From Podarcis melisellensis (Eukaryota), in NCBI GenBank assembly GCA_964234715.1, contig OZ174289.1: 64,000 nucleotides of DNA; one strand, given 5' to 3'. Below, piece by piece: positions 1 through 64,000 of this stretch (position 1 is its first letter; each line of letters begins with the position of its first letter). The notes under the pieces are model-generated. The model ran no database searches, was not told where the DNA came from, and worked only from the letters and a program-made list of their open reading frames with translations. The position numbers were made by a program, and so were the translations under genes.

Positions 1-293
1 ATCCTATAACATCACCATAGTAGGCAGTTTTTGTCATGAATTCTGCCTCAATATTGATCCAAAGTAGATCCCAACATATAGTTAGCTGAGTAAAAGCTTA
101 AATACTCTGCAGGATCCCCCCAAAATAGACCAGAGGCAATTAGCTTCATCCAGCAGAGCTCTTACTACTGAAGACAAATGAGCTTAAGAGTTATGAATCC
201 AATATCTTCAAGATTGGCACAATCCACAAGCAATCCAGTTGCAGTAAACTTAACTTAAACTTACAATATACTGAAACCTAAAGACTAAGCATA

Positions 294-552
294 CAGTGGT
301 ACCTCTGGATGCGAACAGGATCCATTCCGGAGCCCCGTTCGCATCCTGAAGCGAACGCAACCTGCGTCCGTGAGTCTGGCGATTCGCCGCTCCCGTGCAT
401 GCACGTGAAGTCATTTTGAGCGTCTGCACATGCCACATGAGTGCACATGAGTGGCAAAACCCAGAAGTAATGTGCTCCGTTACTTCCGGGTCACCGCGGA
501 GCGCAACCTGAAAATACTCATCCTGAAGCTACTTCAAACCGAGGTATGACTG
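294..552. mobile_element. Tc1/mariner (pogo/Tigger-like) MITE, family A
   Basis: Termini CAGTGGTACCTC...GAGGTATGACTG flanked by TA; sister copies at 23579 and 24372. Confidence 0.8.
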
Positions 553-1208
553 TACTCTGTACAGAACACCACACCAGAACAAAAGAGAAAGTGAAACAGG
601 CTCCTTCTGGCCTATTATTACAGTCAGCATGACCTTGATAAGAAAGAGATAACAGAATGAGTTTGAACAAGCTATTCAGCTTCTTTGAAATTATAACCTA
701 AACATAAAGAGCCTTCTACTTATTTCTAAGAAGAAGAGAGACTTGTTTTTTAGCTAGAAACTTGCGCCTGGCACCAGCTTGTATCACACAGAAAAAGCTT
801 CCACAACCCTACTTGAATCAATTAGAATAGGAAAGATCTCTGCACATCAAAAGGAAAGATCTCTGCACATCAAATACCCTCTGCACCAAAAAATGCAAAC
901 TGACAGTTTTTTCAGTTAGATCTGTTATCAACTGTAGAGTGAGAGAGCACACATACACACACATGTGTAAATATGTTTTAGTATACCAAGTAAAGTAATG
1001 TGTTAAGTTTAAACAGAGAAGATTGTACAGTCTTTTATAGGAAAGAAAAAGAGAAATATATTTTTAAAAGGGTCAAACAACCTGGGGAAAATTTCATGCA
1101 TATAAATAGCAGAGTTTTATTGTCTTATTCCTTTTGAAAACCACGAGTTTGTTTCTGTCGTCCATTGTATATAATTTTTATTAAACAAACAATAAATTTT
1201 GCTAATAC

Positions 1209-1298
1209 CTTTCAATGAGGGCAATGTTTATCCGCAGGTGTTCAAGTCTGCTACTTTTTGTCCGCTTACCCATAAACTTCTTGGTTACAATATTAATC
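1209..1298 (-). CDS. TTF1: TTF1 coding exon 7 ([11 protein letters not shown]...NIALIER)
   Basis: Polypyrimidine tract plus cttaag|G acceptor, AG|GTATTA donor, 90 nt; resembles WTEILTKRM...SLIER of mammalian TTF1 (recalled). Confidence 0.85.
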
Positions 1299-2700
1299 CT
1301 TAAGAAGAAAAAGAAAGCTGATTACAATTGTTTATTCAGTAAATTGAAGGCATTTGCAGGTGAGTTAGCAATAATGGTGGGAAATGCACAGGAAAGTATC
1401 TTGAAAACGCTGGGGAAAATGAGTATATTCGGTAAAGTTTCAGAATTTAAATTGAATAAATTTAAAATGAAATTAATGGTTAAAAATATGGGTGAACAAG
1501 AGAAAAATGAGTTACAAAAAAATCTGGTCTGTCAATAGCAAAGGAAGTCAAATATTTGGGAATTGGGGTAACCATGTATAATAAAGTATGGAAAGAAATA
1601 AAAAAAGATATGGAAATCTCGAATAGATTAAATTTGACACTATGGGGAAGAATTTCGACTATCAAAATGAATATTATTTCTTTTTCAAATGATATTTGAT
1701 ATTTCAAATGATAAAATATTATTTCTTTTTCAAATGATCCCAATTATAGGGAAATGGAGTGTTTTAAAATCTGGAGAGGGACATATCCAAGTTTATTTGG
1801 CAGGGCAAGAAACCACGTATCAAGTATAAATTACAGGCAAAGGTACCCCTGACCATTAGGTCCAGTCACAGATGACTCTGGCGTTGCACGCTCATCTCGC
1901 TCTATAGGCCGAGGGAGCCGGCATTTGTCCGCAGACAGCTTCCAGGTCATGTGGCCAGCATGACTAAGCCACTTCTGGCAAACCAGAGCAGTGCACGGAA
2001 ACGCCATTTACCTTTCTGCTGGAGCGATACCCATTTATGTACTTGCACTTTGATGTGCCTTCAAAAACAAGTAGTTCCTAACAAACCATTTCCAAGAAAC
2101 ACATTGTGTTTGCTAAGCAGAACCTGCACGTATAAATTTATACGTGCTTTCGAACTGCTAGGTTGGCAGAAGCAGGGACCAAGCAACGGGAGCTCACCCA
2201 TCACAGGGATTCGAACTGCCGACCTTCTGATTGGCAAGCCCTAGGTTCTGTGGTTTAGACCACAGCGCCAACCGCATCAGTCCAAGTACAAATTACTAAT
2301 GGATAAAAAAGAAAAGAGGCTTCGCTCTGCCAGATTTAAAACTCTATTATAAAGCCACATGTTTATGCTGGTTAAGAGAGGAGATGATTTTGGGAAATAC
2401 GGACATTTTAGATATTGAAGTTTGGGATAAGTAAAAATCCAGATAGATAAGTCATTTATTTTGTGCAAAAATGATAACAAGATATACAAAATAGAAAATG
2501 AAATGTAAATAGAAGAAGCTGCAATGTGGTGGTGGGAAATCACGGGGGGGGGGGGAAGGTAATCACAATATGGATTGTTATACCTTAAATATAAGTGAAA
2601 ATATGGGTGTGAATTTGTAATTGTATAATGAAAGAAAATAAAATAAAAAAGCAATAATTAAAAGGGGGGAATGAGCAACAAATTTGAATAGCCCCACCTA

Positions 2701-2741
<41 letters not shown>

Positions 2742-5700
2742 TTTTATTTATACCCCGCCCTCCCCAGCCAAGGCCGGGCTCAGGGCGGCTAACAAGCAAT
2801 AATAAAAACGAGTTGAATGAATACAACTTAAAAACAAGATTAAAATACAACATTAAAATATTGAAACATTAAAATATTAAAATGCAGCCTCATCACAGGA
2901 GGAGAAAGGGAAAAGAAAAAAGAAGAAAGAAAGAGGAGAAGGGAATTAAATTGGCTCCAAGCCAAAGGCCAGGTGGAATAACTCTGTCTTACAGGCCCTG
3001 CGGAAAGAAATCAGATCCTGCAGAAATCAGATCCTGCAGGGCCCTTATCTCATGATGTCGCATGGATCACTGTGGCCAGGTCAGGAGGAAAAGGGAGGAA
3101 CAATTTGCCTGAGGACAGCTGGCAGGGGTTTCTTGAAAGGATCATTCTGCAGACCCTACTAGAGGTGTCATGGATGGGACCTTTTTGCATGCATGTTGCC
3201 AGTGGCTGATGAGAGTTGTGCTCAATGTCTAGAGGGAGACAAAGGTTCCCTGACCACTCTTACCACTTCTGTTTACACTGCCTCCAGTGCCTGGTGCCCA
3301 CTTTGGCTTCCACTTTGGACCACGAGATGCCCTTCCAGAGATTCTCATACGTGACCATGAGTGCTCCATCCTCATCCTCTTTCTCTGAAGCAGAGTCTGA
3401 GTCTCTCATTTTGGACAGCAGCGTCTCCTTGATGGCTTGAACTAGCTTCCTTGTCTCTTCAGAACCCCAAGGACCGGAGTTATACGCTGAATTCATTTAA
3501 AAGGGGGAAATACTGATTTAATTCATTATCAGCTCTAGACATCTTGCAAGGGCTTATGCAGTGGAAGGTCTTGGCTGGCTAGCATCAGTAACAAGAATGA
3601 CAAACTGGATTGCTGGTTTAAACAGATAGCAACAGTTCTCCATTCAACCTAGTTCAGTAGTTCCCAAACATTTTTGGGCCTCTGTCCCCTTGGCTCCCTC
3701 ACCCTCAAGTTGCCGAATTTGAATGACAGAGGTAAGAAAGTACCATAGAATAAATGATCCAAAAAAGATACACCAGCATGCCCAATTTCCATAATTCTGC
3801 TTTTTGTGGTGAAATTTTTAAATAATTATTTTAAAAGCCCTGAGCCCTGGTTTGATGAAGGATTAGGCCAGGGTTGGGGTGGGGGGGGGGAAGAGCAGGA
3901 GTGTTAATATACCACATTTGATCTCAGAAAATTTTGTTTCAACTGAATGGCTGCTGCGAGACATCAGGTCCGAGATCTTTTTCCAGTTGTTGCCATACAT
4001 GGCTTGATACTTCTTGAGCTTCTTTTTCTCCAGCTCAGAATACCTAGGGAGAAAAGGGGTTGCTGTTCTCAATGAGCTAGTTGCACTGGTAGTGGGTTAG
4101 TGTGTCAGACTTGTGGTAATTATACTTTACAGAGTTGTGCGGAGGTTGCCCCAAGTTGTTAGGCCCTTTTTAATAGTTTTCTTTTTCTCCCAGAAAAACA
4201 ACAACAACTATGCAACACTTGCTTTTAAAGTTTAAAAATAACATATGGCTTTTACTAGGTGTGCTTGCTCTTGTCAGATTGAATGAACAAGAAAGGCAGG
4301 TAATACTTATACTACTGAAACATATTTACATGAACTTGTTTCTGAGACTGACTAATATTTACAGACTGACTATGAGGCAGAGAGCAGCACAACACAATAT
4401 ACTTGCTACAGATTCTATGCTACAGCATTAACTCTTTGCATAGTATTCTGGATGCACCCTTCCTATGACTAAGACATAGTAGACTAGGGTTCAAATTCCC
4501 ATTCAGCCATGAAGTTCATGAGTCAGCTGCAGTCACTCAAACCAACCTACCTCACAGGGTTGCTGTGAGGATAAGATGAGGAGGAGCTCCTTGAAGGAAG
4601 GTTATAAATGTAATAAACATAATAAACATATAATAATAATAATAATAATAATCATCATCATCATCATCATCATCAAGGAGATGGAGTGACTGCTTTATGA
4701 AGAAAGGTTGAAGCATTGTGGACTTTTCCACATAGAGAGAAGGCAATTACTTGGTGACATGATAGAAGTTTCTAAGCTTATGCATGGCTTGGAGAAAGTG
4801 GAGGGACAGAAGTTTTCTCCCTCTCTCATAACATTTGAACTCATGGACATCCTATTAAGCTGAATTTTGGAAGATAAAGGGACTTCTTTATGCACCAGAG
4901 TTAAAATATGGAGGATGCTCCCACAGAAGGAAATGATGGCCACCAATCTAGAGTGTTTTAAAAGAAGATTAGATAAAATTCATGGGGAGAGGGCTATCAG
5001 TGTCTACTAGCAATGATGACTATGCTCTGCTTCCATGGCCAGCAGCAGCAATGATCCTAAAGACCAGTTGCTGGAAACCACAAGAGGGGAGAGGGCTCTT
5101 GTGCTCAGGGTACTGCTTGCTGCTTTCCCACAGACATGTGGATGGCCACTGTGAGAAGAAGATGCTGGACTAGGTGGGCCATTGGCAGCAGGCTCTTATG
5201 CTCTGACTTCACTCTGTAGGAGCTGGCCTTCAGCAGATAGCATATTATTGGGAGGTCCATTTGCTATGATGCAGGAATCGTCCATTTTGTGTAGTGGCAT
5301 GCTAGATTTGGAACTCCCTCATGCTACACATCAGACAGTGGCTGTCTCTATTGCTTCCATGACTTGCTTCCTTGAGATCAGGAGCCAATAACCCCAACCC
5401 CACAAGTATGCATTGAACTGGAAGTGACAAAGGACAAAAGTTAAAGCTTTAGTGAAATCAGAAATCTGGAGCTAAAACGTGAGTCTTTTGGAGTTCAGGC
5501 AGAGAGAAAAACTTTCTGAGTAGGAACTCCAGAACCCTGTCCTGTTAGGCTCGGTGGCCAAGTATCCTGGGAAGCCTCCATGACAACAGCAAAAAACCCC
5601 AGAGAAGCCCAGTTGCCTTTCTTACCTTCCATTATAATTCTTGGGATCGTACATTTTTCTTGCTCGGTAATATACTAGCCTCCAAGGCCTTGGAATTCCC

Positions 5701-8700
5701 TGAGCTTCAGAAGAATCGATAAAGATGCATTAAACTCGACATTTTGTGATTAAAGACAATCTACATTAAGGAGCTAATTGGATTATGGGTTGCTGATTTT
5801 GCAACAGTTACGTTATGATTGTGTTTTTATTCACCAAAATATTACCACCCTTTATTCAATTTATATAATAAGCCCAGGGCAGCATTTATTCGTTATGAAC
5901 CATCTCCCTAAACTGTCATCTGTGAGCAGCCATTCCATCAGGCTGCCTCAGTGTGGGAGAGAGAGGAAGCCGAAGGCCATCAGCTTGGCCAAAAGACCAG
6001 CTCCATCAGAGCCTTTGACTCCTGAAGTATGCAAGTTGGTAATTGTTAGAACAGCTGTTTAAAGGGTCCTCAGTTTCATTCCCGCCCTTCCCTCCCTGAT
6101 GTTGCTGGACACCCATTGGTCCCAATCATCACAGTCAATGGTGATGGGAGTTCATAGAATTGGAAAGTACCCCAAGGGTCATCTAGTCCAGTGTTTTTCA
6201 ACCACTGTTCCACGGCACACTAGTGTGCCGCGAGATGTTGCCTGGTGTGCCATGGGAAAAATTGAAAAATTCGAAAGATTTAAAAATAAAGTATTTTATA
6301 ATTTTTCATATTTCTGTTTACTTACTATTTCATAATAAAGTAATTATAAAATACTTTCTTTGTGCTTATTTGATTCCTATTCAAGAGAATTACTTTAAAT
6401 ATAGTCAATATAGGCACAGAGTAAATTTTTTTAACATTTTCTAATGGTGGTGTGCCTCATGATTTTTTTCATGAAACAAGTGTGCCTTTGCCTAAAAAAG
6501 GCTGAAAAACACTGATCTAGTCCAACCCCCTGCAATGCAGGAATCTCAACTAAGCATCCCTAACAGATGGCCATCCAATCTCTGCTTAAAAACCTCCAGC
6601 AAAGCAGAGTTCACAATCTCCCAAGGGAGTCTGTTCCACTGTCAAACTGCTCTTACTGTCAGAAACTGCTCTTACTTCCTGATGGTTTTGTGCAGTAATA
6701 TCTACAGAACCAAAGGTTTTCCATCCCTGACTAACTTGTATATAACTAGCTAGCTTTTGCCCAGAATTGCTTGGGAATCCAAGAAATGAAGAAACCCAGG
6801 GCAGTTTTGTAAGATTTCAGTTCGCCATCTTGATTCAAAATGGCATCCAATGGTATCCAAACAAACCTAAGTACCTGCTCCGCGATCTCAGGAACCATCA
6901 CGCTAAATTTGGCTACAGTATCTTAACAAGTGTCCATACACATGGTAAAACAAACAACTTTCCCAAATATGTAATAGATTATGGTTTGATTCGGACAAAG
7001 GAGGGAATTTGGACAGCTTCACAAATGTACTAGAGAGGCAAATCTTTTAGCAAGACTACCCCCTCACTACCAAGTTACCCACAAAAGCCACCCAGTCAAA
7101 TACGCACCAATCTTTGCACCAAACAAGTTTTTAGTTTTCAGTTTGTTGATGGATTCTCTCTCTTGGGGGAACCTGTGAGCAAAGAGGAGTTTTTCTGCAG
7201 ACTCTATCCCAGTGTCTTTCAAGAAGGCCTCAATATTGTGCCGCAGCTGATTGTTTTCTTTCCTGGAAAATTTGCCAAACCGCACAGCAACGCCTACATC
7301 ATTTCCAAGGGAGAATAGGAAAGTTTCAGATTTCAGACCTTGCCCTTCAGCGTTAATCACTCATTCATAACGCTGAGTAGTTTTCAGGGCCACATGGCCA
7401 CGTATACCTTGCAACATGAGCCTCATGGATAACTTGTCTACTGTCAGCTTTTGTGAAACTGGCCATTTTTCAGGACCCAGGACTCCTAAATTGTGCTTGG
7501 TGTTCCCATAAAACAGGTGCAGTAACCTTTGGGTCTCTAGATATAGTGGTACCTTGGGTTAAGAACTTAATTTGTTTTGGAGGTCTGCTCTTAACCTGAA
7601 ACTATTCTTAACCCCACTTTAGCTAATAGGGCCTCCCACTGCTACTGCATTGTTGCCACACGATTTCTGTTCTCATTCTGAAGAAAAATTCTTAACCCAA
7701 GGTACTATTTCTGGATTAGCGGAGTCTGTATCCTGAAGCGTCTTTAACCCGAGGTGCCACTGTATTGCTCAACTCCAGCTCCCAACGGCCCCAAGCGTGT
7801 TTAGCAAATGGCGAGGTATGATGGGAGTTGGAAGCTCAGCAACCTCTAGATGGCCATAGCTTCTCTACACCTACCATAAAATGATAAGCTAGCTGTAGAT
7901 GTGGGTTTGGGTCTTGGTTATTAGGACAAACACCAAATGTTTGCCATCTCAAAGCCAGAGGTGGGAAACATTGTGACCCTCCACATGGTTGCTAGACTTT
8001 TATCTCCCACCATCCTTGACCATTAGCGATGTGGTCTGGGGCAGACAGGAGTTAAGAGTCCAACAACATTTGGAGGGCCACAAGTTTCCCACCCCTGCTG
8101 AGCATGTACACACCTACACACGCACAAGTGACATATATGAGGGCAGACCATGCTCTTTGATTTTCTGAATTGGGAGTCAAGAAATGTGGTGTCCCAACCT
8201 TTTCCCCACAAAATAATCAACATCTAGAGAACTACCGGTTACTCACCACTGTTATGCCCCTTGCAAAGCACACATGTGTGTATGTGTAAAACCTACCATT
8301 CCACCAGGTTATCTACCAGTTCTGCCAGAATACCAGCTGCAACAGAAACCTCCTACCCCTAAACTGTTTCTGTGTCAGCTGGTTATTAAAGCCCTGTTTG
8401 GTGCCTGAGTTTGTGTTTTCCTCTGCCTGCCATGTCCTCCTTTCCTTATGTGCTGTCTTTTTAAAATTGTGGGCCCATAAGAAGCGATTGCTTTGTTTTA
8501 AGGGATTGTATGTAAGGCACTCAGAGCCTCTTTTGGTTGAAGAACGGGGTACATGTGGTCTGAATAAATATACATATATATACACAAATGCACACCCTTT
8601 CTTTCAATGAATACATATACAGTAACAACATTTGTATTCCACCTTTCCTCCCAGGATGAAAGGGTAGTGTACACTTTCCTCCCCCTCTGCATTTTCATTA

Positions 8701-11509
8701 TTTGAGTATTAATCACCTGTACATAACACTTTGGAGATTATACAAAGAAATTGCCATGACCTTTGATTTACTGAAGAGCCTACCCAAGTGAAAGGTGTTC
8801 TCACTCAGGACTGTACACACCTTTTTTCTTAAAATTTCTAAACCTGACCAGGTCCCGACCAGCCAGCTGTCTGATCGCTGAATCACTCAGGGTCCTGATG
8901 TGAGGAATGAACTCTTCCAGCTCCTTGGTGGCAGAGTCCAGATCTTTCATTGAAAGCTGAGAAAATTCTACAAACTCATTGTCCACAAGGGAAAACTTGC
9001 TGGAAGATGATTCCTCAGCGTCTGAATGGACAGGAGTTGGAGATTTCTGTGGCCTGTTAGGAGAGCAAAACGTGAGGCCTGCATACTATTACTGGCACTT
9101 GTTGGCACTGAAAATCGCTTTGGGATGCCAGGGGAAAGCCCGGCATTAGCTTGTGAGACACATGCTATTGACAAAAGCCACACCTCACCAAGACACCTGT
9201 CTTGGAAAAATTACTTACTAGGTGACCTGATCAACTAGCCCACTGATGCTTATGCAGTGTTGGAATAGCATATCTAATGCTTGAGTGTAAGATTCTTGGA
9301 ATGTGATGTGTATATTGAAACAATTTACTATGCACACAAGCTTGGATAAGGAATACTAGTGGTGGCTGGCAGCTGAAACACAGTCTTTTAGTACAATCAG
9401 GCACTCCAACCATGGAAACGTTTTACAATTTGGGGGGAATGAATACAGCCAATTATTATTATTATTATGAAGACGTGTGCATGCACACAAAAGCTTATAC
9501 CCAGAACAAACTTAGTTGGTCTCTAAGGTGCACTGCGTCAGACCAACACAGCTACCTACCTGAATCTGACTGGCTGTGTTTCTACATTGTAAGCCAGTGG
9601 GAAGCAACTATTTCTGATACCTGTAAGCTGCCTGGAGTGCCTTTTTCAGCTGAAGTGGCAAAGGAAGGAAGGCTTCAACACTCCTAAGCTCCACCCTCTT
9701 TCTGGTGCATCTTCTGAATCCCAGACTCCCACTTCTACACATCTGGGACAGATCTGGGTCAGGACACACAAGAGATCTGTTGCCAACAAACTTGTTTTAG
9801 CCTTGAGCCTGTGCATGAAGCCCTTCACCCTTTTGCTAAACATCAATTTAAATAATAAAACAGTTCATATTTTCCTCACACCTGCCAAGAAAGCCCATCC
9901 ATGGGTAAGGTACTTACCCACCATCAGAAGCATTTGTGCTGGGAGCATTTTTACGCTTATGTGATTTCTTTTGTGTGCCAGGGCTGCTGAGGTTCACAGT
10001 TCTGTCCAACTTATTCACCTCATTGTTCTCCTCTTGGGAAAGATCTGAGGGCTGTGTTAAAGGTACAGGAGGAGGCAAAGGTGTAAAGTCCTCCTTCACG
10101 TCCTCTGTGTCACTGCAGTTGGTTGTATTGTGCTTGTGCAATCCTGCATTTTCCAAGTCACTGGCATCAAGCTGGCTGCTGGCCTCTTCTGGAGTTTCAG
10201 GTTTTTTACGCTTTTTCTTCTTCTTCTTCCGTGCAATGGAACTACAAAACTCCTCAGTTTTGTCTGACTCAGTTGCCTCTTTTCTCTCCTGGGAAAGGTC
10301 TGAGTGCTGTGTTAAGAGTACTGCAGGAGGTGAAGGTGCAAAGAGATCCTTCTGTGTGTCCTCTGTGTCACTGCAGTCTGTTCTATTGTGCTTGTGCAAA
10401 CTCAGAGGGTGAGCCCTACTATCGTTGAGCCTGTCAGAAGCTCCATTTGCCTCGGCCTGCTCTGTTAACAAGAGCACTTTTGCCTTCTTCTTCTTCTGAA
10501 CAGGTGTGGATTCAGAGACATAATCTGCATTTTCCAAGTCACTGGCTTCAAGCTGGCTGCTGGCCTCTTCTTGAGTTTCATGTTTTTTACGCTTTTTCCT
10601 CTTCCGTGCAATGGGACTACAAAACTCCACAGTTTTGTCTGACTCAGTTGCCTCTTTTCTCTCCTCCTGGGAAAGGCCTGAGTGCTGTGTTAAGAGTACT
10701 GCAGGAGGTGAAGGTGCAAAGAGGTCATTCTGTGTGTCCTCTTTGTCACTGCAGTCTGTTCTATTGTGTTTGTGCAAACGCGGAGGGTGAGCCCTTCTAT
10801 CGTTGAGCCTGTCAGAAGCTCCATTTACCTCGGCCTGCTCTGTTAACAAGAGCACTTTTGCCTTCTTCTTCTTCTGAACAGGTGTGGATTCAGAGACATA
10901 ATCTGCATTTTCCAAGTCACTGGCTTCAAGCTGGCTGCTGGCCTCTTCTGGAGTTTCAGCTTTTTTATGCTTTTTCTTCTTCTTCCGTGCAATGGGACTA
11001 CAAAATTCTGCAGTTTTGTCCGACTGAGGTGTCTGCTTTTTCTCCTGCAGGGAAAGATCTAAGCGCTGCATTAAGGGTACCACAGGATGCAGGCTGCTGG
11101 CCTTTTCTGGAGTCTCAGGAATGCAAAAGTCTCTGCCACCCTCTTGTTCACTTTGTTGATACTTCCTCTTTTTCTTATTACATACGCGAGTATCTGTTCC
11201 AGACTTGCTATTCAGCTCACTGTCTGTTGGGATCCAAGTAGCATCTGACTCAGAGTCTGGAATCTCTTTCCCATCTTTTATGTTCTTTGTTTTTTTTCTA
11301 CAGGCCCCAGTATCTTCGGTATCCTCAACGAGCCAAGGAAAAATTGAGGAATGTCCGGAAGATGGAGGCGAGCAAGGAGCAGCCTCCACAGGTTGGTCAT
11401 CCCCCTGTCCATTAAGGCCCTCCTTCCTCTTCTTTTTTTTCTTCTTCTTCTTCACCAACTCTGGGAAATGAAAGCCATTTGAGGCTGATGATGCATCAGC
11501 TCTGTGCAT
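1209..11509 (-). CDS. TTF1: Transcription termination factor 1 (Pol I), 3'-partial. Coding exons: 11509-9918, 9053-8821, 7293-7108, 5704-5626, 4043-3913, 3486-3264, 1298-1209
   Basis: The spliced frame is open (2534 nt) with GT-AG introns and matching phases. Peptides [42 protein letters not shown] and [22 protein letters not shown] match the TTF1/Reb1 Myb-like C-terminal region. Adjacent to SETX, as in other vertebrates. Confidence 0.93.
1340..2690 (+). mobile_element. Degraded L1-clade LINE ORF2 3' fragment, interrupted by a SINE
   Basis: Remnant peptides [27 protein letters not shown] and LPDLKLYY; boundaries approximate. Confidence 0.65.
1836..2280 (-). mobile_element. Sauria (Squam1) SINE with an internal ~80 bp insert
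   Basis: tRNA-like head and Bov-B-like tail on the minus strand; TSD CAAGTAYAAATTAC at ~1821 and ~2283. Confidence 0.85.
2702..3045 (-). mobile_element. L2 LINE 3' fragment with (TAA)n tail
   Basis: (aat)n followed by tttataccccgccc, the 3' end signature shared with the other L2 copies. Confidence 0.6.
3264..3486 (-). CDS. TTF1: TTF1 coding exon 6, Myb-like repeat 2 ([12 protein letters not shown]...QCKQKW)
   Basis: ttcag|CG acceptor, TG|GTAAGA donor, 223 nt. Confidence 0.92.
3913..4043 (-). CDS. TTF1: TTF1 coding exon 5, Myb-like repeat 1 ([24 protein letters not shown]...)
   Basis: cctag|G acceptor, G|GTATAT donor, 131 nt. Confidence 0.92.
4680..5200 (+). mobile_element. CR1 LINE 3' fragment
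   Basis: YEERLKH-like and GDMIEV-like remnants, plus a CR1-type 3' UTR. Confidence 0.65.
5626..5704 (-). CDS. TTF1: TTF1 coding exon 4 ([27 protein letters not shown])
   Basis: ctgaag|CT acceptor, AG|GTAAG donor, 79 nt; too short for the ORF track. Confidence 0.9.
6189..6514. mobile_element. hAT (Charlie-like) MITE nested in a CR1 3' fragment (~6150-6675)
   Basis: TIR CAGTGTTTTTCA...TGAAAAACACTG; exact 8-bp TSD ATCTAGTC. Confidence 0.88.
7108..7293 (-). CDS. TTF1: TTF1 coding exon 3 ([14 protein letters not shown]...)
   Basis: gtag|GC acceptor, G|GTGCGT donor, 186 nt, phase 1 to 1. Confidence 0.92.
7544..7762. mobile_element. Tc1/mariner MITE, family B
   Basis: (C/T)AGTGGTACC...GGTGCCACTG flanked by TA; homologous to the copies at 12275 and 54455. 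Confidence 0.8.
8821..9053 (-). CDS. TTF1: TTF1 coding exon 2 (PQKSPT...ELEEFIPHI...FRNFKKK)
   Basis: ctaacag|G acceptor, G|GTGTGT donor, 233 nt, phase 2 to 1. Confidence 0.88.
9918..11509 (-). CDS. TTF1: TTF1 coding exon 1: large Lys-rich, low-complexity N-terminal exon with internal repeats
   Basis: Acceptor ttttaaag|GAAATT (exon starts 11515), ATG at 11509, donor GG|GTAAGT at 9918; lies within ORF 9914..11542. Confidence 0.85.
9990..11120 (-). repeat. TTF1: Coding tandem repeat in TTF1, period 378-381 bp (126-127 aa), about 3 copies
   Basis: Anchor tccaagtcactgg recurs at 10152, 10533 and 10911; peptide EEASSQL(E/D)ASDLENA occurs 3 times. Confidence 0.9.
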
Positions 11510-11542
11510 AATTTCCTTTAAAAAGCAAAGGAGAAGTGGCAA

Positions 11543-11545
11543 ATA

Positions 11546-11591
<46 letters not shown>

Positions 11592-11685
11592 TAAATTATT
11601 TATACCCCGCCCAATCTGGCTGGGTTTCCCCAGCCACTCTGGGCAGCTCCCAACCTAATATTAAAAACACGATACAGCATTTAAA
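11543..11685 (-). mobile_element. L2 3' terminal fragment with long (TAA)n tail
   Basis: ataccccgcccaatctggctgggtttccccagccactctggg signature. Confidence 0.75.
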
Positions 11686-12274
11686 ACTCAGTCTTAAGAG
11701 TATTTAGGCACCATCAGGCCCAGTACTGCGGCACTTCAGTGCTAGTTTCCAGTTATTTACTTATTATATTCGCATCCTGCCTTTTCATGCAAGGAGCTCA
11801 ATGTGGTGTACGTAGTTCTCATCTCCCCATTCTATCCTCATAACAAACTTGCTAGACAGGTTAGTCTGAGAGATGGGTTGACTGGACCAAGGTCACCCAG
11901 TAAGCTTCATGATTCAATATGAATTTAACCCACGTCCAGCTCTTTTAACTGTTACACTATACTGCAATATATTGGTATTGGAAGATATAGCCCACAGATC
12001 TCTCTGCAGGCTGTTTTTCAGTTTAGTTTCCGAAGAAGGCCTTTAAACTCACTGGGTAGATTTGAAAGTAAAACCTGTATTTTCCCCCAGCATCTCTGCA
12101 TTGGTTGCAAGGCTGCTGTCTGGGTTTTGAGTTTTTTGCTTGTTTTTTGTTTTGCAGTTTAAAGACTAATTTCATCAGTTGCGTGACACATTTTCTTGGG
12201 TTGCAGTTCTGTGAATAATGTTAGAAACTTTCGTGCTTTTGAGAACTTGTCAGGGATATAAGTGTAAATATATA

Positions 12275-12497
12275 CAGTGGTACCTCGGGTTAAGTACTTA
12301 ATTCGTTCCGGAGGTCCGTTCTTAACCTGAAACTGTTCTTAACCTGAAGCACCACTTTAGCTAATGGGGCCTCCTGCTGCTGCGCCGCAGGAGCACGATT
12401 TCTGTTCTCATCCTGAAGCAAAGTTCTTAACCTGAAGCACTATTTCTGGGTTAGCAGAGTCTGTAACCTGAAGCGTATGTAACCTGGGGTACCACTG
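12275..12497. mobile_element. Tc1/mariner MITE, family B
   Basis: TA|CAGTGGTACC...GGTACCACTG|TA. Confidence 0.85.
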
Positions 12498-13260
12498 TAA
12501 AAGGTTTGTTCATATATTGGTTTGCTATACTAAGATGAGATCATCCAAAGCAGCTTTTACATCATGCACCTAAGGGTAACACTTTAGGCATCTGACAAAA
12601 TGGGACCAGTGCACAAAAGCTTCTGTACTACAGGAGATGAAGTCAGCATAGTGCTCTCCAAACTTTCATAACCAGCTGCCTTTTACCAAGTTAGACCATT
12701 GGTCCATCTAGTTCAGTACTGTCTTCAGGGTTTCAGGTATGAGTCATTCCCAGCCCTATCTGAAAAAGCTGGGACCTACTGCATTCAAGGCAGATGCTCT
12801 ACCACTGACCTGCAGCCCTAATCATAAGAACATAAGAAGAGTTCTTCTGGATCAGGCTAATGGTCCATGTAACCACCAAGCAGAAATTGAGGTCACCAGC
12901 ACTCCCTCCTTCTCTGGTAGCCAGCAAGTAGTATATCCTACCTATGGTTATAAAATTTTAGGATGCACACACACAGCAAACATACACTCCACAGAAAACC
13001 AATCCTTCCATCATCAAAATTTAGGAAATATTCCCCGAGAAAACAGAACAATCCTAAAAAAACCATCTTGGCTCTCCTAATGAATTTATTTCCTCTGCAG
13101 AAGAGAATTTTTTCTTGATACATTAGTTCTTTCACTTCCAAATCCTGTCTTAAGGGCATACTTTGTGCATGAATAGGGTGGACCTGTGACCTGGATTCAA
13201 GAACTAAAGTATTTACTTCAAAAGAATAGCCAGACTGCCCAGGTAATGCAACCAGTAAAA

Positions 13261-13525
13261 CATGGGTAAGCAAACTAAGGCCGGGGGGGGGGGGCAAATC
13301 CGGCCCAATCACCTTCTAAATCTGGCCTGCAGATGGTCTGGGAATCAGAGTGTTTTTACATGGGTAGAATGTGTGCTTTTATTTAAAATGCACCTCTGGG
13401 TTATTTGTGGGTCATAGGAATTGGTTCATTTTTTCTTCTTCTTCAAAATATAGTCCACCCCCCCCTCCGACAAGGTCTGAGGGACAGTGGACCAGCCCCC
13501 TGCTGAAAAAGTTTGCTGACCCCTG
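13261..13525. mobile_element. hAT-Charlie-like MITE
   Basis: TIR CATGGGTAAGCAAACT...AGTTTGCTGACCCCTG; 8-bp TSD CAGTAAAA. Confidence 0.85.
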
Positions 13526-14379
13526 CAGTAAAACATTATCAGGTATTCTGGCAGATAGGAGAATAGCCACACTCTCAAATGTCTGTGGCAGACTGCCTCT
13601 TTCTGTGATATTTTTCTGGGTGGTCTTTGGCTAAGGAGTTGAGCAATGTTGAAAGTCTTTAAAGCGGCTTACAAACCTTTGCTCCGAACCTCTCATCTCT
13701 TTGCAAGGAGGGGGGAACTCTGTCACACAACAGAAAAATAAAGATCTGCCTTGCTTTCACTGGATCTTGCCTCCATCCATTCTTCTCTTACTGATCATGG
13801 ACTTAGGCGACTCAGAGTCTGTTGGGGAATTGGCAGAATTGGCAGCAAAAGCCAACCCCCCCTTTTTTTCTACAATACTAATATCAAACATCTCACACAC
13901 AAATGAGGCCTTGCTGGTGGTGCCACCATTGAGGGTTGTCTGGTTGGTCCTGACTCATGACAGGGCCTTATCAGTGGTGGTTTCAGGTTTGTCGTATGTC
14001 TTCTCTAGTGAGACTAGTCTGTCTCCAACGTTATTAACTTTCAGGAGGAATTTGAAATTGTCAAGCTTACCCAGATATTTGGTGGCTGAAAACCACTGAT
14101 CCTGGCAATCCTGAAAATAGTGGATGAAATGCCATTTTAGAACTGTTTTAAGAGTTTGCTTTTTTAAAACTGTGGATGGGTTTCCCACCTTGGGCTCCTT
14201 TGGGATGGATGAGATGAAAATTTAATAAATAAAAACAAATAAATTGGCCCTGGCCAGCGTGACCAACAATCAGCGATAAACTGGTTAGAGCAAGCGTGCG
14301 ATATGAATAAATGCAGTAAACAAAGGAGTAACCCACGTGGAAGCGCTTTAGGCACCCATAACACTAAATACAGTAATGT

Positions 14380-14630
14380 AAAGAAGAGGAGGAGTTTGGA
14401 TTTGATACCCCGCTTCATCATTACCCGAAGGAGCCTCAAAGCGGCTAACAGTCTCCTTTCCCTTCCTCCTCCACAACAAACACTCTGTGAGGTGAGTGGG
14501 GCTGAGAGACTTCAGAGAAGTGTGACTGGCCCAAGGTCACCCAGCAGCTGCATGTGGAGGAGCAGAGACACGAACCCGGTTCACCAGATTAGGAGTCTAC
14601 CGCTCTTAACCACTACACCACACTGGCTCT
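14380..14630 (-). mobile_element. Squam3-like (MIR/Ther1-derived) SINE
   Basis: Minus-strand tRNA-like head GAGAGCCAGTGTGGTGTAGTGGTTAAGAGC, CORE-like GTGACCTTGGGCCAGTCAC, (CTT)n tail. Confidence 0.75.
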
Positions 14631-14743
14631 CCAAAGCAATTAAGCATCCCTTCCTGCTTCGAAAACAGCATCCCGAGAACCCTAATTCCTCATTACGAAC
14701 TGACCAGGCTACTGTAATGCGAGATAAACACATGAAAATATAC

Positions 14744-14830
14744 CTGATGCATCTGCTTCTTCTTCGGTAACAGACCGAGGCAAATCAGTCCAGCACACGC
14801 GCCACGGGCTCCACTTCCGGTTGTTTTACA
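14744..14830 (-). other. TTF1: Putative non-coding first exon of TTF1
   Basis: CAG|GTATAT donor on the minus strand at 14744, next to an ETS site and a GC box; 5' boundary is approximate. Confidence 0.4.
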
Positions 14831-15665
14831 CCGTTTCCTCCCCTCAGCGGAAGGAGCGTGTTGACTTGCAAAGGCTAGAGCGCCTCGGCCGAACTTTCAA
14901 AATACGTTCCATCCCCGCCCCTGCGGGTTGGTTGGAGAGAGGAATAAACATCTCCCGAGAGGAGAGGCGGGACGCGTCTTTTCGGGAGGCCAGGAGCTTG
15001 TGCTAAACATGGGTGGGTTGGATTGGGTTCTGAGCGGCTATTTTAAGCAGAGCGATGTGTGTGACATACTCAGAGCTCCTTAGATAAAGGGTGATGTTAG
15101 AAAGCGGACCCAGGTAAGAGGCCAAGGCTCAAGCATCTGCTAAGCTACGGTGATCACTGCGTGTGGTTTTTGAGCCGGATAGCTTCTCTTTCTCGAAGCC
15201 TAAGCCCACTTCACAGGGTTGTTGTTGCGTCTGTCTCTGTAATAGCGTTACACAGCAGAAAGAAATAAGCACAATAAAGTACATGCACACGAACTGCGCC
15301 CTTCTAAAACGAAGAGTGCAGCCAAATCAATGAGCGATCAGAAACAATTTAAAAAATACAGGCGCAACTAGAATTTCGCTGTGAGTTCAAGGCAGCACGT
15401 GGAGTTTTGTTTTCCTTTTCTCCTGGTGACGCGAGAAACTCTGCCGTCCAATCAGCACCGGCCTAAGGTCCTGCGTTCCCGCCTCCCTTTCATTTGGCGC
15501 AACCTTCGCAGGGCGCGCAGGCGCCGTGCGTGCGGAGGCGAGCGAAGAGTTTTTGTGCGTGTGTGCTAACTATATATGTGTATATCTATATCCAACGCAT
15601 CGTCTCCGGCAGTGAGAATGACCCGCCTACTGTTTTATAAGTCTATGCAAAATGAGTAATAAGGC

Positions 15666-15803
15666 AGAAGAGCGGCAAGCCGAGTCTGAGGCGACTCTAC
15701 TGCTTTTCCTAACTCTAGGGTTGCGGGAGGGGAGAAGAGCGGCAAACAGAGCCTGAGGCGACTCTAGAGTTTTTCCTAACTCTAGGGTGGCGGGAGAGCG
15801 GGG
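15666..15803. repeat. Two-copy ~67-bp tandem repeat in the promoter
   Basis: agaagagcggcaa...gaggcgactcta...ttttcctaactctagggt at 15666 and 15733. Confidence 0.85.
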
Positions 15804-15989
15804 AGAAGGCTTTTTGAGCACGCGCGTTTGTGCTCTTGCCTCTCATTTACTTATCTACTATTGTGGGCGGAGCCAGGGAGGCGGGGCCAAGAGTCTAGAA
15901 AAAGGAGGCTCAGATGCCGGCTCGGTCTCTTTCGCTGGAGCGAGAGGCTTCCGTCCCGTGGTGGGCGGGGTCAGTGCCTGGCGGAACAG

Positions 15990-16103
15990 CTTGAGCGAGC
16001 GGAGAGAACGAGAGAGCGAGAGCCGGAGGCAGCAAGGTTGTCCGCGCCTACGGGCCGGCTGTGGCAGCCACGTTGCCTCACGGGCACCTGTCCGGAGCAG
16101 GAG
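15990..16103 (+). other. SETX: Putative non-coding first exon of SETX
   Basis: Strong donor GAG|GTGAGT at 16103/16104 inside the CpG island, downstream of GC boxes; start is approximate. Confidence 0.6.
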
Positions 16104-17660
16104 GTGAGTGAGGCGAGGGGCTGGCGGTGTGTGGGAGGCTTATGAGGGGCTGCGGCGAAGGTGTGGGGAGGAGGGCAAGGAGTAATACAGCAACTCAACA
16201 GTTGCTTATGGTTGCGGGGCTGGCACGGCTATTCCCCGCTTCAGGTACCCCCCGCAGCATCTCTCTGTCCCTCCAGTTCTGCATGTTAGAAAGTGCCTTT
16301 GCTGCATCCCTTTCCCCCCACTGTCAGGGGAGAGTCCCCGTGAAATGTGCGTGTAATTCGCATGTTACACTTAGGGTCGGTTCCGGGGGGTTCCTCGCGT
16401 GTCCGCGAAGTCTCTAAAAGACGGGAATTCTTGGGGTCGCTGCTGCTGCGCAGACGGCAAGGTGGAGGGCTGCTTACCGGGCTTTGGAAGAAGACGCGGG
16501 CGGTTCCCGGAGTTACTCGTGTAGCTGTATGTAGCCCCTCTTTCCTTATACGTGAAGTAACTTTAGCCCCTGAAGAGATGCACATTATACATTTGTAGCA
16601 TTGTTCTTTGTGGCAATTTGTAGCAATTCTATGCCAAACGGTACAGTTTAGTACAGTCTAATGTTTTTTAAATAACATTTTTTAAAAGTTAAATATTGTT
16701 TTGGTTTGCAAAAGTACATGCATTGTCTTTTTCAGGTTGTAGGCTTTTTTACATTTGAAGTGAGACATTAATGTTGTATGCAGAATAAAGTTGGGGAAGA
16801 AGAGGGGGGAGAGGGGGTGGGTTGGGCATGGTCATGCTTGGTCTTTGTGTGTGGTTTTTATGTCAGCGTCGCTTGGGTCGTTTCCCTTTCTATCCATTTA
16901 ATTTCCTTGGTACTGAGAGAGGTGGAGGGCAGGCATGGCTGGTTGTCTTTAGCGGGCTGCAGTGAGATTTGTTTGCCTGGGTGCATGGGGGGGATTGTTG
17001 GGTTGTTAGCCATATTGATTCATATATTGTTGGTGGGTTATTATTATCACTGCCTGCTTTGTAAGACAGCAGAAATATTGTCAAGGCCACAGGAGGATTA
17101 ACCCAGGGAACAGGCAATTAATGTGTTCCAAGAATGGGGATGAGGTGAGACAAGAGTTCTGTCCTTGCAGAAAATCCACAGAAAAATACAGCTGTAGTGT
17201 GTCCAAGTGCTACACCTCTGCTGTCAGGATCTGACCATTTTGCCATCCAGAGGGGAGTCTCAGGCTACTGAAAGAGTTTATCTGCTTTCCTTTGCTCTTT
17301 ACCTTCCTCATTCTCTGAATAAAATCCATTTAAGAAACAAGCTTGGTGTCCTTTATTGCCTACTTGAATCAAGAAAACCTTGGCCAGTTTGCCAGTACAG
17401 TAGCACCGTGGCAGAGCAACTGCTTTGCATTCAGAAGGTCCCAGGTTCAATCCTCAGCATCCCCAGGTAAAGCTGTGGAAGTGCCCTGTCTGAAACCCTG
17501 GTGAGTTGCTGCTGATGGACCAATGGTCTTGTCATGGTATGTGGCAGGTTTCTATGCTCCTATGCTGATGTGTTCTGCAAAAGTAGAGTTTAACTATCAA
17601 TTATAACTTCATAACGATTTATAAAGTGCCTAAAATCTAAACATTGGATAATGATTAAAA

Positions 17661-18383
17661 TAGGGTTACCAGATGTCCCCTGTTTCCGGGTACAGTCCCC
17701 GGATTTTCAAATCTGTCACCAGACAAATTCTGTCCCTGGAATGTCCCCAGATTTGCAAATCTGTCCCCGGAAAATGTGGCAGCAGCAGCCTCAGCAGCCT
17801 GGAGCCAGCCTGGTAGCACAGTTGGCTCTGGCTGGCTTCAGGAGCTGCCCGCTGCCGTGATGCCTGCCATTTTTCCTCGCCACTGCCAAAGTGGAACCAG
17901 GGACGTCCGGTGGTACAGATCCCCTGCCCCCTTTGTTCTGACTGATCGGGGGGGGGGTCGGGAGTTGTGGTTGGCCGTTGCCCAGTTTTTTAAAAAAACT
18001 CTGCGCATTCATGTTTCATGGTGCGAAAGAAGGGCTTTGCACCTTGCCTGGCAGGGAAACCATGTGCCTTGTGCCCCTCCTGGGCAACAGCCGCCTGCCC
18101 ATAACTCCCGAGCCTCCCCCAAACAAAGGGGGAAAGGGGCAGGAGATTAAGGAAGGCTCAGGTGTCACAGGTGGGTGGCGCGCCGTTGCCCAGTTTTTTT
18201 AAAAAAAACCCTGTGCATTTATGTTTCACAGGGTGCGAAAAAAAGGCTTTGCTCCTTTATACAATATGCATGTGTGCTTGGGCACAGTGTCTTTTGCCTC
18301 ACCATCCCCACTACTGACTCCCTGTTGCTACTCAGCTTCAAAAAAATGTCCCCAGATTCACTGAAAAAAATCTGGTAACCATA
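17661..18383. mobile_element. hAT (Blackjack-like) non-autonomous element
   Basis: TIR TAGGGTTACCAGAT...ATCTGGTAACCATA; 8-bp TSD GATTAAAA. Confidence 0.85.
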
Positions 18384-18986
18384 GATTAAAAAGAACGAAC
18401 CATGCCCATACACTTAGTCTTAAAAAATACCTACCCATAAGGAAGAGTAAGGACGTCAAAAGGAGATGCAGATACAGAGTTATGGCTTGGGATAATTCTG
18501 CTGTTTAAATAATGGCAATGCATGAAAGGTGTAGTTGTAGTGTCCCTGCACCTAGGCTGTGGAATTCCCTGATAATATTTAGGATGCACCATCAGCACTT
18601 TGTTTTAAATGCCTGCATTGAACATAGCCAAATTCATAATTTTATCACTCAGTTCCTTTGTTACGGCATATCACTGTACAGGTGCTTGCTTTTATGCTGT
18701 TCTACAGATGTGACTGCCACCTTGTTGATTTGTGCAGTATGCCTGTAAAATAAATGTATTGGGAGGTAGCAGGTTACAAAGAACAGGAAAGAAGTGAGTC
18801 AGGGACAGTAGTATTAGGAAGTAATCTGTGAGTAAGCAAAGAAAAAAATGAATTTGGCAGAGTGAAAGCAAATGGGAAAAAACCAAAGTAACAAATTTGG
18901 CTCATCTGCTTTAATGTGTATTTGGGGTAGACATTTATATTTTATTGTGGGGAAATTTTAATTGCCTTAAAGCAAGATTATCCAAA

Positions 18987-19350
18987 GGGACACGGGTGGC
19001 GCTGTGGGTAAAACCTCAGTGCTTAGGAGTTGCTGATCGTAAGGTCGGCGATTCGAATCCCCGCGGCGGGGTGAGCTCCCGTCATTCGGTCCCAGCTCCT
19101 GCCCACCTAGCAGCTTGAAAGCACCCCTAAGTGCAAGTAGATAAATAGGTACTGCTTTCTAGCGGAAAGGTAAACGGCGTTTCCGTGTGCTGCGCTGGTG
19201 CTGGCTCGCCAGTTGCAGCTTCGTCACGCTGGCCACGTGAACCAGAAGTGTCTTTGGACGGCGCCGGCTCCCAGCCTCTTAAGCAAGATGAGTGCGCAAC
19301 CCTAGAGTCGGACACGACTGGCCCGTACGGGCAGGGGAACCTTTACCTTT
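18987..19350 (+). mobile_element. Sauria SINE, full length
   Basis: GGGACACGGGTGGCGCTG head, ACCTTT tail; TSD AAGATTATCCAA. Confidence 0.9.
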
Positions 19351-19360
19351 AAGATTATCC

Positions 19361-20306
19361 AATAATAATAATAATAATAATTTATTATTTATACCCCGCC
19401 CATCTGGCTGGGCCTCCCCAGCCACTCTGGGCGGCTTCCATAAAAACCAAAAATACAGTAAAATATCACACGTTAAAAACTTCCCTGAACAGGGCTGCCT
19501 TAAGATGTCTTCTGAATGTCAGGTAGTTGTTTATCGCTTTGACATCTGCTGGAAGGGCGTTCCACAGGGTGGGCGCCACTACCGAGAAGGCCCTCTGCCT
19601 GGTTCCCTGTAGCTTTGCTTCTCGCAATGAGGGAACCGCCAGAAGGCATTCGGCGCTGGACCTCAGCGTCCGGGCAGAATGATGGGGGTGGAGACGCTCC
19701 TTCAGGTATACTGGACTGAGGCCGTTTAGGGCTTTAAAGGTCAGCACCAACACTTTGAATTGTGCTCGGAAACATACTGGGAGCCAATGTAGGTCTTTCA
19801 AGACCGGTGTTATATGGTCTCGGTGGCCGCTCCCAGTCACCAGTCTAGCTGCCGCATTCTGGATTAGTTGTAGTTTCCGAGTCACCTTCAAAGGTAGCCC
19901 CACGTAGAGTGCATTGCAGTAGTCTATGCGGGAGATTACCAGAGCATGCACCACTCTGGCAAGACAGTCCGCAGGCAGATAGGGTCTCAGCCTACGTACC
20001 AGATGGAGCTGGTAAACAGCTGCCCTGGACACAGATTTGACCTGTGCCTCCATGGACAGCTGTGAGTCCAAAATGACTCCCAGGCTGCGCACCTGGTCCT
20101 TCAGGGGCACAGTTACCCCATTCAGGACCAGGGAATCCTCCACACCTGCCCGCCTCCTGTCCCCCAGAAACAGTACTTCTGTCTTGTCAGGATTCAACCT
20201 CAATTTGTTAGCCGCCATCCATCCTCCAACCGCCTCCAGACACTCACACAGGACCTTCACTGCCCTCACTGCTTCCGATTTAAAAGACAGGTAGAGCTGG
20301 GTATCA
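19361..20306 (-). mobile_element. Young 5'-truncated L2 LINE (RT C-terminus, 3' UTR, (TAA)n tail)
   Basis: ORF 19466..20269: WMAANKLRLNPDKTE, LGVILDSQL, DYCNAL, QNAAARL, HITPVLKDLHWLPV; truncated at DTQLY. Confidence 0.9.
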
Positions 20307-21346
20307 AAAAGCAGTGAACAGTTTGTGTATTAAGGTTCCATAACTAAAGCTGAAGTTTGGGCACCCCTTCACTTGTGATCTTGTGCAGTTGATTTATCAC
20401 TCCAAATTTATAAGCTGCTTCTCCTCCCCAAAAGGAAGCTTTGGAGCTAAAACATTAACCAAACTACTGGGCATAATAGCAGTTAATATTCATTGTAAAA
20501 CTTCCTTAAATTGCATTGCGAAGGCAAATATTAATAAAAGTGTTAATATTCCTCCTGAGCGCAAACTAGGATGTGAGACTGCCTGGTTTGTCCTGGGAGC
20601 ACAATAGGTTGCCAGCACAGAGTTGTGCCTTTATTTTCAAGTGTTGGCAGATTCCTTGCTCATTTTGGCCCTGGATGGGGTTTTTTTTGGGGGGGGTGCG
20701 CGCGCGCGCATAATGGTCATGACTGAATGAATACCATCAAATCAATTTACATCTTAATGTTTGGCAAAATAAACAGCTGATGTACCAGTCTTAAGCATCT
20801 TTAGTTCAGGGCCACCGTGATGGTCACCAGAGTGCTTATCTCTTCCCTGTTTCTGAAAACCAGCAACAACTCTGATGCAGGGAACCATCTATTTTTGGCA
20901 AATATTTATGCTTTAACACAACCTACAGTATGTTGTGTTGCCTTGTCAGGCAGGAAGCTGGGAGATAGATGTATGTGGGGTGTGTGTAAAAGTTACATTG
21001 ACACAATAAGTCATTCGGTCACAAAATATTGATAGTTATTGTATGTACAGATGTGAACCTGTATTGTGGAGCTTCCCCCTGAGGTAACTGAGGAGGGGCT
21101 GTAGCTCAGTGATGGAGCTGCACCCACTTTGCATGCAGACAGTACAAGGTTCAGTCCCCAGCATCTCCAAGTAGGGCTTGGAATTGCCCCCTGTTGAGCT
21201 GATTTGGCAAGCTCATTTATGTTCTTATGCCAGGCTTGGTAATAGGCAACTTTCTGTGTTACTGAACTTGGCTCAGGTCATTTTTGTGTTCATGTTTTTA
21301 AATAATTAAAACAATAATTTCTCTTATTTTTGTGTTTATCTGCAGA

Positions 21347-21523
21347 ATGGAGACGTGCTGTTGGTGCACCCCTACTGATTCGGTTATCACCACCTTAAAG
21401 AACTATGCCTATTCTTTACTGCCTCCAGAAAAAATTGCTGCAGCCAATGAAGACCTTTGTTACTGTTTGGAGTGTGTGGATGAGTATCATAACGTGAAGG
21501 ATGATTTGTCATCCTTACATGAG
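21347..21523 (+). CDS. SETX: SETX coding exon 1
   Basis: tgcag|aATG start; GAG|GTAATT donor; METCCWCTP...SLHE. Confidence 0.95.
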
Positions 21524-24500
21524 GTAATTTGCTTTCATTTATAGGCCACCATATCCTGGCTGTGTTGGGGTTAACAGATGACAGAGACAGTCAAAGCAGA
21601 TTTAGGTAGGCAGAAGACCAGTAGTTATTGGTTTAGAGATGGGGAGCACAATTCACCTGGTGGGAGAGATGGGTGGTGATGTTGTCAGGTGACTCATTTT
21701 CCCCTGCCCTATGTGATGAGCAGCACTTTAAAGCCCCAACAACAAAATGTTGGGGCTGCCAAACAAATCTCTATCTTCCAAATGCTGAACACTGCTTTCA
21801 GTTCTAAGTTAGTCACTCATGCCCGTTAATTTAACGGGGACCAGCTCAGATCGAATACAATCCACTGTAGGGGTTTTGAAGTTGAATTCACAAGGTGGCT
21901 GCAGCAACTATGAAAGTAAATTATCTGCAGTTGATTTACTTTGGAACTGAGTCTTTCTTTGTGTAAAATAAAAAAGTGGTCTGCAAATCCTTTTCTTTGC
22001 CTTGTTGCTCTGTCTCTATGTCCTTAAAAATAAAGTCCTTTGTTCCTCTAGTTCTGAAAACAAATTTCAGATTAACTGTTGCTGTTTAGACTTTCATGTG
22101 GTGTTCACTGCTTGTTTTGTCTCTTTCCTTTGGTGTAAATCAAAATCTGAATTGCACAGAGAATGATATAACAAAGTCTATACAAGTGTTTTTACCAGCT
22201 GCAGACTTTGGAGGGTACACCCCCCACCCATATTTTTTCTTACCTCTGTCGTGTCCTTCTGTTTTATACTTTTGAATGCTTATCCTGTTGTAATTAAACT
22301 CTAGTTCCCATTTATGGTATATACGGAAGACAGCCCTGGGTCTTTTGACCCTTTAATTATTTCTCTTTTCTCTCCTATAAAAACTATGCAAGACGCTTTC
22401 TTTTAAAGTTTAAATACCAAATAATTTTTACTTTAGTGTACTTGCCGTTGCAGATTAAAATATACAATGCAGGTGGATGCTAATACGGCTTACATAGGTT
22501 ACACTGCCACAGACTAACTAATCAAGGCAGACAGTAGCACAACTTAACATACCTGATGCTGTAACAGTTAAGACTGTTCTACTAACTGTCATAGAGTTCT
22601 ACAGTTCTTGCAATTAACCCTTTACATATGCATTTTGGATGCTAACATCCCACATATTGAACCCTTAGGAAGAGTTTTTGTTCATTACATTCTGACATGT
22701 CACTCTTTTTTGCTCTTCTTTTTTGAATAACTTTTTACTAGGCTTTGGAATAATACATGATGCATATAAATAGACAAAGTCATCACATGTCACTTGTTTA
22801 TCACAAAAATAGCATAATGTGCAGTAATATCTACAACATATGATTCATCATTAGTGGTCAGTGTATAGTTTCTTGGTTCGTGAATTGGTTAAAACAAAAG
22901 CAAAGGGGAAACAGTACAGAGTAGAGTTAAAAAATATTTAACATTGTATTGCCAAACATCCAATCAGGAACCCTTGCGGTTGTGCTTAGATCACCATATT
23001 TTTCGCTCCATAAGACGCTCCTGACCATAAGACGCACCTAGTTTTTAGAGGGGAAAAGCAAGGAAAAAAATATTCTGCGCAGAGCATGTAAGCGGCTTTC
23101 ACTTTTCTTGCTTAAAACCCTTCCATCCCTCCTCCCTCTTCGCTGAGAAGCCAGAGAGCAAGCTGCGCAGCTCTCGCTGAAGCCAGCAGAGCAAGAGCGA
23201 AAGCTGCGCAGCGCCTCTTGTTCTGCTGGCTTCCCAGCAAAGCGGGAGGAGGGACGAAAGGGAGCCCTTACAAGGGAGCGTTGAGCAGAGCCTGGCAGCG
23301 GCTCTTGCTGGCTTTTCTAGGAGGTGTGGGAAGGGACAGAGGGCAGCCCGTCAGTCCCTTCTCCCTCCTCGGGGAAAAGCCCCCAAAAGCTGTACACACG
23401 CTCCATGCGGCTCTTTAAAGGGAGCGCTGAGCAGAGCCTCCTGCCTACATTCACTCCATAAGACGCACACACATTTCCCTTTACTTTTTAGGAGGGAAAA
23501 AGTGTGTCTTATGGAGCGAAAAATACAGTATCATGCTACTTTTACATTATCAATGAAACAATAAAAAGTTTTGGTGTACAGTGGTACCTCGGGATGCGAA
23601 CGGGATCCGTTCTGGACCCCCGTTCTCATCCTGAACAGAGCGTAAGACGTGATAGCGCGTCTACGTGGGTCATGTTTTGCCTCTTTTGAGCATGCGTGTG
23701 ATGTCATTTGAGCGTCTGCGCATGCATGAGTGGTGAAACCCAGAAGTAACGCGCTCCGTTACTTCCGGGTTGTTGCGGAGCGCAACCCGAAAGCGCTCAA
23801 CCTGAAGCACATTCAATCCAAGGTATGACTGTATTGACGAATTTGGGAGGGGGAGTTCAAAGTGAAGATGATTACCGTATTTTTCACCCTATAAGACGCA
23901 CTTTTTCCCCTCCAAAAATGAAGGGGAAATGTGTGTGCGTCCTATGGGGCGAATGCAGGCTTTCGCTGAAGCCTGGAGAGCGAGAGGCTTCGGTGCGCAC
24001 CGACCCCTCTCGCTCTCTAGGCTTCAGGAAGCTATCCACAAGCCTCGCGTGCCTGGCGGTAGGTCCCGCCAGGCACGCAAGGCTTGCAGGCAGCAGCCTG
24101 CATCCCGAAGCACGGGGCGAGCTGCGGAGCCCGCCCCGTGCTTCGGGCAGATGTCAGCAAGCCTTGCGTGCCGGGCTCGCAAGGCTTGCAGACAGCAGCT
24201 TGTTCTGGGGGCTGGGGTCGGGGGAAGCTTGGGCTTCCCCCGCGCCAGCCCCGCGCCTGGGGGGAAATAAAAAAACTAGGTGCGTCCTATGGGGCAAAAA
24301 ATATGGTACATTTAAATTTAAATTGTAAGTGTACTTATTTAGTCTGTATTTCTTGGTCTGACAGTGGTATTCAGTCATACCTCATATTACGTTTACTTCA
24401 TGATACGTTTTTTCAGGGGGTTTTTCAGGTGTCAGGTTGGGTCCCGCAGTGACCCAGAAGTACTGGAGAGGGTTACTTCCAGGTTTCGCCGCTCGCACAT

Positions 24501-27500
24501 GCGCAGACGTGCAAAATGACGTCACGCATATGTGCAGAAGCGGTGAATCGCAACCCTCATGTGCGCAGACATGCCACTGCGGGTTGCATTCTATTCATGT
24601 TGTGAACGGGCTTCCAGAACGGATCCTGTTCGCAACCAGAGGTACCACTGTATTTCTGTTACAAAAGTCACATAACTGGTATAGACCTTCTGCTCTCTAT
24701 CTGGCCACATAAAATTGTCAAGAAGTGTTGTGAAATTATGGGTGGGAGGCAAGGGCTGCCAGAGGGGACAGTGCTGGAGTTAGGAGTCCTGCCTTCACTT
24801 TCCATGCATTAAGAATGGTTTGTGTGGATCAAATATGAACTTTTGGAATGGTTCTAAATGTTAAAGGGTGCGCTGAGGTTAGAATTTCCTCAGTTACTTC
24901 TGTTTTCAATTGAATAGGGTTGTCATATATCAAGAGGTAAGAATCGAGACAAAATAAGTTGTTTTTTTTGTTGACCATCTGTCCCACCCCGGCCATCAGC
25001 CGCCGCCAGAGCCCCAACTGCCCACGCCAGAGCCCAAACCAGAGCCTAAGCTGCCCGCTCCAGAGCCCAAACCAGAAACAGCCCAGGTTGTCTGTGCCAG
25101 ACCCCAGAGCACAAGCTAGAGCCCAGGCTGCCACAGCCAGAGCCTGAAACTGAGCTCAGACCATCTGTACCAGAGCCTGAGCACAAACCAGAGTCCAGAC
25201 CAACCACGCCAGAGCCCAAACATAAACCCAAGCCTCCGTGCACAAAAAAGTAAATACAATAAAATAAAACCAACCCCCCCCCAAAACCTGGACAATTGCT
25301 GTAACTTGTAAAAATTTCCCTTGATGGGGATGTAGGCCCCCCAAAAGAGGACATATATAGGATTTCCTGGACATACGGCAAGCCTACAATTGATGCCATT
25401 GTTTTGAGGTATCATCTAAAATAAAAGGGATGGCATGTTTTACATGGTTAGCAATAAAATATAGTATCAAGTTTGGGGTGCCCCTGCCTCCTCTTACTGG
25501 AAGTTTGGCATTTATTCTGGTTTGGTGTTTTTTTTGGCACTTTTGTTGAGTGAGATCCAAGTGGGTTAGTGATTGGAATAGAAATGGCAGTTTTGGTAGA
25601 ATCACCATTTTTACCATTACTAATTTGTCTAGGATAAAATGGGGTTTATTCTATTGTGTGTGTTTTTGTCAAATTCTGAATTGTCCACAGATATCCACAG
25701 GAGGATATTTTGTCAATAGAGTCTATCTACTGCCTGTGAGTTTTGTGAAAGCTTTTTGGTTGGGTGGTACACTGAAGCATAAATCTTCAGATTTTGAGAA
25801 TTTAACATGCAGACCTGATTGTGTTGCAAAGCTGTGAAGCTTTCAAAATATTGCTGCTCCTGTCTTCAAGGTCAGGTGTCATTATCTTTAAATCATCAGC
25901 AAATAGTCCAGTCGTATAGTTTTGTTTTCCAATTAGGACTTCCTTGACATCTGGTGTTGTTCTGAAGTATATAGTTAATGGTTCTAAAGCTAGGATGAAC
26001 AAAAAAGGGAGAGATTGGACAGCCTTGCATTGTTCTTTGAATCCCCACTAAGGATGAATTTATATTATTTATTTCTACTGTAGTGGAAGCTTCAGAGTAT
26101 ATTTGTTTCAAAATTTGTATGAATTTGGGGCCAAATTGCATTTTAGAAAGGACTGCCTGCAAGTAGTCGCATTTCAGACATTCAAAGGCCTTGAGGATGT
26201 CTAATGCCATGACTACCAGTGGGAAGGTTGTCTGTCTACTATGTTGACAGCTTTTTGATAGGTCCGGTGATGTTTCAATGAAGGACAAAACCAGCTTGGT
26301 CTCAGGCTTAGTCTGGGGCTATTAGTTTGTGTAACAATGTCTTAACCCTGTTGACTTCCACTCATGTAAAAATTTCATAATCAGACAAATTGGCTAAAAA
26401 GATTCTACTTTTTGGTGGTCTTTAAATGGTTTTGGGATAGCTATAATCTTGGTGTGGTACCATATTTTGGTGATTGGTGCTCCTCTCATTAGGTCATTAA
26501 ATAAGAGGACCATATATGATGATGTTTCTTTGAATTGTTTATAAAGCTCAAAAGCTTAGAAGTGAAGCCACCAGGTCCTGGGACTTTATGTGGTTTCAGT
26601 TTTTTTAAGAACATTGTCAATTTCTTCTAGGAAGATGGGGCTATCTAAAAAAGGTTTTCTCATGAGTTAGTGAGAGTATAGGTAAGTTTTCTAATAATTG
26701 TGGATATCTTTTGAGGGGGGATTATGAGGTATATAATTTAGTATAAGAAGAGGGGGTAGATGCCTTTAAAAGAGATTGTTTTAGTGCCTTTTTTAATACT
26801 GTGTACTCCTGACAGAATTTATTTCTTTTTAAGTCTGTTCGCTGAAAGTCTAGTCTTCCCTCCATAGTCATAAAAGTATTGTTTCATGTATAAGAGGTTG
26901 ACCATTGTACTACTATTTCCAGTGAGCTTATTTCTCATCTCTCTTGTTAAAATACTCTGAGGAGGTGTTTTGACTATGATTCCAGAGGGTGGCAGCATGG
27001 TTCTGTCTTTTGAGGCATTAGCTACCCTCCCAGTTTGGTGTCACCTGAAAATTGAATAAGCATGCCTTCAATTCAAGCCATTTATAAATATATTGAGCAA
27101 CTGTCCCAGGACAGAACCCTTCGGCACCCTACTTGTCACTTTTTTCCAGGAAGAGAAGGAACCTCGGGTTTGGTCACTTAATCAGCTACAAATCCACCTA
27201 ACAGTTACCCCATCTACCCCACATTTTACTAGCTTCTCCACAAGAATATTATGTGACACTTTGTCAAAATCCTTACAGAAAGCAAGATGCACTACATCGA
27301 GAGCATTCTATTGATCCTCTAAGCTTGTACCTCTATTAAAATAAGAGAGAGATTCGTCTGGCATGACTTGTTCTTAAGAAACTAACGCTGGTCTTGGTAA
27401 TCACAGATTTCTTTTTTAACTGAAAACAGACTGGCTGCTTAATTATCTGTTCAAAGGCCTTTCTTGGAATCAGTGTCAAGCTGTCTGGTTGGCAGTTACT

Positions 27501-30500
27501 GACTGGTCAGTATTTTTTTTCCTTTTTGAAGATGGTGACAATATTTGCCCTCTTCCACCGTGGGAGCAGCTCATTGGGCCCTGGGAGTCTGAATTCATTT
27601 AAAGTAGCTAGGTGTTCTTTTACCACCTCTTTTCCTATCTAGGGCTTCAGCTCTCTTCTTGCATTCCCCCCCCCTCTTTTTTATGCCATGCATAATTTTA
27701 TATACTTCTGCCATCTTTTCTCTAAACTAAAAAGTCCCAAATTTTGCATCCTTTCTTCATAAGGGAATTGCTCCATCACCTTGATCACTTTTGTTGTCAT
27801 TGAGCATTTTCCAACTCCGCAGTATGAGAATTTGAGCTGAGACAACCAGAACTGTGGACAGTATCCCAAATGTGGTTGCACTGTAGATTTGTTTTTATGT
27901 GCTTGGATTTTTCTTTCTCATGTAATGGACAATTTCCAGAGAGGTTGCCATGTTAATTTATTGCAGCCTAAACAACAAATTCAAGGGACGCGGGTGGCGC
28001 TGTGGGTAAAACCTCAGTGCCTAGGACTTGCTGATCGTAAGGTCACCGCGGCGGGGTGAGCTCCCGTCGTTCGGTCCCAGCTCCTGCCCACCTAGCAGTT
28101 CGAAAGCACCCCTAAGTACAAGTAGATAAATAGGTACCACTTTATAGCGGGAAGGTAAACGGCGTTTCCGTGTGCGGTGCTGGTGCTGGCTCGCCAGCTG
28201 CAGCTTCGTCACGTGACCCGGAAGTGTCTTTGGATGGCGCCGGCTCCCGGCCCCTTAAGCGAGATGAGCGCGCAACCCTAGAGTCGGACACGACTGGCCC
28301 GTACGGGCAGGGGTACCTTTACCTTTTTTAAACAACAAATTTCTTGGTCTTTAGGTGCCATAAGGCATTGAGGGTTATTGATGCAGTTTTTGTACTTCTT
28401 GTATCTGCCAGCATTTAGCATTTCTGTTGTATTGCTTCCTTTTCTGCGTGACTTAAAACTTACACATCCTTTCAGCATTACTTAGCCTTGTCAGTGGCCC
28501 CGACTTATAAAATGACCTGTTATCTTTTGCCCTGACCTTCCAGAAACAGGGCCATATAATCTTTTCTGAAAACTGGCACAGCACAATGGAGAAATATAAA
28601 CAGTCATTGATAATTCAAGTGTGGCTGAAAACTAAAAATGGCCAAGGATATGTTTTGGCTGGCTCCTGAATACAATCAATGTACAACACTATTTGCTAAT
28701 CCTGAGCTCCATCCTGCTTTGACCCTCCATTTGCAACATTTCTGTGCTCCCATAACTTTTAAATCTATTTTCTTAATTTAAAAATCTCCCCTGCAGCTAC
28801 CAGTTGGATCACTGGTCTCTGTAGCTCAGTATTGTGTACACCAACCAGCAGCTGCTCTCCAGGGTTTTAGACAGGGAGTTTCTCCCAGCCCTGCCTGGAG
28901 ATGCCACTGGGGACTGAACCTGGAACCTTCTGCATGCAAAGCAGCTGCTCTAGCCCTGAGCTGCAGCCCTTCAACTTGCAGGCCCTCAGTCTGGACCTCT
29001 TTGAGGTGGAATCCACATGTATTTGGGGGTGAGGGAAGCAAAGGTTTATAAGGAATCATGGAGACACATGGTAAAAAGGTACCCCTGCCCGTACGGGCCA
29101 GTCGTGTCCGACTCTAGGGTTGTGCGCCCATCTCACTTAAGAGGCCGGGGGCCAGCACTGTCCGGCGACACTTCCGGGTCGCGTGGCCAGCGTGATGAAG
29201 CTGCTCTAGCGAGCGAGCAGCAGCGCAGCACACGGAGACACATGGTAGGAGTGGGCAAACACTGAGTTTAGAAACTTGGTTTACATACAGGGCTGTCCCT
29301 CCTGATTTCTCTCAGCCTCAGTTTTCAGATGTGGGAAAATACAGGATAGGTGGACTAGGCTTTTGGCCCAGCTATGGAACCAGCTATGGAATAATAGCCC
29401 AGTGTCAAGAAGATACATGGCTGAGGTGATTCCTGTTAAGCATCACCAGTCTCCTCAAAATACATAGGAAACCTTGAGACAGTCTTTAGACAGTCAGGAA
29501 TTTGAGGTTATAGAGAACAAATGTGTTTTTGGGTTGCTGGGGAATAAAAAAGAGGTTGTGCTCCTGCATTGAAACTCACTTAACTTTTGACCTTTTGAAT
29601 TTATATGAGCTAACACCCATGTCAGATAAAAGTTGCCAGAGACACCAACAAACTAAATTCCAGCTTAATTTCAAATTAAACGTCCAAATCACAACAATTT
29701 ATAGCAATTCTATCTTCTTCTTTTTTGCAGCCTGTTCATAGTGGGGCTACTCTGTGTTATGAAACAATTATTGCCCAAAAGAAATCAAACCATTTCTGCT
29801 GGGGTTTACCTACTTGCTTCTATGAATAAAGATTTTAGAAAGCGATCTCTTGGGTCTCTAAGGGGCAGGCTAATGGATAATGAGTGATTCCGAAACTTTA
29901 ATAGAGTTCAAATCAGAGCCTCCAGTTTCCATGCCATAGGGCATTTGAGTAAGCAGTTGCTACTGAATAGGGCAGGTTCATTCAGCAGCCCTCCCTTATT
30001 GTAATAGAATTTCATCCATGTTCCTGTGGTTTTGTGCTTTGACTTTCATGGCCTCCCTATGACACTTCCAAGAGTGGACTTCATTAAAGATTACATTAAA
30101 GGTATCTAATCAGCAAGTTTATTCTATAGCTTGCTCATCCAAGCACCATCTAATCCTATGACTGTATTTGCCAAAAATCTTGGTCTTAGAGTAAATAAAT
30201 AAATAAATAAATAAATAAAAAAATAAAATTGTAGATGTCACAATGTTTGGTTGCACCAGAAGCAGTTTAGTCATGTTGGGCACAACCCGGGTAAGCTATA
30301 TGCAAACGCCAGCTCCTTCGGCCTGAAAGTGAAGATGAGCACCGCACCCCATAGTCGAATTCGACTGGACTTAACTGTCCAGGGATCCCTTACCTTTACC
30401 TAACCATACTGAAACTGTTAAAACCACAGAATCTCCTTCAGTTGAGATGAGATTCTAAACATTCCTTATTAACTAATCAGAGTCAAAACAGCTACAGTAT

Positions 30501-33500
30501 TTTCCCAGCACCTGTCCTCCAATTAAAATATATGGTTTTTAAGCTCACGTAAAATTAAAACAGATAAAACATACATTCCTTGCCTGTATGTTGCAATTAA
30601 CATTAACAGCCAACTGGCTTCAAAACTGCTCAAAATAAAAACAAATTAAAACAGACTACAGAGCTCAAGGACAAGTAGCTTTGCCCATTGCCATCTTCTC
30701 CATTTTATTTCCTTTGTTCTCTGGTGAAGCTCAAACAAAAATATTTTAACTTTTAGTTTCTGTTTTTCACCCGATTAATTTTTCCTGGGTTTCCTACACT
30801 GGACTGATTTATGCTAATTTACACCTGAGATTGTACAAATCTATGTCTTGAACTCCTGTTATGAATAGGTAACTGTAATTTTTTTCTTTTTCTCCATTAC
30901 TTGGAAAGACAAGGGGCAGAATTGTCTCAAGAATATGTAATTTTACATAATGTAGTTTTGATTTCATTTATGTTATATCATTGTGAGTTATACTTCCATA
31001 TTCTCGAATGCAGTCATTGTTTGTGATACATTAAAAAAAATAAAATCCTTTCCAGATGCTACTACTTGCCCATTTAAGCCTTTTAAACAGAGATCTTTCC
31101 CAGTCTGTTTCTCCTTTGGAATTGTTTTTACATCTTTTAAGTGTTTCATTGCATCCATGTCTGGTGATCTGGGACCCTTTTGGGATGAAGAGTGGGAATG
31201 TTTTAAAATAAATAATAATCTGTAGATTCTATTTTCAGCTAGCATCTTTAGAGTTAGTTACTGCAATCTCTGTTCTAGAATTCTGTAGTTAATTTATTTT
31301 CTAATTACAGATCCTGTGGAATCTTGAAACCACTCGTCTTATTGCCCATTTTGAGAAATCATTGCCGAAGGAAGATGATGACAGCAATTCGCTGGACTGT
31401 GATGAGGGGGGAAAGGTGAAATGCCTGGATTCTGACATCGAGAAAAAACTTAGAGTGCCATTGTTGGAAATACTGAAATACCCCTACCTGTTGCTTCATA
31501 AACACGTCAGTGAGTATCTTGAGGCACCTGAACTTGATCTGGTTCTCCCTTGCATAGTAGCTACAGTTTTTGAAAGCAGCTACTGAAACAGGTTGTGACA
31601 AATCACTTAGTGGTTGCATTCTCAGGATACGCCAGGAGGTGGTATGTTGACTGGGCTTTTTTGTACTATTTCGCTCCTCAGAAAATCTTGTACACAAAAT
31701 TCTTATTACTATATTATGTATATTCCATTGCCATCACAAGTGATCAGAAATTGTGGCCTGGGTGGTGTTGCTCACTTGACTTCCTCAAGACATGCATCCC
31801 TGCTGTTTACTAAGAACAGGAGGGTAGAATTCTTTTTGTTGCAGAAACCTGTGTATTAACTTTGCTGGAAGGACAAGCTATGGGTTTGTTTTGGCCCAGC
31901 CATATAGTAACAAGGTGCCTAGGGAAGGTTTACCAAATCTCTCCTTTGTATGTGTGTGGGGGGGGGGCGTGTTTCATGAAAATGCCAGACAGGTATCTCC
32001 CTTAAGAAGCTTTATAGGATAAAACCCTCTGCATAGTGTTGATCTGAACACTATGCAGAGGGTTCCACAGAGTCCATTCCTGTTCTATGAATCTTTGAAA
32101 ATGGCTTTCATCTTATGCAAAGATCATTTCCCTTCAAATTATGGTTATTCCAGCAGCCCTAACACTTTGTGTTCTCTTTTTTTGAATTGTAGGCAAGCTG
32201 TTTGTGGATGCTATTTGCAAAATGGAGGCAATCAACTACCCCTGCCAGGTGCTTGGGAAGCACCCAGGGGTCTATTTGCTCATGGTACACCCTAATGAAA
32301 CGGTGAGCTGCTTTAATTTTCTTCTACATTTTCAGTTTTGCTTCCCAGGCTTAAATGTAGGATCAAGCTGCCTTAACCATTGGTCAAATGAAAGAAAGTC
32401 CTTATGCATAGAACTGTAGAGTTGGAAGGGACTCCAAGCATCACCTAGTCCAACCTCCTGCAATGCAGCAATTTCAGCTAAAGCATCCAAGACAGGTGGA
32501 CATCCAATCTGTTTAAAAACCTCCAAGGAAGGAGAGTCTACCAACTCCCAAGGGAGTCTCTTCCACTGTCAAACAGCTCTCACTCCTAGAAAGTTCTTCC
32601 TTATGTTTAGTCAGAATCTCATTTCTTGTAAATTGAAGTCATTGGTACAAGTTCTCCAAGCAGGAGAAAACAAGCTTGCTCCAGCTCCCACATGACAGCC
32701 CCTAAGATATTTGAAGATGACTATCATCTCTCCTGTCTCCTCTTGTCCAAGCTAAACATACCCAGCTACTTCAACCACTCCTTATAAGGCTTGGTTTCCA
32801 GACCCTTGATCATCTTGGTTGCCCACTGTATACATTTCAGCTTGTCAATATCCTTTTTAAATTGTGGTGCCCAGAATTGGACGCAATATTCCAGTTGTAG
32901 TCTAACTAAGGGAGAATAGAGTTGTGCCTGTACTTCCCTTGAATTGAACACTACACTTCTGTTGATGTAGTCTAGAAGAGTATTCCCTCTTTGTTCTGCT
33001 GAATCACAGTACTGACTCATGTTAAACTCGTGGTCTACTAAGACCCCTAGATATGTACCACTGGCAAGCCAGGTGTCCTTCCATCATATATTTGTGCAGC
33101 TGGTTCTTCCTGCCTAAAGTGCAGAACCTTACACTGGTCCCTACTGAAATTCATTTTGGAAGTTTGGACCCAGTTCTCCAATCTGTTAAGGTCCTCTTGA
33201 ATTTTGATTCTTTTTAAGTGGCATTAGCTACCCCTCCCAGTTTGGTGTCATCTGCAAATTGGATGAGCAGCCCCTCAATTCTTTCTTCCAATTCATTTAT
33301 AAAGACATTGAACAACAAGCCCATGACAGAACCCTGTGACACCCTATTTGTCACTTCTTTCCAGGATGGTGAGGAACCATTATTGAGCACTCTTTGAGTT
33401 CAGTTATTCGGCCTGCTGCAAATCCACCTAACTGTTACCTTGTCCAGCCCACATTTTATCAGCTTCTTCACAAGTATATAATGGGAGACTTTGTCAAAAG

Positions 33501-34883
33501 CCTGACACAAATCTGTATTTTTCAAATTACATTAACAAGTTTGAGAAAACAACAGTTCCAACAATGCTTTCCTTCATAGTTCTAGGCAATAACAAACAAG
33601 CTGTTTTGTGTTTTATATATTAATAGAAACACCTTGAACTTGGCCTGGTAACAAACCAACAGGTTGGTCTGTGAGCATGTGTGTTATATGCTGACAAGGT
33701 CTCACACCTGTCAGCAGCCATGATGCACCATTCTGCACTAACAGCAGCACAAGGAAAGCCCGACACACATTGCATTAATGCAATATTGAGGCAGCCAAAC
33801 CTTTATAGGAAGCTTGTTCTTTTCATCAGGCTGAGGGCCTGGCAACAGAAATCTTTGCCTGGTTAAGACCCTTGGGGGGCTACCCTGTGTGAGAAGAAAT
33901 AAACAAACTTAACTTTTGTAAGTATCTCTGAATTCTCTTTTGGCTAAAGGGTGAGGTATAAAAAAAGACTTGTATCTAACTTCTACTTAGAAGAGATTCA
34001 TTGATATTAACAGTCTAAGTTAGTCATGCCCATGAATTTCAATTGGCCTACTCTGCATAGGACTGACACTGGATTCAACCTAAAGTAACATCCTAGTTGT
34101 TCTACACTGTTATTAACACAGTTCTATTTTTAGTGATTCCACCCAGGTTTTTTATTTGTTTTTGATAGGTGTTTGTTAAAATATCCCTGTCCCTCATTTT
34201 CTGGGATGATTGGTAAGTGAGGAGGCTGTGGAGAAGTCCACGGCCTTCAAGTAAGTTTTCTCTGAAACATATCTACACCGTCTGGTTTGGAATGTGAACC
34301 TTTAGGTTAGACTTGGTAACAGTTGTCTTTCACACCAACTTGGCTTCTGCTCCACTTTCCATAACAATGACTGCTCTGATTCCTTACCATAGTAATTAAT
34401 AATGTCCCTTCAAACCCACAGGTCCGTCGATGGGCCATTATGACAGCCAAGAGTCTGGGAAAGGTGGACAGGGACGATTACTATGACATACAGGAAGTGC
34501 TCAATTGCTTGCTCAGAGTTATAGAGCTGAACCTCTTTGAAAACGCTTATGTTTATAACCCCACAACAGTTGAGAAGGGTAATCTCATCTTGTTGCCTGA
34601 CCACCTGTACGATATTACCAGTTACAAAAACTACTGGCTAGGTGAGTAGAAGCAGCTGAGATGGTCTGAAGGGTAAAGGGATTTGGCATGCCCCATTCCA
34701 CTGGGCATGGTAGCATTGTGTTACAGCAGGAATAGCTAAACTTTCCCCCCCTCCTTTTGGTAAGAGCCACATTGGCTCATAACAAATCCTCGGAGGACCT
34801 CATGCCAGCAGTGCTCCCAAAACGGGTACGGGGTGAAAGTGGATGCGACCACCATACACACAGCCTCTGCCTGTGTCCCTCCC

Positions 34884-34930
<47 letters not shown>

Positions 34931-37900
34931 CATAGGAAGCTACTTTATGCTGACTGACCATTGGTCTATCCAGCTAATAGTTCACATTGACTGGGGCAGC
35001 ATCTCTCTCCAGGGGGTGTATTCCAGCCCTCATCCATGAAATCAGGTGCCACAATAAACCTATTAGCCTTCTCTCCCCACACCCAGCTCATCTCTGGCCT
35101 TCCAGATGTTTCTGGAGTATGTTTCTCATCCTCTTATTTTTGGACATGCCAGCTGGGGCTGATGCGAGTTGTATACCAATAACACGTGAAGGGCCACAGG
35201 TTTGCCCACCCCCCTTTAAGGTGTCGCCAGGCTCCTTTTCCTCCTGTTCCATTTAGAATTAAAACTTTGCTTCCTTATCATTGACTTTGTGGCGCTTAAC
35301 AGTTGTATATATTATTATGTTTTAATTAAACCATCCCATCCATGTATGTGCAACCTAGCTAACTTCTAAAATAAAGGTTCCTGTCCCAAGGGATGTGTAA
35401 TGTAAAGCAGGGGTAGCTAACATGGTGCTCCTCATATGTTGCTGGACTCCACCTCCTTAAGCCCCAGTCAATATGGCCTATTGCCAGGGATGGTGTGCTC
35501 CCAAACTCTGGAGGACACAGTCTAAAGTTTGAGAGGACTGCAAGCAGGCGCAATTACATTAAGTAGGTTTTAGTCTGGTTATGGATTAAGATTGGGAGTT
35601 AAGGCAATGCCCAGTGACAGTTTCTGAACTTTCTAATTTTCATTGTTGTAGGTATCTGTATGGTGCTGCTGGTGCTGGATGAGCAAGCCATGGATTCATT
35701 GTTGCTTGGCCCAAACAAACAGAACGACTTTATGCAATGCATAATAAATACCCTTAAGAAAGACTCTGATGGTAATTAATTAATAAATTATTTAATGTTC
35801 AAATGCTATAGTGCATGATGGCTGATCACTAGTTTCTATGCTTATAAAAAACAGACCTCAAATGTCATTGAAGTTTTGTTTTTCTTATGTGTTTTGCAGT
35901 TATTAGGTGAGATCTAACTAAGTCATAGTTTAGACACATTGGTTAATGAAAGTTGATTTCATTGGTGTCTAGATTATTAACTGAAGTTTGATATCACCAA
36001 ATGGGTTTTAGGGGGTTTCTTTTTGGATAATTAGGTGTCATTTCTTCTGAGGAGGAACAGAAATCTGTTTGGATGCACCTTATATCTAACTGAAATTGCA
36101 TAAACTGATATCTGTAACTTGCCTTCCTTTATCCATAATACTTCTGTTTTGGTTGCTACATGATAAATTCAGTTTAAAATCATTACACCCGCCCCCCCCC
36201 ATGTGCTTTGGCTCATATTTACCTGCAGTGTAATATCTTCTTTCAGCACAGTTGATAAAGTCATTAGGTTTGCAGACCTTTATTCTTACTGTTGTTTGCT
36301 GATAAACGCTGTTGTGTTGAATAGCATTTTCCTGCAGCAGAGAGGGAATCCTCACATGGATTGTCCCCCCCCCCCCCGCATTCCACACTTGCTCCACAGC
36401 CAGGAATATGTAGATTAGACAGATCTTACCTCAGTAGGACAGCATTGCCTCCTTTCCTTCCTGCCTTGCTGCTGTGCAGGCCCAGGTCGCAGCTCTACGC
36501 TGCTGCCCTTTGCTGCTTGAGGAGAAGCTTTCCTTTCATTGAGGCACGTTTAATTACAGAATTCAACAACAAAAAGGTTTGAGTCGTCTCTGAGAGCTTG
36601 CAGCCTCCATTTTTGGCCAATTTCTCAGATGAGGAGGCCGGAGGAGCAGAGGCTACCCACAGCAGTGGGGTGGTTTCCCTTGGTGTACCCTCAAGCTTGC
36701 CAAGAACTGCATCTCTGGAGCCAGCAGAGGCTGCAGAGGAACAGCCAGCAGGGAAAGCTGAGGCTTTGTAGCAGCTGCTGGGCCTTGCATCACCCCGTAA
36801 TTAAGTGATTGACAGCACAACACTCCACACTGAGTTCTGTCAGTGAATCCGGCAGGCCCAGGGTGCAGGAGCTGGTTTAGTCCCAGTCCCTCAGATGGCA
36901 TTTCTTGGCCCTCCAGTGCCCAAGGTACCTCAGGTTTTGGCGGGAAATAGGGCCTCACACTTGTTTTCTGCTGAGAGTTTTGCCCACCTGTTGAAGATCC
37001 TAAAGATAGATAACTGTGCCCAAGAACACAGGAGCTGGTGGCGGTGGCGGCAAAGGGAGTGTCCAAAGTAAGGACTGTTCCAGTCCTTCAACCCTTTGGC
37101 AACCTTTTCCATCTGTTCTCAGTACCTGGGGATAGTCACTCCTCAGGCCCAGGTAGGCCCAGGTCCTAAAATGTTTTATACCTTTCAACTTGAGACTATG
37201 ACTAAATGCTGAGTTCCCCACCGTACCTCTGTACTGTATGTTCGATACAGTGGGTACAATGACAGCCAAGGACACAGATGAATTTCCTAGAATTCGGATG
37301 ATAATAAGACTCCATTTGACCTTCCGGTGGTGCCTATGGCCGGCGGAGACAGTAGAAGCTAGCGGTACCAGTGAGATGGGCAGAGATTCCAGCCCTGGCA
37401 AATAGCAGAAGCAGTTCTCACCCAGTTCTAGAGAGACTAGACAGAATCAGCAGGGAGGCAAGAAGTTAACTTAGTCCTGACTAGAGATGTAAAATTTTGA
37501 AGCCATGAGAAAAAAACAATGTTTTTTCCTCTTTTTCCCCACAAAAAAAAAATTGAAGTTTTTTTTTGGGGGGGGATTAAAAGTTCAATGTGGAGTAGTT
37601 TTACAAATTGCGTGAAACACAGTGTAGGTAAAAGTATTGTGCTTGCAATAAAACATGTAACCACCCCCTTTCCCCCAAAAGCAACTAAAAAATCAAGAAA
37701 CCATCAATATAAAAAATAATCAGATTTTCCCCTTAACACCAACAGCAAATAAAGTTAAGATCCACTTCAATATTTAAGCTCCATAGAAGATCTACCCTTT
37801 GAGTAGTGCTTTTTTAAAAAACAAAAAAGGTGTGTGGAATATTCAAACTATATCAAACTCCCCCCCCCCAATTTTTCTAGAAAAAAAACAGCTTCAGAAA

Positions 37901-40900
37901 AAAGTGGGGGGATGGACACTGGGGTTTCCTCCCCAATTCCCCCCCCCCGGCCTTCCCATCTCTACTCCTGACTCCCTAAGCTTCCAGTTTAGTTCATCTG
38001 TAACAGTTCTTCTCCTGCTGCAAGGAGATGACAACCGATCAGTGAGTTCTACAAACCACGAGGGAAGGGGATATTCAGGACTTTGCCCACTTACCTCACA
38101 ACCACCTTGTCATTTCACTCATGTCCAAAAAGGAGAAAACGCTATGTGGTCCTAGCAGCCATTCAGCTGATAATCCATCAATGCCATAGAGCCCATGCCC
38201 TGCTACTCGATAATCTTCATAGTCCCAAAGGAGGAGGAGGAAGATTTCAGGGCCATATTGAATTTGAAGAGGGTGAACAGGCACATCTCTCAGACACTGA
38301 TGCAGCAAGTGACACATTGTTCAACTGGGTGGAGAACTTCCTCGCATCTATCACTGAAGAACATGTATTAGGTGCATCCATCAGGGAGGATTGGCAATAA
38401 AAGATATAATAATAATAATTTATTATTTGTACCCCGCCCATCTGGCTGGGTCTCCCCAGCCACTCTGGGCGGCTTCCAACACAGATAAAAGATACACTAT
38501 TAAGGATGTTAGTAGAATAAGTCAGTGCATATCCTTATTTGGAAAGTATTAGTTAGCTTGAACATGCTTAGATTAGAAAACTATATAGATCAAAATTGGA
38601 ATATTGAAAGAATGTCTCTTTGATTAGCTTAGAGATTAACCTGATGTTACTGTCCTGATGGAAGGTTAGATATGTTAAAAAAAAAAGGTTATTATGTAAA
38701 ATGACCTGTAGGAAAATCTTGACCAGCATGTCATGTCATGGCTGATGTAGACTGGACCATGTGGAACTGGTTATATACTTAGCGCCATGTAAGCGGTGTA
38801 TGGAGAAGTATAAAAGCTGTCTTGAAACCAGTGATTAGCACAGTACCCACTATTCTGTGGGATTGTCCTTTACTGCAGCAAATTTAATAAAAAGTATTGT
38901 CTTGCTGGAATTCGTTCACTGAGGTCCAGCTCTGAGGGCCTTCTGGTGCTTCCCTCACTGTGAGAATTGAGGTTACGGGGAACCAGGGAGAGGGCCTTCT
39001 CAGTAGTGGAACCCACCCTGTGGAATGCTCTCCCATCAGATGTCAAGGGAATAAACAACTTTCCAACCTTTAGAAGACATCTGAAGGCAGCCCTGTTTAG
39101 GGAAGTTTTAAATGTTTGGTGTTTTGTTTTATTTTTAATATTCTGTTGGGAGCTGCCCAGAGTGGCTGGGGAAGCCCAGCCAGATGGGCGGGGTATTGAT
39201 TGATTGAGTTCCTTACCTGAGAATGAACCTGAGGGATGTTCGAACAGCTTTGGTAAGGATCCCCACCCCCCGGGCATGGAAATGTGACATTGGAGCACCA
39301 GTGAAGGTCCAGTTTGTGCAGGGGGTGGATGGGATCCTATGCACCCTGGGGTAGTTTGCATAATTGGCTGTGTGGTTGCACGCATACACTGCTTTTTAGT
39401 ATTTTCTCTAATTGAATACATTCTAGTTTGGTGTTGAAACACTCTCTCCTCAGTTCAGTTTAATACAGTAGTACTCTCCTGCTCCAAACATGTGGGCGTT
39501 CCACCTCCCTAGGCAGCAAAATTTTGCTGCCAGAGGACAGTTGATCAGCTGCAGCAGGCAGCATGAAATACTTGCAGGGACTACAGGTTGCCCATGGATT
39601 CAGCATCAAGCCAGATCCTTAATTTAGCCAGGTTCATTCATTTCATTTGAAGTTTACTCTGAGTAAAACATAATTTGAATACAAACTTGCTCACTGATTT
39701 TATGGCAATTCCAGTATTGCTTGATACTGGGTTTTTATTCCCCCCCCCCTCATGTACTCAACATTTTCATTTTTTAATTTACGTGTTTTTATTGACTAAA
39801 TATTATTTCCCATCTCAGCGTGTTTTGACTTGTCTGTTTCAGATGAAAGTAACAGTCCCTTCTGGCCTGCACTCCACTGCTTCATGGTGATCCTGGATAA
39901 GCTTGGGTCCAAAGTGTGGGGGCAGCACATTGATCCAAGTGAGGCATTTCAAACTATTAACAACAGCGTGAGTTATAATAAAGAAATCGAGAATATTCGC
40001 CAAAGGTGCAAGAGGTCAGTCCTTTATCCTTACAGTTTTTATAATACAGCATTTTGGAAGCCAGTGTGATATCCTTCAATTCTTGCTGAGCAATTGGCTG
40101 TTCTGGCCGGGGCTGATGGGAATTGTGCATCAACATGTAACTATGTTAGTTACCACTGGATTAAGATTAAACATATTTGATATAGTTTAAATGTTATCTG
40201 CAAATCAGTTAAAGGCTTTGCTTAAAATATTTTCAAGTGTTCCAGTTAAAATACCTACCAATAAAACTCACTCACTGTTTAAATTGTAATTTGTTTTTGT
40301 TTTTTTGTTTTAGTTCTAATACTAGTTTTTATAAATATATTGTGTTTTGTAGGGATGGTTATCTGTAAAAAGTTAACTACTACATTGATTTTAATCATGA
40401 GTTTCTTGATTGGATTTGGGTTGTGTTCATGTATTGTGACACTTTCTAATTTTATGAAATGTGGTTCCTGCAGAAAATATGTCAGTGGAACAGTTTCCAT
40501 CTAACATCATTGGATGAGCTATGTTGCTCATGTCCATTTTGTGGATGTTGTGGTATTTCTTCCAAAGCCACCTAAGGAGCCTATGACTCAGTGAGGTTGT
40601 CTTTCCTGCATTTACAAATCATGGTGCATCCATGGTGTGTCTGTGAACTATGGTTTGTTCCAACGTGCCTTAGGTTGTCTCACAGATGAGCAAGCAAACC
40701 AGTTTCTTCCTACAGAGCTTAAAACAAGCCATGTTTCATAAACCTACAAGAAATTTTAGTGCCAGATTGGAATCAACCAAAGCAAGCTGTAGTTAGTCAG
40801 CTGAGCTGGGTTCCAACTCTGGAAAGAAATTAGTAGAGGAGCTTGACCAGAGGTCGCCCTCCACTGAACTCCCCAAAGACACAGGCTTCAGTAGAAAAGT

Positions 40901-43900
40901 AGGCATTTATTAGTCCAAATGTACATAGGGTCAGTCTCTTCAAAAATACTGGAGAAGACTGCGTTTTGGGGCTTTCAAACGTTATTTCTACTTCACCAGT
41001 CATAGGATTACAGCAGACTTTCCCATCACAGTTACAACTCATTGACACCATTCTAGACCAACCAGAGATCCTTTTGCTCTTCTGTCTAGCCCATCTCAAC
41101 CTCCTCATCATATTATACATTTTTTTAAGGGTAACCTTTTTTAAGGGTGTTTTTGATTAATTTCTCTTATTAGCTGTTTATCAACATCTGTTTTCCATTA
41201 TCTGTGATTCATTTATCAGGTTAAATATAAGTGCTGCTATGCTTAGCAGTCCTTTCACTATTGCCATACTGATTATCTGCTTACTTTCCTTCAGAGTTCG
41301 TTCCCTCATTGTACCAGGTGCACATAACCTCTTAGTTAAATACAATGTTTTTTTTCCTTACTAGAAGAGCTTAGTTAATCTTCATACACATGTGCGGGAT
41401 ACATAATATAGAGTCCTAAAGGCTCAAAGTGAATTCAAACAAGATGAAGAAAAATGGAGATTTCTTCTTTGCAACCATCTGTGGTTTAGAGTTCAATTTG
41501 AGTGAAATCCTGATCGCTCTGGCTTAAGTGAATTAGCTTTCACTAAGGCAGTTAGTTTAAGTCTGAGAGCAATTTAAGTACTCTTTATGACAAATGTAAC
41601 ACTATAATTATTTGCATAGTCTTTGGGACTCAGGGTCAGAGGAAGAAATAACATTGACCTTGATTACATATTCTTCTGTTCTGTTCTCACCCCCCCCCCC
41701 CAGCAGTCGTGAGCTTTAAGAATGATGTAAACTACACATTTAAATAAATAGCTTTTGGTTTAAATGCTTTGCTTTCTTAATGTTTTCAAAGGACTAGATC
41801 TGTGCCGCTATCAGTTTGTGAAGATGAAATGGTCACCTGCAGCCAACTGGTGTATGACTACCGCCTAGAAAAGCCACAGAAGGTACCTTGCATGTTGATC
41901 TAATTTATTGTCTCCTTCCATGGTTGAAATATGGTTATGGGGGCAGCTCCAGAGTATAGCTGGAGAGAAGAATCAAACCACATCTGTCCTCTAGAACAAA
42001 CACTTTTCATTTTCAAAGGCTGGATCCTGGTGTTCGTTTGAAGGGTGGTTTCTTACTGGCAACAGAATTCAGCCTCCTGAAAACTTTGTTTTTTTCATTA
42101 AAACAATGTAGACCTGTTGCACTCTTGATGATGCTAGGCTACAACTCCCATCGTCTCTGATCATTGGCCATGCTGGCTGAGGCTGATGGAATTTTGAGTC
42201 CAGCAGCATCTGAAGCGCAACAAACCCGCTTTCCTGTCATAGTAAAATCATGTGAGGATGGCATCTGCATATGCGGGGGGGGGGGCAGCGGCGGCGGCAG
42301 CGGAATGGAGAACATGCTGTTAAAACAGTGACTTCTTGTTTCAGGTTACCAGGCAGAAATCTGCTGCTTGTCCTAATTACTTCCCTGACTTGTATGAAGA
42401 TATGAAAACATTAATTGATGCATTCCAGGCTGACTTTGGCCAAGACATACAGTTACACAGCAGCACTTTTCTATGGCTTATCCCTTTCATCCACTCCCTT
42501 ATGGGCCTCAGGGAGCTGGGGATTGGCTACAGCGTACAGGTTATGAGCCACCTGTGTGTAAAAACGGATGTCTCTGAGAACTCTGCTGAATCTTATGACA
42601 AAGTATCTCAGTTCTTTATTTGGGTCCTGGTGATCGTGATTCAACTCCACCTTAAGAAAAGGTGCCTGAGTTCTCTGTGGGTCAGCGCGGAAAAATGGGT
42701 GCGGACAGTGGTAGCATGGGCCAAGCTTCCACGTGCAGTGTTCATGGCTGGCATCGAGAGAAGGGTGGCCAGGAGCTGCTTAATAAGCACAGCTACATCA
42801 CCATCTCTGGAAACAGAGTCTGTGCAGTCTTTCTGCATGAAACTGATTCGTAATATCCTGAAGGAAGGCTTACATGATGTGAAGACTCCCGTTTGTAAGC
42901 AGTTCTTTCTTGAACTCAACTTGCATCTCCGTAACCGCATGAACTTGGAGCTGAGTCCCAAGCAGACTCAAGAATTGCAGAGTACTCTGAAGCATATCAT
43001 AAGGACCATGTGGATGAAATCAGGACCTTCTTCCCCCATCGTGGAGAGCTTTCCCATTGGTGTAAATGAAAGGCAGGAAGACATGCAACCAGTGAATATG
43101 TGCAATGAGCACCCACCTCACTTGTCAGCAGCAAGGAAGGATGAAGTCTGCCAAGAAGGCCAAGTACAAGAGGGCTCCATGTTAGCAAAGAGATACATGT
43201 ATGTTCAAAAAACCATGAGCTGTCACCAGATACTAGGGATAGACATAAAGGTTGAGAACATCTGGTCAGGGGTGGAGGGACCCAGAGCTTCCAGTCCTCT
43301 GATGACAAAGAATGATGACAGCAGTGATGCTTTGGAGAAAAGTGTTGATCAGAATGACCTTACAAGCCAAAGGAGACCTCTGAGCCCCAGCTTCAAGGCA
43401 AAGTTGAGAAAAGTGCTTAATAGGTGTAGAAGCAGCACCATGCTGGAGTCCAAAACAAAGAAGGAGCAGTCAGTTAGAGACCAAAGGAAAAGCCAGGAAG
43501 GGCCGAAGAGTGATATTGTTGAAGGTAGCGCCGGCAATACATCAGATCCATTGTTCTGCAAATCGGGGGCAGGCTCAAGCAAGTCTTTCCTTAGTCTGTC
43601 AGGCTGTATGAAAAATAAATGCAAGAGCAATTGGGTGAATTTTGAAACAGGACAGTGGGTTTCTGAAGTAGGCAGCAGTGATGACATGAAGGAGAAGATG
43701 CCACTTGACATTGTGGTGAGGAATCAGCGGAATGAATTTGAAGCAGCTGTCGCTGACACTTCAACTAGCACAGCAACAGATCCCCAAATTAACATAGCCT
43801 TCAATAAAGGCACCTTCATTGCTTACACCAAAGAAACACCCGTTGACTCTAGGCAGGAAAGCAGCAAGAAAGTTATGGGCTCTGTTCAATCTCAGTCTTC

Positions 43901-46900
43901 CAGTGAAGACTACCCTTCTAAGGCAGCAAAGGGACCAATCCCTACAATTATTATTTCTGATTCTTCAGAAGAGGATGAAAACCAAGGGAACACTAGTAGA
44001 GAGAGCAGAAAAGATACAACATGTGTGCGCCATGTGAAGCAATCCAGTGCACAGGGGCAAGAGCCAATGAATTCCTCACCAGCAAATGCGGAACATGAAT
44101 CACAGTTGTTTGAGTTCGAATCAGAAGCTGAAATTTACTCAGAATGGCAGGACAGCCAAACTAATGAGGAAACGACAGAGGAGGAGAACCTTTTAGTGGA
44201 GACAGACAATGGCCACAGAGCCACTGACTTGGAAATAAATTCCTGGGGTTATGAGTCGAACCCTCATTGGTTTAATGCCACTGAAGAAGCAAAAGAGGAT
44301 CCTGTGCAAAACAGTGAAACTAAAACAAAGCCACATACACCGGCTCAGAAGGTCAACATTAGCAGCAGAAATGCAATGTGTTCCTCGACTTCCACAGGGA
44401 TGGATGCAGGGTGTTCCAGACACATAGATCCATCAGCACCTACTGCTTCTTCAGAGTCAGCATCTGCTGTCAAAGAATCTACTATTCAGCCAAAGAAGGC
44501 ACCACCACAGGCAGAACCAGCAAGATCTACTCCTACTGTGGTCCCACCTGCCAAAGTCCACCATTTTCCACCCCCAACCTCACTGACAGAGAATCTTGGC
44601 CTGTCAAAGAAAGTCCGTAGAGCAGCTGAACTATCTCAGCGCACACAGGACAGTCTTGCTGAGTTGCGTCGTCATGGGGAAATTGCTGGCAGGGTAGATG
44701 TTGCACAGAAAAGAACATCACAACTAATAAATGCTTCACACCTAACTACTAAAAATAGAAAAATGCTTTCTTGCCAAGAACTTCAGTTCTATAGGCAGAC
44801 AAGGCCTAAAGAGAGAGAGAAGGGTCAGCACACTCAAAGAGGAAACCCAAGTTCCTCAATCCTTGAAGCTACAGCTAGTAAAACCAATCCCTTGACCTCT
44901 ACTGATTCCTCCTCTAGCTCTTGTGATGAGGATGTGGCTTTGAAAGAGGGAGAGCCACAATTGAATGAGAACATTGAAGATGACAACTTGTTTCTTACAC
45001 AGTCCGATCCAGTGGACATGGAGCTGTGTTCACAAATAGAAAGTGGCAGTAACCCCACACACATGGAAGCCAGTGTATCTGCAAGCCCACTACAGGATGC
45101 TAATGAGATATGCAAGGAAGCAGGTTCTAAAAGAGCAGCTGAAGCAGAGGCTCACGGCGCAAGCTGTTCTGCTGGTGGCCCACAAGACAATGCGTCTGCC
45201 AAGACTTTTGCACCCCCTAGGCTCTCCACGATGAAAATCTTCAGTGTTTCTTCCCGGAACGCAAACCTCACCAAGGAGCTCGAGAGCATCCCAAAGCCCC
45301 CAGCAGTTCCAAAGAGCAAATCATATTCCTTCATGCCCCCCATCTCAAAGGGGAATGGATTGCAGTCCCAAATCCCCATGCCGAACAGCATTCTCCAACC
45401 ACAGAATTCAAACAACGTCCCTCAGTTGCTGAATGTGCAAAATAACTCTAATGTGTATACTGGTGGGGTGCTGCCTGCCTCCAGACCTGTTTCCTGGCAT
45501 GAAATGAATCCACGCTTCACACAAGCAAACAGCGTGAATGCCCAGCAGAGAAGTCCTGCCATATTTAGTAGAGAAATCCTGAAGTGGAACTATGACATGT
45601 TTGCACAGTTCAGTCAGTTTGGGCCACCAGCTTACCTCCTCCAGTCTGTTATGACTTCTGTTCCAGCCACTTTTAACAATTACAATGACTACTTCAATAC
45701 TTTCTTCCCCTTAATGATGCTAAATACCTTTGAAACAGTAAGTAAAGTCTCCCTTAGCTCTTTGTAGTCTGGTGGCCACTTTTAACTGGAGTCTTTTGGC
45801 TAGTTTCAGGGAGGCCCACCTGGCTTAAAGAAACACATTTTTAATTGATTTTCAGACCGTTGTGTAAGCAGAATAAGTGAACAATAGCAACAATAATATA
45901 ATAATAACTTGACATATCTAAAACAAGTCAAGGCAGATAGAAGAACCACCATAAGAAGTAATGACACCCAACTTTAAATCATGACATATTTCTCTGGTGT
46001 AAGGAACGATCATTACATGTCCATCTTTGAACGGAGTAAAAATGTTCAGGGTCCTCCTTCCCCTTGCAGACCCATAATTTAGGTTTTTTACACCATGGAG
46101 AAATATTCAAGCTCTGTAATGTTTTCCATTGTTGGAACTACGGAAATCTAGGCTGCTGCCAGCACCCATGTTTAACGTTCCTTTGAGTGAAAAGTCTTCA
46201 TCATTTCTGCACACATATTTATCAAAGAAAGCTGGGCAAAAATTTAAACAGGTATTTCTTGATCCCAGGCCAGAATGACTTGCGGGCATTCCCACCAAAG
46301 GTGGAAAATGTCCCTTTGTTCCCACAGTCCTGCCAACTGTTCCATGCTATAGTAGAAGTAATGTGGGATAATTGTGCTGGTGCACAGTGCCACTGGTGTT
46401 CTATTTTAAAGTGCATTCTTGGGCATGTGCAAATACAGGTTGGACAGTCTAGAGTTCCATAGCTTTATATTCAGCATTTTCTGTACAAAGAATTAAGTCT
46501 TTTTAAGAGGACACACTTGTAAGGAGAATACATACCTTAGTTAGTGGACCCTTCAGGAAGTGCATTGGAGGTGGTTGGGAGCTGCTGCATGCCAGCAGTG
46601 GACAGGACCAGAGTTGGCAACAGAATGCCCCATTTTTCTCTTTCCTCTCCTCTTCCCTTCCTACCTCCACTGCAATTCCACTTAGGCTACATCTTCACCA
46701 TACATTTAAATCAGCATCGTACTACTTTTTTTATTAAATTATTTTTTATTAATTTTTAATAACAATCCAATGTAGGCCACATTAATACGATACCAAATCA
46801 CGCCAAATCACAATACAATCAGCCAATTAATCAGTTCCAAATTAAACATTTTGGAATGACTTCCCATGTTCCGGCTATCAGGAGTTGATGTCATTCTTTG

Positions 46901-48882
46901 GTCCTGCACCAATTCTCTTAATTAGCCCAGTTCCACAATTCCAATCTTAATCCTTTATTTTAACAGCCACTGATGTGATGACTTTCGATCATATTTAATA
47001 AATCCCTCATAAATCTCATTTTACAACAAATTCAGAGGTTTATTCTCCAGGGTACATTCCTGTGCCTCCAGGTTCTTCCATGTAGTATAAACCCTCTCTT
47101 CTAGATCTGCTGAACTCCAGGTGGTTATGTTTGCTACAGTGGTGGAGCCACTTTGCCCAGGGCCTGACTCCACTGGTGGTTGATGCAGGCACCACACCTT
47201 TGGAACCAATTCTCTACAGCCTGCCCGCCCCTGACCAACTAGAATTACTCCCTTATTCTACCCAAGGGTCTTTGCTACATCAGAGTGCCCCAGCTTCTTT
47301 AGCTTTGTTAGAGTATGGTGCTGATAATGCCAAGGTTGCAGGTTTGATCTCCATATGGGACACCTGCATATTCCTACATTTGCAGGGGTTTGGACTAGAT
47401 GATCCTCAGGGTCCCTTCCAGCTCTATGATTCTGTGACACAACTAGCTGCCACCTTGCCCAGCCCCAGTGGTTTCTACCCATTATCTGTATAGTATGTCA
47501 TCCGTGAGCTCTAGACTCTTCCATTGAGACCAAAAAGCCTTCATGGTGGTGTTGAGTGGGGACCCAATTCCTCAGGGTGGAAGAGCCAAGAATTAATTTT
47601 TCACTTACACAAAGCATTGACGTCTGGATCACCCCTTTTTAAAGTGTAGTGGATGGAAGAGCACTCTTCATAGCTGCTGTTAAGCCAAAGCTTGCTTTTT
47701 CTTGTAGGTGGCACAAGATTGGATAGAGAACCAGAAATGGAAAGACAAAAGGAATTTCCATTTAACTTTGCTGAACTTCAGTCTGGACACAAATGAAGCA
47801 GATTTTACAGGTGAGTGAGAATTTCACTGCATATAAACAAACAGGCAGTAAAAATTCGGTTCTGTTTTCAGTAGTAGTTGAAGTAGATAGCAAATGCTTG
47901 TGTTAAGGCGAGATTGCTGGGGTAAGCAGACAAGTGCTATTATACTTCTTTCTGTCTGCATAATTTTTGCTTTTTCGCCCACACATGTTGATGGCTGTTT
48001 TAGACCATTTTCAGTTTTGCACTGATCTGAATTTTTAAAAAAGAAAGTTTATACCAATAATTTTATTGTTTTATATCTCGTGTATAAAAGAAGTATTAAA
48101 CCTTGAGGTGGGTGGGTATAAATTTTGGGAAATAAAATAAACCAATATCCCATGCCCATGACCCAAGCAAACTGAACTCCAGGTGCTGTAAAGGATTAAA
48201 TAAATAAAAAACTAATGCTATTTCATAAAAAAACCCCAAAACAAAACAGGGATTGAGGAGTGATATGCCTGTTTTATCTCAACACCTAGATTGCTTTATA
48301 TGTCTCCTAAACTGTTCTTATCAGGTCATACAAATGAAGAGAGAAAAAACCCTCATACAACTAAATTAACGAAAGATTTATTAGGCTGGGTCACAGGTGT
48401 AACTGAAAACACTTGAAATTCAAAGCTGAGCTTCAGCAAATTGTGGTTGACATGTATCTTTTTACTGAGGGTTTGGTAACATTAAAGCCATATCCATATG
48501 TGGCTAGATGCTTGCATATTTTTATTCTGTGTTCAAATTATTTTTCCAGCTAACCTCTCGGAGAACAATTTGGGGAGACAGTACCCAAAGCAAGATGACT
48601 TTGTGGTCTTAACAGTGTATGAAAAGCAAGCCTTTCATAGCAACGCTCGTGAGGCAGAAAGCCGCCCAGTGTGCCACGTCGGTTGCGTCACTCGGTTTTA
48701 TTTTAGTAAGTTTTTTAAAACTAACTTGTCAGTGGGGAAAAGAATTACCTTAGCCAACCATTTGTGTCATTAATTCTTTTGATTTGGGATGTAGTGGTTC
48801 GAGGCCCTGTGACAGTGTGAGCTCCTGTTGTTCGGTCCCAGCTCCTTCCAACCTAGCAGTTCGAAAGCACACATTGCAAGTA

Positions 48883-48928
<46 letters not shown>

Positions 48929-51900
48929 TTATTTATACCCCGCCCATCTGGCTGGGCCTCCCCAGCCACTCTGGGCGGCTTCCATAGAAACCAAAAATAC
49001 AGTAAAATATCACACGTTAAAAACTTCCCTGATGTCATCTGAATGTCAGGTAGTTGTTTATCGCTTTGACATCTGCTGGAAGGGCGTTCCACAGGGCGGG
49101 CGCCACTACCGAGAAAGCCCTCTGCCTGGTTCCCTGTAGCTTTGCTTCTCGCAATGAGGGAACCGCCAGAAGGCCCTCGGCGCTGGACCTCAGCGTCCGG
49201 GCAGAATGATGGGGGTGGAGACGCTGCTTCAGGTATACTGGACCGAGGCCGTTTAGGGCTTTAAAGGTCAGCACCAACACTTTGAATTGTGCTCGGAAAC
49301 GTACTGGGAGCCAATGTAGGTCTTTCAAGACTGGTGTTATATGGTCTCGGCGGCCGGTCCCAGTCACCAGTCTAGCTGCCGCATTCTGGATTAGTTGTAG
49401 TTTCCGAGTCACCTTCAAAGGTAGCCCCACGTAGAGTGCATTGCAGTAGTCCAGGCAGGAGATAACCAGAGCATGCACCACTCTGGCGAGACAGTCCGCA
49501 GGCAGATAGGGTCTCAGCCTACGTACCAGATGGAGCTGGTAAACAGCTGCCCTGGACACAGATTTGACCTGTGCCTCCATGGACAGCCGTGAGTCCAAAA
49601 TGACTCCCAGGCTGCGCACCTGGTCCTTCAGGGGCACAGTTACCCCATTCAGGACCAGGGAATCCTCCACACCTGCCCGCCTCCTGTCCCCCAAAAACAG
49701 TACTTCTGTCTTGTCAGGATTCAACCTCAATCTGTTAGCCTCCATAAATAGGTACTGCTCTGGTGGGAAGGTCAACAGTGTTTCTGTGCACTGCTCTGGC
49801 TTTGCCAGAAGTGGCTTAGTCATGCTGGTCACATGACATGGAAAAACTGCTGGTGGAAGCGGACAAATGCCAGTTCCCTCGGCTTGTAAAGCAAAATGAG
49901 CGCCGCAACCCCAGAGTCGTTCGCGACTGGACTTAACTGTCAGGGGTCCCTTTACCTTTATATATACTGGAAATGCTCTCAAACTATGGTTTGGGTTCTA
50001 AATGATGATGAATGCATGTAGTATTATTTCTGAATTTTATTCCTCTGTATGTGTCTTTTCTTTTTTAAAAATAAACAGAATACAAAGAGCAGGATGTCGT
50101 TAATCTGTCTGTCAAGACACAAGGGAATTTGTCCCGTATCGAGAAGCAAGTAATGTGCCTCACCATTTGTTCATTGGCCACCATGCAGCGAATGTTTAAG
50201 GCCCTTCTTCTGCTAAACCGAAGCCCTCTAGCCAAAGCCATAATCAGCACAGAATATTCTGACTTCTCTCTCATGGGCTCAAATGTGGACTCTGAGAATT
50301 CTGTAAGTGTTTGAATTGGTTTTAAATGGGCTAAAGATATGTCGCAGTCCTGATTTAGGGAAGTATAATATCCTTGCTACCCATTACCAAATTGTATGCC
50401 AATGAGCCAGGTTTTAAGCTGAAATTTCCTCAGAGATGGGTAGAGAAGGCCAGAGAGATGGGAGATGATATTTGTTTATTTCTACTCCAGCAGCCAACTT
50501 TCCTTAATGGGTTGGGGAGAGGGGAGAAGTGACAGTTTAATGGTAAGATTAGCAACAAATGGAAGCTCTCTTTCCTTCTGCCATCTCCAAGGAAACCTTC
50601 GGAATTAAGGTTCACAAAGTCCCGCTTTCTGCATGGTGCTCATAACATGACTACAAATCAGTAGACCTTGGGAACAGGGAATGGTCTTTTAGATGTCTTA
50701 AAGGGGTGATGAACTTCAGGTCCAGGGGCCAAATTCCACCCTCCGAGCCTCTGTCCGGCCCTTGCAACTCTCCCCAGGCTATGTCCCTCACCAGCCTTGC
50801 TTTGCACCTTCCTTGAATGGTTTTGTTTTGTTTTTTGCCTGGCTTTGATGTGTACTTGAGTTCTGATCAAGCCTCTTGCTTACCTGAATTTGGGATGAGA
50901 TAAAGTGGTGTCTTCAGTGTGAAGAAGCAACTGTACAAAGATAAAATGTACTATGTTGTTCTGCCCATATTCATCCCTGGCATGTGGCCTTAGAAGGTTG
51001 CTCAAGAAGGAATGTTATCTACACCCAAGTGTATAATTCTTCCTACTCCTTTATGTCTCCTTTTTATTATGCATTTTGTGCTCTCATTTTGTATTTTTAT
51101 GTTGTGACCCTCCCTATGAGCTTCGGATGAAGGACGGTTGACAAATTTAATCACTCATAAAAAAATAGTAGCAATGCATGAACTATGGAGGGACGCGGGT
51201 GGCGCTGTGGGTTAAACCACAGAGCCTAGGACTTGCCGATCGGGGTGAGCTGTTGTTTGGTCCCAGCTCCTTCCAACCTAGCAGTTTGAAAGCACACATT
51301 GCAAGTAGATAAATGGTTACTGCTCCGGCGGGAAGGTAAACGGCGTTTCCGTGCACTGCTCTGGTTCGCCAGAAGCAGCTTAGTCATGCTGGCCACATGA
51401 CCTGGAAGCTGTATGCCGGCTCCCTCGGCCAATAAAGCGAGATGAGCGCCGCAACCCCAGAGTCGACAATGACTGGACCTAATGGTCAGGGGTCCCTTTA
51501 CCTTTACCTTTATGAACTATGGCCTAGCTCAAAGCAGGAGAATTAGCAAGGTTCCTGTCCCAGGAACCCACATGCTCACACTAAGCCATGGTTTGGCATA
51601 GCAGCAGTATAAACCAAGTCACAGAAATCTCAGGGAATAGAAAGGTCTTGTGAATGACATGCCTTTGTCCTCTCTCCTACTCCACAGTCTTCGTACATGA
51701 GAGAATTTAATGAAGATCAAAGGACAGCTATTGAAACAGCTTATGCCCTCGTGACACAGTCTCCTTCGCTGCCCAAAATTTGCTTGATCCATGGGCCACC
51801 TGGATCTGGGAAATCTAAGACTATCCTTGGACTCCTTTACTGCATTTTCATCGAGGTGGGTTAGGTCGATAACACCCTGCATGTGCCAGTCCTCGTGAAA

Positions 51901-54900
51901 TGCACGAGAGTAGCTAATAGGCTTAACAACAAATGGCATCCCCAGCTCTCTTATTCTGGTGGCAAATTACAAGACACAATATTTTATATTGCTTTATGTA
52001 AAACACTTAGGGTTTTATTTTGAGTTATTGTTGTTAATTAATGGGAAATGTCATAGCTATAATGGAAGTGTATTTGCTCAGCATACAGAAAAGGTCCCAT
52101 AACTGATCCCTGGCATTTCCAGGTATAGTCCCTGCCTGAAACCTTGGAGACAACTGATGTCAGTCCATGCACCCTATTGAGGGAGGTGGGCCAATATAAG
52201 GAAGCTTCCTATGTTCCCATATAAATCTTGTTAAATAAATAAATAGTGGTCCCTCTTATTATATACTGGTTTTAGCCTGGTGCTTTAAAAAAAAAGTAGG
52301 GTTGCTTTCTTCTCTTTTTTTTATTGGACCTGTTCTTGTCCCTTTACATAACGTCCATTATGTGTGTGCAAGGAATTGAGCTTTCAGTGAGGCAGCACTT
52401 ATTCTCTGGAACTCCCTGCCCATTGAAATTAGGCAAGCATATTCCTTGTACTGTTTCTGCTCAAACCTTTTCATTTAGGCAAGCCTATCCAGACTGTGGT
52501 CTAAACAACAGAGCCTAGGGCTTGCCGATCAGAAGGTCGGTGGTTCAAATCCCTGCAACAGGGTGAGCTCCTGTAGCTCGGTCCCTGCTCCTGCCAACCT
52601 AGCAGTTCGAAAGCACATCAGAGTGCAAGTAGATAAATAGGTACCACTTCGGCAGAAAGATAAACGGCGTTTCTGTGTGCTGCTCTGGTTCACCAGAAGC
52701 AGCTTAGTCTTGCTGGCCACATGACCCCGAAGCTGTACGCCAGCTCCCTCAGCCAGTAAAGCGAGATGAGCACCGCAACCCAGAGTCGTCTGCGACTGGA
52801 CCTAATGGTCAGGGGTCCCTTTACCTATCCAGACGTATAATTTTATTATGTACATTTGGTTTTGCATTATTTTAAAAGTTTATTTTTATCTCTTATTTTC
52901 ATCATTTTATATATCTGATTATTTGCTATTTTTCTGTTTTTTCTTTAACTTTATTAAACCACTTATATTTTTTTTATTAAGCAGCATATAAATCTTGTTT
53001 AATTAAAAAAAATCAGGAAAGATGAAGGTCTTAAAAATTTCCATGTATTGGATTGCTCTTAAAGACACAGATGTAAGAGGAGGGACTGGTAAAGAAAAAA
53101 ATGTATATAGATAACTCTGAATGGTTAAAGACTCATATTCTTCATATGATTTTTCTTTAAAAATAAAATCCAGAGTACACAATTTGTTGAATCCACTGCT
53201 AGTTGATAGCAGGCAGTACGTAAAAGAGGACTGGATAAATTTATGGAGAATAAGACTATCAATGGCTTCTAGCCACAATCAGAGGCATCAATGCTTCTGA
53301 ATATCAGTTGCTGGAAACCTCAGGAGGGAATCAGGGGCGTAGGAAGTGAGGTGCGGGGGATACGGTCCGCCCCGAGTGTCATTCTGGAGGGGGGTGACAA
53401 AATCGCACTGTCTGAAACAGCAGCATGGGGCTTGCATCCACTGGGTGGACTCTGTGGGCAGCTCACTGTGTTGCCCCTGTGGGCGGATCGCCCCGCCCCC
53501 ACCACTCTGAATGCCGGAGCAGCTGGCTACGCCCCCAGAGGGATGAGTGCACTTGTGCTCAGATCCTGCTTGCCAGTTTCCCACAAGCATCTGGCTGGCC
53601 TCTGTGAGAACAGGATGCTGGACTAGATGGATCATTGGCCTGATCCAGCAGGCTGCTCTTAGTTGTACTTGGAATAGACTCTTTGCAGTTACGGTGCATG
53701 ATAAACACAGGCCTCATAAATTTAAGGGTCTATGAGTAAAATTATGTTGGATACAACCATTGCGCTTTAAAAAGGGACCTTGATCTGAAAGGGTGCAAGA
53801 CTGCCCTACATTATTGCATTTACATTTTTCTCCATCCCCTTTGTGCCCTGAGAGAACTGCAAGGGAGTCACTTATTTGGCTAAATATTAGAGGGCACTTC
53901 ATAGAGGTAGGAGCTTTTCAAATGAGACTATCTCGGGGATGGGGGTGGCCTTTCTGTTGCAGGAGGTCCTTTACCCACAGCATTTTTTTCAAGGATGTTG
54001 AGGTTGCAGGGTAGACCCTTTGTCCATCAGGGAGTTGGACTAGATGCTGTTTGAAAGACCCTTCAAGGATTGTTATGCATTCCTCTTTTTTATCATTTTT
54101 ATTAGTTTTCCTTTACAATAATCCAATAATAGCCTCATTATAACAATGCCAAATTATAATACAATTATTAATACTAATCATTTAGATGCCAAATTATATA
54201 ATTTTGGTCCCCCCCCCATGTGCTAGAATTGATGGTTTGATGATTTACTTTATTTCTGCGTTCCAGAATCTTATTAATTTCAGTTACACTCCAGTCAAAA
54301 TAACAATCCCTTAAACAACAACTGCACTTTTAACTACTTCCATTGATATTGACACATAAAGTTATTTGTAAATCTACAGGTGAAGCATTCAAACTGTATC
54401 CTTGTTCTTCCTGTGTGGATTGTTATGCATTCCTAGACTGGACATGACTACTTACAGTGGTACCTTGGGTTACATACGCTTCAGGTTACATACGCTTCAG
54501 GTTACAGACTCCGCTAACCCAGAAATAGTACCTTGGGCTATCGTGCTCTGGTGGCATGGTGGCAGCAGGAGGCCCCATTAGCTAAAGTGTCAGGTTAACA
54601 ACAGTTTCAGGTTAAGTACGGACCTCCGGAACAAACTAAGTACTTAACCCGAGGTACCACTGTATATGATTCAGTTGTTTCAATTGTGTTACTCTGGGTG
54701 TAACTTACAACTTCTCTCCTCCCCTTTTTTTAATCTCCAGAGACCAGGAAAAGAAAATTCTGTGCAAAGCAAAATCAAGAACCGTGTGCTGCTGTGTGCC
54801 CCATCCAACGCTGCTGTCGACGACCTGATGAAAAAAATAATTCTTATGTTCAAGGGAAAATGCCAGGACAGTAGCAGTCCTTTGGGTACATTGAGTTCTT

Positions 54901-57900
54901 GCCCAGTTCCCATCTGTGGAAGTCATGGTTTGGTGGGAGCAATTGGCTTGGTTATAGCTAAATGCTAAGACTTATTCAGGATTTAAGTCACTTAGGACTG
55001 TGCTCCCACCCTTTCAGTGTAGTTAGCAGTAATTACGCTTACTGTAGCATATGTTCTTGCAGAAAAGTCATTCCAAATGGGGCCTGGTGCCATCTCTGTT
55101 TATCTTTTAGACTCCAAGCATGGTCTTTCCTGTACATCCTTAATCTTTTTAAAAAGGATGTTTAGGGTTCTTTGAGATATTTTTAATGCTGCACTTGTCT
55201 ACTGAAAGGTTTGCTTCATTTCTTTTTGCTAGTTTTCGTGGTTTTAAAAAATTGTTATTTGTATTTTATTTTATTTTGTAAACCATCCTATGGGTGTTTT
55301 CAGCAAAAGAACGTTAAGTACCTAAGAAGAGCCTGCAGGATCAGGCCAGTGGTCCACATAGCCCTCTTCCAGTTCTCATAGTGACCACCCAAAAACCTAA
55401 ATGCTGCAACCTTTCCTTGTAGGAGAGTTGCTCTTTCCCCTTGATCATTTAGTTGCCCTTTCCTGAACATTTTCCAACTCTTAACTCTTAATGTGCAAGA
55501 TGCAGATTTCAGGATTTGCTAAGCAGATCAAAATTGTTTGTGAAATGCTTTTCTTTCTTTTTCAAAAAACTAACTGTAATGTAGCAAGGCACTGAGTATC
55601 TGTTTTACATCCAGGAAACTGTGGTGACATCAACTTGGTGAGACTGGGACAAGAAAGCTCCATCAGCAGGGACGTCTGGAAGTTTAGTCTAGATGCCCAG
55701 GTCGACCATGAAATAAGTGAGTATCTTATAAAGGGTTTTTTTCACGCCCCCCCCCCAATATTTTTTTAGAAGCATTTCATTTATAAAAGAGTGAGGAAAG
55801 AGAAAGAAAATGAGTGAGAATGAAAAATAGAAAATTCTTTTACATTACCATACATAAATATCCAGATGTGTATATTCTTATTATTCTAATACACATATAA
55901 TTGTCAGTAGTAGTTTATTCTGTGTAAACTCATTCCAAATATTATTGTATATATCCGAAGAAAGTCTGCATCCATAAGCTGTCCAATCATATGTTAAGCC
56001 ATTGATTAAGGGGAATCGTGTCTCTCTTCTTCCAATTCATCAGTATCAGTCTCTTGGCCACCATTAGGGCATGTAGATTCCATTTTTGCTGTCCTTTTGT
56101 CAATTTCCATACAATGGGTATATAGCTCAAGAGCACATTCACCTCTGAAAATCTTAATTTTTTCCGTAGGATCTTTGTTTATATAGTTCAGCACTGCCTC
56201 CCCAAAACTTAGTAAGTTGTGACACAGTAAAAACATATGTTTCAAGGAAGCACTGTCTATTATTACAGCTCCAACAAAGAGCTACATTAGATAGTCCTTT
56301 CTTATACAAACATAAGGGAGTCAAGTAGAAAATAATACTTAGAATCTACTGGACTCCCTTATGTTTGTATAAGATCCATTGATGCATCTGATACTAAAGC
56401 TATGACAGTTTCCTTCTGTCTAGGAAATAGTGAGCATTCCAAATCTTTATACCAATAATTTCTTAGAGTTTAAGAAATTAAACTTTATCAAACTTATTTG
56501 TTGATAGTATATAACTATAAAAAGTAATCCTGCCTTTTTAGTTTCAAATGAATTATCCAATTGCTCCAAAATCTCTGGTGTGTCATATGTTGTGAAGGCT
56601 GCTGGACCAAAGATGTTGTTGCTGCAAGTATTGCCATTGGGCCACCTCTGACATATGGTATTTTTCTCTTAGAGCATCATACATGTAAAATTTTTCTTCC
56701 TCATCTATCAGTTGGTTTTTCCCCATGGTCAATTGTCTCTTGATTAGTTGTTTTAATAGTGAGGTCCAAAAGTTGGCCTCTGTTCTATCTGAAATAGTCT
56801 TCCCAGATCATAAGCCCAGAGCAGGGATTAGCTGGGGGGATGAAATCCTGTAACATCATCCTACCCCTCCCATCGTATCCAGGTCTGTAGCCGGAGGTTG
56901 TTTAATTAAATAAATTTATACGTGCAGGTTCTGCTTAGCAAACACAATGTGTTTCTTGGAAATGGTTTGTTAGGAACTACTTGTTTCGAAAGCACATCAA
57001 AGTGCAAGTAGATAAATAGGTACCGCTCCGGCAGGAAGGTAAACGGCATTTGCATGCGCTGCTCTGGTTCACCAGAAGCAGCTTAGTCATGCTGGCCACA
57101 TGACCCGGAAGCTGTATGCTGGCTCCCTCGGCCAGTAAAGCAAGCATTGAATTTCAGTGTGTGAGAGAAAGCATCTTGGTAAATGACCAACGTTCTGTTT
57201 CAAAAGTGGAATATAAATGACTAAACTAAAAGCACTTGGTTGAATTCCTTAGGCAAAGCAGCCCTTGTCAGACATCAAGATATCTGCAAACGAAAAGAAG
57301 ACCTGGATCGACAGCTGGACATTATTTGTCGCCAGCGTGCTATAGCAAAAACCCAAAGCGCTAGCCAGGTACTTGTTTGTTAGCATGGGTAATTGTACTA
57401 GGATTAGCACGTCCAAATCAGGCTGTTGAGTAGGCTGGCATTCCGAAACTTGTTAAGACCTGTTTTGCAGTTAAACGTGTCAAGGCATGAGGGAGGGGCC
57501 AAAACATGGTGGTGTCGTGCTTCACTTGTTCAAGGACACAGCCTCCAGAAATGGGGGGCTCAGGTAGCAAGGGGGCTGTGCAGAACAAAATGTTTTTAGT
57601 AAGATTTGTTGAGTTAGAGCGTTGGTCCATCTAGCTCAGCATTGTCTGCTCTAACTGGCAGTCACTGTCCAGGGTTTCCGGCAAGGGTCTCTCCCAAACT
57701 TACCTAGAGATGCCATTGGGGATTGAACTGGGTCCCTCTGTGTGCAAAGCAGATGCTCTACCTCTGCACAGCAGCCTGTCCCCTAAAATGAAATAAGGTT
57801 CCAGTCCTCGTGGTTCTGAATTAAAGCTGACTTAATAGCTGCTCTTCACTGAATCAGACCATTGTTCTCTCTAGCATTGTTTACATCAGGGTGGTTTGAG

Positions 57901-60900
57901 GTTTTTTGCTTCGCTAGAATGTGTCCTTGGAGTTTTGCTTTCCTGGATAGCAGATTGGGAGAGGGGTGTAGAATTGAGTCAGCTGTACAAAGGGAATACC
58001 CATTACTGACACATGACCCCTGCAAACTTGCTCAGAAAGGGATGCAGACCTGAGGTGGAAAAAGGTTCATCACCCTGATCTACACTGACAGGCAGCAGCT
58101 TTCCAGGGTTTCAGACAATGGATATTCCTCCCTGGAAATGCTATTGAGGACTGAACTGGAGAGCTTCTGCATGCTTAGCAGATACTACTGCTGAGCTCAG
58201 GAAGCTGCCTTATCTTTCATCCATCCAGCTCATTTTCTCAATACTGACAGGCAACAGCTCTCTGGGGTTTCAGCCAGTTACCTGCCTAGCCCTACCTGGA
58301 GATGCCATTGTAGACTGAATCTGGGACCCTCTGCATCCAAAGCAGATGCTCTGCTGCTGAACTATGCTCTTCCCCATGCTTGGTTGTTTATGCTTTTCAA
58401 AAATATATGTTGCTATGGCCATTGGCTAATGTGAATAAAGTTTATCTTGCTAAAAATAAGAGTGCAACTTTCCCCCTTTCTTTCAGCTGCAATTATTAGA
58501 CAAGGAGATTTGCAGACTTGGAGAGGAAAGAAAGAAGCTCACTGTTCAACTGAAGAAGGTAACTCTTTAAGGTGCTCTTAAAAACAGGCTCACTCAGTGA
58601 ACTGCTTTGTTTCGTCATGCAGAAAAGTGTTTATATCTCAAGTTAGCTCCAGCTAGGATATATCTATCATTACCGCAGATCACTGATGGTGCTGCTGCTC
58701 TGTTGCACATCAGTCATGTGCCATAAACTCAGTCCAGTCATAGACTTATAAGCATTTGTGGGGGCTCAGAGATCATCGAGTCCAGTGTCTTGCTTTCTGT
58801 TCAGCTATTAAGGTGCCAGCCTGAGCCCTGAAAAGCACATCAAACAAAAAGAAGTTAGAAGTGTAGCGCTCCCTCCCACTTCCTCTTTCAGCTCTACAAG
58901 TTGTATGCAACTAAATTTTAATGGGCTCATTATGTTATTAATTGTGTTGGATACAACCTTTTGCACTTTCCAAGGCAGGGGTTAGCTCTCATCACCTTGC
59001 GGCACAGAAGGTGGAGCTCAGGGGCTTGGTGGGCATCGGGAGAAGTGGCACTGTTGTACTCCTGAGTGCCACACTGGTGAACGCATATGCCTTCATTTAA
59101 CTCTAAGCAGGTATTGGCTGTGTTCATCATGAGTCATAGGAGCACAGGGAAGCTGTGTTATACTGAGACCATTGGTCTGTCTAGGTCAATACTGTCTGCA
59201 CTGATTGGCAGTGGCTGTTCAGGATTTCAGGCAGGGGACATCCAAAGCCCTAACTGAAGATACTGGCTAATGAAGCTGCCACCTTCTGCATTCAAAATGG
59301 GCACCCCTCCACAGAGCTATGGCCCTTCATTTTAGCATCTAAGCCACTTCTTCCTCTAAAAGGAGCTGAATTCATCTTTAACCACACACTGAGCATGGAC
59401 TTGTTGATGTAAAAACAAATCAGGCTGCTGAAAGAAAACTGGGCTCTGTCTGAAAACTAGGTCTTCTTCAAAATGAAATTCCTGGCTCTTTTTTTCCAGG
59501 ATTGCGGACGATCGCAAGGCGATTTGAAAGCGAACATCATCCTGAAGTCGCACATCATCTGCTGCACACTGAGCACCAGTGGGAATAGCATGCTGGCATC
59601 AGCATTCCGGCGGCAGGGCTGTGACCCTCTGAGCTGTGTCATTGTGGATGAGGTTAGTGGGCACTATGGCAGCATGGGGGTATTCAGAGGGGAGGATGTC
59701 ATTGGTACCTTTTAGGCATCGCAGAAACAACCCTGTTCACTTTGGCTGGCTTTGTATTTATTTGATTGTTTATTTCCACCATTGGCACCACCTTTTGACA
59801 CTAAAAGCTCTCAAGGTAGCTTTTTTTGTTCATTGTGATTGATTGATTGATTCTGGAGATATAGCCTGTTTTTTCTTCTTCCTATTTTGAGATGTGTATG
59901 AGTGGCTTGCCTTGGGTTTTTTGTTTGAGGTACCGGTGAGTCTGAGCCTTGCCAGTTTTTCTTCCATGAAATGGGTCTTTTGTGAAGCCCATAACAGTTT
60001 CTTAGATTTCCAGATAGGCCCCTGAGCTCCAAAAGGTTGGGTAGCCCTGTTAGCAAACGAAGGATGCTGCCTTATATTGAATGAGACCATTGACCCATCT
60101 TGCCTGTCCTGACTGGCTGCAGCTCTCCAGGGTTTCAGGCAAGAGACTCTCCCAGCCCTACCTGGAGATGCCACTGGGGATTGAACCTGGGACCTTCTGC
60201 AAATCATGTGCCTTTTGGAGGGCATCTTGTTGTCTACCCTTAGACAATCCTCTCTTACAACCTTACACTTTTCTCTGACTCGTAACAACAGCAGTAAGTA
60301 TACTTTGCCTATAAGGACTGCCGCTTGTTTCCTCTTTCTCTGACCCTGGGCCTGATCACCACATTTCACAGCCTTCCTTCTGGCAGCAAGGAGTTTTTCC
60401 TTTTGCAGCTCAGACCAGTGGTTCCTCCATCCCAGAGAGCAGCAGCACCCCCCCCCCTTGAACCTTCTGCCAGTGAAGTCTTTCTCAAAGATGCCTAGAG
60501 CAGGGGACCTGAGAGTTGCAAAGCTTGTTCTTGGTCCCAGAACCCCGATTAATATCTTTGTAAGGGGAAAGAATTATATTAATAGACGTAAGCTTTCAAG
60601 CAAGCCACCCTGCCCCGTCTTACAGCTTTGTTGAAGGCAGTCCATCTTGGGCCATGAAAAGGCTCTCCTCTGTCACTTCATTTAGCAAAATCTGACACTG
60701 TCCCCAGGCCCTGTCATGGCAAGAACAACATGCAGAATCTTAATTTTCTGTGTGTGCTGAGATTTGAAAATGAGTTTTCCTCTTGGCTTGAGTGCTTTGC
60801 ACATTTTTGAGGGGTGGGCATTTTGACTTTGATGCCAAGATAAATCCCCCCCCCAACTGGCTATCCACCAATCTCAAGTTGAAAAAGCCATCACCACCGT

Positions 60901-63900
60901 TTTTTTTAAAAAAAACTCTACACTTTAAAATTCAGTTGCTGTAATCCAATAACAAAATAGTCTTGTTTATATGTTAGCATTTAGCTGTGCAGTTGAGCAT
61001 TGTGTGAAAGGGCTCCCATTTGGGGCTGGCAGGAGTTGCAGTTCCGAAACCTTTGATGGGCACTCGCTGGGTTGGGAGGGAAAGCTGAACTAGATCAAAA
61101 TAACCATACAAGGAAAGCAGAAATACATTTAAATGGGAGGCAGACAAATAAATAAATGTTGGAAGGCTAGGAATTTGGGATGATTATTATTTTTAATGTA
61201 AGATCCTCAGGAACCTCCCTTCTATCTGAAGACCCTGGCTTTCCCTCTCCTCCTGAAAACTGGCTCCTGGGGGTCGCAGGTGGATGAGTTGCAGATGTGG
61301 GGCTGGGGGTGGGAAGGGGGAGCAGGATTTGATACAAGATGGCTCCTGCAGCAAGATCCTAGGATCCATTCCTGTGGCTTTTCTGTCATTGCCTGGAATA
61401 TACCTCTCTTCCTGTCACCCCGTTCACACTGGTGTGTTTTTCTTCTTAAAAGGCTGCACAGTCTTGTGAGATGGAAAGTCTCATCCCACTCACTCATGGC
61501 TGCAAAAAACTGGTCCTGGTTGGAGACCCAAAGCAGCTTCCTCCCACAGTTAAATCGATGGTGAGTACGGCACAAATTAAGCTGTTTTCTCTATCCCAGG
61601 AAAGATGAAGTTGTGCAGCCGAGAGCTGGCATTCTGTTTATCTCATGACCCTGTTATTGGCATGAATAAAGTAGACCACCTATCAGCTCCTTAATGGCAT
61701 ATGAGCTGTTTCCAGTGATGATGACTGAATTACTTTGCCTGATCAAGTGAATCACACAGTTTTGCAGGCTTTTCTGAAATGTGGCTCCCATTTTGGTAGA
61801 CAACAGAGCTTTTGTTGAAAGATTTATCTACCCAAGCACGCTGGGATACATTCCAGTGGCAGGTGAGGCAGAGGCAAAAGTGGGTAGGGCCAGTGTTTTA
61901 AAATGCATTTTAAAAATGTATATTAAGAAATATTCCCATAGCAGTAGCCTTTGAGAGACTTTTGCTGCTCAAGCACCACTAATTCTCTTAGTTCTGATGC
62001 ACTGGGGAGAACGTCAGAAGAGGGGAGATGGTCCTGCACTCTTTTTCTCCTGCCGTCTTCCCCACATTCCAGTATATAAAAAGTAGGGTTATTTCATGGG
62101 ACTGTTAATTTCCCAAGTCTTTTATGTAGCTCAAGAGGGCTCATTCATTCGTAATCTCTACTTCAAACATCTATTCCCTGCCGTGAACCCACCCCTGCCT
62201 CATTCCCTCTCCCAATTTGTGAAATGAGCATAATATTACTGATTTCCCTTTATAGGATGGTGGTAAGGGTTATCACAAGGTAATGTACATGGGACACTTG
62301 GAGCCTTCTAAATCAGTGTTTCCCAACCTTTTTTGGGCAAAGGCACACTTGTTTCATGAAAAAAATCTCGAGGCACACCACCATTAGAAAATGTTTAAAA
62401 AATTAACTCTGTGCCTATATTGACTATATATAAAGTAACTCTCTTTAATAGGAATCAAATAAACACAAAGAAAGTATTTTATAATTACTTTATTATGAAA
62501 TAGTAAGTAAACAGAAATATGAAAAATTATAAAATACTTTATTCAGTGCGCCTTTTGTCCCTCTCCTCGAAATGCTCCAACTCAATGTTCCTCCGCGGGC
62601 TGGCCATTGGAGAGCCGTGTCGCCCACACCGCAGCCCAATACAATATGAACCCTCCCCTCGCAAGCGGCAACCCCTCCACACTCCCCACCTTAAGCCTCC
62701 ACACGCGCCCTGCCCAAAGAGATGCCCGCCCGCGCGCAAGGGGATCCTTTACCTCAGCATCCCGCCAAAAAAAAAAAAAAAGGGCGGGAGACTGCGGTCC
62801 CTCAGAGGCTGGGCGTTAGGAAGAAGCAGCTGCCTTCATCCAAGCAGGAGCAGCAGCAGCTGTAGCTGTAGTAGCGCCAAGCTGTGCCGGGGACTCCGTG
62901 CCCATGAGGGGAGGGAGGGGAGAGAGAGGAGAGGGAGCAGGTCGCCCTCTTAAGTCACGCGCGCGCAGGCACCACCACGCATCCCTCGCGCCGTCTCGCA
63001 GAGCCCCTGCTCAGCACCTCCCGCCTCGGGGACGCCCGTCATGAGCCGCTGAGAGGCCGCCAAGCCTCCAGGCTGCTCCCATTCAGCCTTAGGCGCGCGC
63101 CCGCCTCGGGAAAAGCGGAGGTGCTGGGAGGCGGAGAGAGAGAGAGAGAGGACGCCGCTGGCCGCGTCCCACCCTCAGTCAGTCGGCTCGGAGCTACTGA
63201 GGAGAGGGAGGTGGGGACGACGGCGCTTCTGTTCCGCTCGGGGCCAGCGCGCCCCCGCCCCCCTCTCCAGAATCCCCAACTAAATACGATGCGCTAAGGG
63301 AGGGGGGAGAACCCACCCACAAAGAGGAGCCTTTCTGCAGGGCGCCTAAGGCCTCTCGCCGCCCGACTCGCCCTCCCCCCTCCCACGGCACACCAGGCAA
63401 CGTCTCGCGGCACACTAGTGTGCCGCGGAACACCGGTTGGGAAACACTGTTCTAAATCACTGTAAATGTTAAACTGTAAACTAATACTGATCTCCAAGCC
63501 CTCATGTTTATGTAGCCAAAATGTGGCAGGTATGCACAAAAAATGCAGCTTGCAGCAGCCATGCAGAAAATGCAACAGCCATGCACAAGATGGAGCTATC
63601 AGCAGACTTGCTTTGGCCTCTCAGTTTGCAGAAGTACAAAAATATGGTTGGGGGGGACCTAATGTTGTTTCTTCCAAAAACATCCCAGTGAGAACTGAGT
63701 GTGCCCATGAAATACTGGCTTACTCTTGGAGAGGGAAAAGACAAAAAACCCAGAGGGTGTGGAGTTAGCTGTATACCCTGAGCAATTTCACATGGCAACC
63801 TCTTGTTCTTTAGTTGCTGTCTGCTCCTGACCCACCCACTGAAAGTCTCATTCCTCCTCCTTTCTCTTGCTTCTTTCCCACATTCGCAGACAGCTGAGGA

Positions 63901-64000
63901 ATACGGCTATGGGCAGTCTCTGATGGAGCGGCTGTGCAGACGGCTGGATGCGCAGCTCCAGAATAAAGTCATTGACAGGCTTCCAGTCCTGCGCTTGACC
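21347..64000 (+). CDS. SETX: Senataxin (Sen1/Upf1-like SF1B RNA/DNA helicase) or a SETX-like paralog, 3'-partial; 19 coding exons in the window
   Basis: N-terminus METCCWCTP...EDLCYCLECVDEYH. Helicase motifs GPPGSGKS, CAPSNAAVD, CCTLSTSG, VIVDEA, LVGDPKQLPPTV. Spliced frame is open for 5940 nt. Several exon sizes (177, 110, 220, 120, 172, 168, 102, 116, 72, 108) match those I recall for human SETX. Confidence 0.95.
22994..23528. mobile_element. Tc1/mariner (Tc2-like) MITE with GC-rich interior
   Basis: TIR CCATATTTTTCGCTCCATAAGAC...GTCTTATGGAGCGAAAAATACAG. Confidence 0.8.
23579..23831. mobile_element. Tc1/mariner MITE, family A
   Basis: TA|CAGTGGTACCTC...AGGTATGACTG|TA. Confidence 0.85.
23875..24306. 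mobile_element. Tc1/mariner (Tc2-like) MITE with GC-rich interior, opposite orientation to the 22994 copy
   Basis: TA|CCGTATTTTTCACCCTATAAGACGC...GCGTCCTATGGGGCAAAAAATATGG|TA. Confidence 0.8.
24372..24650. mobile_element. Tc1/mariner MITE, family A, inverted
   Basis: CAGTCATACCTC...GAGGTACCACTG|TA. Confidence 0.8.
24915..25386. mobile_element. hAT (Blackjack-like) element containing a degenerate CCAGAGCC minisatellite
   Basis: TIR TAGGGTTGTCATAT / ATACGGCAAGCCTA; TSD CAATTGA(A/T). Confidence 0.7.
25390..26960 (-). mobile_element. Degraded L1-clade LINE RT fragment
   Basis: ORF remnants LDILKAFE, QGCPISP, GLFADD and KMVILPKLPFLFQ, with frameshifts. Confidence 0.8.
27005..27890 (-). mobile_element. 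CR1 LINE RT fragments
   Basis: DTKLGG-like remnant; ORF 27681..27881 HLGYCPQFW...YEERMQNLGLFSLEKR. Confidence 0.75.
27985..28328 (+). mobile_element. Sauria SINE (same subfamily as the 18987 copy)
   Basis: Head and tail signatures; TSD TAAACAACAAATT. Confidence 0.9.
29074..29233 (-). mobile_element. 5'-truncated Sauria SINE
   Basis: 3' half only; 14-bp TSD GGAGACACATGGTA. Confidence 0.85.
30250..30401 (+). mobile_element. Older Sauria SINE 3' fragment
   Basis: gactggacttaactgtcc...ccttacctttacct tail. Confidence 0.65.
31311..31509 (+). CDS. SETX: SETX coding exon 2
   Basis: ttacag|ATC; A|GTGAGT; ILWNLET...LRVPLLEILKYPYLLLH. Confidence 0.95.
32193..32302 (+). CDS. SETX: SETX coding exon 3
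   Basis: gtag|GC; ACG|GTGAGC; KHPGVYLLMVHPNE. Confidence 0.95.
32407..33510 (-). mobile_element. CR1 LINE 3' fragment
   Basis: ORF 32766..33020 LVRLQLEYCVQFWAPQFKKDIDKL; ADDTKLGG remnant; CR1 3' UTR. Confidence 0.85.
34422..34641 (+). CDS. SETX: SETX coding exon 4
   Basis: cacag|GTC; G|GTGAGT; VRRWAIMTA...YKNYWLG. Confidence 0.95.
34886..34926. repeat. (CA)n microsatellite
   Basis: About 20 perfect CA units. Confidence 0.95.
35652..35771 (+). CDS. SETX: SETX coding exon 5
   Basis: gtag|GT; G|GTAATT; ICMVLLVLDEQAMDSLLLGPNKQNDFMQ. Confidence 0.95.
37482..37964. mobile_element. Putative hAT-like MITE
   Basis: TAGAGATG...CATCTCTA termini; TSD (G/C)TCCTGAC. Confidence 0.55.
38912..39205 (+). 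mobile_element. L2 3' fragment
   Basis: RAFSVVEPTLWNALP...FRRHLKAALFRE plus the L2 3' end. Confidence 0.85.
39843..40014 (+). CDS. SETX: SETX coding exon 6
   Basis: ttcag|AT; AG|GTCAGT; PFWPALHCFMVILDKLGSKVWGQ. Confidence 0.95.
41792..41882 (+). CDS. SETX: SETX coding exon 7
   Basis: caaag|G; AAG|GTACCT; EMVTCSQLVYDY. Confidence 0.9.
42345..45737 (+). CDS. SETX: SETX coding exon 8: giant exon (3393 nt) covering the end of the N-terminal domain, the disordered linker and the start of the helicase region
   Basis: ttcag|GTT; ACA|GTAAGT; ORF 42336..45767; ends EILKWNYDMF...YFNTFFPLMMLNTFET. Confidence 0.95.
47300..47433 (+). mobile_element. tRNA-derived SINE with CR1-type 3' tail
   Basis: Degenerate A/B boxes, then ggactagatgatcctcagggtcccttccagctctatgattct. 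Confidence 0.6.
47708..47810 (+). CDS. SETX: SETX coding exon 9
   Basis: gtag|GTG; G|GTGAGT; VAQDWIEN. Confidence 0.9.
48550..48705 (+). CDS. SETX: SETX coding exon 10
   Basis: ccag|CT; A|GTAAGT; QYPKQDDFVVL...HVGCVTRF. Confidence 0.88.
48794..49960 (+). mobile_element. Sauria SINE split by a nested L2 insertion
   Basis: 5' part ends gcaagtag (~48883) and resumes ataaataggtact (~49745), running to cctttaccttt. Confidence 0.85.
48884..49744 (-). mobile_element. Young 5'-truncated L2 LINE, near-identical to 19361-20306
   Basis: Same RT C-terminal peptide in ORF 49035..49982; (TAA)n tail. Confidence 0.9.
50079..50302 (+). CDS. SETX: SETX coding exon 11
   Basis: aacag|AA; TCT|GTAAGT; TQGNLS...SLATMQRMFKALLLL. 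Confidence 0.9.
51190..51511 (+). mobile_element. Sauria SINE
   Basis: TSD ATGAACTATGG; small internal deletion in the head. Confidence 0.9.
51688..51855 (+). CDS. SETX: SETX coding exon 12 (Q motif, Walker A)
   Basis: cacag|TCT; GAG|GTGGGT; FNEDQRTAI...CLIHGPPGSGKSKTI. Confidence 0.95.
52494..52826 (+). mobile_element. Sauria SINE, slightly 5'-truncated
   Basis: TSD CCTATCCAGAC. Confidence 0.9.
53332..53537. mobile_element. hAT (Tip100-like) MITE inside a CR1-like 3' fragment
   Basis: CAGGGGCGTAG...CTACGCCCC termini; imperfect TSD GAGGGA. Confidence 0.55.
54085..54416 (-). mobile_element. Short 5'-truncated retroposon insertion, probably an L1 3' end
   Basis: Flanked by an exact 18-bp direct repeat GGATTGTTATGCATTCCT (54067-54084 and 54417-54434); T-rich left end. 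Confidence 0.65.
54455..54662. mobile_element. Tc1/mariner MITE, family B, inverted
   Basis: TA|CAGTGGTACC...GAGGTACCACTG|TA. Confidence 0.85.
54741..54885 (+). CDS. SETX: SETX coding exon 13 (motif Ia)
   Basis: ccag|AGA; G|GTACAT; RVLLCAPSNAAVDDLMKK. Confidence 0.95.
55615..55716 (+). CDS. SETX: SETX coding exon 14
   Basis: ccag|GA; A|GTGAGT; GNCGDINLVRLG. Confidence 0.95.
55760..56900 (-). mobile_element. Degraded L1-clade ORF2 C-terminal fragment
   Basis: Minus-strand YLTP...CWSC...LKHMFLLC Cys/His-rich remnant; boundaries approximate. Confidence 0.6.
56910..57143 (+). mobile_element. Partial Sauria SINE carrying the same insert as the copy at 1836-2280
   Basis: 56910-56986 is the exact reverse complement of 2065-2141, followed by SINE body. 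Confidence 0.85.
57253..57368 (+). CDS. SETX: SETX coding exon 15
   Basis: ttag|GC; CAG|GTACTT; RKEDLDRQLD. Confidence 0.9.
58487..58558 (+). CDS. SETX: SETX coding exon 16
   Basis: ttcag|CTG; AAG|GTAACT; 72 nt, coiled-coil-like. Confidence 0.88.
59500..59652 (+). CDS. SETX: SETX coding exon 17 (Walker B)
   Basis: ccag|GAT; GAG|GTTAGT; SHIICCTLSTSG...CVIVDE. Confidence 0.95.
61453..61560 (+). CDS. SETX: SETX coding exon 18 (motif III)
   Basis: aaag|GCT; ATG|GTGAGT; AAQSCE...LVGDPKQLPPTV. Confidence 0.95.
62314..63449. mobile_element. hAT (Charlie-like) element with a CpG-island-like internal cargo
   Basis: TIR CAGTGTTTCCCAACC...GGTTGGGAAACACTG; exact 8-bp TSD TTCTAAAT; arms match 6189-6514 in inverted orientation. 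Confidence 0.9.
63890..64000 (+). CDS. SETX: SETX coding exon 19 (cut by the window end)
   Basis: cgcag|ACA; AEEYGYGQSLMERL...LPVLRLT. Confidence 0.92.

Follow-up and report, generated by a model that had tools for sequence, protein, structure and literature searches.

Bidirectional promoters have been defined as those of divergent gene pairs whose transcription start sites (TSSs) lie no more than 1,000 bp apart, and the swapping of their partners through rearrangement has been discussed for the RecQ paralogues (PMC2688522). A second system that bears directly on the present locus is the ancestral CFAP77/TTF1 pair of zebra finch and turtle, in which TTF1 stands head-to-head with a cilia gene across a CpG island. 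Here, the window, a stretch of 64,000 nucleotides of the Podarcis melisellensis contig OZ174289.1 from whose first letter all positions are counted, carries TTF1 on the minus strand and SETX on the plus strand, diverging from the interval 14744-16103. TTF1 is a Pol I termination and fork-barrier factor, and senataxin, the SETX product, is an R-loop helicase. The divergence of the two genes, proposed by the initial annotation on the letters alone, is confirmed by exons mapped with tblastn and by Pfam domains. Both genes are probably single-copy orthologues that came to stand head-to-head in a derived arrangement through an inversion of TTF1 alone, which would have juxtaposed two pre-existing promoters in a pairing that is most likely neutral.

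In several respects the locus resembles mammalian-type bidirectional CpG-island promoters: the pair is divergent, CpGs are abundant and TATA motifs scarce in the interval, ETS/GABP-type, Sp1 and NRF1-like sites occur there, and the GC skew switches sign between the genes. Unlike such promoters, it has splice donors that are 1,360 bp apart, two islands instead of one, and a pairing that is lineage-specific. As in the ancestral CFAP77/TTF1 pair, TTF1 is again head-to-head with a neighbour across CpG-island sequence, but in the ancestral pair the partner is CFAP77 and SETX lies downstream on the TTF1 strand, whereas the squamate TTF1 is flipped. With the partner swapping of the RecQ type the locus shares a change of the TTF1 partner from CFAP77 to SETX with the divergent configuration kept, and a change of the SETX partner from none to TTF1 and then, in Hemicordylus, to an F-box/WD40 gene; it differs in that a single-gene micro-inversion followed by a megabase inversion would be involved here, and no gene duplication.

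All homology searches were run exon by exon, without joined spliced models. In the protein search, the 542-codon open reading frame (ORF) at 9914-11542 on the minus strand matched only squamate proteins named "transcription termination factor 1", and lacertid TTF1 proteins map to this strand as seven collinear exons by tblastn (11518-9917, 9064-8816, 7294-7082, 5705-5625, 4045-3911, 3487-3263 and 1297-1208), with the final ~115 codons lying beyond the window start. Identity of the window exons is 89-100% to P. raffonei TTF1, 76-96% to that of Lacerta agilis and 76-100% to other lacertid TTF1 proteins, while exon 2 considered by itself is 72-93% identical to lacertid TTF1. Membership of TTF1 is recognised by C-terminal Myb-like repeats and by orthology to annotated TTF1, and the window exons display both: the Pfam models Myb_DNA-binding and Myb_DNA-bind_6 match the exon at 3911-4045 above their thresholds, and a weaker match falls on 3263-3487. 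The TTF1 features in the window are the following:

14744-14771, minus strand: TTF1 exon 1, minimum extent, with the ATG at 14752-14750 and the donor GT at 14743-14742; the exon begins no further downstream than 14771.
9917-11515, minus strand: TTF1 exon 2, a large N-terminal exon with internal repeats, from the ORF and its translation; acceptor AG at 11517-11516.
8816-9064, 7082-7294, 5625-5705, 3911-4045, 3263-3487 and 1208-1297, minus strand: TTF1 downstream exons, from tblastn.

The start of the gene can be placed through two comparisons. The minus strand reads ...GAAGAAGCAG ATG CAT CAG|GTATAT, which makes 14744 the last base of exon 1, and the exon splices to GAAATTATGCAC at 11515, directly behind the AG acceptor. 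The annotated P. raffonei TTF1 coding sequence (CDS) starts with MHQ|EIMH, encoded by the identical ATGCATCAG|GTATATTTTC, with the same junction as in the window. In addition, the Zootoca vivipara contig OY735902.1 carries a processed, intronless TTF1 retrocopy that adjoins a BUB1-like gene (L001:9964-12661). This copy has an AATAAA at L001:12620 and a short A run, and it is flanked by the 16-nt target-site duplication AAAAGGTTTTTGTTAC at 9964-9979 and 12646-12661. Its 5' end reads GGGTGACCGAGGAAGAAGTAG ATGCATCAG|GAAATTATGCAC, with 28-30 nt of TTF1 exon 1 fused to exon 2. As a fossil mRNA, the retrocopy records the junction of exons 1 and 2 and sets the 5' end of the TTF1 mRNA at or upstream of 14771. 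The coordinate 14744, given for TTF1 by the initial annotation, agrees with both the P. raffonei CDS start and the retrocopy junction, and as the predicted end of exon 1 it is well supported.

On the plus strand, SETX extends from 21347 to the window end in 19 collinear exons (tblastn) that are 95% identical to P. raffonei senataxin, and this exon structure is collinear with that of Hemicordylus SETX across 19 exons. The ORF of 1143 codons at 42336-45767 (plus strand) is 96% identical to P. raffonei senataxin; all six matches whose clusters bear names are senataxins, each from a different species. The SETX features are:

15900-16103, plus strand: putative non-coding SETX exon 1, the start being a guess; donor GTGAGT from 16104.
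21346-21529, plus strand: first coding exon of SETX, with the ATG at 21347, from tblastn and sequence.
31308-64000, plus strand: remaining SETX exons, including a 3.4-kb exon at 42342-45746 and the helicase exons from 51688; the gene exceeds the window end.

A superfamily 1B helicase core (AAA_11 and AAA_12) behind a long N-terminal region, by which SETX/Sen1 proteins are recognised, is present. AAA_11 matches four of the window exons within 51688-61566, and AAA_12, most of which would fall past the window end, is found in the 95%-identical P. raffonei protein. The Pfam model SEN1_N gave no match on the exon at 34404-34643 and stayed below threshold in the P. raffonei protein; Hemicordylus SETX does carry a SEN1_N match, and the N-terminal exons of that gene are collinear with the window. 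Together with the large exon, which is only ~40% identical to non-lacertid SETX, the sub-threshold SEN1_N could be taken as a sign that the window gene is not the orthologue but a diverged duplicate lying on the opposite flank of TTF1, a possibility that the initial annotation had raised beside an inversion. This explanation is highly improbable: the large exon evolves rapidly in every lineage, the 19-exon collinearity with Hemicordylus SETX is retained, the named matches are each the senataxin of a different taxon, and an exhaustive protein search among 1.84 billion representatives found no second lacertid SETX cluster. Moreover, the window SETX adjoins TTF1 just as finch SETX does, so that the ancestral adjacency is kept, and the proposal of an additional copy is not supported.

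The SETX coding start reads ...ctgcag|A ATG, with the acceptor 1 nt before the ATG; consequently, at least one upstream non-coding exon must exist. A strong plus-strand donor, GCAGGAG|GTGAGT, is located at 16103/16104 inside the CpG island at 15351-16600; no other island lying between TTF1 and the start of the SETX coding exons is shared with P. raffonei. There is a further CpG-rich patch at 18951-20000, and it shares part of its length with a ~945-bp element (19361-20306) that P. raffonei lacks at the orthologous site. The annotated exon 1 of Hemicordylus SETX is likewise inside a CpG island and has a donor context that is similar by eye. We infer only from these sequence features that the donor at 16103 would close the putative non-coding SETX exon 1.

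The ~945-bp element in SETX intron 1 (19361-20306) occurs a second time in the window, at 49035-49982, and copies of 88-91% identity are present elsewhere in P. raffonei and Zootoca (L008:40233-41178; L001:17964-18899). The ORFs at 19466-20269 (minus strand) and at 49035-49982 both give a weak Pfam match to the NFRKB winged helix. The element looks like a recently mobile repeat.

From the TTF1 donor to the SETX donor, the interval 14744-16103 measures 1,360 bp. The observed/expected ratio of CpG is 0.6-1.3 across 14600-16600, compared with 0.33 for the whole window, and the usual CpG-island criteria delimit two islands separated by a lower-GC spacer. The features of the interval and its flanks are:

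14651-15150, no strand: CpG island A at the TTF1 5' end, holding an ETS site at 14813-14820 (minus), a GC box at 14915-14920 (minus) and a CCAAT box at 15022-15026 (minus).
15351-16600, no strand: CpG island B at the putative SETX 5' end, holding an E-box at 15396, a CCAAT box at 15448, an NRF1-like site at 15515 and GC boxes at 15865 and 15963.
15663-15796, plus strand: 67-nt tandem duplication between the promoters, with copies 88% identical; P. raffonei has the duplication and aligns there without gaps.

The GC skew is negative below ~14850 and positive above, with the change of sign at 14850-14900, which fits transcription leaving in both directions. Expected motif counts for the interval were derived from the density of each motif in the whole 64-kb window. 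On this basis, the ETS site CCGGAAGT at 14813-14820 (minus strand) is found once against 0.13 expected, GC boxes three times (14915-14920 on the minus strand, 15865 and 15963) against 0.57, and the NRF1-like GCGCAGGCGC at 15515 is the sole instance in 64 kb. The opposed CCAAT boxes at 15022-15026 (minus) and 15448 (plus) number two against 2.7 expected and are therefore not above chance. All the motifs listed by the initial annotation are accordingly present, and the enrichment extends to its ETS, GC-box and NRF1-like sites but not to the opposed CCAAT boxes. Sites of the ETS, Sp1 and NRF1 types are the usual content of CpG-island housekeeping promoters. From TTF1 exon 2 up to the SETX coding start, no other gene (Pfam-bearing ORF), tRNA or Rfam RNA was found, and a search within the window gave no confirmation of a possible SINE fragment at 15185-15225.

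A single collinear, gap-poor alignment of 6.1 kb with 96.5% identity joins the window to P. raffonei CM049769.1 and runs from TTF1 exon 2 into SETX intron 1. P. raffonei has the interval motifs and the two donors in identical form; at a divergence of 2.5%, this retention carries little weight. The most conserved part of the region in this comparison is 15801-16400, with 4 substitutions in 600 bp against ~15 expected at the local rate of 2.5% (p ~7e-4, Poisson estimate). This conservation is a further point for the putative SETX exon 1 in island B. Comparisons of the interval with the Varanus, Hemicordylus and Zootoca-retrocopy loci returned repeats and an exon-1 fragment only, with no alignable promoter conservation; the search of island B against the Hemicordylus SETX island (blastn, word size 7) gave nothing significant, and motif scans of the promoters of other species were not diagnostic.

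The two genes form a divergent pair, being on opposite strands with adjacent 5' ends and no gene between them. Measured from 14771, the most downstream position possible for the TTF1 5' end, the SETX donor at 16103 is ~1.33 kb away, which means that the TSSs would be within 1,000 bp of each other only if the putative SETX exon 1 were longer than ~330 nt, i.e. started upstream of ~15770. Judging from the predicted exons, the distance between the 5' ends probably exceeds 1 kb by a little, which would put the pair just outside the 1-kb limit. The interval 14744-16103 is best read as two pre-existing housekeeping-type CpG-island promoters ~1.1-1.3 kb apart and not as an ancient shared module. The promoters look separable because TTF1 and SETX would each have had a working CpG-island promoter before the proposed inversion and CFAP77 would have kept one after losing TTF1, and further because there are two islands with a gap, the finch SETX island stands alone, and the Hemicordylus genes are still annotated as full-length though separated.

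An opposing explanation holds that TTF1 and SETX are a selected, co-regulated pair, that the interval is one true bidirectional promoter and that the juxtaposition is functionally advantageous. Divergent orientation across a continuous CpG-rich patch, the retention of the pair in two Podarcis species with all motifs unchanged, and the thematically related functions of the two proteins, in termination and fork arrest on one side and R-loop resolution on the other, speak in its favour. Against it, more than 1 kb probably separates the 5' ends, and a lower-GC spacer splits the islands; the motifs are generic, with CCAAT at chance level; two Podarcis species separated by 2.5% substitutions are too close for retention to mean anything; and the pairing is derived, the ancestral partner of TTF1 being a cilia gene. 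Moreover, the pair is broken in Hemicordylus with both genes still annotated as full-length. A selected bidirectional unit is quite unlikely on this balance. Some co-expression would be expected, simply because both are broadly expressed CpG-island genes in one open-chromatin patch; for genes of this kind it would be plausible, though trivial. The possible co-regulated "termination / fork-conflict" gene pair that the initial annotation had put forward is unsupported and somewhat disfavoured.

The order of these genes in other amniotes bears on how the pair arose. In zebra finch the order is CFAP77 (minus), TTF1 (plus), SETX (plus); the start codons of CFAP77 and TTF1 are 1.4 kb apart and share one CpG island, while SETX has a separate island that stands alone, 4.3 kb past the TTF1 stop codon. 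The turtle Mauremys has CFAP77 (minus) and TTF1 (plus). In human, CFAP77 and TTF1 are presumably divergent as well, with SETX downstream of TTF1 on the same strand, an order that finch and turtle match. The squamates Varanus, Hemicordylus and Candoia instead have TTF1 (plus) followed by CFAP77 (plus) in tandem, and CFAP77 keeps its own CpG island in all three. P. raffonei has TTF1 (minus) and SETX (plus) as in the window, with annotated start codons 5.5 kb apart, and CFAP77 was not found within 10 kb of its TTF1 3' end. At the Hemicordylus SETX locus, an NTNG2-like gene with a Laminin_N domain (plus), SETX (minus) and the F-box/WD40 gene (plus) follow one another, 8.8 Mb from TTF1 on the same chromosome; TTF1 and SETX are both still annotated as full-length despite this separation. 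A tblastn search for SETX N-terminal exons gave no match in the 10 kb that precede TTF1 in Varanus, Hemicordylus and Candoia; for Varanus and Candoia this is uninformative, as only a short flank is covered upstream of a CDS that begins in exon 2.

Two further observations concern the neighbours of SETX. In Hemicordylus, the head-to-head F-box/WD40 gene encodes 454 aa and the Laminin_N (NTNG2-like) gene lies downstream of SETX (L004:921-7545, 69906-71987). In P. raffonei, a 420-aa gene with an RNase_T domain follows SETX on the same strand, instead of NTNG2 (L005:67760-68841).

The simplest reading of this synteny is an inversion of TTF1 alone in a squamate ancestor. In the ancestral amniote order, TTF1 and CFAP77 would have shared a divergent CpG-island promoter, with SETX following TTF1 on the same strand and having its own CpG island. 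A short inversion would then have flipped TTF1 alone, core promoter included, and created two junctions, one between the TTF1 3' end and the CFAP77 5' end and one between the 5' ends of TTF1 and SETX, so that the divergent partner of TTF1 would have been swapped from CFAP77 to SETX. For Hemicordylus, one further inversion of 8.9 Mb with a break between TTF1 and SETX would reproduce the order and every strand. Of the explanations that the initial annotation had offered for the arrangement, the local inversion is the one supported, by the ancestral order in finch and turtle, the TTF1-CFAP77 tandem in three squamates and the divergent TTF1/SETX pair in Podarcis. Since the taxa with derived junctions span cordylids, lacertids, varanids and snakes, the inversion would predate their common ancestor.

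The same junctions could also have arisen independently, the lacertid adjacency and the TTF1-CFAP77 tandem each through a separate, larger rearrangement. The region has been rearranged repeatedly: in Hemicordylus TTF1 and SETX are separated by 8.8 Mb, in P. raffonei the RNase_T gene stands after SETX in place of NTNG2, and the two new junctions are each seen only in different lineages, never both in one of the squamate assemblies examined. The presence of the RNase_T gene after lacertid SETX implies that the region was broken more than once and that its history is more complex than a single event. Nevertheless, one inversion of one gene accounts for both junctions, and with the further 8.9-Mb inversion it yields the Hemicordylus order and strands, whereas alternatives built on separate rearrangements need more events; they are unlikely, and the TTF1-only inversion is preferred.

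A mis-oriented contig, named by the initial annotation as the finding that could undo the arrangement, would leave the head-to-head order an assembly artefact. The window contains no N, the P. raffonei assembly, which is independent and from another species, shares the divergent pair across the gap-poor 6.1-kb alignment that spans the junction, and the complementary junction, TTF1 followed by CFAP77, occurs in three further squamate assemblies. By the P. raffonei alignment and this complementary junction, misassembly appears excluded for practical purposes.

It is very unlikely that the full sequence of an old squamate TTF1 inversion, from the promoter of a cilia gene to that of SETX, has led to a lacertid pair that is now co-regulated through a shared element. 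If such co-regulation were true, the supply of a Pol I termination and fork-barrier factor would be coupled to that of an R-loop helicase.

With the TTF1-only inversion as the preferred reading, the locus represents a clean, datable case in which a single-gene micro-inversion changes the neighbour faced by a housekeeping gene, from CFAP77 to SETX for TTF1. The later inversion that would have broken the new pair provides a small natural experiment on the separability of divergent CpG-island promoters, which here are apparently separable. Within squamates, the arrangement may serve as a synteny marker; by itself, it says nothing new about R-loops or about how transcription is terminated. The rearrangement is real, but small and of an ordinary kind, and nothing points to a particular function shared by the two genes. 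The gene order can already be read from the public P. raffonei annotation, although literature searches turned up no publication on the TTF1/SETX arrangement.

Several minor observations concern TTF1 and its surroundings. The internal repeats of TTF1 exon 2 are ~125 aa long, and residues 145-403 of Zootoca TTF1 align at two offset places; Podarcis TTF1 proteins, with 954-968 aa, are ~130 aa longer than that of Zootoca. A SINE copy occupies 14463-14631 in TTF1 intron 1, ~110 bp from exon 1, and its family has many copies in the Hemicordylus loci of the TTF1/SETX survey (L003, L004). Directly upstream of the exon 2 acceptor, a long (ATT)n microsatellite extends over 11543-11590. Finally, the ORF of the Zootoca TTF1 retrocopy is intact over 832 aa, with a C-terminal region 90% identical to the parent-type protein, and the copy may be an expressed retrogene.
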